64,000 nt of DNA, taken from assembly GCA_030390025.1 (NCBI GenBank), contig CM059431.1:137208001-137272000 (forward strand), in the 5' to 3' direction. How positions within the stretch are numbered: position 1 is the stretch's first letter; every line of letters starts with the position of its first letter. Source of the stretch: Squalus acanthias (Eukaryota). Under the pieces are notes generated by a model that saw only the letters and a list, made by a program, of their open reading frames with translations, searched no databases and was not told the origin of the DNA. The translations under genes and the position numbers were made by a program. Shown here one piece after another: positions 1 to 64,000 of the stretch.

Positions 1-3000
1 ACTCCATACAAAGTTGGCAGGATCCTGATAGACTGTGAAACCCCATACAAACCTGCCAGGATCCTGACACACTGTCGAACCCCGTACAGATGTCAGGATC
101 ATGATAAACAGTGAAGCCCCATACACCTGGAATGTTCCTGAGACACTGTGAAAACCCATACACACCTGGAAGGATCCTGCTACACTGTGAAAACCTATAC
201 ACACCTGGCAGCATCCAGATACACTGAGAAACTCCACTCAAACCTTGCAGGATCCTGATACATTGTGAAACCCCAAACACACCTGGCAGAATCCTGACAC
301 ATTCTGAAACTCCACTCAAACCTTGCAGGATCCTGATAAACTGTGAGTCACCAATACGCTCCCGGCAGGTTCCTGACACGCTGTGAAACTCCGTACTCAC
401 CTGGCCAGATCCTGATACACTGTGAAACCCCATACACACAAGGCAGGATCCTAATACACTGTGAAACCACATGCACAACTGGCAGGTTCCTGATACACAC
501 AGAAACCCCATACACAGCTGGCATGTTCCTGATACACGGTGGAAACCCCTTACACGACTGGGAGCATCCAGATACACTGTGAAACTCCATACACACCTGG
601 CAGGATCCTGACACACTATGTAACCCAATACACAATTGGCGGATTCTGATACACTGTGTTACTCCATACACACCTGGCAGGACCCTGATATACTGTGAAA
701 CTCCATACACACCTGGCAGGATCCTGATACACTGTGAAACTCCATACACACCTGGCAGGATCCTGATAAACAGTGAAACCCCATACACACCTGGCAGGAT
801 CATGATAAACTGTCAAACCCCATACACACCTGGCAGGATTCTAATAAAATCTGAAACCCTATACACACCTGGCATAACCCACATACACTGTGAAACCCTA
901 TACACACCTGGTAGGATCCAGATACACTGTGAAACCCCATACAAAGTTGGCAGGATCCTGATAGACTGTGAAACCCCATACAAACCTGCCAGGATCCTGA
1001 CACACTGTGTAACCCCAGACACACCTGTCAGGATCCTGATACACTGTGAAACTCCTTACACACCTGGCAGGATCCTGATACACTGTGAAACTCCATAAAC
1101 ACCGGGCAGTATCCTGTCACATTTCGAAACTCCATACACACATGGCAGGATACTGATACACTGTGAAACCCCTAACGCACCGGCAGGATCCTGATACACT
1201 GTGAAACCCCATACACACCTGGTAGGATCATGATAAACTGTCAAACCCCATACACACCTGGCAGGATTCTAATAAAATCTGAAACCCTATACACACCTGG
1301 CATAACCCACATACACTGTGAAACCCTATACACACCTGGCAGGATCCAGATACACTGTGAAACTCCATACAAAGTTGGCAGGATCCTGATAGACTGTGAA
1401 ACCCCATACAAACCTGCCAGGATCCTGACACACTGTGTAACCCCAGACACACCTGTCAGGATCTTGATACACTGTGAAACTCCTTACACACCTGGCAGGA
1501 TCCTGATACACTGTGAAACTCCATAAACACCTGGCAGTATCCTGTCACATTTCGAAACTCCATACACACATGGCAGGATACTGATACACTGTGAAACCCC
1601 TAACGCACCTGGCAGGATCCTGATACACTGTGAAACCCCATACACACCTGGCAGGATCCTGATACAGTTTGATACACCATACAGAACTGGCAGATTCCTG
1701 ATATACTGGGGAACCCCATAGACACCTGGTAGGATCCAGATACTCTGCAAAACCCCATACACACCTGGTAGGTTCCTGATGTACTGCGAAACATCATAAA
1801 CTCCTGGCAGGATCCTGATACACTGTGAAAGCAAACACACATCTGGCAGGTTCCTGATAGACTGTGAAAGCACACACACTCCTGGCAGGATCCAGATACA
1901 CAGTGAAACCCCATATACACCTGGCAGGTATCAGATATACTGTGTAAACCCATACACACGTGACATGATTCTGAAACTCTGTGACACCCCATTCACACTT
2001 GCCTGCTGCTGATAGACTGTGAAACTCCATACCCACCTGGCAGGTTCCTCATACAGTATGAAACCCCATACACACCAGGCAGCATCCTGATACAATCCGA
2101 AACCCCTTACACACCTGCAGGACCACAATACACTGTGAAACCCGATACACAACTGGCAGGATCCAGATATACTGTGAAACTCCATACACAGCTGGCAGTT
2201 TCCCGATACACTTTGAAACCCCATACACACCTGCCAGGATCCTGACACATTGTGAAACTCCATATAAACCTAGCAGGATCCTGATACACTGTGAAACTCG
2301 ATTCACACCTGGGAGGATCCAGATACATTGTGAAACTCCATACACACCTGGCAGGATACTGAATCACTGTGTAACCCCATACACACCTGGCAGGATCCTG
2401 ATACACTGTGAAAGCCCTAAAGCACCTGGCAGGATCCTGATACACAGTGAACCCCCATACACACCTGGCAAGTTCCTGATAAAGTTTGAAACCCCATACA
2501 CACCTGGCAGGATCCTGATACACTGTGAAACCCCTAACGCACCTGGCAGGATCTTGATACACTGTGAAACCCCATACACATCTTGCAGAATCCTGATATA
2601 CTGTGACACCCCATACACGCCTGGCAGAATGCTGATATACTTTGAAACCCTATACACACCGGCTGGATTCTGATACACTGTGAAGCATCATACACACCTG
2701 GCAGGATCCATACACACTGTGTAACCCCATACACACCTGGCAGGATCCTGATACAATGTGAAACCGCATACACACCTGGTAGGTTCCTGATACATTCTGA
2801 AACCCAATACACACCTGGCAGGATCCTAATAATATTTGAAACCACATACACAACTGGCAGGATCATGATGCAAAGTGAAATCACAATATACACCTGGCAG
2901 TATCCCGATACACTGTTTAACTCCATAAAAACCTGTCAGGATCCTGAAACACTGTGAAACTCCATACACACCTGGCAGGATCCAGGTACACAGTGAAAGT

Positions 3001-5503
3001 CCATACACATCTGGCAGGATCCTGACACACTGTGTAACCCCATACACACCTGGCAGGATCCTGATATAATGTGAAACCCCATACACACCTGGCCGTATCC
3101 TGACACATTTTGAAACTCCATACACACCTGGCAGGATCCTGATACAGTTTGAAACCCCATACACACCTGGCAGGTTCCTGATACAGTTTGAAACCCCATA
3201 CACAACTGGCAGGTTCCTGATACAGTTTGAAACTCCATACACACCTGGCAGGATCCTGATACAGTTTGAAACCCCATACACACCTGGCAGGTTCCTGATA
3301 CACTGCGAAACCCCATAGACACCTGGTAGGTTCCTGATGCAATGCGAAACATCATACTCTCCTGGCAGGATCCTGATACACTGTGAAACCCAAGACACAC
3401 CTGGCAGGATCCTGATACACTGTCAAACCCCACACACACCTGGCAGGCTACAGATACACATTGAAACCCCATACACACCTGGCAGGTTTTAGATATACTC
3501 TGACACCCCATTCACACCTGGCTGGCTCCTGATAAACTGTGAAACTCCATACCCATCTGGCAGGTTCCTGATACACTGTGAAACCCCATACACAACTGGC
3601 AGGATCCACATAAACTGTGAAACTCTATACAAATCTGGTGGGATCCTGATAGACTGTGAAACTCCATACACACCTGGCAGGATCCTGATACTCTGTGAAA
3701 ATGCATACACATCTGGCAGGAACCTGACACACTGTGAAACCCCATACACACCTGGCAGGATCTCGATGCATTCAGAAACCCCATACATACCTGGCAGGAT
3801 CCTGATACACTTTGAAACCCCATATAGATCGGTCAGGCTCCAGATACTGTGAAACCACATGCACAGCTGGCAGAATCATGATATACAGTGAAACCTGATA
3901 CGCACCTGGCAGGTTCCTGATACACTGTGAAAACCCATACACACCAGGCAGGATCCCGATACAGTGTGAAACCTCATACACTCCTGGCAGGATCCAGATA
4001 TACTGTGAAACTCCATACACACCTGGCAGGATCCTGATACAATGTGAAACCGCATACACACCTGGTAGGTTCCTGATACATTCTGAAACCCAATACACAC
4101 CTGGCAGGATCCTAATAATATTTGAAACCACATACACAACTGGCAGGATCATGATGCAAAGTGAAATCACAATATACACCTGGCAGTATCCCGATACACT
4201 GTTTAACTCCATAAAAACCTGTCAGGATCCTGAAACACTGTGAAACTCCATACACACCTGGCAGGATCCAGGTGCACTGTGAAAGTCCATACACATCTGG
4301 CAGGATCCTGACACACTGTGTAACCCCATACACACCTGGAAGGATCCTGATATAATGTGAAACCCCATACACACCTGGCCGTATCCTGACACATTTTGAA
4401 ACTCCATACACACCTGGCAGGATCCTGATACAGTTTGAAACCCCATACACACCTGGCAGGTTCCTGATACACTGCGAAACCCCATAGACACCTGGTAGGT
4501 TCCTGATGCAATGCGAAACATCATACTCTCCTGGCAGGATCCTGATACACTGTGAAACCCAAGACACACCTGGCAGGATCCTGATACACTGTCTAACCAC
4601 ACACACGCCTGGCAGGCTACAGATACACATTGAAACCCCATACACACCTGGCAGGTTTTAGATATACTCTGACACCCCATTCACACCTGGCTGGCTCCTG
4701 ATAAACTGTGAAACTCCATACCCATCTGGCAGGTTCCTGATACACTGTGAAACCCCATACACAACTGGCAGGATCCACATAAACTGTGAAACTCTATACA
4801 AATCTGGTGGGATCCTGATAGACTGTGAAACTCCATACACACCTGGCAGGATCCTGATACTCTGTGAAAATGCATACACATCTGGCAGGAACCTGACACA
4901 CTGTGAAACCCCATACACACCTGGCAGGATCTCGATGCATTCAGAAACCCCATACACACCTGGCAGGATCCTGATACACTTTGAAACCCCATATAGATCG
5001 GTCAGGCTCCTGATACTGTGAAACCACATGCACAGCTGGCAGAATCATGATCTACAGTGAAACCTGATACGCACCTGGCAGGTTCCTGATACACTGTGAA
5101 AACCCATACACACCAGGCAGGATCCCGATACAGTGTGAAACCTCATACACTCCTGGCAGGATCCAGATACACTGTGAAAGCCCATAAACAACTGGTAGGT
5201 TCCTGATACACTGCGAAACATCATACACACCTAGCAGGATACTGATAAGCTGTGAAACCCCGTCCACATCTGGAAGGATCCTGACACACTGTGAAAATAC
5301 ACACACACCTGGCAGGATCATGACACACAGTGATACCCCATACACACCTGGCAGGTTTCAGATACACTGTGAAAACCCATACACACCTGGTAGGAACCTG
5401 ATACACTGTGAAACCCCAAACACACCTGGCAGGATCCCGATACACAGTGAAACTGCGTACACACATGGCAGGATCCTGACACATTCTGAAACTGCATACA
5501 AAC
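1..5503. repeat. Satellite A, 39-bp tandem repeat (left block, ~140 units; runs off the window start)
   Basis: Consensus CCCCATACACACCTGGCAGGATCCTGATACACTGTGAAA (39 nt, contains GGATCC) read directly. It gives 13-aa periodic ORFs (TPYTPGRILIHCE; GVYGVSQCIRILP). Confidence 0.97.
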
Positions 5504-8272
5504 AAGGTAGATGAATTAGCTGTGGAAATAGAGGTTAATAATTATGATCCAATTGGGATTACGGAAACATGGTTGCAGGGTGAGCAGGGCTGGGAGCTTA
5601 ACATACAGGGGTATTCAGTATTTAGGAAGGATCGACGAAAAAGAAAGGGAGGAGGGGTAGCATTGCTGGTAAAAGAAGGGATAAATGCAATTGAAAGGAA
5701 GGATATTAACTCAGTTAATACAGAATCTATATGGGTGGAGCTAAGAAATAGCGAGGGGCGAAAAACATTAATAGGAGTGGTATATAGGCCTCCAAATAGT
5801 AAAATAGAGGTTGGGGAGGGCATCACGAGGGAAATTAGAGAAGCGTGCAATAAGAGCACAGCTGTCATCATAGGTGACTTTAACTTACATATAGATTGGA
5901 ATAGCCTAATCAGTAAAAATAATGAGGAGGAGGAATTCCTTGAGTGTTTAAGGGATGGTTATCTGGATCAATATGTCGAGGAACCAACTCGGGAACAGGC
6001 TATATTGGACTGGGTACTGTGCAATGAGAAGGGACTAATTAGTAATCTTGTTGTACGGGGACCCTTGGGTCAGAGCGATCATAACATGATCGATTTCTCA
6101 CTCGAAATGGAGAGCGAAGAAATTGACTCAGATACTAAGGTCCTGAATTTAAACAAGGGGAATTATGATGCCATTAGACGGGAACTGAGTAGGTCTGATT
6201 GGACAACGTTCCTGGGAGGACTGGAGGTAGATAAACAATGGCAAGCATTTAAAGATAGAATGACAAAATTGCAAAAATTGTTTATACCAATCTGGCATAA
6301 AAGGAAATCTAAAAAGGTGACTCAACCGTGGATAACAGGGGAAATTAGAGACAGCATAAAATCCAAAGATAGGGCGTATAAAATAGCCAAAAAAAGCACC
6401 AGAGCGGAAGATTGGGAACAGTTTAAGATAGAGCAAAGGAGGACAAAGGGCTTAATCAAGAGGGGCAAAATAGCTTACGAAAGAAAGCTGGCGGAAAATA
6501 TAAAAACTAACTCCAAAAGCTTTTATAAGTATATCAAGAGGAAAAGACTGGTGAAAACCAAAGTTGGCCCATTGCAGTCAGATACGGGGGAATATATAAC
6601 GGGAAATAAGGAAATGGCAGACCAACTAAATGCATACTTTGGGTCAGTCTTTACGAAGGAAGACACAAAAAACCTCCCTGGGATATCGGGAAAAATAGGG
6701 ACATTTGCAAAGGAGGAACTGACGCAAGTCAATATCTCTAAGGATATGGTGTTAAGGAAGCTAAAGGGATTGAAGGCGGACAAATCCCCAGGGCCTGATA
6801 ACATGCATCCTAGGGTACTGAAGGAGGTGGCCCTAGAGATAGCGGATGCACTAAGTATGATTTTTCAGAATTCATTAGACTCGGGAACAGTGCCCATGGA
6901 TTGGAGGGTAGCTAACGTTACCCCACTATTCAAAAAGGGGGGTAGGGAAAAAGCAGGTAATTACAGACCTGTAAGCCTTACATCAGTTGTGGGCAAAATG
7001 CTGGAGTCCATCATTAAGGATGAAATAGCGGAGCACTTAGCAAATGGGGACAGGATAGGACAGAGTCAACATGGATTTACAAAGGGTAAATCGTGCTTGA
7101 CTAATCTATTGGAATTTTTTGAGGGAGTAACTGGTAAAATAGATGGGGGAGAGCCAGTAGATGTGGTGTACCTGGACTTCCAAAAGGCCTTCGATAAGGT
7201 CCCACATAAAAGATTAGCAGGGAAAATTGAAGCTCATGGGATAAAGGGGAAAGTATTGACGTGGATAGAGAACTGGCTGTCAGATAGAAAACAGAGAGTT
7301 GGAATAAACGGCTCATTTTCTGAATGGCAGGCAGTAACAAGTGGGGTACCACAGGGATCTGTCCTGGGTCCCCAGCTGTTCACAATTTACATTAATGACC
7401 TGGATCAGGGAGTCGGATGCAGCATTTCCAAATTTGCAGACGACACTAAACTAGGAGGGGGGGTGGGCTCAGAGGAGGAGACCAGGAAGCTCCAGAGCGA
7501 TTTGGACAGACTGGGTGATTGGGCGGATAAATGGCAGATGCACTATAATGTGGACAAGTGCGAAGTTATCCACCTTGGGTGCAGGAACGGGAGGGCAAAT
7601 TATTATTTAAATGGCAATAAATTGGGAGAGGGGGAAGTACAGAGAGACCTGGGTGTTCTTGTACACCAGTCACTGAAGGCGAGCATGCAGGTGCAACAGG
7701 CGATCAAGAAGGCAAACGGTATGCTGGCCTTCATAGCAAAAGGGTTGGAATACAGGAACAGGGATACCTTGCTGCAGCTGTACAGGGCACTGGTGAGACC
7801 ACACCTCGAGTACTGTGTACAGTTTTGGTCGCCTCATCTGAGGAAAGATGTTCTTGCCATGGAGGGGGTGCAGCAGCGATTCACCAGGCTGATACCAGGA
7901 ATGGCGGGATTGACCTATGAGGAGAGACTATGTAGTTTAGGGATGTACACACTGGAGTTTAGAAGATTGAGAGGGGACCTCATAGAAGTGTATAAAATTC
8001 TGACAGGTCTAGACAGACTAGATGCAGAAGGAATGTTTCCCTTGGCGGGTGAGAACAGAACTAGAGGACATAATTTAAGGATAAGGGCTAAACCATTTAG
8101 GACAGAAATGAGGGGGAATTTCTTCACTCAGAGGGTGGTGAACCTGTGGAACTCATTGCCACAGAGGGCAGTGTACGCCAGCTCATTAAATATATTTAAG
8201 AGGGAATTAGATGTATTTCTACAGGCAAAAGGGGTTAAGGGTTACGGAGAGAAGGCGGGGACGGGATACTGA
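5501..8272 (+). CDS. CR1 ORF2 (APE endonuclease + reverse transcriptase), uninterrupted but lacking its native start
   Basis: EN motifs GITETWL, GGGVALLVK, VVYRPP, GDFN, ILDWVL, SDHNMI. RT motifs YRPVSLTS, YLDFQKAFDKVPH, SGVPQGSVLGP, FADDTK. No stop or frameshift over >916 aa. The upstream in-frame stop at 5477-5479 lies in satellite. Confidence 0.93.
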   Translation, partial: NKVDELAVEIEVNNYDPIGITETWLQGEQGWELNIQGYSVFRKDRRKRKGGGVALLVKEGINAIERKDINSVNTESIWVELRNSEGRKTLIGVVYRPPNSKIEVGEGITREIREACNKSTAVIIGDFNLHIDWNSLISKNNEEEEFLECLRDGYLDQYVEEPTREQAILDWVLCNEKGLISNLVVRGPLGQSDHNMIDFSLEMESEEIDSDTKVLNLNKGNYDAIRRELSRSDWTTFLGGLEVDKQWQAFKDRMTKLQKLFIPIWHKRKSKKVTQPWITGEIRDSIKSKDRAYKIAKKSTRAEDWEQFKIEQRRTKGLIKRGKIAYERKLAENIKTNSKSFYKYIKRKRLVKTKVGPLQSDTGEYITGNKEMADQLNAYFGSVFTKEDTKNLPGISGKIGTFAKEELTQVNISKDMVLRKLKGLKADKSPGPDNMHPRVLKEVALEIADALSMIFQNSLDSGTVPMDWRVANVTPLFKKGGREKAGNYRPVSLTSVVGKMLESIIKDEIAEHLANGDRIGQSQHGFTKGKSCLTNLLEFFEGVTGKIDGGEPVDVVYLDFQKAFDKVPHKRLAGKIEAHGIKGKVLTWIENWLSDRKQRVGINGSFSEWQAVTSGVPQGSVLGPQLFTIYINDLDQGVGCSISKFADDTKLGGGVGSEEETRKLQSDLDRLGDWADKWQMHYNVDKCEVIHLGCRNGRANYYLNGNKLGEGEVQRDLGVLVHQSLKASMQVQQAIKKANGMLAFIAKGLEYRNRDTLLQLYRALVRPHLEYCVQFWSPHLRKDVLAMEGVQQRFTRLIPGMAGLTYEERLCSLGMYTLEFRRLRGDLIEVYKILTGLDRLDAEGMFPLAGENRTRGHNLRIRAKPFRTEMRGNFFTQRVVNLWNSLPQRAVYASSLNIFKRELDVFLQAKGVKGYGEKAGTGY

Positions 8273-8372
8273 ATTGGAGGATCAGCCATGATCTCCTTAA
8301 ATGGCGGAGCAGGCTCGAAGGGCCGGATGGCCTACTCCTGCTCCTATCTTCTATGTATCTATGTATCTATGT
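5504..8372 (+). mobile_element. CR1-clade LINE, 5'-truncated inside the endonuclease N-terminus, inserted in satellite A
   Basis: Starts abruptly at (N)KVDELAVEIE, followed by ORF2. The 3' UTR has the hairpin GGAGCAGG...CCTGCTCC and an 8-bp tail (CTATGTAT)x2.75 at 8351-8372. AAAC is repeated at 5500-5503 and 8373-8376 (short TSD or microhomology) and the satellite resumes in register. Confidence 0.96.
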
Positions 8373-11300
8373 AAACCTGGCAGGATCCTGATACACTGTT
8401 TAGCCCCATATACACGTGTCAGGATCCTGATACATTGTGAAACCCCATACAAAGCTGAAAGGAACCTGATACACTGTGAAACCCCATACACATCTGGCAG
8501 GATCCTGACATACTGTGAAGCACCATATGCACCTGGGAGGATCCTGATATACTGTGAAAGCCCATACTCAGCTGGCAGGATCCTGATACACTGTGAAACC
8601 CCATACTCAGCTGGCAGTCTCCAGATACACTGTGAAACCCCATGCACACCTGGCAGGATCCTGATACACGGTGAAACCCCATACACATCTGGCAGGATCC
8701 TGATACACTGTGAAACCCCATACGCAGCTGGCAGGATACTGATACACGGTAAAACCCCATACACATCTGGCAGGATCCTGACACATTATGAAACTCCTTA
8801 CAAACCTGGCAGGATCTTGAAACACTTTGTAACCCCATACATACTTGGCAGGATCTCGATAAACTGTGAAACTCCATACACACCTGCCAGAATCCTGATA
8901 CACTGTGACAACCCATACACCCCTGGCAGGATCTCGCTACACTGTGAAAACCCATACACATCTGGCAGGATCCTGATAAGTTTGAAACCCCATACAACCC
9001 AGGCAAGATCCTGATACACTGCGAATCCCCATATAGAGCTTGCAGGATCTTGATACACTCTGAAACCCCAGACAAATCTATCAGAATCCTGATGCACTGT
9101 GAACCCCATACTCACCTGACCGTATTTTGATACACTGTGAAACACCATAAACAGCTGGCAGAATCATGATACACTGTGAAACCCATACAAACGTGGTAAG
9201 TTCCTGATACACTGTGAAACAACATACACACCGACAGGATACCGATACATTGTGAAACATCATACACACCTGGTAGGATCCTGATACAGTGTGAGGCACC
9301 ATACTCACCTGTCCGGAGCTTGATACTCTGTGAAACACCATAAACACCTGTCAGGATCCTAATAGTTCGTGAAACCATATGCACAATTGGCAGGAATCTG
9401 TTAGACTGTGAAACCCCATACACAACTGGCAGGATCATGATAATGTATGAAACCATTACACACCTGTCAGGATCGTGATATAATGTGAAACCCCATACAT
9501 ACCTGGCAGGATCCACATAAACTGTGAAATCCTATACACACATTGCAGGATCCAGTTACACTGTGAAACTCCATACAAACCTGCCAGCATCCTGGCACAT
9601 TGTGAAACGCCATAAAAACCTGGCACGATCCTGATACACTGTGAAACTCCATACTCACCTGGCATGACCCTGATACACTGTGAAACCCCATACACAGCGG
9701 GAGGATGCTGATACACATTGAAACCCCATAGAAACCTGGCAGGCTCCAGATGCACTGTGAAACTTCATACACACCTGCCAGAATCCTGATACACTGTGAC
9801 ACCCCATATACACCTGTCTGGATCTCGCTACACTGTGAAACCCCATACACATCTGGCAGGATCCTGATCAGTGTGAATCCCCATACAAATCAGGCAAGAT
9901 CCTGATACACTGTGAAACCCCATAAAGAACTGGCAGGATCCAGATATACTGCGATACCACTGACAAACCTGGCAGAATCCTGATACACTGTGAAACCCCA
10001 TACTCACCTGACCGGATCTTGATACACTGTGAAACACCTTAAACACCTGGCAGAATCCTGATACACTGTGAAACTACATACAAACCTTGTAAGTTCCTGA
10101 TACACTGTGAAACAACATACACACCAGACAGGTTCCTGATACATTGTGAAACCCCATACTCACCTGATCGGATCTTGATACATTGTGAAACACCATAAAC
10201 ACCTGGCAGGATCTAAATACACCGGGAAAGCCTATGCACAACTGGCAGGAACCTGATAGACTGAGAAACCACATACACAACTGGCAGGATCCACATACAC
10301 TGCGGAACTCGATAAACACCTGGCATGATCCAGATACACCGTGAAACCCTATCGAAACCTGTGAGAATCCTGATACACTGTGAAACGACATACACAGCTG
10401 GCAGGATCCGGATACACAGTGAAACCCCATATAAAACTGACAGGATCCTGACACAATGTGATACTCCATACACACCTGGAAGGTTCCTGATACACTGTGA
10501 AACAACATACACACCTGGCAGGTACTGAAAAGCTGTGAAACCACATACAGACCTGGTAGGTTCCTGATACACGGTGAGACACCGTACTCAACTGGCAGGA
10601 TCCTGATACACTGAGAAACCCCATACACTTTGATACCCCATAGACACATGGCAGGATCCTGATACAGCGTGGAACCCCATACACACCAGGCAGGATCCTG
10701 ATACGCTGTGAAACCCCATAAAGACCTGGCAGAATCCAGATGTAGTGTGAAACCACATACACACCTGGCAGGATCCTGATACACTGTGACACGCCATACA
10801 CACCTGACAGCATCAAGATACACTGCGAAAACCCATATGACATGGCAGGATCCTGATACAATGTGATACCCCATACATACCAGATAGGTTCCTGATACAT
10901 AGCCAAAACATCATACACACCTGACAGGATCCTGATACACTGTGAAATCGCATAAACTCCTGGCAGGATCCTGATACACTGAGAAACCCCATACACACTT
11001 CGCAGCATCCTGTACACTGTGAAACCCAATACAAACCTGGCAGGATGCTTGTACTCTCTGAAACATCATACACACCTGGCAGATTCTCGATACACTGTTT
11101 AACCCCGTGCACACGTGTCAGGATCCTGACACATTGTGAAACTCCACACAAACCTGGCAGGATCCTGATACACTGTTTAACCCCGTACAGAAGTGTCAGT
11201 ATCCTGATACACTGTGAAACCCCATACACACCTGGCAGGATCCTGAGACGCTGTGAAACACCTTACACACAATGCAGGATCCTGATACACTGTGAAACCC

Positions 11301-14300
11301 CATAAACTCCTGGCATGTACCTGGTATACTGTGAATACCCATACATACTTGGCAGAATCCTGATATACTGTGAAACGCCATACCCACCTGGGAGGTTTCT
11401 GATAAAATGTGAAACGCCATACACACCTGGCAGGATCCAGATACACAGTGAAACACCATATAAAACGGTCTGGATCCTGAAACAATGTGATACTCCAGAC
11501 ACACCGGGAAGGTCCCTGATACACTGTGCAACACCATACTCACCTGGCAGGATCCTGATACACTGTGAAACCACATACACACCTGGCAGTATCCTGACAC
11601 ACTTTGAAACCCCATACATATCTGGCAGGATCTCGCTGCACTGTGAAAACCCAGACATACCTGGCAGGATCCTGACACAGTGTGAAACCCCATACACACC
11701 AGAAAGCATCCTGATACACTGTGAAATCCCATAAAGACCTGGCAGGATCCTGATACACTGTGATAGCCCATACACACCTGGTAGGTTCCTGATACATAGC
11801 CAAACATCATACATACCTGATACGGTCCTGATAATCTGTGAAATCCCATACACATCTGGCAGGACCCGGCTACACTGTGAAACCCCATACACACCTGGCA
11901 GGTTTCAGATACACTGTGAAACCCCATAATCATCTGGCAGGATCCTGATACACTGTGAAACCCCATACACTCCTGCCAGATTCGTGATACACTGTGAAAC
12001 CCCACAAACACCTGGCAGAATCCTAATATATTGTGAAACCCCATACACAGCTGGAAGGGACCCGATATACTGTGAATCCCCATACACACTTGGCAGAATC
12101 CTGATATACTGTGAAAGGCCATACACACCTGGGAGGTTCCTGATAAAATGTGAAACGCCATACACACCTGGCAGGATCCAGATACACAGTGAAAACCCAT
12201 ATAAAACTGTCAGAATCCTGAAACAATGTGATACTCCATACACACCTGGAAGGTCCCTGATACACTGTGCGTCACCATACTCACCTGGCAGGATCCTGAT
12301 ACACTGTTAAACCCCATTCAGACCTGGCAGGATCCTAAAACACTGTGAAACCACATACACCCCTGGCAGTATCCTGACACACTTTGAAACCCCATACACA
12401 CCAGACAGCATCCTGATACACTGTGAAACCCCATAAAGACCTGGCAGGATACTGATACACTGTGAAACCCCATACACAACTGGCAGGATCCTGATTCAGT
12501 GTGAACCCCCATACACACCTGGCAGGCTCCTGATACACTGTGAAACCCCATACACACCTGGCAGGATCCTGATACGCTGTGAAACCCCATACACACCTGG
12601 CAGGATCCTGATACACTGTGAAACCCCATACACACCTGGTAGGATCCTGATACACTGTGAAACCACATACACACCTGGCAGAATCCTGATACAGTGTGAA
12701 ACCCCATACACACCTGGCTGACTCCTGATACACTGTGAAACCCCATACACACCTGGCAGGCTCCTGATACACTGTGAAACCCCATACACACCTGGCAGGC
12801 TCCTGATACATCGTGAAACCCCATACACACCTGGCAGGATCCTGATACACTGTGAAACCCCATACACACCTGGCAGGATCCTGATACACTGTGAAACCCC
12901 ATACACACCTGGCAGGATCCTGATACACTGTGAAACCCCATACACACCAGCCAGGATCCTGGTGCACTGTGAAACCGCATACACACCTGGCAGGCTCCTG
13001 ATACACTGTGAAACCACATACACACCTGGCAGGCTCCTGATACACTGTGAAACCCCATACGCACCTGGCAGGATCCTGATACACTGTGAAACCCCATACA
13101 CACCTGGCAGGCTCCTGATACACTGTGAAACCCAATACACACCTGGCAGGCTCCTGACACACTGTGAAACCCCATACACACATGGCAGGCTCCTGATACA
13201 CTGTGAAACCCTGTACACACCTGGCAGTTCCCGATACACTGTGAAATCCCAAACACACCTGGCAGGATCCTGATACACTGTGAAATCCCAAACACACGTG
13301 GCAGGATCATGATACACTGTGAAGCCCCATACACACCTGGCAAAATACGGCTACACTGTGAAACCCGAGACACACCTGGCAGGATCCAGATACACTGTGA
13401 AACCCCATACACACCTGGCAGGATCCTGATACACTGTGAAATGCCATGCATACCTGGCAGGATCCTGACACACTGTGAAACCCCATACACACCTGTCAGG
13501 ATCCTCATACACTGTGAAACCTCATACACACTTCGCAGCATCATGATACACTCTGAAGCCCCATATACACCTGGCAGGATCCTGGCACTTTGTGAAACAC
13601 CATACTCACCTGGCAGAATCTCGAAGCTCTGTGAACACCCATAAACACCTGGCAGGATTCTGTTACACTGTGAAACCCCATACACACCTGGCAGGTACCT
13701 GATATACTGTGAATACCCATACACACTTGGCAGAATCCTGATACACTGTGAAACCCCATATACACCTGGGAGGATCCTGATACACTGTGAAACGCCATAC
13801 ACACCTGGCAGGATCCAGATACGCGTTGAAACCCCTTATAAAACTGTCAGGATCCTGACACAATGTGATAATCCATACAAACCTGGAAGGATCCTGATAC
13901 ACTGTGAAACAACATATTCACCTGGCAGGTCCTGAAAAGCTGTGAAACCACATGCAGACCTGGTAGGATCCTGATGCACTGTGAGACACCATATCACCTT
14001 GCAGGATCCTGATACACTGAGAAACCCCATACACTTTGATACCCCATAGACACATGGCAGGATCCTGATACAGCGTGGAACCCCATACACACCAGGCAGG
14101 ATCCTGATACGCTGTGAAACCCCATAAAGACCTGGCAGAATCCAGATGTAGTGTGAAACCACATACACACCTGGCAGGATCCTGATACACTGTGACACGC
14201 CATACACACCTGACAGCATCAAGATACACTGCGAAAACCCATATGACATGGCAGGATCCTGATACAATGTGATACCCCATACATACCTGATAGGTTCCTG

Positions 14301-17300
14301 ATACATAGCCAAAACATCATACACACCTGACAGGATCCTGATACACTGTGAAATCGCATAAACTCCTGGCAGGATCCTGATACACTGAGAAACCCCATAC
14401 ACACTTCGCAGCATCCTGTACACTGTGAAACCCAATACAAACCTGGCAGGATGCTTGTACTCTCTGAAACATCATACACACCTGGCAGATTCTCGATACA
14501 CTGTTTAACCCCGTGCACACGTGTCAGGATCCTGACACATTGTGAAACTCCACACAAACCTGGCAGGATCCTGATACACTGTTTAACCCCGTACAGAAGT
14601 GTCAGTATCCTGATACACTGTGAAACCCCATACACACCTGGCAGGATCCTGAGACGCTGTGAAACACCTTACACACAATGCAGGATCCTGATACACTGTG
14701 AAACCCCAGAAACTCCTGGCATGTACCTGGTATACTGTGAATACCCATACATACTTGGCAGAATCCTGATATACTGTGAAACGCCATACCCACCTGGGAG
14801 GTTTCTGATAAAATGTGAAACGCCATACACACCTGGCAGGATCCAGATACACAGTGAAACACCATATAAAACGGTCTGGATCCTGAAACAATGTGATACT
14901 CCAGACACACCGGGAAGGTCCCTGATACACTGTGCAACACCATACTCACCTGGCAGGATCCTGATACACTGTGAAACCACATACACACCTGGCAGGATCC
15001 TGACACACTTTGAAACCACATACATATCTGGTAGGATCTCGCTGCACTGTGAAAACCCAGACATACCTGGCAGGATCCTGACACAGTGTGAAACCCCATA
15101 CACACCAGAAAGCATCCTGATACACTGTGAAATCCTATAAAGACCTGGCAGGATCCTGATACACTGTGATAGCCCATACACACCTGGTAGGTTCCTGATA
15201 CATAGCCAAACATCATACATACCTGATACGGTCCTGATAATCTGTGAAATCCCATACACATCTGGCAGGACCCGGCTACACTGTGAAACCCCATACACAC
15301 CTGGCAGGTTTCAGATACACTGTGAAACCCCATAATCATCTGGCAGGATCCTGATACACTGTGAAACCCCATACACTCCTGCCAGATTCCTGATACACTG
15401 TGAAACCCCACACGCACCTGGCAGAATCCTAATATATTGTGAAACCCCATACACAGCTGGAAGGGACCTGATATACTGTGAATCCCCATACACACTTGGC
15501 AGAATCCTGATATACTGTGAAACGCCATACACACCTGGGAGGTTCCTGATAAAATGAGAAACGCCATACACACCTGGCAGGATCCAGACACACAGTGAAA
15601 ACCCATATAAAACTGTCAGAATCCTGAAACAATGTGATACTCCATACACACCTGGAAGGTCCCTGATAAACTGTGCGTCACCATACTCACCTGGCAGGAT
15701 CCTGATACACTGTTAAACCCCATTCAGACCTGGCAGGATCCTAAAACACTGTGAAACCACATACACCCCTGGCAGTATCCTGACACACTTTGAAACCCCA
15801 TACACACCAGACAGCATCCTGATACACTGTGAAACCCCATAAAGACCTGGCAGGATACTGATACACTGTGAAACCCCATACACCACTGGCAGGATCCTGA
15901 TACAGTGTGAACCCCCATACACACCTGGCAGGCTCCTGATACACTGTGAAACCCCATACACACCTGGCAGGATCCTGATACGCTGTGAAACCCCATACAC
16001 ACCTGGCAGGATCCTGATACACTGTGAAACCCCATACACACCTGGCAGGATCCTGATACACTGTGAAACCCCATACACACCTGGCAGAATCCTGATACAG
16101 TGTGAAACCCCATACACACCTGGCTGACTCCTGATACACTGTGAAACCCCATACACACCTGGCAGGCTCCTGATACACTGTGAAACCCCATACACACCTG
16201 GCAGGCTCCTGATACACTGTGAAACCCCATACACACCTGGCAGGATCCTGATACACTGTGAAACCCCATACACACCTGGCAGGATCCTGATACACTGTGA
16301 AACCCCACACACACCTGGCAGGAACATGATACACTGTGAAACCCCATACACAACTGGCAGGATCCTGATACACTGTGAAACCCCATACACACCTGGCAGG
16401 ATCCTGATACACTGTGAAACCCCATACACACCAGCCAGGATCCTGGTGCACTGTGAAACCGCATACACACCTGGCAGGCTCCTGATACACTGTGAAACCA
16501 CATACACAACTGGCAGGCTCCTGATACACTGTGAAACCCCATACACACCTGGCAGGATCCTGATACACTGTGAAACCCCATACACACCTGGCAGGCTCCT
16601 GATACACTGTGAAACCCAATACACACCTGGCAGGCTCCTGACACACTGTGAAACCCCATACACACCTGGCAGGCTCCTGATACACTGTGAAACCCTGTAC
16701 ACAACTGGCAGTTCCCGATACACTGTGAAATCCCAAACACACCTGGCAGGATCCTGATACACTGTGAAATTCCAAACACACGTGGCAGGATCATGATACA
16801 CATAGAAGACCAATACACACCTGGCAAAATACGGCTACACTGTGAAACCCGAGACACACCTGGCAGGATCCAGATACACTGTGAAACCCCATACACACCT
16901 GGCAGGATCCTGATACACTTTGAAATGCCATGCATGCCTGGCAGGATCCTGACACACTGTGAAACCCCGTACACACCTGTCAGGATCCTCATACACTGTG
17001 AAACCTCATACACACTTCGCAGCATCATGATACACTCTGAAGCCCCATATACACCTGGCAGGATCCTGGCACTTTGTGAAACACCATACTCACCTGGCAG
17101 AATCTCGAAGCTCTGTGAACACCCATAAACACCTGGCAGGATTCTGTTACACTGTGAAACCCCATACACACCTGGCAGGTACCTGATATACTGTGAATAC
17201 CCATACACACTTGGCAGAATCCTGATACACTTTGAAACCCCATATACACCTGGGAGGATCCTGATACACTGTGAAACGCCATACACACCTGGCAGGATCC

Positions 17301-18289
17301 AGATACGCGTTGAAACCCCTTATAAAACTGTCAGGATCCTGACACAATGTGATAATCCATACAAACCTGGAAGGATCCTGATACACTGTGAAACAACATA
17401 TTCACCTGGCAGGTCCTGAAAAGCTGTGAAACCACATGCAGACCTGGTAGGATCCTGATGCACTGTAAGACACCATATCACCTGGCAGGATCCTGATACA
17501 CTGTGAAACCGCATACACACCAGGCAGCATCTGGAAACACTGTGAAACCCCATACTCACCTGGTCGGATCCATATATACTGTGAAACCCCATGCACACCT
17601 GACAGGATCCTAATACACTGCGAAACCACATACAAACCTGGCAGGATCCTGGTACTCTGTGATACACCATACACACCTGGCAGAATCTCGATGCTCTGTG
17701 AAACCCCATACACACCTGGCAGGATACTGATACACAGTGAAACCGCATATACACCTGGCAGTATTCCGATACACTGTTTAACCCCGTACACACGTGTCAG
17801 GATGCTGAGACACTGTGAAACCCCATACACACCTGGCAGGTTCATGATAAACTGTGAAACACCATACACACCTGGCATGAACCAGATACACTGTGAAACC
17901 CCATACACACTTGGCAGGATCTCGAGGCAGTGTGAAACTCCATAGACATCTGGCAGGATCCTGGTACAGTGTGAAACCGCATACACAACAGGCAGGATCC
18001 TGACACACTGTGAAACCCCATATAGACCTGGAAGGATCCTGATATACTGTGCAACCCCATGCACACCTGGTAGGATCCTGATACACGGATAAACACCATA
18101 CAAACCTGGCAATATCCAGATACACTGTGAAACCACCTATAAACCTGGCAGGATCGTGATACATTGTGACACCACATTCACACCTGGTAGAAACCTGATA
18201 AACTGTGAAACCCCATACACACCTGGAAGGATCAAGGTACACTGTGAAATTCCATACACATCTGATAAGATCGATATACACAGTGAAAC
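8373..18289. repeat. Satellite A, 39-bp tandem repeat (right block, ~254 units)
   Basis: Same consensus as 1-5503. Near-consensus cores at ~12500-13300 and ~15900-16750; ends abruptly at ...CAGTGAAACG. Confidence 0.97.
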
Positions 18290-18756
18290 GAAGGTCCTTG
18301 AGCCTGATATGAAAGATACTGTGCCCCTGGGTTTCTATTCCAGCAGAAACTGGAGGAAAAGTGATTGGAAATTAGTAAACTGTTAAGTATTACCATTATA
18401 CATCACGTCATGAAACGTCCGATTGTTTTCGATCCAATCTGAGAAGATGTACAGATGTTTACATAGTAAAACATTATTCGAAGTGTGAACATGAGGTAAA
18501 TCAATGTTCTGGTTGATTAGAAATTTATTGGACCGATTCCCACTGGCAGAGAAACAGACAAACCAGGCACAGGGAAACTTGTTGTACTGAACGAAGCGTC
18601 CTTTCATTTAGGAGGATTTTGAATCCCAATTTATTGATTATCAGAAACATATTAGTAATTCTCATAACTACATTGCAGGAAACTCGTATACAAATGAAAC
18701 GATGGAATGCAATCATTGTAACAGTTGAAATGAACTCAATTTTTTCTTCCCTAACG

Positions 18757-19167
18757 TAATACTGGGTTAAGTGGGCGGTAGTACTATTTCTGATTCTAAT
18801 CGGTTACATGATGAGACTGTTTTATGAAGAAAATAATTTAAGTGTAAAATCACTGAAAAACTATTCGCATTTTCTGAAACACAACAGGAGGATGTTTTGG
18901 GGAACGAAACACCACTTTAATCCAAACAAGTCTGCCCTGTTAGAGATGAAGCCACCTTTCTGCCATAAGATTATACTGAGCGAAGTGGGCGTTAGTTCTA
19001 TTTCTGATTCTAATCGGTTATATGAAGGGACTGTCATATAAAAAAAATAAGGGGTAAAATCACTGAAGAACTGTTCACGTTTTCCGAGACACAACAGGAG
19101 GATGTTTCGGGGAACAACAGGCCACTTTGGTGAGAACAATCTGTCCCTATTAGAGATGAACCCACCT
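18757..19167. repeat. Diverged ~214-bp tandem duplication in the non-satellite island
   Basis: AAGTGGGCG..TATTTCTGATTCTAATCGGTTA..GTAAAATCACTGAA..ACACAACAGGAGGATGTTT..TTAGAGATGAA occurs twice (GTGGG at 18771 and 18985). Confidence 0.85.
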
Positions 19168-22100
19168 GCCCCTCCTCTCAGTGCATCCACAGAATCACAT
19201 CCAATTGTCTCTTGTCCCCACTTAAACTGCCACTTAGTGTCCTCCCTGGTAACTGGTGTCCCGCTCTATTACACTTTGGTGAAAATGATTACCCTGATTT
19301 CCCATCTTACTCCTGGTTTCCTCCTGTCTGTTTTCTCTTAATTAATTGTGTTCATTGTGAATCTCATTCTGATCAATATTTCACTATCCGAAGTCTCTTA
19401 TTTCAAACGAAACAAATCTAACACCGCACACTTTCCTCTGTCTTAATTCCTGACGCACATAATCATCTTATTTCTCTCTGCACCGTCACAATTCCAATAA
19501 CATTCTTCCTGTGCTTAGGTGGTTAGAAACGCACACAACAGTCTCTCCCTCTCCCAGTGCCCACACTAACACAGTTAACATGCCCAGGACCTGACACACT
19601 AACGGTGGAACTTCTGTCCATTCACAGACTGTCCCTCTCCCAGTGCACATACTACCCCAGATAACATGCCCAATGTCTGACATACTAACGGTGGAACTTC
19701 TGTACATTCACAGTCTGTCCCTCTGCCAGAGCCCACACTAACCCAGATAACCTGCCCAGCACCTGACACAATAACGTTGGAACCTCTGTACATTCACACT
19801 TTTTCCTCTCCCTGTGCCCACACCACCCCAGATAACATGCCCACGGTCTGACACCCTAACGGTGGAAATTCTGTACATTCACAGTCTGTCCCTCTCCCAG
19901 TGTCCACACTGCCCCAGATAACCAGCCCAGGACCTGACACACTAACGGTGGAACTTCTGTACATTCACAGTCTGTCCCTCTCCCAGTGCCCACACTGCCC
20001 CAGATAACCAGCCCAGGACCTGACACACTAACGATGGAATTTCTGTACATTCACAGTCTGTCGCTGCTCAGTGCCCACGCTACCCCAGATAACTGCCCCG
20101 GACCTGACAAACTAAGGGTGGTACTTCTGTAGATTCACAGGATGTCCCTCTCCCAGTGACAACACTAACCCAATTAACCTGCGCAGGACCTGACACACTA
20201 ACGGGGTAACTTCTGTACACCCAGTCTGTCCCTCTCCCAGAGTCCACACTGCCCCAGATAACCTGCCCAGGACCTGACAGAATAACGGTGGTACTTCTGT
20301 ACATTCCCAGTATGTCCTTCACCCAGTGCCCACAAAAAAACAGATAAACCTGACTCACCAACGGTGAAATATCTGTACATTCACAAACTTTCCCTCATCA
20401 ATGACCACACATCCCCAGGTAACTTGCCCAGGGTCTGATACACTAACGGAGGAACTTCTGCACAATCACAGTCTCTCCCTTTCCCAGTGCCCATACTACC
20501 CCAGATAACCTGCCCATGATCTGAAACACTAACGGTAGACAGCCTGCAAATTCACAGACTATCCCTCTCCCAGTACCCACAATAAACCAGATAACCTGCC
20601 CAGGACCTGACAGAATAACGGCCGAACTTCTGTCCATTCTCAGTCTGTCGTTCTCCCAGTGTCCACACTTACAAGATAACCTGCCCATGAACTGATACAC
20701 TAACGGTGGAACTTCTGTACATTCACAGTCTGTCCCTCTCCCAGTCCACACACAAACTCAGATAACCTGCTCAGGACCTGACACACTAACGTTGGACCCT
20801 CTGGACATTCACAGTCTGTCCCACTCCCAGTGCCCAAACTGCACCAGATGACCTGCCCAGGACCTGATACACTAGCGGTGGAACTTCTACACATTCACAG
20901 TCTGTCCCTCTCCCAGTCCACACACAAACTCAGATAACCTGCCCAGGACTTGAAACAATAACGGTGGAACTTCTGTACATTCACAGTCTGTCCCTCTCCC
21001 ACTGCCCACACTACACTAGATAACCTGCCCAGGAACTGACACACACTCACGGTGAAACTTCTGTACATTCTGTACATTCACAGCCTGTCCCTCTCCCAGA
21101 GCCCACACTACCCCAGATAACATGCCCAGGACCTGACAGAGCCTCACGGTTGAACTTCTGTACAATCACAGTCTGTGTCTCTCCCAGTGCCGACACTAGC
21201 CCAGATAACCTGCGCAGGACCTGACACACTAACGGTGAAGCTCCTTTACATTCGCAGTCTGTCCCTCTCCCTGTGCACACACTAACCCGATAACAGGCCC
21301 AATGTCTGACACACTAACGGTGGAGCTTCTGTTCATTCACAGTGTGACCCTCTCCCAGTGCCCACACAACCCCAGAAAACCTGCCCAGGACCTGCCACGC
21401 TAACGGTGAAGCTTCTGTCACTTCACAGTCTCTCCCTCTCCCAGAGCCAACACTATCCCAAATAACTTGCCCAGGAACTGACACACTAACGGTGGAGCTT
21501 CTGTCCATTCACAGCATGTCCCTCTCCCAGTGCTCACACTAACCCAGATAATATGCCAGTACCTGACACAATAACTATGGAAATCTTTACATTCACAGAT
21601 TCTTCCGCTCCCAGTGCACACACTATCCAAGATAATCTGCCCAATGTCTGACACACTAACAGGGGAACATTTCTACATTCACAGTCTGTCCCTCTCCAGT
21701 GCGCACATTATCCAAGATAACCTGCCCAATGTCTGGCACACTAACAGGGGAACATTTGTACATTCACAGTCTGTCCCTCTCCCAGTGCGCACTCTACCCC
21801 GGATAACCAGCGCAGGACCTGACACACTAACTTTGGAACTTCTGTACATTCACAGTCTGTCCCTCTTCCAGTGCCCACACTACCCTAGATAACCTGCCCA
21901 GGACCTGACACACTAACGGTGGAACTTCTGTACATTCACAGTCTGTCCCTCTCCCAGTGCGCACACTACCTCAGATAACCTGCCCAGGACCTGACACACT
22001 AACTATGGAACTTCTGTAGATTCACAGTCTGACCCTCTTCCAGTGCCCACACTACCCTAGATAACCTGCCCAGGACCTGACACACTAACGGTGGAACTTC

Positions 22101-22272
22101 TGTACATTCACAGTCTGTCCCTCTCTCATTGCCCACACTACCCCAGATAACCTGCCCACGGTCTGACACACTGACGGTGGAACCCATGTACATTCACAGT
22201 GTGTTCGTCTCTCAGTGCCAAACACTACCCCAGGTAACCTGCGCTGAACCTGACAAACTAACGGTGGAACAT

Positions 22273-23963
22273 GAGATGTCGGGGAACATAGGGTCTAATG
22301 AGAGGGAGGAACTGAATGCAATCAGTATTCGTAGCGAAATGGTGTTAGGGAAATTGACGGCATTAAAGGCCGTGAAATCCTCAGGGCCCGATAATCTACA
22401 TCCTAGGGTACTTAATGAAGAGGCCCTAGAAATAGTAGATGCATTGCTGGTCATCTTCCACAAATTCTAGAGACTCTGGAACTGTTCCCATGGATAGGAG
22501 GGTAGCTAATGTTACCCAACTGTTCAAAAAAGGTGGTAAAGAAAAAACACGGAATTATAGACCTGATATAAGCCTGACATCGGTTGTGGGGGAAATGCTA
22601 GAGTCCATTATAAAAGATGTAATAGCAGAGCACTTGGAAAACAGTGACAGGGTTGGACAAAGTCAACATGTATTACAAAAGGTAAATCGTGCTTGACTTA
22701 TCTACTGGAATTTTTTGAGGATGTAACTGATAGAATAGATAAGGGAGAACCAGTGGATGTGGTGTATTTGGACTTTCAGAAGGCTTTCGATAAGGTCCCG
22801 CATAAGAGATTAGCGTGTAAAGTTAAGACACATGGGATTGGGGGCAAGGTACTGTCTTGGATAGAGAACTGGTTGGCAGACAGGAAGCAAAGAGTTGGAA
22901 TAAACGGGACTTTTTCCGTGTGGCAGGCAATGACTAGTGGGGTTCCGCAGGGATCGGTCCTAGGACCCCAGATATTCACTATATATATTAATGATCTAGA
23001 CGAGGGAACTAGATGTAATATCTCCAAGTTTGCAGATGACACAAAGCTGGGTGGGCGTGTGTGCTGCGAGGAGGATGCCGAGAAACTCCAGTATGATTGG
23101 ACAGGTTGGGTGATTGGGCAGATGCATGGCAATGCAGTATAATGTGGATAAATGCGAGGTTATCCACTTTGGTGGCAAAAACAGAAAGTCAGATTATTAT
23201 CTGAACGGCAATAGATTGGGCGAAGGGGAAGTGCAACGACACCTGGATGTCCTTGTGCACCAGTCGCTGAAGGTAAGCATGCAGGTACAGCAAGCGGTTG
23301 AGAAGGCAAATCGTATGTTGGCCTTCGTAGCGAGAGGGTTTGAGTACAGGAACAATGATTTCTTGCTGCAGCTGTACAGGGCCTTGGTGAGACCACACCT
23401 TGAGTATTGTGTTCAGTTTTGGTCGCCTTATCTGAGGAAGGATGTTCTTGCCATGGAGGGTGTGCAGCGAAGATTCACCAGACTGATACCTGGGATGGCA
23501 GGAATGACGTACGAGGAGAGATTGGGTCGATTGGGCTTATACTCGCTGCAGTTTAGTAGAATGAGAGGTTATCTCATTGAAAGTTACAAAATTCTAACAG
23601 GGCTAGACAGACTGGATGCAGGAAGGATGTTCCCGATGGCGGGTGTGTCCAGAGCAAGAGGTTACAGTCTAAAGATAATGGGTAAGCCATTTAGGAGTGA
23701 GATTAGGAGGAATTTCTTCACCCAGAGAGTGGTGAACCTGTGGAATTCTCTACCACAGAAGGCAGTTGAGGCCAAGTCAGTAAATATATTCAAGAAGGGG
23801 TTAGATATATTTCTTAAGGCTAAAGGTATGAAGGGATATGGGGAGAAGGCAGGGACAGGGTATTGAGTTTGAATGATCATCCATGATCTCATCGAATGGC
23901 AGAGCAGGCTCGAGGGGCCAAACGGCCTACTCCTGCTCCTATCTTCTGTGTTTCTTTGTTTCT
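22273..23963 (+). mobile_element. 5'-truncated, frameshifted CR1 LINE in satellite B
   Basis: RT split over ORFs 22129-22470, 22439-22696, 22693-23142 and 23114-23866 (YLDFQKAFDKVPH, QGSVLGP, FADD, ...GYGEKAGTGY). Same 3' UTR hairpin; 5-bp TSD AACAT at 22268-22272 and 23964-23968. Confidence 0.95.
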
Positions 23964-26900
23964 AACATCTGTATATTCGCAGTCTGTCCCTCTGATGGTG
24001 CACACACTGCCCCAGATAACATGCCCAGGAACGGACACACTAAGTGGGGAAATTCTGTACATTCTGTCTGTCCCAGTGCCCATCTTATCCACAGGTAACA
24101 TGCCTACGGCCTCATACACTAACAGTTGAACTTCTGCACCTTCATAGTCTGTCCCGCTCCCAGTGCCCACACTACCACCGATAATCAGCTCAGGACCTGA
24201 CGCACTATCGGTAGAAATTCTGTACATTCACAGTCTGTCCCTCTCCCAGTGCACACACTAACCAAGATAACCTGCCCAGGAACTGACACATTGACGGTGG
24301 AACTCCTGTACATTCACTGCCTGTCCCTCTCCTAGTGCGCACACTACCCCAGATAACATGCCCAGCAACTGACACACTAACGGTGGAACATCTCTGTACA
24401 TTCACAATCTGTCCCTCTCCCAGTGCCCACACTACCCCAGATAACCTGCCCAGGACCTAACACAATAACTGTGGAACAGCTGTACATTCACAGTCTGTAC
24501 CTCTCCCAGTGCACACACTAACCCAGACAACATGCCCAATGTCTGACATACAAACCGTGGAACTTCTATACATTCACAGTCTGTCCCTCTGGGGGAGCCC
24601 AAACTAACACAGATAACTTGCCCAGCACCTGACACAATAACGTTGGAACCTCTGTACATTCACAGTTTTTTCTCTCCCAGTGCCCTCACTAAAACAGATA
24701 ACCTGCCCACAGTCTGACACACTAACGGCGGAAATTCTGTACATTCGCAGTCTGTCCCTCTCCCAGTGCCCACACTGCCCCAGATAACCAGCCCAGGACC
24801 TGACACACTAACGGTGGAACTTCTGTACATTCACAGTCTGTCCCTCTCCCAGTGCATACACTACCCCAGATAACCTGCCCAGGAACTGACACACTAACGC
24901 TGGAGCTTCTGTCCTTTCAGAATCTCTCCCTCTCCCAGTGCCTACACTACCCCAGATAACTTGCCCAGGACAAGGCACACTAACGATGGAATTCCTCTAC
25001 ATTCACAGTCTGTCGCTGCTCAGTGCCCACACTACCCCAGATAACTGCCCCGGACCTGACAAACTAAGGGTGGTACTTCTGTACATTCACAGGATGTCCC
25101 TCTCCCAGTGCCCACAATAACCCATTTAACCTGCGCAGGACCTGATACACTAACGGGGTAACTTCTGTACATTCACAGTATGTCCTTCACCCAGTGCCCA
25201 CAAAAAAACAGATAATCCTGACTCACCAACGGTGAAATATCTGTACATTCACAAACTTTCCCTCATCAAGTGCCCACACATCCCCAGGTAACTTTCCCAG
25301 GGTCTGACACACTAACGGAGGAACTTCTGCACATTCACAGTCTCTCCCTTTCCCAGTGCCCATACTACCCCAGATAACTTGCCCAGGACAAGGCACACTA
25401 ACGATGGAATTCCTTTACATTCACAGTCTGTCGCTGCTCAGTGCCCACACTACCCCAGATAACTGCCCCGGACCTGACAAACTAAGGGTGGTACTTCTGT
25501 ACATTCACAGGATGTCCCTCTCCCAGTGCCCACAATAACCCATTTAACCTGCGCAGGACCTGATACACTAACGGGGTAACTTCTGTACATTCACAGTATG
25601 TCCTTCACCCAGTGCCCACAAAAAAACAGATAAACCTGACTCACCAACGGTGAAATATCTGTACATTCACAAACTTTCCCTCATCAAGTGCCCACACATC
25701 CCCAGGTAACTTTCCCAGGGTCTGACACACTAACGGAGGAACTTCTGCACATTCACAGTCTCTCCCTTTCCCAGTGCCCACACTACCCCAGATAACCTGC
25801 CCATGATCTGAAACACTAACGGTAGACAGCCTGTAAATTCACAGACTATCCCTCTCCCAGTACCCACAATAAACCAGATAACCTGCCCAGGACCTGACAG
25901 AATAGCGGTCGAACATCTGTCCATTCTCAGTCTGTACTTCTCCCAGTGCCCACACTACCACACATAACCTGCCCATGAACTGACACACTAACGGTGGAAC
26001 TTCTGTACATTAACATGGTGTCCCTCTCCCAGTGCCCACACTTACACAGATAACCTGCCCATGAACTGACACACTAACGTTGGAACTTCTGTACATTCAA
26101 AAGGTGTTCCTCTCCCAGTGCCCACATTTACACAGATAACCTGCCCATGAACTGACACACTAACGGTGGAACTTCTGTACATTCACAGTCTGTCCCTTTC
26201 CCAGTCCACACACGAACTCAGATAACCTGACCAGGACCTGACACACTGAAGTTGGAACCTCTGGACATTCACAGTCTGTCCCACTCCCAGTGCCCAAACT
26301 GCGCCAGATGACCTGCCCAGGACCTGACACACAAACGGTGGAACTTCTATACATTCACAGTCTGTCCCTCTCCAAATCCACGCACAAACTCAGATAACCT
26401 GCCCAGGACTTGAAACAATAACGGTGGAACTTCGGTACATTCACAGTCTGTCCCTCTCCCACTGCCCACACTACACTAGATAACCTGCCCAGGAGCTGAC
26501 ACACACTCACGGTGAAATTTCTGTACATTCACAGACTGTCCCTCTCCCAGTGCGCATACTACCCCAGATAGCATGCCCAGGACCTGACAGATCCTCACAG
26601 TTGAACGTCTGTACATTCACAGTCTGTCTCTCTCTCCCAGTGCCCACACTAACCCAGATAACGTGCGCAGAACCTGACACACTAACGGTGAAGCTCCTCT
26701 ACATTCGCAGGCTGTCCCTCTCCCTGTGCCCACACTAACCCAGATAACATGCCCAAGGTCTGATACCCTAACGGTGTAACTTCTGTCCATTCACAGTGTG
26801 ACCCCCTCCCAGTGCCAACACTACCCCAGAAAACATGCCCAGGACCTGCCACACTAACGGTGAAGCTTCTGTCAATTCACAGTCGCTCCCTCTCCCAGAG

Positions 26901-29900
26901 CCAACACTATCCCAGATAATTTGCCCAGGAACTGACACACTAACGGTGGAGCTTCTCTCCATTCACAGTGTGTCCCTCTCCCAGTGCTCACTCTAACCCA
27001 GATAATATGCCAGTACCTGACACGATAACTGTGGAAATCTTTGCATTCACAGATTATTCCTCTCCCAGTGCACACACTATCCAAGTTAACCTGCCCAATG
27101 TCCGACACACCAACAGGGGAACATTTGTACATTCACAGTCTGTCCCTCTCCCAGTGCGCACACTACCCCGGATAGCCAGCCCAGGACCTGACACACTAAC
27201 TTTGGAACTTCTGTACATTCACAGTCTGTCCCTCTCCCAGTGACCACACTAACCTAGATAACCTGCCCAAGTTGGATCCTTTGTCCATTCACAGTCTGTC
27301 CCACTCCCCGTGCACACTCTACCCCAGATAATCTGCCCAGGACCAGACACACTAACGGTGGAACTTCTGTACATTCATAGTCTGTCTCTTTCCCAGTGCC
27401 CACACTACCCCAGATAACCTGCCCAGGACCTGACACAGTTGCCGTGGAACATCTGTATATTCACAGTCTGTCCCTCTCCCAGTACACACATTGCCCCAGA
27501 TAATCTGCCCAGAACCTAACACACTAAGTGGGGAAATTCTGTACATTCAGTCTGTCCCTCTCTAAGTGCCCACGTTATCCCAAGGTAGCCTGCCTAAGGT
27601 CTGATACACTAACGTTCGCACATTCATAGTTTGTCCCGCTCCTAGTGCATACACTACCCCAGGTAACCTGTCCAGGACCTCACACACTAACTGTGGAACT
27701 TCTGTACATTCACAGTCTGTCCCTCTCCCAGTGCCCACACTAACTCAGATAACCTGCCCAGGACCTGACACATTAACGGTGGAACCTACGTACATGCAAA
27801 GACTGTTCCTCTCCCGGAGCCCAGACTACCCTAGATAACCAGACCAGGACTTGACAGACTAACGTTGGAACTTCTGTACATTCACAGTCCGTCCCTCTCA
27901 CAGTAAGCACACCACCCCAGATAACCTCCACATGACCTGTCACACAAACGGTGCAACTTTTATACATTCACATTCTGTCTTTCTCCCACTGCCCACCTGG
28001 CCCAGATAACCTGTACAAGGTCCAGACACACTAACGGTGGAACGTCTGTACATTCACAGTCTGTCCCTCTCCCAGAGCCCACAATATCCCAGTAACCTGC
28101 CCACGGTCTGAAACACTAACGGTGGAACTTCTGTACATTCATAGTCTGTCCCTCTCCCAGTGCACACATTACCTCAGATAACCTGCCCAGGATTAGACCC
28201 ACTAACGTTGGAACCTCTGTCCATTCACAGGCTGTTTCGCTCCCAATGCCCAAACTACACCAGCTGACATACCCAGAACTTGAAACACTAACGGTGGAAC
28301 TTCTGTACATTCACAGCCTTTCCCTCTGCCAGTGCCCACACTACCCCAGATAAACTGCCCAGGACCTGACACACAAAGGGTGGAACTTCTTCACATTTAC
28401 TATCTGTCCCTCTCCCAGTGTCCACTCTAACACAGATAACCTGCCCAGTGCCTGACACACAAACGGTGGAACATCTATCCATTCACAGACTGTCCCTCTT
28501 CCACTGCCCATATTATATCAGATAACCTGCCCAAGGACTGACACTCTAACGGTGGAACTGCTGTCCATTCACAGTGTGACCCTCTCCCAGTGCCCACACT
28601 ACCCCAGATGACCTGCCCAGGACCGGACACACTAACGGTGGAACTCCTGTCCATTCACAGTGTGACCCTCTCCCAGTGCCCACACTACCCCAGATGACCT
28701 GCCCAGGACCTCACAAACTAACGGTGCAACTTCTATACATTCACAGTCTGTCCCTCTCCCAGTTCCCACTGTAACCCAGGTAACCTGCCCAGGACCTGAC
28801 ACACTAACGGTGCAACCTCTGTACATTCACAGTCTGTCTCTCTACCAGCTCCCACACTAAGCCAGATAGCCTGCCCAGGGCCGGATTCACTAACGGTGGA
28901 ACTTCTGTGAATTCACAGGCTGTCCCTCTCCCAGTGTGCATACTAAACCAGTAAACCTGACAAGGACCGAACTCACTAACGGTGGAACTTCTGTACATTC
29001 ACAGTCTGTCCCTCTCCCAGTGCGCACACTACCCCAGAAATCCTGCCCAGGACCTGACACACTAACGGTGGATCATCTGTACATTGACAGTCTGTCTCTT
29101 TCCCAGTGACCACACTACCCATGATAACCTGCCCAGGACCAGACATACAAACGGTGGAACCTCTGTACATACACACTCTGTCACTCTCCCAGTGCCAACA
29201 TAAACCCAGATAATCTGCCCAGGACCTGGCACACTAACGGTTGATCTTCTGTACATTCACAGTCTGTCGCACTCCCAGAGCCCAAACCAACCCAGATAAC
29301 CTGCCCAGGATCTGACACACTAACGGTGGAACGTCTTTACATTCTCAGCCTGTCCCTCTCCCAGTGCCCACACTACCCCAGAGAACATGCCCAGGTCCTA
29401 ACATACTAACGGGGCAACTCCTGTACATTCACACTCTGTCACTCTCCCAGTGCCCACACTACCCCAGATAACCTGCCCAACGTCTGACACACTAACGGTG
29501 GAACTTATGTACACTCAAAGTCTGATCCTCTCGCAGTACCCACACTAACCCAGATAACCAGCCCAGGACCTGACACACTAACGGTGGAACTTATATACAT
29601 TGAAAGTCTGTCCCTCTCGTAGTACCCACACTACCCCAGATAACCAGCCCAGGACCTGACACACTAACGGTGGATCATCTGTACATTCAGTCTATCCCTG
29701 TCCCAGTGTCCACGCTACCTCAGATAACCTGACCACGGATTGTCACACTAACGGTGGAACTTCTGTATGTTCAAAGTCTGTCACTCTCCCAGTGCCCTCA
29801 CTACCCAGATAACCTGCCCAGGAGCTGAAATATTATCGGGAAAACTTCTGTCCATTCACAGTTAGTCCCTCTCCCAGTGCACACACTACGCCAGATAGCA

Positions 29901-32900
29901 AGCCCAGGACCTGGCACACTAACGGTGGAAATAATGTACATTCAATGTATGTCACTCTCCCAGTGCCCACACTACCCCAGATAACCTGCCCAGGGCCTGA
30001 CACACTAACGGTGGAACCTCTGTATATTCAAAGTATGTCACTCTCCCAGTGCCCACACTACCCCAGATAACCTGCCCAGGACCTGACTCACTAACTGTGG
30101 AACTTCTGTCCATTCACAGTCTGTCTATCTCCCAGGGCCCACACTACCCCAGATAACCTGTCCAGGACCTGACACACTAACGGTGGAACTTCTGTACATT
30201 CAAAGTCTGTTCCTCTCACAGTGCCCACGCTACCCTAGAAAAACTCGCCAAATTCTCACACACTAACGGTGGAACGTCTGTACGTTCACATTGTCTCCCG
30301 CTCCCATTGCGTACACTACCCTAGATAACCTGCCCAAGCTCTGAAACACTAACGTATGAATTTCTGTACATTCACAGACTGTCTCTCTCCCAGTGCCCAC
30401 ATTGCACCAGCTAACATTCCCAATGCCTGACACACTAACGGCGGAGCTTTTGTAGATTCACAGACTGTCCCTCTCCCAGAGCACACACTACCCATACAAC
30501 CTGCACAGGAACTGACTCAATAACGGTGGATCTCTGTCTATTCACATTCTGTCTCTCTCGCAGTGCCCACACTACCCCAGATAAGCAGCCAGGACCTGAC
30601 ACACTAACGGTGGATCATCTGTACATTGACAGACTGTCCCTGTCCCAGTGCCCACACTACCCCAGATAACCTGCCCACGGAATGACACACTAACGGTGGA
30701 ACACTCTCTATATTCACACTCTGTCCCTCTCCCAGTGCCCTCACTACCCAGATAACCTGCCCAACCTGGCACACTAACGGTTGATTTTCTGTACATTCAC
30801 AGTCTGTCGCGCTCCCAAAGCCCACACTACCCCAGGTAAACTGCCCAGGACCTGACGCACTGACGGTGGAACTTCTGTACATTCAGAGGCTGTCCCTCTC
30901 CCATTGCCCACACTACCCCAGATAACCTGCCCAGGATCTGCCACACTAATGGTGGAGCTTCTGTACATTCACTGTCATCCCTCTCCCAGTGCGCACACTA
31001 GCCCAGATAACATGCCCAGGACCTGACACACTAACGGTGGAACTTCTCTACATTCACAGTCTGTCCCTCTCCCAGTATCCACACTACCCCAGATAACCAG
31101 CCCAGGACCTTGCACACTAACGGTGGAACTTCTCTACATTGACAGTCTGTGACTCTCCCAGTGCACACTACCCCAGATAACCAGCCCAGGACCTGACACA
31201 CTAACGGTGGATCATCTGTACATTGACATTCTGTCCCTGTCCTAGTGCCCACGCTACCTTATATAACCTGCCCAAGGTCACACACACTAACGGTGGAACT
31301 TCTGTACATTCACAATCTGTCCCTCTCCCAGTACCCACACTATCTCAGTTAACCTGCCAAGGATTGCCACACTCACAGTGGAACTTCTGTATGTTCACAG
31401 TCTGTCCCTCTCCCAGTGCCCTCACTACCTAGATAACCTGCCCAAGACCTGAAATATTAACGGGGAAACTTCAGTACATTCACAGTTAGTCGCTGTCCCA
31501 GTGCCCACACTACCCAGATAATCTGCCCAGGTCCTGGCACACTAATGGTGGAACTTCTGTACATTCGCTCTCATCCCTCTAGCAGTGCCCACACTAGCCC
31601 AGATAACATGCTCAGGACCTGACAAACTAACGGGGCAACTCCTGTACATTCACAGTCAGTCTCCCTCCCAGTGCCAACACTACCCTAGATAAACTGGCCA
31701 AGGTCTCACACACTAACGGTGGAACTTCTGTACATTCACAGTCTGACCATCTCCCAGTGTCCGCACTTCTCCAGATAACCTACCCAGGACCTGACATACT
31801 AACGGTGGAACTTCTGTAAATTCACAGTCTGTCGCTCTCCCGGTGCCCACACTGGCCCAGAAAAACTGCCCAGATCCTGAAACACTAACGGTGGAAGTTC
31901 TGTACATTCAAAGTCTGTCACTCTTCCAGTACCCACACTACCACAGATAAACTCTGCAGGACCTGATACACTAACGGTGGAACTATTGTACATTCACAAT
32001 CTGCCCATCTCCCAGTGCCCACATTGCTCCAGATAACCAGCCAAGGTCTGACACACTAACGTTGGAACTTCTGTCCATTCACAGTCTGTCCCTCTCCCAG
32101 TGACCACACTACCCTAGATAACCTGCCCAAGGTGGAAACTTTGTCCATTCACTATTTGTCCCTCTCCCCGTGCACACACTACCCCAGATAATATGCCCAG
32201 GACCATACACACTAACTGTGGAACTTCTGTACCTTCATAGTCTGTCTCTTTCCCAGTACCCACACTACACCAGATAACCTGCCCAGGACCAGAAACACTA
32301 ACTGTGGAACGTCTTTACATTCACAGTCTGTCCCTCTCCCATTGCCCACACTACCCCAGATAACCTGCCCAGGACCAGAAACACTATTTGTGGAACTTCT
32401 GTACATTCACAGTCTGTCCCTCTCCCATAGCCCACACTAACCCAGGTAACCTGCCCAGGATCTGACACACTAATGGTGGAGCGTCTGTACATTCACTGTC
32501 ATCTCTCTCTCATTGCCCACTCTACCCCAGATAACATGCCCAGGACTGACACTAACGGGGCAACTCCTGTACATTCACAATCAGTCGCTCTCCCAGTACC
32601 CACTCTACCCCAGATAACATGCCTAGGACATGACACACTAACGGTGGAACTTCTGTACATTCACAGTCTGTCCCTGTCCCAGTGCCCACGCTACCTTAGA
32701 TAATCTGCCCAAGGTCTCACACACTAACGGTGGAACCTCTGTACATTCACAGTCTGTCCCTCTCCCAGTACCCACACTATCTCAGATAACCTGCCCACGG
32801 ATTGCCACACTCACAGTGGAACTTCTGTATGTTCACAGTCTGTCCCTCTCCCAGTGCCCTCACTACCTAGATAACCTGCCCAAGACCTGAAATAGTAACG

Positions 32901-35332
32901 GGGAAACTTCAGTACATTCACAGTTAGTCCCTGTCCCAGTGCCCACAATACCCAGATAATCTGCCCAGGACCTGGCACACTAACGTTGGATCTTCTGTAC
33001 ATTTACAGTCTATCGCGCTTCCATAGCAAACTTCCCCAGATAACCTGCCCAGGATCTGACACACTAATGGTGGAAATTCTGTACATTCACTGTCATCCCT
33101 CACGCAGTGCCCACACTAGCACAGATAACATGCCCAGGACCTGACAAACTAAAGGGGCAACTCCTGTACATTCACAGTCAGTCTCCCTCCCAGTGCCAAC
33201 ACTACCCTAGATAAACTGGCCAAGGTCTCATACACTAACGGTGGAACTTCTGTACATTCACAGTCTGACCCTCTCCCAGTGTCCGCACTACTCCAGATAA
33301 CCTACCCAGGACCTGACATACTAACGGTGGAACTTTTGTAAATTCACAGTCTGTCGCTCTCCCAGTGCCCACAGTCCCCCAGATAACCTTCTCAGGACCT
33401 GATTCACTAACGGTGGAACTATTGTACATTCACATTCTGTCCATCCCCCAGTGCCCACACCAGCCCAGATAACCTGCCCAAGGTCTGACACACTAACGTT
33501 GGAACTTCTGTCCATTCACAGTCTGTCCTCTCCCAGTGACCACGCTACCCCAGATAACCTGGCCAAGGTTGAAACTTTGTCCATTCACTATTTGTCCCTC
33601 TCCCCGTGCACACACTACCCCAGATAATCTGCCCAGGACCATACACACTAACTGTGGAACTTCTGTACATTCATAGTCTGTCTTTTCTCAGTGCCCACAC
33701 TACCCCAGATAACCTGCCCAGGACCAGACACACTAACTGTGGAACTTCTGTACATTCACTGTCTGTCCCTCTCCCATTGCCCACACTACCCCAGATAACC
33801 TGCCCAAGGTCTCACACACTAACGGTGGAACTTCTGTACATTCACAGTCTGTCCCTCTACCATTGCCCACACTGCCCCAGATAACCTGCCCAAGGTCTCA
33901 CACACGCACAGTGGAACCTCTGCACATTTACAGTTAGTCCCTCTCCCAGTGCCCACACTACCTAGATAATCTGCCCATGACCTGGCACAGTCTACCGCCC
34001 TTCCATAGCAAACTGCCCCAGAAAACCTGCCCAGGATCTGACACACTAATGGTGGAACTTCTGTACATTCACTCTCATCTCTCAGGCAGTGCCCACACTA
34101 GCCCAGATAACATGCCCCGGACCTGACACACGAAAGGGGCAACTCCTGTACATTCACAGTCAGTCTCCCTCCCAGTGCCAACACTACCCTAGATAAACTG
34201 ACCAAGGTCTCACAAACAACGGTGGAACTTCTGTACATTCACAGTCTGACCCTCTCCCAGTGTCCGCACTACTCCAGATAACCTACCCAGGACCTGACAT
34301 ACTAACGGTGGAACTTTTGTAAATTCACAGTCTTTCGCTCTCCCAGTGCCCACACTGGCCCAGAAAAACTGCCCAGGTTCTGAAACACTAACGGTGGAAG
34401 TTCTGTACTATCAAAGTCTGTCACTCTCCCAGTGCGCACACTACCCCAGATTACCTGCCCAAGGTCTGACACACTAACGTTGGAACTTCTGTCCATCCAC
34501 AGTCTGTCCCTCTCCCCGTGCCCACACTACCCCAGATAATCTGCCCAGGAGCAGACACACTAACGGTGGAACTTCTGTACATTCATAGTCTGTCTCTTTC
34601 CCAGTGCCCACACTATCCTAGATAAGCTGCCCAGGACCTGACACACTAACGTAGGATCTTCAGTACATTCACAGTCTGTCGTTCTCCCAGTGCTTACACT
34701 ACCCTGACTAACCTGCCCAGGACCTGACACACTAACGGTAGATCTTCTGTACATCCACAGTCTGCCACTCACCCAGTGCCCAGAGTAACCCTGAAAGCCT
34801 GCCCAAGGAGGAACTTCTGTAAATTCACAGTATGTCCATCTCCCAGTGCCCAAACTACCCCAGATAACCTGCCGAGCACCAGACACATTAACGATCAAAC
34901 TTCTGTCCATTCACAGTCTGTGCCTCTCCCAGTGCCCACACTAACACAGATAACCTGCCGAGGACCTGACACACTAACGGTGGAACTTCTGTCCATTCAC
35001 AGTCTGTCCCTCTCTCAATGCACACAGTAACCTAGATAACCTGCCCAGGATCTGACACACTGACGGTGGAACATCTGTCCATTCACAGACTGTCCCTCTC
35101 CCAGTTCCCACACGACCCAATATAACCTGCCCAAGACTTGGCACACTAACGGTGGTAGGTCAGTACATTCATAGTCTTTTCCCTCTCCGAGTGCCCACAA
35201 TTTCCCAGATCACCAGGTCAGGATCTGACACACTAACGGTGGATCTTGTGTACTTTAACAATCTGTCCCTCTCCCAGTGCACACACTAACCTGACACACT
35301 AACGGTGGAACTTCTGTCCATTCACAGTCTGT

Positions 35333-35683
35333 ACACTAGACGCAGGAAGAATGTTCCTGATGGTCGGAGAGTCCAGAACCATGGGGTCATAATCTAAGGA
35401 TAAGGGTTAAGCCATTTAGGACAGAAATGAGGAAGAATTTCTTCACCCAGAGAGTGGTGAACCTGTGGAATTCTCTACCACAGAAGGTAGTTGAGGCCAA
35501 GTCATTAAATATATTCAAGAATGAGTTAGATATATTTCTTAAAGCTAAAGGTATCAAGGGATATGGGGAGAAGGCAGGTACAGGGTACTGAGATTGGATG
35601 ATCAGCCATGATCTCATCGAATGGCGGAGCAGGCTCGATGGGCCGCATGGCATACACCTGCTCCTATCTTCTATGATTCTCTG
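35333..35683 (+). mobile_element. Short CR1 3' fragment in satellite B
   Basis: Encodes ...FFTQRVVNLWNSLPQK...GYGEKAGTGY* plus the 3' UTR hairpin and a CTATGATTCT tail. No TSD; about 27 bp of the satellite unit is missing at the site. Confidence 0.92.
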
Positions 35684-37705
35684 CTAACCAGCCCAGGTCC
35701 AGCAAACTAACGGTGGAGCATCTGTACTTTCATAGAATGTCTCTCTCCCAGTGCCCACACTAACCCAGGTAACTTGTAAATGACCAGACACAATAACGGT
35801 GGAACATCTGCACATTTACAATCTGTCCAATTCCTAGTGCCCAAAATAACCCAGATCATCGGCCCAGGATCTGACACACTTACGGTGGAACTTCTGTCCA
35901 TTCACAGTCTGTCCCTATCCCAGTGCCCACACTACACCAGAAAACCTGCCCAGAACCTGACAAAATAACGGTGGAACTTCTGTGCATTCACAGTCTGTCC
36001 CTATCCCAGTGCCCACACTACACCAGAAAACCTGCCCAGGACCTGACAAAATAACGGTGGAACTTCTGTGCATTCACAGTCTGTCCCTATCCCAGTGCCC
36101 ACACTACACCAGAAAACCTGCCCAGGACCTGACAAAATAACGGTGCAAAATCTGGCCATACTCAGTTTGTCCCTCTCCCAGTGCCCACACCAACCCAGAA
36201 AACCTGCCCAGGACTTGACACACTAACGGTGGAACTTCTGTGCATTCACAGTCTGTCCCTCTCCCAGTGCCCACACTACACCAGAAAACCTGCCCAGGAC
36301 CTGACAAAATAACGGTGCAAAATCTGGCCATACTCAGTTTGTCCCTCTCCCAGTGCCCACACTAACCCAGATAACCTGCCCAGGAGCTGACACATTAACG
36401 GTGGAACTTCTGTCCATTCACAGTCTGTCCCTCTCCCAGTGCCCACACTACCACAGATAACCTACCGAGGACCTGACACACTAACGGTGGAACTTAGTAC
36501 ATTCACAGTCTGTCCCTCTCCCAGTGCCCACATTACCCCAGATAACCTGCCGAGGACCTGACACACTAACGGTGGAACCTCTGTACATTCACAGTCTATC
36601 CCTCTCCCAGTGCCCACACTAACCCAGATAACCTGCCCAGGAACTGACACACTAACGGTGGAACATCTGTACATTCACAGTCTGTCCCTCTCCCAGTGCC
36701 CACACTAACCCAGATAACCTGCCCAGGAACTGACACACTAATGATGCAACTTCTGTCCATTCAAAGACTGTCACTCCCCCAGTGTTCACACCACCTCAGA
36801 TAACCTGGCCAACACCTGACACACTAACGGTGGAACTTCTGTCCATTCACAGTCTGTCCCTCTCCCAGTGCCCACACTACCCTAGATAAGCTGCCCAAGG
36901 TCTGACAAACTAACGGTAGAACTTCTGTCCATTCACAGTCTTTCCCTTTCCCAGTGCCCACACTCACCCAGAAAACCTGCCCAGGACCTGACACACTAAC
37001 AGTGGAACATCTGTCCATTCACAATCTGTCCCTCTCCCAGTTACCACACGACACAAGCTAACCTGCCCAGGTCCTAACACACTAACGGTGGAACTTCTGT
37101 ACATTCACAGTCTGCCCCTCTCCCAGTGCCCACACGACCCCAGATAACCTGCCCAAGGTATGACACACTAACGGTGGAACTTCTTTACTTTCACAGTCTG
37201 TTCATCTCCCAGTGCGCACATTACCACAGATAACCTGCCGAAGGCCTGATAAAGTAACCGTGGATCTTCTGCACTTTGTCCCTCTCTGTGAGCAACCAAT
37301 CCCGTTTTCCTTGTCTGCAGAAGGAACCATCACTGACGGTTTCAGAGATTGATCGACTAGAACCTCTACAGTCGTATAAATAGGATCATGTGTGTATTTA
37401 TAATGAGGTTTCTATAGCACAGGGCAGGCCGGATAGTATTAAACATCAGAGGGAAAATATCACCTTCATAGAACTCTCCATGTTCAGTAAATATTAGAAT
37501 CAAGTCAGGATTTGAAACTTTTCTCCGTCATTGTTCAATTTAAACCTTGGTTTCCATTAAATGAGTTTTCATTTCTACCGGCACCTCAATTGAAACTGTG
37601 AATTAAATCTTACAAGATTTTACTGAATAGCGAAATGTTATTTAGAGGCTGCTTTTTGAAAATAAACTGACATTGAGAATCACTTTCTTTCTATTGTAAT
37701 TGTAG

Positions 37706-39443
37706 ATGTTCAACAGAAACACAAGGAAACACTCCGGGTACAAACTGAAACACTGAGAGTGAACACTTTCCTAATAAAGGAGAAGGTTAAGGTTTTCCAG
37801 CTGGTTGATCGATACGCTGAGCTAACGATCATTTCCACTGTTCGAGATCAGACACTTTCAGAACATGAACTGCTGGCAAAAGGCCGAGACCATGACGAGT
37901 GGAGAGAGAAACATTTCCAGAGAGAGATGGAAAAAATCCGAACTGATCAATTTTTCCAAAGCAGTTTTTCCCAGAGAAAATTCAAATCTGGGAGTTCAGC
38001 AGCAGTGAGCGGAGTCGCGGGGATTGGAAAAACAACAATGGTACAAAAGATTGTTCATGACTGGGCCACTGGGAAAATATACCCACACTTTCAATTTGTT
38101 TTCTGCTTTAAATTCCGGGATTTGAACGCTATTAACTGTAGAATAAACCTGAGGAATCTGTTACTGGATCTGTATCCTTACCTTGGGAATATTCTGGGAG
38201 AGCTCTGGAAGAACCCACAGGGATTGCTGTTTATCTTCGATGGATTGGATGAATTCAAGGACAGGATCGACTTTACTGACAATCGGAGAAAAACAGAACC
38301 TCAGCACAGGTGCACAGATCCTGAAGACTGGTGTGAAGTGTCTGACATTGTGTACAGTTTAATACAGCACAAGCTGCTCCCAGGATGTTCAGTGCTAGTG
38401 ACCAGCCGCCCCACTGCATTAAATTTATTGGAAAAGGCTGAATTCAGTTTCAGGGCTGAAATCCTGGGATTTGTTGGTGAAGAACGGAAGGAATATTTCA
38501 ACAAGATTTTTGAAGATCAGACGGTGGCAGCAGGTGTTTTCAAACATGTGGAGGAGAACGCGATCCTGTACACCATGTGCTACAAACCTTCCAACTGCTG
38601 GATCCTCGGTCTGTCACTGGGTCCCTTCTTTGCACAAAAAGACAGGAATCAGCATCGAGTTCCCAAGACCATCACCCAACTATGCTCCTGCTATATTTAC
38701 AACATTCTGAAAAACCATGGCCGAGAGATTGAAAGCCCCCGTGATGTATTACTGAAGCTTGGTGAGATGGGCTTCACAGGAGTCTCCGAGAAGAAGAGTG
38801 TGTTTAGAAATGGAGATTTGATCAAGTACAATCTGCAACCTTCCCAATTCCTGTCTGGGTTCATGATGGAACTTTTGGAGAGAGATGATTCTGCCCAGAG
38901 CGTGGTGTACACATTCCCACACCTCACCATCCAAGAGTTTTTAGCCGCACTCGCACAATTCCTGACTCCAGATCCTGGGGACATCCTGAAGTTCCTCAAA
39001 GAAGCCCACAGCGAGGAAGATGGGCGATTTGAGATATTTCTCCGTTTTGTTGCTGGTCTCTCCTCCCCACAGGCAGCTCGGCCCCTGGAGGAGTTTCTGG
39101 GTCCATTTCTTCATCAAACTACCTGCCGAGTGATTGACTGGGTGAAGGAGAAGGTTGAAGGACAGATTGGGAACACAGAGAGTGAAACTGGCAAAAGGAA
39201 CCTCCTGAACACATTTCACTACCTGTTTGAGTCTCAGAATAAAGCACTGGCTCAGGCCACAGTGGGATCTGTGGAAAAACTTACATTTAATGAATTGGCA
39301 TTGACCCCAATTGACTGTGCAGTCCTGTCTCATGTTATTGGACTCTGTGATACAATAAAACTTCTCGATCTGGGAGTCTGCTCCATTCAGTGTGAAGGAC
39401 TCCAGCGGCTGGGACCCGTACTGCACAAATGCCGGGTTTTGGG
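37706..39443 (+). CDS. NLR (NACHT-LRR, NLRC3/NLRP3-like family) large NACHT exon
   Basis: Acceptor TTGTAG| (AG 37704-37705), phase 1, giving DVQQKHKETLRVQTETLRVN. Walker A SGVAGIGKTT, Walker B LLFIFDGLDE, sensor-1 VLVTSRP, winged-helix FPHLTIQEFLAA, then the first LRR. Donor GG|GTAACT; the track's TAA at 39445 lies in the donor site. Confidence 0.93.
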
Positions 39444-40136
39444 GTAACTGTTTATTTATGTCTAACTGTTGTGCGAATTGTCGAACAGTCACGGATTGTG
39501 TTGTTGCTCCGCAATAATGGGAAAGAAACAGTTCAGTTAAACCAGAGAGAAGCAGATTCGACACAAATATGACCAATAATAAGAGGCTCGGTTAGTAATT
39601 CCCTAAGTACTGGAGAATCTAAAATGGATCCTTGTGAACAAGTAGGGCTTTTACAGTCTATTTCAGATCAGCAAATAGAGGTCACTGAAAGTCTGATAAT
39701 TAATTACAATAAATCATATTTAATAAAGTTGGACAGCGGAATGTAAACATAAAATATAATCCGGCAGTGAAGATAAAATTAATTTAAAACATTTTCCACA
39801 ACCACCATTTCAACTGGAAACAGGAGAGAAACCCGAGTTTAAATCACTAACAGTTCGATATTTACTCCAATACCGTGCAGGCTGTGTCTTGTCGAGGGAG
39901 ACGTTCCCTGGATTGGGAATAGTGGGGAATCTGAAATTCTTTCATCTGTAAATACAACTATACATAGTCCTGAACACTGAGTAAAGATTGTTATTCAGGA
40001 TCTTAAATCTGCCGGTAAAAGGGTCTCAATCTAACGTGTTGTGGGGTATTTGCCCCGGAGTACAGACACACACCGGCCAGCGGTGAGCCCTCGCACACAG
40101 AGGGCGGCTCCTGGGTAAACCGGGGGCAGTGAAACC

Positions 40137-40204
40137 GGGAATTCCCCATAATCAGCCCCCTGTGTATGAGGCCCCGCTCGGGGAGGGAACTTCCGAAAAT
40201 TCCC
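40137..40204. promoter_or_regulatory. Cluster of NF-kB-type motifs in the NLR intron
   Basis: GGGAATTCCC (40137-40146) and GGGAACTTCC (40185-40194) match GGGRNNYYCC. GAAAATTCCC (40195-40204) is a 1-mismatch site on the - strand. Motif match only. Confidence 0.4.
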
Positions 40205-40338
40205 CCAAAACTATCTGGCCAGTTACACCTGAAATAAATGTAGAGCCAGTTTAATCGGATGAAAGTGAGAGACTCCCCTTCCCTATAAACTAGGAGCACA
40301 GGGATATTTAAAACTTGTAACGGGACAGAATAAATTCT

Positions 40339-41656
40339 ATTGCTGCTATTGACAAACATTCACTATAAGCCCTCTGACTCCCACAGCTACCTGGAATGCA
40401 CTTCCTCCCAACTCGCTTCCTGTAAGGACGCTGGCCCATTCTCCCAGTTTTTCCGCCTCAGCCGCATCTGCTCTGACGATGCCACGTTCCATACTAGTGC
40501 ATCATACATGTCTTCCTTATTCCTCAACCGAGGATTCCCCATTACCGTTGGTGACACGGCTCTTGACCGTGTCCATTCTATTTCCCGCACTTCTGCTTTC
40601 ACCCCTTCCCCTCCCTCCCAGAACCATGATATGGTTCCCCTTGTCCTCACCTTTCACCCCACCAGCCTCCGCATTCAACGGATCATCCTCCACCAATTCC
40701 GCCATGTCCAGCGTGATCCCACCACCAAACACACCTTCCCCCCTCCCCTTTCAGCAGTCCGAAGTGCCCGCTCCCTCCACGACAACCTGGTCCACTCCTC
40801 TATCACCCCCAGTACCCCTTCCCCTTCTCACAGCACCTTCCCATGCAAGCGCAGGAGATGCAACACCTGATCTTTTCCATCTTTCCTTCCCATTGTCCAA
40901 GGGCCGCAAAAACGCCTTCCAGGTAAAACAGCGATTTACTTGTACTTCTTGCAATTTAGTACACTGTATTCGCTGCTCACGATGCGGTCTCCTCTACATT
41001 GGGGAGACCAAACGCAGATTGGGTGACCGCTTTGTGGAACACATCCTTTCAGTCCGTAAGTGTGACCCCGAGCTTCTGGTCGCCTATCACTTTAATTCTC
41101 TGCTCCACTCCCACTCTGATCTCGGCATTCTCGGCCTCTTACACTCTTCCAACAAAGTACAACATAAGATCGAGGAACAGCACCTCATCTTTCAATTAAG
41201 CCCTATACAACCTTCTCGACTCAACATCGAGTTCGACAATTTCAGACGATAAACTCGGCCACTATTTTATTTTTCTCATTATCGTTTTTCCTTTTCCCTT
41301 TTATTTCTCTCACATGACAGCTGTTGATGATTCTGCCAGTGCCATTCACACCTCATCTAGATTAATTTGTGTTTCTTAACTTGTCCCATTACCGTCACCT
41401 TTTGCTTGCACCATCATCCCTTTTGTCTTTTAATCTCTCCTGTCTTCCACCCTATCACAGACCTTCCCTTTTGCTCTTTCCTCCGCCCCCCCCCCACCTT
41501 TCCCGGCCCCTACACGTGCTTCAAAATCTGTTACATCTGTAACGTTTTCCAGTTCTGACGAAGGGTCTTCGACCTGAAACATTAACTCTGTTTCTCTCTC
41601 TATAGATGCTGCATGACCTGCTGGGTATTTCCAACATTTTCTATTTTTATTTCAGC
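40339..41656 (+). mobile_element. Penelope-like element (PLE) 3' part: RT C-terminus + GIY-YIG endonuclease + terminal repeat
   Basis: HYKPSDSHSYL..PFSQFFRLSRICSD (PLE RT C-terminal region), then a frameshift near 40865. Continues as FTCTSCNLVHCIRCSRCGLLYIGETKRRLGDRFVEH (GIY-YIG), followed by a pyrimidine-rich tract and a hammerhead motif. TSD ATAAATTCT at 40330-40338 and 41657-41665. Confidence 0.9.
41551..41587 (+). ncRNA. Minimal type I hammerhead ribozyme of the PLE (stem III mutated)
   Basis: AGUU-CUGACGA-A-GGGUC(UUC)GACCU-GAAA-C-A-UU-AACU. Stem I is AGUU/AACU, stem II is 5 bp and the core boxes are intact; ACAU replaces the palindromic ACGU. Confidence 0.75.
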
Positions 41657-42602
41657 ATAAATTCTCCGTGTTATATAAAATCCTGGGGGACGGATTTTAC
41701 AGCAGCAGTTAGCGTTTCACAATATAACTCACCCGAGATATTATACAGATTAATATAATGCACAGAGTATAAAGTACAGGGACTCACCGCTTTATCATTT
41801 AATTCTGGGAAAATCGCCCCATTCCCATAAAATCCGGGATTGAAGGAGCAACAGAAATGAAACAAATTTCTAAAACTTGACGGAGCCGGTCACTGAGCTC
41901 CAGGAGGCTAATTCTGATGATCAGGGAATGAGACCGGACTGAGGGACTTTTAAAGGCTTCACACAGACAGCACTTTATTTAATAAATACATTTACTGACA
42001 GTACCTGAATATGTGGGCAGTTGAACAGAGTAAGATTCATTCCCTGTGACAGAAATAGGGGGGGGGGATTTCGCGGGGGTTCAGCGGCGCGATCAATGGC
42101 GGGTCGGGTGGGAAACTGGATTTTTCCCCAGCGTGTCGGGGCCCCACAGTCAACCCGCCGCCACCCGCCTTTTCCAAATGTCGGGTCTGTCAGCGCTGAG
42201 CAGACCTGACATGCAGTGGCGGGGGAGGCAATTCAGGTCATTATTATCTCGGAACAAAGGATTAACAACTATTTCAGCTCAACTTCAGAGTTTACCAGGT
42301 CGCGCACAGGGTCCACGCTGCTCGGGGAACACATCACTTAAGCAGGGCGGGAGTTGAATGGCCATGGAATCATCTCATTACTTGACAGCTGGGAATGTGT
42401 TATAAAAGCTCCCATCTCACAGCTGTTCACTTTCCATGCATAGAAGCTGTTGTTTACTGCATTTTGAAGACAAATTGAGCTTTATGCAGGTTGCCAGTGT
42501 TTGGAGCAAACTCTCTATCCAGTGTTCCCTCAATGGAACAACCTCTCTCACCATTAACAGATTGCTTCTGTCATCTCAAGTTCACCTGCCATCTATTACA
42601 TC

Positions 42603-42710
42603 TTCATCACCTGCCATCTTCACCTGAGGAAGGAGCAAATCGATAGCTCCGAAAGCTTGTGATTTCAAATAAAACTGTTGGACTATAACCTGGTGTTGTG
42701 CGACCTCTCA
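42603..42710 (+). mobile_element. ~108-bp hammerhead-containing mini-insertion (PLE terminal-repeat-like) with 12-bp TSD
   Basis: Direct repeat ATCTATTACATC at 42591-42602 and 42711-42722 flanks a hammerhead plus TTTCAAATAAAACTGTTGGACTATAACCTGGTGTTGTG. Confidence 0.75.
42620..42662 (+). ncRNA. Minimal type I hammerhead ribozyme, intact core
   Basis: UCAC-CUGAGGA-A-GGAGC(AAAUCGAUA)GCUCC-GAAA-G-C-UU-GUGA. Stem I UCAC/GUGA, stem II 5 bp, palindromic stem III (AAGCUU); predicted cleavage after U42658. Confidence 0.82.
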
Positions 42711-43472
42711 ATCTATTACATCAGCATGGGTATGGTTTATACTGTCTTATCTTGGGCCTCAGAGTCCCACCACCATCAGCCCCAATACCAGCAGCACCAG
42801 GCACACCAGCAGCAACAACAGCAACCTGATCCGCATCTCCTAATGATGCACAGCACAGAGGGCATCAACACCCGACCACATTGCTGACCGGGACGCCAGA
42901 GATGGCCTCACCATGGCCAGATTTTCTTCACTTGATGCTGCACGCCCTGGATGCCACATGATGCGCTAGGTTTCCACCAGCCCACACCAACCACATAAAG
43001 CATCCCTACAATGCCCAAACCATTCCTGTCACACTCATCAGCATTGCGGGGGGTAACATTATGTCTCACCATTCACTGCAACTCACTAAGCCACATCCAA
43101 ATGTGCACACAAATCTGTCGAAGAACGGAAAGTGTTGAAAATAAAGATTTCACTGTTTGACAGCACATTAACAGAAACGTCACATGAATATTGGCACAAA
43201 TGCCAAAATAAATGTGCGCGTCATCAAATGACGTCATCACAACCGTTTCCTCTAATTCTCCAGAGCGAGGCCTCACCCGACCCGCCAACGACCCCGGCCG
43301 CACCCGACCCGCCACCGACCCCGGCCGCACTCGACCCGCCCAGGGAGGGAAATCGCGGGGGGAAACCGGGTTATTAATTTCCTGAAGTACTTTCAGTGAT
43401 TGCTGTAATATCAGAGAGAGAAAAATATCAGTTCCAGGCTTTGATTCAGTTTGTTTCTCTGTTTGTGTTCAG

Positions 43473-43559
43473 ACTGAGCGGCAATAAACTGGGAGATTCA
43501 GGAGTGAAACTACTGTCTGCGGCTCTGAGGAACCCGGACTGTAAAATACAGGAACTGCG
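43473..43559 (+). CDS. NLR LRR exon (87 bp)
   Basis: TTGTGTTCAG| ... CG|GTAAGT, phase 2-2. Encodes LSGNKLGDSGVKLLSAALRNPDCKIQEL, an RI-like LRR. Confidence 0.92.
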
Positions 43560-43700
43560 GTAAGTACCAGACTGTGTGAGATTGTGTTTATAATAACTGG
43601 GTATCTAACACTGTACAATATTATTAGTATCAGTAATAGTGTTATTAATAATCTCTGGGGATTGACTCTGATTCCTGTTATTTCTCTTTGTGATCCCCAG

Positions 43701-43868
43701 GCTGTGTGATGTCGGTCTCACAGATTCTTGTGCCGAGGATCTCGCCTCCGCTCTCAGTACAAACCTCTCACTGACGGTTCTTTGGCTGGCATTAAACTCC
43801 TTCACAGACCGATCTGTCCCCGCTCTCAGCCGCCTCATACTGACGTGCAGGAGTCTGGAGCAGATGTG
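43701..43868 (+). CDS. NLR LRR exon (168 bp)
   Basis: CCCCAG| ... TG|GTGAGT, phase 2-2. Encodes LCDVGLTDSCAEDLASALSTNLSLTVLWLALNSFTDRSVPALSRLILTCRSLEQM. Confidence 0.92.
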
Positions 43869-44040
43869 GTGAGTGTTTGTGTAAATGTTTAATGTAATAT
43901 GTAAAATATAAATGGGATCCAGTCACATTTATGGGTAATATTTGTCTGTAATTATTATTGAAATATTAACCCCAGTCTCCCTGTGATTTACACTGTTGTT
44001 CAATCTGTTTATTTCCTGTTTAATCTTTAATCTGTTTCAG

Positions 44041-44137
44041 GCTGGGGGCGAATCACTTCAGTTCAAACGGAGGGAAACGGCTGAAGTCTCTGCAGGGAAC
44101 AAGACCCGGACTGACTGTGTCTGTGAGAACATTTTAA
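44041..44137 (+). CDS. NLR terminal coding exon
   Basis: TCTGTTTCAG| acceptor, phase 2. Encodes (W)LGANHFSSNGGKRLKSLQGTRPGLTVSVRTF*, TAA at 44135-44137. Confidence 0.85.
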
Positions 44138-44434
44138 TTGATGACGTCACTGCTCTCATTATTTGAACATTTTTGTCCAATGATTTGATTTTAATTTAAT
44201 TTCACGGTTTCCAGCTCGAGCTGAGCTCGGGTCATCACCCATTGTGAGGTCAGAGGCCCAGCCACAGGGTTACGTGACGCAGCCGCCCGGCCCCACAGCG
44301 CTGCTACTGCAGGATATCCGGGGCTGAATGTTCCCCAATGGGGCACTGGGGAAATGCACAGACAGGAAGGGCCCAGGGTAGGGCTCAGTCTGGGCTGCAG
44401 TGGGACACTGACACTTGCACTCAGTATTCCTGGG

Positions 44435-45000
44435 AGTCTCTCTATGTGAGGAGTCGGACTGTGTAACAATTGCCCCTGTGTACAGTGCGTGTCTCTCCCA
44501 GTGAGGTGTCAGACTCTGTAACCAGTGTCCCTGTGTACAGTGTGTGTCTTTCCCAGTGAGGAGTCAGTCTCTGTAACAAGTGTCCCAGTGTAGAGTGTGT
44601 GTCTCTCCCAGTGTGGAGTCAGACTCTGTAACAAGTGTCCCTGTGTACAGTGTGTGTCTCTCCCAGTGAGAAGTCAGACTCTGTCCCAAGTGTCCCTGTG
44701 TAGAGTGTGTGTCTCTCCCAGTGAGGAGTCGGACTCTGTAACAAGTGTCCCTGTATACAGCATGTGTCTCTCCCAGTGAGGAGTCGGACTCTGTAACAAG
44801 TGTCAATGTGTACAGTTTGCGTCTCTCCCAGTGAGGTATCGGACTCTGTCTGTAACAAGTGTCCCTGTGTATAATGTGTGTCTCTCCCAGTGAGCAGTCG
44901 GACTCTATAACAAGTGTCCATGTGAACAGTGCGAGTCTCTCCCATTGAGGAGTCAGACTCTGTAACAAGATCGCTCTGAAGAGCTTATGTCTCTCCCAGA
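44435..45000. repeat. Satellite C, 55-bp tandem repeat (left block, ~10 units)
   Basis: CAGACTCTGTAACAAGTGTCCCTGTGTACAGTGTGTGTCTCTCCCAGTGAGGAGT. Confidence 0.93.
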
Positions 45001-45009
45001 GCGAACATT

Positions 45010-47132
45010 GAAAAATATATAAACATAGAAAAATTGGAGCAGGAGTAGGCCATTCGGCCCTTCGAGCCTGCTCCGCCATTCAATATGATCATAGCTGATC
45101 CTCTATCTCAATACCATATTCCCGCTCCCTTCCCATACCCCTTGATCCCTTCTGTTTCTAGAAATCTATCTATCTCCTTCTTAAATATATTCAGTGGCAT
45201 AGCCTCCCCAGCCTTCTGTGGTAGAGAATTCCACAGGTTCACCACCCTCTGAGTGAAGAATGTTCTCCTCATCTCAGTCTTAAATGTCCTACCCCGTATC
45301 CTGAGACTGTAACCTCTCGTTCTAGGCACCCCAGCCAGTGGAAACATCCTCCTTGCATCTAGTCTGTCTAGCCTGTCAGAATTTTATACGATTCAATGAG
45401 ATCCCCTCTCATTCTTCTAAACTCTAGTGAATACAGGCCTAGTCGAGTCAATCTCTCTCTCTACGACAGTCCTGACATCCCAGGAATCAGTCTGGTGAAC
45501 ATCCGCTGCTCTCCCTCTATGGCAGGTATATAATTTCTTAGGTAAAGAGACCAAAACTGCACACAGTACTCCAGGTGTGGTCTCACTAAGGCCCTGTATA
45601 ACTGTAGTAAGACATCCTTGCTCCTGTACTCAAATCCTCTTGCAATGAAAGCCAACATACCATTTCCTTTCATAAATGCTTGCATCACCTGCATGTTTGA
45701 CTTCAGTGACTGGTGTACAAGGACACCCAGCTCCCTTTGTACATCAACATTTCCCAATCCCATGTGCTTTAATTTTGCACACTAAATTCTTATGTGGGAC
45801 TTTATAAAAGACCTTCTGAAAATCCAAATACACCACATCCACTGGTTCTACCTTATCTATTCCACCAGTTACATCCACAAAAAACTCCATTAGGTTTGTC
45901 AAACACGATTTCCCTTTCATAAATCCATGCTGACTTTGTCTAATCCCGTTGATATTTCCTAAGTGCCCTGGTATCACATCCTTTATAATGGACTCCAGCA
46001 TTTCCTTCCTACTTATGTAAGGCTAACCGGTCTGTAGTTCCCTATTTTTTATCTCTCACTCCTTTTTGTAACTAGTGGGGTTACATTTGCCACCCTCCAA
46101 TCTGCAGGAACTGTTGCATAATCTATAGAATTTTGGAAGTTGACAACCAATGCATCCACTATTTCCATGGCTACCTCTTTTACTGCTCCAGGATGCAGAT
46201 TATCAGTCCCTGGGTATTTATCGGCTTTCAGTCCCATTAATTTCTCCAGCACTATTTTTTTTTTACTAATCATCATTTCCTTTAATTCCTCCTTCTCACT
46301 AGACCCTTGCTTCATTAACATTTCATGGAATTTATTTGTGTCCTCTTCCGTGAGGACAGAACCAAAGTATTTGTTTAATTGATACACCATTTCCTTGTTC
46401 CCCATTATAAAGTCTCCCGTTTCTGATTGTAAGGGATCTATATTTGTCTTCATTAATCTTTTTCTTTTTACATACTTGTAGAAGCTTTAACAGTCCGCTT
46501 TTATGTTCCTTGCAAGTTTACACTCATGCTCTATTTTCCCCCTCTTAATCAATCTCTTGGTCCTTTTTTGCTAAACTCTCAACTAAACCCAATCCTCAGG
46601 CTTGGTACGTTTTCTGGCAAATTTATATGACTCCTCTTTGGATCTAATACAATCCTTCATTTCTTTTGTTAGCCATGCTTTTACTTTTGTGTTTTTGCTC
46701 CAGAATGGAATGTATAACTGTTGCAATTCATGCATTCGTTCCTTAAATGTTAGCCATTACGAATCCACCGTTATGCCTTTTAATGAAGCTCCCCAATCTA
46801 TCACAGCCAACTCACTCCTCATACCTTCGTATTTTCATTTATTACATTTAGGACCCTAGATTCGGATTGTACTTCTTCACTTTCCATCTTAATGAAGAAC
46901 TCAATCTTGTTGTGAATACTTTTCCCAAAAGGACCCCGCACAACAAGATTATTAATTAAACCCTTCACATTGCACAATGCACAACCTAGGATAGCCTGTT
47001 CCCTAGTTAGCTTCTCAACGTACTGATCTAAATAAACATCTCGTAAACACTGCAGGAATTCATCCTCTAGAGTATTATTGCTAATTTAGTTTGGACAGTC
47101 TATATGCAGATTAATCTCACCCATGATACCCG
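45010..47132 (-). mobile_element. Decayed CR1 LINE in satellite C with internal RT deletion
   Basis: 3' hairpin/tail at 45020-45080. Fragments FFTQRVVNLWNSLP, RPHLEYCVQFWS, YLDFQKVFYKVPH and KADKYPGTDNLHP, with EN IMG.NLHI near 47100-47127. The QGSVLGP/FADD segment is absent. Confidence 0.93.
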
Positions 47133-47138
47133 TGAGCA

Positions 47139-50100
47139 ATCGGACTCTGCAACAAGTGTCCCTTTGTACAGTGTGTGTCTCTCCCAGTGAGGAGTCGGAC
47201 TCTGTAACAAGTGTCACTGTGTACAATGTGTGTTTCTCCCAGTGAGGAGTAAGAACCTGTAACAAGTGTCCCTGTGTACAGTTTGTGTCTCCCCCAGTGA
47301 GGAGTCAGATTCTGTCCCAAGTGTCCCTGTGTACAGTGTCTGTCTCTCCCAGTGAGGAGTGGCACTCTGTAACAAGTGTCCCTGTGTACAGTGTGTGTCT
47401 CTCCCAGTGAGGTGTCAGACTCTGTAACAAGTGTCTCTATGTACAGTGTGTGTCTCTCTCAGTGAGGTGTCAGACTCTGTAACAAGTGTCACTGTGTACA
47501 GTGTGTGTCTCTCTCAGTGAGGTGTCAGGCTCTGTAACAAGTGTCTCTGTGTACAGTGAGTGTCTCTCCCAGTGAGGAGTCGCACTCTGTAACAAGTGTC
47601 CCTGTGTACTGTGTGTGTCTCTCCGACTGAGGAGTCGAACTGTGTAACAATTGTCCCAGTATAGAGTGCGTGTCTCTCCCAGTGAGGAGTCAGACTCTGT
47701 AACAAGTGTCCCTGTGTACAGTGTGTGTCTCTCCCAGTGAGGAGTCAGAATCTGTAACAAGTGTCCCTGTGTACAGTGTCTGTCTCTCCCAGTGAGGAGT
47801 CAGACTCTGTAACAAGTGTCCCTGTGTACAGTGTCTGTGTCTCTCCCAGTGAGGAGTCGGACTCTGTAACAAGTGTCCCTGTGTACAGTGTGTGTCTCTC
47901 CCAGTGAGGAGTCTGACTCTGTAACAAGTGTCCCTGTGTACAGTGTGTGTCTCCCAGTGAGGAGTCAGACTCTGTAACAAGTGTCCCTGTGTACAGTTTG
48001 TGTCTCTCCCAGTGAGGAGTCAGACTCTGTAACAAGTGTCCCTGTGTACAGTGTCTGTGTCTCTCCCAGTGAGGAGTCGGACTCTGTAACAAGTGTCCCT
48101 GTGTACAGTGTCTGTCTCTCCCAGTGAGGAGTCAGACTCTGTAACAACTGTCCCTGTGTACAGTGTGTGTCTCTCCCAGTGAGGAGTCAGACTCTGTAAC
48201 AAGTGTCCCTGTGTACAGTGTGTGTCTCTCCCAGTGAGGAGTCTGACTCTGTAACAAGTGTCCCTGTGTACAGTGTGTGTCTCCCAGTGAGGAGTCAGAC
48301 TCTGTAACAAGTGTCCCTGTGTACAGTTTGTGTCTCTCCCAATGAGGAGTCAGACTCTGTAACAAGTGGCCCTGTGTACATTGTGTGTCTCTCCCAGTGA
48401 GGAGTCTGACTCTGTAACAAGTGTCCCTGTGTACAGTGTGTGTCTCCCAGTGAGGAGTCAGACTCTGTAACAAGTGTCCCTGTGTACAGTGTGTGTCTCT
48501 CCCAGTGAGGAGTCAGACTCTGTAACAAGGGTCCCTGTGTACAGTGTGTGTCTCTCCCAGTGAGGAGTCTGACTCTGTAACAAGTGTACCTGTGTACAGT
48601 GTGTGTCTCCCAGTGAGGAGTCAGACTCTGTAACAAGTGTCCCTGTGTACAGTGTGTCTCTAACAGTGAGGAGTCGGACTCTGTAACAAGTGTCCCTGTG
48701 TACAGTGTGTGTCTCTCCCAGTGAGGAGTAAGAACCTGTAACAAGTGTCCCTGTGTACAGTTTGTGTCTCCCCCAGTGAGGAGTCAGATTCTGTCCCAAG
48801 TGTCCCTGTGTACAGTGTCTGTCTCTCCCAGTGAGGAGTGGCACTCTGTAACAAGTGTCCCTGTGTACAGTGTGTGTCTCTCCCAGTGAGGTGTCAGACT
48901 CTGTAACAAGTGTCTCTATGTACAGTGTGTGTCTCTCTCAGTGAGGTGTCAGACTCTGTAACAAGTGTCACTGTGTACAGTGTGTGTCTCTCTCAGTGAG
49001 GTGTCAGGCTCTGTAACAAGTGTCTCTGTGTACAGTGTGTGTCTCTCCCAGTGAGGAGTCGCACTCTGTAACAAGTGTCCCTGTGTACTGTGTGTGTCTC
49101 TCCGACTGAGGAGTCGAACTGTGTAACAATTGTCCCAGTATAGAGTGCGTGTCTCTCCCAGTGAGGAGTCAGACTCTGTAACAAGTGTCCCTGTGTACAG
49201 TGTGTGTCTCTCCCAGTGAGGAGTCAGAATCTGTAACAAGTGTCCCTGTGTACAGTGTCTGTCTCTCCCAGTGAGGAGTCAGACTCTGCAACAAGTGTCC
49301 CTGTGTACAGTGTCTGTGTCTCTCCCAGTGAGGAGTCGGACTCTGTAACAAGTGTCCCTGTGTACAGTGTGTGTCTCTCCCAGTGAGGAGTCTGACTCTG
49401 TAACAAGTGTCCCTGTGTACAGTGTGTGTCTCTCCCAGTGAGGAGTCAGACTCTGTAACAAGTGTCCCTGTGTACAGTTTGTGTCTCTCCCAGTGAGGAG
49501 TCAGACTCTGTAACAAGTGTCCCTGTGTACAGTGTCTGTGTCTCTCCCAGTGAGGAGTCGGACTCTGTAACAAGTGTCCCTGTGTACAGTGTCTGTCTCT
49601 CCCAGTGAGGAGTCAGACTCTGTAACAACTGTCCCTGTGTACAGTGTGTGTCTCTCCCAGTGAGGAGTCAGACACTGTAACAAGTGTCCCTGTGTACAGT
49701 GTGTGTCTCTCCCAGTGAGGAGTCTGACTCTGTAACAAGTGTCCCTGTGTACAGTGTGTGTCTCCCAGTGAGGAGTCAGACTCTGTAACAAGTGTCCCTG
49801 TGTACAGTTTGTGTCTCTCCCAATGAGGAGTCAGACTCTGTAACAAGTGGCCCTGTGTACATTGTGTGTCTCTCCCAGTGAGGAGTCTGACTCTGTAACA
49901 AGTGTCCCTGTGTACAGTGTGTGTCTCCCAGTGAGGAGTCAGACTCTGTAACAAGTGTCCCTGTGTACAGTGTGTGTCTCTCCCAGTGAGGAGTCAGACT
50001 CTGTAACAAGGGTCCCTGTGTACAGTGTGTGTCTCTCCCAGTGAGGAGTCTGACTCTGTAACAAGTGTACCTGTGTACAGTGTGTGTCTCCCAGTGAGGA

Positions 50101-53100
50101 GTCAGACTCTGTAACAAGTGTCCCTGTGTACAGTGTGTCTCTAACAGTGAGGAGTCGGACTCTGTAACAAGTGTCCCTGTGTACAGTGTGTGTCTCTCCC
50201 AGTGAGGAGTCAGAATCTGTAACAAGTGTCCCTGTGCACAGTTTGTGTCTCCCCCAGTGAGGAGTCAGATTCTGTCCCAAGTGTCCCTGTGTACAGTGTG
50301 TGTCTCCCAGTGAGGAGTCAGACTCTGTAACAAGTGTCCCTGTGTACAGTGTGTCTCTCCCAGTGAGGAGTCGGACTCTGTAACAAGTGTCCCTGTGTAC
50401 AGTGTGTGTCTCTCCCAGTGAGGTGTCAGACTCTGTAACAAGTGTCTCTATGTACAGTGTGTGTCTCTCTCAGTGAGGTGTCAGACTCTGTAACAAGTGT
50501 AACTGTGTACAGTGTGTGTCTCTCTCAGTGAGGTGTCAGACTCTGTAACAAGTGTCTCTGTGTACAGTGTGTGTCTCTCCCAGTGAGGAGTCGCACTCCG
50601 TAACAAGTGTCCCTGTGCACTGTGTGTGTCTCTCCGACTGAGGAGTCGAACTCTGTAACAATTGTCCCAGTATAGAGTGCGTGCCTCTCCCAGTGAGGAG
50701 TCAGACTCTGTAACAAGTGTCCCTGTGTACAGTGTGTGTCTCTCCCAGTGAGGAGTCAGATTCTGTAACAAGTGTCCCTGTGTACAATGTGTGTCTCTCC
50801 CAGTGAGGAGTCAGACTCTGTAACAAGTGTCCCTGTGTACAGTGTCTGTGTCTCTCCCAGTGAGGAGTCGGACTCTGTAACAACTGTCCCTGTGTACAGT
50901 GTGTGTCTCTCCCAGTGAGGAGTCAGACTCTGTAACAAGTGCCCCTGTGTACAGAGCATGTCTCTGCCAGTTAGGAGTCAGACTCTGTAACAAGTGTCCC
51001 TGTGTACAGTGTCTGTGTCTCTCCCAGTGAGGAGTCGGATTCTTTAACAGGTGTCCCTGTGTACAGTGTGTCTCTCCCAGTGAGGAGTCGGATTCAGTAA
51101 CAAGTGTCCCTGTGTATAGTGTGTGTCTCTCCCAGTGAGGAGTCAGACTCTGTAACAAGTGTCCCTGTGTACAGTGTCTGTGTCTCTCCCAGTGTGGAGT
51201 CGGATTCTATAACAAGTGTCCCTGTGTACAGTGTGTGTCTCTCCCACTGAGGTGTCAGGCTCTGTAACAAGTGTCCCTGTGTACAGTGTGTGTCTCGCAC
51301 TGAGGAGTTAGACTCTGTAACAAGTGTCCCTGTGTACAGTGCGTGTCTCTCCCAGTTAGGAGTCAGACTCTGTAACAAGTGTCACTGTGTATAGTGTGTG
51401 TCTCTCCCAGTGAGGAGTCAGATTCTGTAACAAGTGTCCCTGTGTACAGTGTGTCTCTCTCCCAGTGAGGAGTCAGATTCTGTAACAAGTATCCCTGTGT
51501 ACAGTGTCTGTGTCTCTCCCAGTGAGGAGTCAGACTCTGTAACAAGTGTCCCTGTGTACAGTGTGTGTCTCCCAGTGAGGATTCGGACTCTGTAACAAGT
51601 GTCCCTGTGTACAGTGTGTGTCTCTCCCAGTGAGGAGTCAGACTCTGTAACAAGTATCCCTGTGTACAGTGTGTGTCTCTCCCAGTGAGGAGTCAGACTA
51701 TGTAAAAAGTGTCCCTGTGTACAGTGAGTGTCTCTCCCTGTGAGGAGTCAGACTCTGTAACAAGTGTCCCTGTGTACAGTGTGTGTCTCTCCCAGTGAGG
51801 AGTCGGACTCTGTAACAAGTGTCCCTGTGTACAGTGTGTGTCTCCCAGTGAGGAGTCAGACTCTGTAACAAGTGTCCCTGTGTACAGTTTGTGTCTCTCC
51901 CAGTGAGGAGTCAGACTCTGTAACAAGTGCCCCTGTGTACAGTGTCTGTGTCTCTCCCAGTGAGGAGTCGGACTCTGTAACAACTGTCCCTGTGTACAGT
52001 GTGTGTCTCTCCCAGTGAGGAGTCAGACTCTGTAACAAGTGCCCCTGTGTACAGTGCATGTCTCTCCCAGTTAGGAGTCAGACTCTGTAACAAGTGTCCC
52101 TGTGTACAGTGTCTGTGTCTCTCCCAGTCAGGAGTCAGACTCTGTAACAAGTGTCCCTGTGTACAGTGTGAGTCTCTCCCAGTGAGGAGTCAGACTCTGT
52201 AACAAGTGTCCCTGTGTACAGTGTGTGTCTCTCCCCAGTGAGGAGTCGGACTCTGTAACAAGTGCCCCTGTGTACAATGTGTGTCTCTCCCAGTGAGGAG
52301 TCAGACTCTGTAACAAGTGTCCCTGTGTACAGTGTGTTTCTCTCCCAGTGAGGAGTCAGACTCTGTAACAAGTATCCCTGTGTACAGTGTGTGTCTCTCC
52401 CAGTGAGGAGTCAGACTCTGTAACAAGTGTCCCTGTGTACAGTGCATGTCTCTCCCAGTTAGGAGTCAGACTCTGTAACAAGTGTCCCTGTGTACAGTGT
52501 CTGTGTCTCTCCCAGTGAGGAGTCGGATTCTGTAACAGGTGTCCCTGTGTACAGTGTGTCTCTCCCAGTGAGGAGTCGGATTCAGTAACAAGTGTCCCTG
52601 TGTATAGTGTGTGTCTCTCCCAGTGAGGAGTCAGACTCTGTAACAAGTGTCCCTGTGTACAGTGTCTGTGTCTCTCCCAGTGTGGAGTCGGATTCTATAA
52701 CAAGTGTCCCTGTGTACAGTGTGTGTCTCTCCCACTGAGGTGTCAGGCTCTGTAACAAGTGTCCCTTTGTACAGTGTGTGTCTCCCAGTGAGGAGTTACA
52801 CTCTGTAACAAGTGTCCCTGTGTACAGTGCGTGTCTCTCCCAGTTAGGAGTCAGACTCTGTAACAAGTGTCCCTGTGTATAGTGTGTGTCTCTCCCAGTG
52901 AGGAGTCAGACTTTGTAACTAGTGTCCCTGTGTACAGTGTGTCTCTCTCCCAGTGAGGAGTCAGACTCTGTAACAAGTATCCCTGTGTACAATGTCTGTG
53001 TCTCTCCCAGTGAGGAGTCAGACTCTGTAACAAGTGTCCCTGTGTACAGTGTGTGTCTCCCAGTGAGTAGTCGGACTCTGTAACAAGTGTCCCTGTGTAC

Positions 53101-54347
53101 AGTGTGTGTCTCTCCCAGTGAGGAGTCAGACTCTGTAACAAGTGTCCCTGTGTACAGTGTGTGTCTCTCCCAGTGAGGAGTCAGACTATGTAACAAGTGT
53201 CCCTGTGTACAGTGTGTGTCTCTCCCAGTGAGGAGTCAGACTCTGTAACAAGTGTCCCTGTGTACAGTGTGTGTCTCTCCCAGTGAGGAGTCTGACTCTG
53301 TAACAAGTGTCCCTGTGTACAGTGTGTGTCTCCCAGTGAGGAGTCAGACTCTGTAACAAGTGTCCCTGTGTACAGTTTGTGTCTCTCCCAGTCAGGAGTC
53401 AGACTCTGTAACAAGTGGCCCTGTGTACATTGTGTGTCTCTCCCAGTGAGGAGTCTGACTCTGTAACAAGTGTCCCTGTGTTCAGTGTGTGTCTCCCAGT
53501 GAGGAGTCAGACTCTGTAACAAGTGTCCCTATGTACAGTGTGTGTCTCTCCCAGGGAGGAGTCTGACTCTGTAACAAGTGTCCCTGTGTACAGTGTATCT
53601 CTCCCAGTGAGGAGTCGGACTCTGTAACAAGTGTCCCTGTGTACAGTGTGTGTCTCTCCCAGTGAGGAGTCAGAATCTGTAACAAGTGTCCCTGTGTACA
53701 GTGTGTCTCTCCCAGTGAGGAGTCAGAATCTGTAACAAGTTTCCCTGTGTACAGTGTGTGTCTCACCCAGTGAGGAGTCCACTCTGTAACAAGTGTCCCT
53801 GTGGACAGTGTGTGTCTCTCCCAGTGAGGAGTCAGACTCTGTAAGAAGTTTCCCTGTGTACAGCAAGTGTCTCTCCCAGTGCGGAGTCAGACTCTGTAAC
53901 AAGTGTCCCTGTGTACAGTGTGTGTCTCTCCCAGTGAGCAGTCCACTCTGTAACAAGTGTCCCTGTGTACAGTATGTGTCTCTCCCAGTGAGGAGTCGGA
54001 CTCTGTAACAAGTGTCCCGGTGTACAGTGTGCGTCTCTCCCAGTGAGGAGTCAGACTCTGTAACAAGTGTCCCTGTGTACAGTGTGTGTCTCTCCCAGTG
54101 AGGAGTCTGACTCTGTAACAAGTGTCCCTGTGTACAGTGTGTGTCTCTCCCCAGTGAGGAGGCGGACTCTGTAACAAGTGCCCCTGTGTACAATGTGTGT
54201 CTCTCCCAGTGAGGAGTCAGACTCTGTAACAAGTGTCCCTGTGTACAGTGTGTTTCTCTCCCAGTGAGGAGTCAGACTCTGTAACAAGTGTCCCTGTGTA
54301 CAGTGTGTGTCTCTCCCAGTGAGGAGTCAGGCTCTGTAACAAGTGTC
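47139..54347. repeat. Satellite C, 55-bp tandem repeat (~131 units; 51-57 bp variants by dinucleotide slippage)
   Basis: Highly homogeneous consensus. ORF offsets are 55/110, with higher-order offsets ~1480-1530. Confidence 0.97.
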
Positions 54348-54670
54348 GCTACAACCCTTCGAGATCTCACCACTCCTCTGACATTTTGCACGTCCGTGAT
54401 TTTCCTTGCTCCACATTGGCGCCATAACTTCAGCTGCCAAGGCCCTAAACTCTGGAATTTCCTCCTCAAACCTCTTCACAGCTCTACCTCCCTCTCCTCC
54501 TCCTTTAAACGCTATTTAAAACCTCCCACTTTCACCGAGCTTTGGGTCATCTCTCGTAAAATCTCTTTATGTGGCTCAGTGTCGAATTTTGTCTGCTAAT
54601 TGCCTTTTGTCGTTTCATTACATTTAGCCCGCTATATAAATGCAAGTTATTGTTGTTGTCCTTGTGTTGT
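54348..54670 (+). mobile_element. L2-clade LINE 3' fragment
   Basis: FSCQGPKLWNFLLKPL..STSLSSSFKRYLK (L2/CR1 ORF2 C-terminus) followed by a GCTATATAAATGCAAGTTATTGTTGTTGT tail. Confidence 0.7.
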
Positions 54671-54998
54671 GTTAATAAAACTCCACCGCTAACTTCAGCT
54701 CATGCCTGGTCTCCTCGACATTTTCATAAAAACTGGCTTCATTGTTTTAATATATTAAATAAAGGTTCCTCAAAAGTACATTCCACCTTCTCCAAACGAC
54801 ACTGTAGGCGCGACCTGGTCTTACTCGGGAGGCTGGATATACAACTTACACAAGATGGTGTGACTCAGTGTCAGCAAAAGAGCGCAGCTGGGGCTCTAAA
54901 AATGGCGCCCCACAGGCAACGGGAAATGGCCGCCATGAACCAGTCGCAAAATGGTCAACATCGCGCTGCAGCAAAATGGCCCCCATCAATCTGCAGCA

Positions 54999-55290
54999 AA
55001 TCACAGAATCACACAGCCCATTCGGGCATTCCTGCCTGTGCCGGCTCTTTGAAAGAGCGATCCAATTAGTCCCTCTCTCTCCCTGTAGCCCTGTAAACTG
55101 TGTCTTTACAAGTACAATCTGCCTCCACCACCCTTTCAGGCAGTGCATTCCAGATCAGAACAACTCGCTGCAGAAAACATCCTCCTCATCTCCGCTCTGA
55201 TTCTTTGCCAATTATTTTAAACCTGTGTCCTTTGGTTACCCACCCTCCTTCCCCGGAAATAGTTTCTCCCTATTTACTCTATCAAAATCC
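54999..55290 (-). mobile_element. Old CR1 3' fragment
   Basis: The - strand encodes QRVVLIWNALPERVVEAD; tail AATCACAGAATCACACAG on +. Confidence 0.75.
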
Positions 55291-55606
55291 CGCAAATGGC
55301 CTACATTGCCCCTCAAAGTTGTCGCAACGCTCTGAAGCATAAGCATCATTATAGAAATGTCCATCCACGGGTTCACGTTTCCAAATTTAATTTCCTCTCA
55401 ACCGCTGTTCATCACCCTCCGAGTTAACATGTTTTTGTAATATTGCAGAACGGGCTACTTTAACCCCAGGCTTCAACCTCTTTAAAACACAAGGTTCACA
55501 ATGGAGCTGAACTTCATAACCCGAGGTAACAAAACCAGTGCCCAGAGAGAAAATTGAACCCCAGGTAATAACCAGACAGAAATCACGTGAATTCCATTGG
55601 GTACAG

Positions 55607-56269
55607 CCTCTGGAGGAGGACTCGGTCAGTCTCAACTGGAGGAGGTCTGGGTCAGCCCCCTCTGGAGGAGGTCTCGGTCAGTCTCCTCTGGGGGAGGTCT
55701 GGGTCCGTCCCCTCTGGAGGAGGTCTCGGTCAGTCCCCTCTGGACGAGGTCTCAGTCAGTCTCCTCTGGAGGAGGTCTCGGTCAGTCCCCTCTGGAGGAG
55801 GTCTCAGTCAGTCTCCTCTGGAGGAGGTCTCGGTCAGTCTCCTCTGGAGGAGGTCTCGGTCAGTCCCCTCTGGAGGAGGTCTCGGTCAGTCCCCTCTGGA
55901 GGAGGTCTCGGTCAGTCTCCTCTGGGGGATGTCTGGGTCAGTCCCCTCTGGAGGAGGTCTCGGTCAGTCTCCTCTGGAGGAGGTCTCGGTCAGTCTCCTC
56001 TGGAGGAGTTCCCGGTCAGTCCCCTCTGGAGGAGGTCTCTGTCAGTCTCCTCTGGAGGAGGTCTCGGTCTGTCCCCTCTGCAGGAGGTCTCGGTCAGTCC
56101 CCTCTGGAGGAGGCCTCGGTCAGTCTCCTCTGGGGGATGTCTGGGTCAGTCCCCTCTGGAGGAGGTCTCGGACATTCCCCTCTGGAGGAGGTCTCGGACA
56201 TTCCCCTCTGGGGGAGGTCTGGGTCAGTCCTCTCAGGAGTTGGTCTCGGTCGGATCCCCTCTGGAGGAA
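55607..56269. repeat. 26-bp minisatellite (~25 units)
   Basis: CTCTGGAGGAGGTCTCGGTCAGTC(CC/TC) repeated. Confidence 0.95.
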
Positions 56270-56599
56270 GCTCTTGTGCAACATTCCTCTTCGCCAAATT
56301 TTCGTTCCCTAATCCTCTCGTTGCAGTTTTCGATGATAATCCTCAGAGGAGGCCGGAAATAAATGGTTTAAAACAAATTAGAATTAGCAAAGACACAGCA
56401 CGGGACCAGTCTCCCTCTCTCTCACTCAGTTATACGGACAATCTCTCAGCAACACCATTTACCAATCAATCCCAGTTATAAACCAGAGGAACTGAAGAGT
56501 AAAAGATTGAGAGGCAAGAAATGCGTTGGCGACACACAGGAGAAACACGACTCATCGTTTTTTTCCTCCAGAGAGGGCGGTTTCAATTGGGATTCACCC

Positions 56600-57490
56600 A
56601 CCATTGTGGCCGCCACCCTTGGTCACACCCATCCAAATACCACCCCACCCAGAAACCCAGCGACCCACCAATCGAGACACCAACCACCCTGGGACCCACC
56701 ATCACAAATACTAACCCACCCACCCAGGGACCAAGCGACCCACCAATCGAGACTCCAACCACCCTGGGACCCACCATCAAAATTCTATCCCACCCAGGGA
56801 CCCACCAACCCAGGGACCAGCCAATCGAGACACCAACCACCCTGGAACCCACCATCACAAATATTATCCCACCCAGGGACCCACTTACCCATGGTCCTAT
56901 CAATCGAGACACAACCCACCAAAAGACCCAAGGACCCACGAAACGAGACACACCCAACACTGGAACCCACCAACTGAGACACCACCCCACCCAGAGACGC
57001 ACCCACCCAAAGCCACCTCACACAGAGACCACCCCACATAAAGGCCCACCACCCGAGACACACCCCAAACTGGGAACCACCCACCTAGACACCAGCCCAC
57101 TGAGAGACCCACCCACGCAGCGACCCACCAAGTGAGCCACACCCCACATTGGACATACCCACCCAAACACCACCCCACCCAGAAACCACCCCACACTGGG
57201 ACAGACCCACTTAGAAACCACGCCACCAAGAGACCACCCCACACTGGGTCAGACCTACCTAGAAACCACACCACCAAGAGACCACCCCACACTGGGACAG
57301 ACCCATTTAGAAACCACACCACTAAGAGACCAAACCACACTGAGTCAGACCCACCTACAAACCACACCACCCAGAGATCACCCTACCAAAATACCCACCA
57401 ACCGAGACACATCCCACACTGTGACACAGACACCACCCAACCCAAAGACCCACTAACCGAGACACACCTCACATTGGGACCCACCCACCC
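56600..57490. repeat. C/A-rich composite minisatellite (~75-78 bp x3 at 56660-56880; 48 bp x4 at ~57180-57370)
   Basis: CCAATCGAGAC.CCAACCACCCTGG.ACCCACCATCA repeated; GAGACCACCCCACACTGGG.CAGACC.A..TAGAAACCAC.CCACCAA repeated. Confidence 0.8.
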
Positions 57491-57866
57491 ATGTGAGGAA
57501 TTTGTAGACTGCAGGCTGGAGCTCCTCTCCTGAGCCTTTGACACGTTGGTTTATCGCTCTTGCACGCACTGTGTTTCTGCCCATTCTCATGTTAATCCGA
57601 GTAATGCTGTCCAGGACCAGACTGCTTTGTCCAGGTACATTCCATGGACGTGTTTGTTGATTTGAAACCTTAATATTTGTTGTGAATTTGGCTGCAGCTT
57701 TATATGTCCTAAACACTGAACCCACTCGCAGGCCCTCTACAGGACTGGGCCAAGAACAGCACCCGGTGAAACAGATCACTTCTACCCACAGCTCACACCA
57801 CACCCCACAGAGAGGACTTGAAGAAGCCAGTGTGACGTGGGACGGACTCCTTCCACATCCGCTCCA

Positions 57867-58212
57867 CTCCCTCCCTCCCCGGCTCCAAACTCCCCTTTGT
57901 GTATTCCTTGTCTGGGTCATCCCCCCTCCCTCACCTGCTCCAAACCCACCTGTGTGTATTCCTTGTCTGGGGACATCCCCTCCCTCCCTCACCTGCTCCA
58001 AACTCCCTGTGTGTATTCCTTGTCTGGGGACATCCCCTCCCTCCCTCACCTGCTCCAAACTCCCAGTGTGTATTCCTTGTCTGGGGACATCCCCTCCCTC
58101 TCTCCCCTGCTCCAAACTCCCTGTGTGTATTCCTTGTCTGGGGACATCCCCTCCCTCCCTCCCCTGCTCCAAACTCCCCTGTGTGTATTTCTGGTCTGGG
58201 GATATCCCCTCT
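57867..58212. repeat. 57-bp minisatellite (~6 units)
   Basis: CTCCCTCCCTCACCTGCTCCAAACTCCCTGTGTGTATTCCTTGTCTGGGGACATCCC; gives 19-aa periodic ORFs. Confidence 0.92.
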
Positions 58213-58257
58213 TCCTAGAAAGTGATGAACTTTCCCTGTAAACTGGGATTAAGCTGT

Positions 58258-60951
58258 TGAATCACAGAATCATCGAATCATAGAAACGCTACCGTACTGT
58301 AGGAGGCCATTCGGCCCGCCGATCCTGTGCCAGCTCTCTGCAAGAGCACTTCAGCTAGTCCCACTCACTCGCCCTTAGCCTCTGGCCCTGCAGTTTTTTT
58401 CCTTCATGTACTTGTCCAATTCCCTTTTGAAAGCCACGATTGAGTCTGCCTCGACCACCATTTCAGGCAGTCCATTCCAGATTCTAACCACTCACTGCAT
58501 AAAAAACTTTTTCCTCATGTGGCCTTTGGTTCCTCTGCCAATCACCTTAAATGTGCGTCCTCCTGTTCTCGACCCATCCACCAATGAGAACACTAATTTT
58601 CTATCTACTCTCTCTAGACACCTCATGATTTTGAACACCTTCTCTGCTCTAAGGAGACCAACCCCAGCTTCTCCAGTCTATCCATGTAAATGAAGTCCCT
58701 CATCCCTGGAACCATTCTTGTAAATCTTTTCTGCACCCTCTCTAAGGCCTTCAAATCCTTCCTAAAGTGCGGTGCCCAGAATTGGACACAATGCTGCAGT
58801 GAAGCTCGGACCAGTGTTTCATAAAGTTTCATCATAACTTCCTTGCTTTTTTACTCTCTGCCTCTACTTATGAAGCCCAGGATCACATATGCTTTTTAAT
58901 CGCTTTCTCAACCTGCCCTGCCACCTTCAACGATTTGTGCACATATACCCCCAGGATGTTGCAGCCCCTTTAGAATTGAACCCTTTAGTTTATATTGCCT
59001 CTCCTCGTTCTTCCTACCAAAATATATCACTTCACACATTTCTGCATAAAATGTCCATCTGCTACGCGTCCGCCCATTCCACCAGCTTGTCTGCTCTCCT
59101 CTTCAAGTCTATCTCTCTCCTCCTCACTGTTCACTATACTTCCAGGTTTTGTTTCACCTGCAAATTTTGAAAATATGCCCTGTATACCCAAATCCAAGTC
59201 ATTAACACATAACAAGAAAAGCAGTGGTCGTAGAACCGACCCTTGGGGATCACCACTGTGCACCTTCCTCCAGTCCGAAAAACAACCGTTCACCTCTACA
59301 CACTGTTTCTTGTCAATTAGCCAGTATCATATGCATGCTGTCGCTGTCCCTTTCATTCCCTGGGCTTCAACTTTGCTGGCAGGTCTATTATGTTGCACCG
59401 TATCAAAATCCTTTTGGAAGTCCATGTTCACCACATCAACCGCATTGCCCTCATCATCCCTCTATGTTACCTCATCAAAAAACTAATCAAAGTTAGTTGA
59501 ACACGATTTGCCTTTAACAAATCCGTGCTGGCTTTCCTTAATTAATCCACATTTGTCCCGTTGAGTTTGTCCCGGATTATCGTTTCTTAAATCTTCCCCA
59601 CTACCGAGGTTAAACTGACTGGCCTATAGTTACTGGGTTTATCCTTACATCCTTTCTTGAACAAGTTTGTAGCATTTGAATTCGCCAGTCCTCTGGCACC
59701 ACCCCCCTATCTATGGAGGATTGGAAGATTATGGCCAATACCTCCGCAATCTCCACCATTAATTCCCTCAGCATCCAAGGATGCATCCCATGCAGGTTAT
59801 GGAGACGTACCTACTTTAATTACAGTCAGCCTTTCTAGCACATCTATTTTATCAATTGTTTTTATCCCATCCAGTATCTCCACTAGCTTCTCTTTCGCTA
59901 TGACTTTGCCAGCATTTTCCTCCTTGGTAAAGACAGATGGAAAGTACTAATTTAGTACGTCAGCCATGCCCTCTCCCTCCATGCATAGATCTTATTTTTG
60001 TTCCCTTATCGACTCACCGCTCCACTTACTGCCCGTTTATTTTTTATATGCCTTTACAAGACTTTTTGATTCCTTTTAATGTTAGCTGCCAGTCTTTCTC
60101 ACACTCTCACTTTGCCCCTCTTATTACCTTTTTAATTTTCCCTCTGAACTTTCTATATTCAGCCTGATTATCACTTAAATTCTCCACCAACATCTGTCAT
60201 ACACGCTCTTTTTCTGCTTCATCTTACTCACTATCTCTTTCATCATCCATGGAGCTCTGATTTTAGTTACCCTACCTCTCCCTCTCGTGGAATGTACCTC
60301 GACTATACCCGAACCATCTCCTCTTTAAAGGCAGCCCATTGTTCAATTACAGTTTTGCCTGCTAATCTTTGATTCCAGTTTACCCGGGCCAGATCCATTC
60401 TCAACCCATTGAAATTGGTCTTCCACCAATTAAGTAATTTTACTCTAGATTGCTCCCTGTCATTTTCCATAGCTAATCTAAACCTTATGAAACTATGACC
60501 ACTGTTCCCTAAATACGCCTAATGACAATTGCTCCACTTGACCCATCTCATTCCCCAGAACCAGATCCAGCGATGCCTACTTCCTCGTTGAGCCAGAAGC
60601 GTTCTGATCAAGAAAGGACGCACTTCAGAAATTCTTCCCCCTCTGTACCCTTTACACTATTACGATCCCAGTCTATATTAGGATAAATTAAGTCTCCATT
60701 ATCACTATTCTGTAGTTCTTGCACCTCTCTGTAATTTCCATGCAAATTTGCTCCTCTGTATCCTTCCCATTAGTTGGTGCCCTATAGAACACACCTAGTA
60801 GTGTAATGGCACCCCTACTGTTTCTTAACTCTAAACAAATAGATTCTGTCCTTGACCTCTCCAGGACATCCTCTCTCCAGCACTGTAATATTCTCCTTAA
60901 TCAATACCACCACCACACTTCCTTTCTTTCCTTCCCTGTCTTTCCTGGACA
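58258..60951 (-). mobile_element. Old, heavily decayed CR1 LINE (different subfamily)
   Basis: Tail GAATCACAGAATCATCGAATCATAGAA. Fragments LYETLVRASLQHCVQFWAPHFRKD and SGDPQGSVLRPLLF..SKFAGETK, with EN RKDREGKKG..V.LIKE near 60900-60950. Confidence 0.88.
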
Positions 60952-61862
60952 CCAATGTTTGACTTGTTCATGCCTTTGTTCTCTATTTTACATGTTGATA
61001 TTGATGATGTGATTGATTACACATAGCCTTTTCACGATTGGAGCTGTGTTCAGGTGCATCGCTGCCTGATAGAATTAAAATCCCTGCCTGCTGTCTGACT
61101 CGTGCCTTAAATAGAGAAGATCAGCTCAATCCAGTTTAATGTGAATGTGCCTCTTACATAGAATAGTCAGATCTCATTATCAATTCCCACAGAAGCTGGA
61201 TGCCAGCCAGATTAGAAGAGCTCGGGATCCACGGGGAAATGAAACCATGTGACGTTTGGCTTTTGGAGAACCTCAGGATGACGCGGGACGTTAGAAAGTG
61301 ACGGGTAAAGGGGGCCCTTCATCAGAATTAATAAATGAAGCAAATTCAGATTTAAGGTACTGAGGCGATTTTTAGAGTAAGGTTTTAAATAAGGTTCTTG
61401 AACTTTGAAGTGTGGTGTCATTGAATTATATATCCCACAGTACGTGCAATAGTACTTACACATAAAATAAAAAGGCACAAATTACAGCCACACCTGATGA
61501 TGGTTTTGATGATTGAGTCAAAAGTTTACGGTTCTGAGCTCAGTATCTTCGGCTTTTAAAAATTGCAAATAATCATTACAAACAGCTCGTTTTGTACATT
61601 ACTCTCAGTCCCGCTACTTCCTGTGAGAAGAATTAATTTACTTATCCTTTATCAATAACGGTAGATGGATGAATACAAATATGTTGAAGGGATGTTGAGA
61701 TCGAGCAGGTAAAGTGCATGGGACTAATTGTTAGGGTGGATGTTAAACGCCTCCTTGGAGTGGTTGGGTCGACTCGTCTTTTCTCCTGTCGTAGCACTCC
61801 ATTGTTTTGACCAGTTGAGATTTTCAGTAAATACCTGTGAACAAAGATGTCTAATGTCACAC

Positions 61863-61954
61863 TGACGCGTCAAGTTCCTACTGTCTCCGTCATTAGACAC
61901 TGATCAGGGGACAGGGCCCCGTTCTATTGGTCCAGGAGACAATGGGGGGCGGAG
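61863..61954. promoter_or_regulatory. Possible promoter-like motif group
   Basis: TGACGCGTCA palindrome (61863-61872), ATTGG (61926-61930), GGGGCGGAG GC box (61946-61954). No linked exon found. Confidence 0.25.
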
Positions 61955-62171
61955 TCTGATGGGGAGAACAGTGCCTGCAACATTCACACCGAGATTACAG
62001 AATTGCAAATAACCACCATTGTAACACATTGTTTCCACACTAAATGAAACATTATCTGTTATTTAAACTGAGAGTTTCATTCCAGTACCTACGGTGTGAG
62101 GCAGTTAACGCTGACGCCCACATGTTCTACTCCACTGCTGAAGCTCAATCATGACCGTTCTTTCACAGTAT

Positions 62172-62838
62172 TGCATAGTATTTACAGCAGAGAAACAGGC
62201 CATTCGGCCCAACAGGTCCAAGCTGGTGAAAATGCTCCACACGAGCCTCCTTCCACACCTCTTCCTCTAACTCCATCAACATATCCTTCTATCCCTTTCT
62301 CCCATATGAGCCTATCCAGCTTCCCCTTAAATACATCTGTTATTCGCGTCAAATATTCCGTGTGGCAGCGAGTTCCACATTCTCACCACTCTCCGGGTAA
62401 AAAAGTTTCTCCTGAACTCCCTATTGGATTTATTAGTGACTATCTTATATTTATGGTCCCAAGTTCTGGTCTCCCCCGCAAGTGAACACATCTTCCCTAC
62501 GTCTACCAATGAAACCCTTTCCTAATCTTAAAGACATCTATCAGGTCACCCCTCAGCCTTTTCTTTCCGAGGGAACAGAGCTCCAGCCTGTCCAATCTTT
62601 CCTGCTATGTATACACTCTCAGTTCTCGTATCATCCCAGTAAATCTTTATTTACATCTTCTCCATTGTCTTTATGTCCTTGTTTATAATATGGAGACCGG
62701 TAATGTGCGCAGTTCTCCAAGTGTGGTCTCACCAAGGTTCGATACAAGTTTAACATAATGTAACTACTTTGCAACTCTATTCCTCTAGAAATAAACACTA
62801 GTGCTCGATTTGCTTTTTATGGCCTTATTAACCTGCCT
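62172..62838 (-). mobile_element. Old CR1 3' fragment
   Basis: ORF 62327-62509 (LAGETRTWDHKYKIVTNKSNREFRRNFFTRRVVRMWNSLP), an RPHLEN-like segment near 62710-62735 and the GGCCATTCGGCCC 3' UTR motif. Confidence 0.85.
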
Positions 62839-62866
62839 CATTAACATCTTGTTATTGTTGAAAATG

Positions 62867-63157
62867 GAGTTATTTACTGAGATCAGCAAACAATCTCTGA
62901 TCAATTACACTACAACAACAACTTGAGTTTTTGACTGAGCTCAGCAAACAATCTCTGATCAATTACACTACAACAACAACTTGAGTTATTGACTGAGCTC
63001 AGCAAACAATCTCTGATCAAGTACACTACAACAACAACTTGAGTTATTGACTGAGCTCAGCAAACAATCGCTGATCAATTACACTGCAACAACAACTTGA
63101 GTTATTGGCTGAGTACAGCAAACAATCTCTGATCAATTACACTACAACAACAACTTG
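62867..63157. repeat. 58-bp tandem repeat x5
   Basis: GAGTTATTGACTGAGCTCAGCAAACAATCTCTGATCAATTACACTACAACAACAACTT; (A/G)CTGA at 62876, 62934, 62992, 63050 and 63108. Confidence 0.95.
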
Positions 63158-63400
63158 CATTGATAGGAAATCTCTTTCAATATTGAGCGGGAAGGGCGCT
63201 GTTTTAGCGGGAATCGATTATGTTCACCCGGGGAAAGCAGCAGACATCAAACACCCAGCACAAAGTAGAGGAAATGTTTTCTGATTCCTGTTGATTTTGT
63301 TCAAATTGTCTTTGGTCACAACAGAAAGACGTTCATTCCAAAATAGAACACGGGCAAATGAACTTTAGCAAGGACAGGAAGCCTTGGCTTAATGTTCCAT

Positions 63401-64000
63401 TTATTTAACCAATATCAGAATCAATGTCCAAGGAGATTTCACCACCGTCTTCAGCTCTTCTCTTAATTTAGTTTGTGCAGCTTCATAAATACACGTGTTT
63501 GTACAGGAACTCAGATGCATGAGCATAGATCAGGCTTCTGTGGGGATGTATGCAGGAGATGTATAATCACCTTGGTAATGCGCGGTGTTTCGCAGTCTGG
63601 TAGTTAAAAGACTAACGATAGCTGTCAGCCATAACAGTATAAAACTGCCCGATACACTGAACAGTAAAATGATGGATTTCCCTCTATTCTCCATCTCTCG
63701 ATCGCTCTGATTCTCACTGCTGTGACCCCGGAGTTCCCTGCGGTCTCTACTGGCCATTAGAATACGTCTGATTGTCAAACAATTAAACAGTAATATCAAA
63801 GCAAATGGACTCCACATCGTTAAAATACCTTGTAACCGGGAGAACCCGACCCCTGCAGGCGATGAAAAATCGTCCAGTCCGGGGTAACAACCCCAATGAA
63901 TAGTGTTAATTATTCGATCAGGTTTATAGACAATCAAACCTGGAATGCTTTGTAAACAGATCAGGACAGAAACCGTTGTTATGGCCACAGCCGCAGTTCT
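63401..64000 (-). pseudogene. GPR139-like class A GPCR, 3' half (TM4-TM7), with in-frame premature TGA; 5' part outside the window
   Basis: PFALILLFNCLTIRRILMAS (TM5) and EMENRGKSIILLFSVSGSFILLW (TM6), then TGA at 63530-63532. The same frame continues SMLMHLSSCTNTCIY..Q.KLREELK (TM7/helix 8) to TAA at 63401-63403. Confidence 0.85.

What the first reader, a model, noticed from the sequence alone, without database searches (positions are those of the whole stretch)
42591..42722. A ~108-bp mobile unit that is little more than an intact hammerhead ribozyme, sense-oriented in an NLR intron
Seen: a perfect 12-bp direct repeat (ATCTATTACATC) flanks 108 bp carrying a complete type I hammerhead core. 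The core is CUGAGGA + extra A, stem II GGAGC/GCUCC, GAAA, palindromic AAGCUU and stem I UCAC/GUGA, followed by an AATAAA-containing tail. The 5' junction re-copies target sequence (TCACCTGCCATCT at 42582 and 42607), and the target shares TCACCTG with the ribozyme start. Known: Penelope-like elements and retrozymes carry minimal hammerheads whose palindromic stem III favours dimeric cleavage. Inference: this is either an extremely truncated PLE insertion or a tiny non-autonomous ribozyme element. It could affect the host pre-mRNA by cleavage or cryptic polyadenylation between the NACHT and LRR exons, which would give an LRR-less NLR.
Basis: partly seen in the sequence, partly recalled or inferred. 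Interest (0 to 1): 0.7.

Follow-up and report, generated by a model that had tools for sequence, protein, structure and literature searches.

The report
Tiny Penelope retroelement end with hammerhead
A very short, fairly young insertion of a jumping gene's end piece, carrying the small hammerhead ribozyme motif typical of Penelope-like elements, sits in an immune-gene intron and is probably an inert leftover of a kind already described.

Summary
The 12-bp repeat is a true target-site duplication: other copies of the host repeat lack the insert and carry the 12-mer once. The minimal hammerhead core is intact, with the cut predicted after 42658. Correction: the mobile part is about 91 bp (42620-42710); 42603-42619 is re-copied target DNA. 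[quoted passage not shown] Best reading (0.8): a tail-less end module of a PLE. No link to an RT/GIY-YIG frame could be shown, because no genome is held. A host effect is unlikely: there is no dimer partner, the active fold costs 5-7 kcal/mol in context, its AATAAA is 1 of 8 in the intron, and the gene splices in frame on paper. Still open: the 5' end sits at the ribozyme's upstream edge, so such copies may be run-off cDNAs, not random truncations. The scan noted similar insertions earlier on other DNA.

The parts
42591..42602 (.). Left copy of the 12-bp target-site duplication
   Evidence: uninterrupted host-repeat copies continue after 42602 with letters like those of window 42723 onward in 84 (X1), 23 (X6) and 16 (X16) records
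42603..42619 (+). 17-nt junction filler copied from target 42581-42594 with one triplet repeated; not part of the mobile family (42618-19 could belong to either)
   Evidence: 0 of 5000 random draws from this intron gave a 13-nt exact match; X6 records align from 42618, X1 records from 42622
42620..42662 (+). Minimal type I hammerhead: helix I 4 bp, core, extra A, helix II 5 bp with 9-nt loop, self-complementary AGCU in place of helix III, predicted cut 42658|42659
   Evidence: self-cleavage untested
42663..42710 (+). Conserved module downstream of the ribozyme, with AATAAA at 42668; the copy ends just before the extension that other copies carry
   Evidence: Summed contig depth peaks at 42665-42702 in X1, X6 and X16; loose ends behind 42708-42712
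42711..42722 (.). Right copy of the target-site duplication (12 of 12 identical)
42380..42920 (.). Older multi-copy interspersed repeat that received the insertion (true ends not mapped; class not determined)
   Evidence: Records laid in all bins of both flanks; in 15 of the 38 listed flank rows more than 90% of X1 depth differs from the window, against 0 of 2 listed rows inside the element (40 of 61 rows shown)
40339..41656 (+). Second, unrelated 5'-truncated PLE in the same intron: broken frames with GIY-YIG remnant, minimal hammerhead 41551-41587, 9-bp duplication ATAAATTCT
   Evidence: GIY-YIG clusters at 0.96; PF01541 E 0.037, below cut-off
37706..39443 (+). NACHT / NOD2_WH / NLRC4_HD2 exon of the host NLR gene
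   Evidence: Pfam E 8.6e-37, 5.6e-11, 1.4e-17; donor GT at 39444
43473..43559 (+). First LRR-like exon after the intron; two more exons at 43701-43868 and from 44041
   Evidence: LRR_6 E 0.041, below cut-off; three GT-AG introns join in frame and add 117 residues

Best explanation
This is the end module (pseudo-LTR terminus) of an abundant endonuclease-positive Penelope-like retroelement, retrotransposed as a 91-bp piece. Shown: a 12-bp duplication at an AT-rich site in an older repeat, a templated 5' filler, an intact minimal hammerhead, and a 3' end one base before an extension that other copies carry. Inferred: the PLE endonuclease made staggered nicks 12 nt apart; reverse transcription began at the inner of two internal start sites (hence no tail) on an uncleaved RNA (the copy spans the cut site); it stopped at the upstream edge of the ribozyme; the cDNA end then switched to the target strand at shared TCACCTG/TCT letters, copied 14 nt of target with a slip, and was sealed by repair. 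The hammerhead is intact because the copy is young and close to its family, not because the host selects it. At this locus it most likely does not cut and the intron is spliced normally.
For: Motif matches the published PLE minimal hammerhead in core, extra nucleotide, G10.1-C11.1 and palindrome (PMC4209133), a paper that says most such motifs are single and probably come from truncated PLEs. Empty-site continuation in 84, 23 and 16 records. Shared extension behind 42708-42712 in 21 (X1), 13 (X6) and 5 (X21) records, agreement 0.52-0.70, median 24-46 letters; published tail 30-40 bp, optional (PMC8557442; PMC3846280), explained by two RT start sites on unprocessed RNA (PMC11167929). The consensus of 4 X1 records upstream of 42622 begins with the reverse complement of that extension, and 1 contig folds back at 42618, as in inverted PLE units. 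Loop II length variants and related cores exist. A second PLE in the intron has the same order, hammerhead then 73 nt to its end, against 52 nt here. Active fold costs 2.3 kcal/mol in the bare element but 4.9-6.7 with filler and flanks.
Against: No RT or GIY-YIG frame was linked to this particular family: no genome is held and pattern scans found no related locus. Upstream loose ends did not give one shared pseudo-LTR continuation (4 different strings in rows of 1-10 records; 23 of 410 rows shown), which an independent short element would also give. Rfam gives no hammerhead match. The 12-bp duplication is longer than the 8-10 bp reported for Adineta PLEs. No listed record spans this insertion, so the locus itself has no independent confirmation.
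Confidence: 0.8

Rival explanations
1. An independent non-autonomous ribozyme element (SINE-like, or a monomer shed from a non-LTR retrozyme array) of about 90-130 nt, transcribed from its own source loci and moved in trans by PLE proteins.
For: Summed depth is concentrated on 42646-42702 and falls at both sides; upstream strings differ between rows; one X1 contig returns from 42702 to 42659, the first base after the predicted cut. Non-LTR retrozymes derived from pseudo-LTRs, with monomers, are reported in vertebrates including one chondrichthyan (10.64898/2026.07.22.740005).
Against: No tandem copy in the window. The copy spans the cut site, so it is not a cut-to-cut unit. The 3' end varies between copies. 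The motif is the minimal PLE type, not the canonical type of the retrozyme repeats (PMC7229834). The depth fall at the 5' side is partly due to loop II variants and to the window's own filler.
Confidence: 0.12
2. Whatever its origin, the insert acts on the host gene: cleavage or polyadenylation in the intron gives an LRR-less NLR.
For: Sense orientation, intact core, AATAAA at 42668 with the most T/GT-rich downstream stretch of the 8 hexamers in the intron. The unspliced NACHT exon would end at a stop right after the donor, giving 579 residues from 37708. Conserved intronic hammerheads exist in amniotes (PMC6155905).
Against: Single minimal motifs did not cleave in vitro (PMC4209133); the Anolis PLE hammerhead needed the PLE protein (PMC11167929); 1 of 9 Xenopus dimers cleaved. 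No partner here: the other hammerhead in the intron cannot pair with it (+1.5 kcal/mol). Helix I probability is at most 0.003 in context. Five AATAAA hexamers lie upstream in the same intron. The insert is young and lies in another repeat. No transcript evidence was obtained either way.
Confidence: 0.05
3. Chance motif or assembly artefact.
For: No Rfam hit; folding z-scores are unremarkable, -1.38 to +1.45; no listed record spans the junctions.
Against: 0 strict descriptor hits in 6.4 Mb of shuffles; the module is present in all 4 runs laid, and the target is seen empty in 3 of them.
Confidence: 0.02

Closest known systems
Minimal hammerheads of metazoan Penelope-like elements (Cervera and De la Pena 2014, PMC4209133)
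   Same: Type I core, extra nucleotide before helix II, G10.1-C11.1, short helix I, palindrome in place of helix III, single genomic motif
   Different: This family was not found in the paper's searchable supplement (1 of its files not searched); helix II is 5 bp against 7-8 in Schistosoma; link to an ORF not shown here
Truncated insertion units of EN+ PLEs with optional tail (PMC8557442, PMC3846280) and the Anolis Poseidon element PAc (PMC11167929)
   Same: Duplication, end shortly downstream of the hammerhead, optional extension, microhomology at the 5' junction, template not cleaved at the ribozyme
   Different: Only about 91 bp; 12-bp duplication against 8-10 bp in Adineta; no ATG inside the piece, whereas the PAc frame starts in stem II; clade not determined
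Non-LTR retrozymes of animals (PMC7229834; bioRxiv 10.64898/2026.07.22.740005)
   Same: Non-coding, type I hammerhead, related to PLE pseudo-LTRs
   Different: Single copy, not tandem; minimal, not canonical motif; not a cut-to-cut unit; no circular RNA evidence
Conserved intronic hammerheads of amniotes, e.g. RECK (as described in PMC6155905)
   Same: Sense-strand type I hammerhead in an intron
   Different: Those are conserved across species; this one is a young insertion with intact duplication inside another repeat and lacks a stable helix III

Membership tests
PLE-type minimal hammerhead | Conserved core CUGANGA, GAAA, UH | tested here: met
   42624-30, 42651-54, 42657-58
PLE-type minimal hammerhead | [quoted passage not shown] | tested here: met
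   A42631; G42632-C42650; features from PMC4209133
PLE-type minimal hammerhead | Short helix I and palindromic helix III region | tested here: met
   4-bp helix I; AGCU self-duplex -2.5 kcal/mol
PLE-type minimal hammerhead | Self-cleavage as dimer or with protein help | not testable with these tools
   Needs a bench assay; folding suggests the core is sequestered in context
EN+ Penelope-like element | Terminal repeat linked to an RT plus GIY-YIG frame | not testable with these tools
   No genome held; collection scans gave no related locus
EN+ Penelope-like element | Target-site duplication at insertion | tested here: met
   12 of 12 identical; empty site in paralogous host copies in 3 of 4 runs
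EN+ Penelope-like element | Optional 30-40 bp tail beyond the end | tested here: met
   Absent here, present in related copies in 3 of 4 runs among the rows shown; full length not read, the tool prints 30 letters
EN+ Penelope-like element | Variable 5' truncation and inverted 5' copies | tested here: inconclusive
   1 fold-back contig and one 4-record row only; every copy must stop matching at the window's filler, so 5' end positions cannot be counted
Non-LTR retrozyme | Two or more tandem units each with a hammerhead | tested here: not met
   One copy in 64 kb
Non-LTR retrozyme | Canonical type I hammerhead with helix III and loop-loop contact | tested here: not met
   Minimal motif; no Rfam match
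Non-LTR retrozyme | Expressed as linear and circular RNA | not testable with these tools
   Only contigs of a run guessed to be RNA were laid
Domesticated intronic hammerhead | Conserved at the orthologous intron across species | tested here: inconclusive
   No listed record spans the insertion in 4 runs; a hole proves nothing

The most novel reading that the evidence does not exclude
These micro-insertions are not random truncations but a defined by-product of the PLE cycle. If the PLE transcript starts at the upstream edge of the hammerhead and reverse transcription starts internally at the 5'-proximal copy of the tail, the enzyme runs off the RNA's 5' end after 90-130 nt. That would seed the genome with near fixed-length, duplication-flanked hammerhead cassettes made from uncleaved RNA, map the transcript start in vivo, and show that the ribozyme is off during integration.
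Probability: 0.3. Interest if true: 0.45.

Novelty: new member of a known kind. Interest (0 to 1): 0.2.

Why it matters
As one insertion it matters little: thousands of single minimal hammerheads per genome from PLE remnants are on record (about 4,000 in coelacanth, 9,000 in Xenopus tropicalis; PMC4209133). It is a clean specimen of a PLE junction with an available empty site. If 5' ends cluster at the ribozyme's upstream edge genome-wide, such copies would be in vivo evidence on where PLE RNA starts and on the internal-initiation model of PMC11167929. An effect on the NLR transcript would be more surprising, but nothing found here supports it.

Tried and rejected
Whole-genome search: no genome held. 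Rfam: 4 unrelated sub-threshold matches in 40000-45000, 0 at gathering score in the window. Pattern scans: 0 in metagenome contigs twice, 0 in viral contigs, 2 bacterial contigs that match only 19-20 letters and are taken as chance. A family word was found in 0 papers and not in the searched supplements of PMC8557442 or PMC4209133 (one file not searched). 'Hammerhead ribozyme + Penelope + shark' gave 1 paper, where shark refers to the shape; one search listed 3 genome or transcriptome papers that I did not open. Free folding of the element is not better than shuffles. Summed contig depth was not used as copy number. X16 is only guessed to be RNA and contigs show no ends or strand, so it says nothing on transcription. 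X21 gave 40 laid reads of 10,085,944, many on the CAG-rich flank, too few for end statistics. Runs X15-X20 had small shares; only X16 was laid. A heterodimer between the two intron hammerheads was rejected. The first exon join used a donor two bases off and was redone. No protein homology search was run for this family because the piece has no usable open frame. Supplements of the bioRxiv preprint were not seen; they may list the chondrichthyan families and could name this one.

Full report
Observation. A descriptor for a minimal type I hammerhead gives one strict hit in the window, core at 42624, helix II 5 bp, helix I 4 bp, palindromic AGCU, cut after 42658, and 0 strict hits in 100 shuffled windows; I wrote the descriptor after seeing the motif. 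Rfam does not recognise it; my inference is that its models need a helix III. The insert lies on the sense strand of a 4029-bp intron (39444-43472) between a NACHT exon and three short downstream exons; the four exons join in frame through GT-AG introns. The LRR call rests on a weak Pfam match (E 0.041) and on the leucine pattern. That the genome is shark-like comes from earlier notes of the scan and from my recall of such repeats, not from a test.

The duplication is real. A 12-mer repeat at this spacing appears in 5.8% of 500 shuffled introns, so it is not proof alone. I laid 4 of the 21 listed public runs on 42380-42920: 10,763 of 51,360,340 records for X1, 1,831 of 2,581,556 for X6, 1,624 of 940,648 for X16 and 40 of 10,085,944 reads for X21. 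Records that follow the left flank stop matching after 42602 and continue with letters like those of window 42723 onward, in 84, 23 and 16 records (agreement 0.76-0.87). The target is thus a multi-copy repeat whose other copies hold the 12-mer once. These are paralogous empty sites, not the empty allele, and no listed record spans this insertion. In 15 of the 38 listed flank rows more than 90% of X1 depth differs from the window, against 0 of the 2 listed rows inside the element (17% and 8%); 40 of 61 rows were shown. The insert is therefore closer to its family than the host repeat is to its own, which fits a younger age.

The unit is shorter than stated. 42603-42619 equals target 42581-42594 with one triplet repeated; 0 of 5000 random draws from the intron gave such a match. 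Family records align only from 42618 or 42622. The mobile part is about 91 bp, from helix I to 42710.

It is an end piece of something longer. Behind 42708-42712, records of X1 (21), X6 (13) and X21 (5) continue into a shared extension with agreement of 0.52-0.70, so some copies carry it and others may not (23 of 410 loose-end rows shown). An optional 30-40 bp tail is a described mark of PLE insertions (PMC8557442, passages; PMC3846280, passages). PMC11167929 (parts 1-2 of 4 read) explains it by two internal start sites of reverse transcription on unprocessed RNA, downstream of the hammerhead. One 4-record row shows the reverse complement of the extension upstream of the ribozyme, and one contig folds back at 42618, as in inverted PLE units; these are thin. 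PMC4209133 (parts 1-2 of 4 read) defines the motif, reports thousands per genome, mostly single and probably from truncated PLEs, and found no cleavage by a single motif. The same intron holds an internal comparison: a 1.3-kb element at about 40339-41656 with a 9-bp duplication, broken frames with a GIY-YIG remnant and its own minimal hammerhead 73 nt from its end. It is another family, so it shows the pattern, not the parent.

What is not shown. I could not link this family to an RT/GIY-YIG frame: no genome is held and four pattern scans gave no related locus. Upstream of helix I the rows shown give four different strings in 1-10 records each, with no dominant continuation. That fits heterogeneous flanks at a preferred 5' boundary, but also several subfamilies or a bias against short anchors, and every copy must stop matching at the filler. 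An independent short element is therefore not excluded (0.12). It fails the retrozyme tests that could be run: no tandem unit and a minimal motif (PMC7229834, passages; bioRxiv 10.64898/2026.07.22.740005, parts 1-3 of 5). One X1 contig that returns from 42702 to 42659, the base after the cut, is the only hint of cut-defined units.

Effect on the host. Folded alone the 43-nt motif forms helices I and II (pair probabilities 0.65-1.0); with its neighbours helix I falls to 0.003 or less and a hairpin 42617-21/42626-30 takes up the core (0.55-0.95). The active-compatible fold costs 1.6 kcal/mol alone, 2.3 in the bare element and 4.9-6.7 with filler and flanks. These are equilibrium predictions; co-transcriptional folding and proteins are not modelled. 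No second copy lies in the window and the other hammerhead cannot pair with it. The AATAAA at 42668 is the sixth of 8 in the intron, although its downstream stretch is the most T/GT-rich by a crude count. No transcript data bear on the point. I put a host effect at 0.05.

Mechanism. Shown: duplication, filler, intact motif across the cut site, end before the optional extension. Inferred: staggered nicks by the PLE endonuclease, internal priming at the inner start site on uncleaved RNA, stop at the ribozyme's upstream edge, switch to the target strand at short shared letters, slip, repair. Whether the stop is random or marks the RNA's 5' end is open. PLE transcription starts inside the pseudo-LTR (PMC2377424, passages; PMC8557442), and in vitro the product length follows the template's 5' end, so run-off is plausible. 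An earlier unchecked note of this scan reports such clustering in another genome; this copy agrees with it but is one case.

Verdict. A real, tidy, young micro-insertion of a PLE-type end module: a new member of a known kind, interest 0.2. I found no paper on this family in the searches, which cover only an open-access library. The scan has noted similar insertions in this and other genomes.

Noticed in passing
window 40339-41656 (+): Second 5'-truncated Penelope-like element with 9-bp duplication, GIY-YIG remnant, a cysteine motif before it (Neptune-like by inference from PMC8557442) and a minimal hammerhead whose helix III letters are not palindromic.
   Followed up: partly
window 5480-8272 (+): A 930-codon open frame with endonuclease and RT domains, a LINE, interrupts a 39-bp satellite that spans 15-5479 and 8375-18260.
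   Followed up: no
window 19538-37271: An 86-bp satellite of about 17 kb directly upstream of the NACHT exon, broken by an RT fragment at 22648-23142; the 5' exons of the NLR gene were not located.
   Followed up: no
window 44446-54347: A 55-bp satellite, 91% matches in its main block, interrupted by about 2.1 kb of non-tandem sequence at 45000-47128.
   Followed up: no
window 42088-42110 and 43274-43296: A 23-nt inverted repeat (83%) brackets the host repeat, with a CAG-rich stretch and an ATG just after the insertion site; possibly a non-autonomous DNA transposon derivative, class untested.
   Followed up: no
window 42659-42702, run X1: One contig returns from 42702 to 42659, the first base after the predicted cut, and another from 42698 to 42680: possible partial tandem copies elsewhere.
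   Followed up: no
window 43473-44140: The NLR gene has only three short exons after NACHT (117 residues), so its LRR region is short even when fully spliced.
   Followed up: partly
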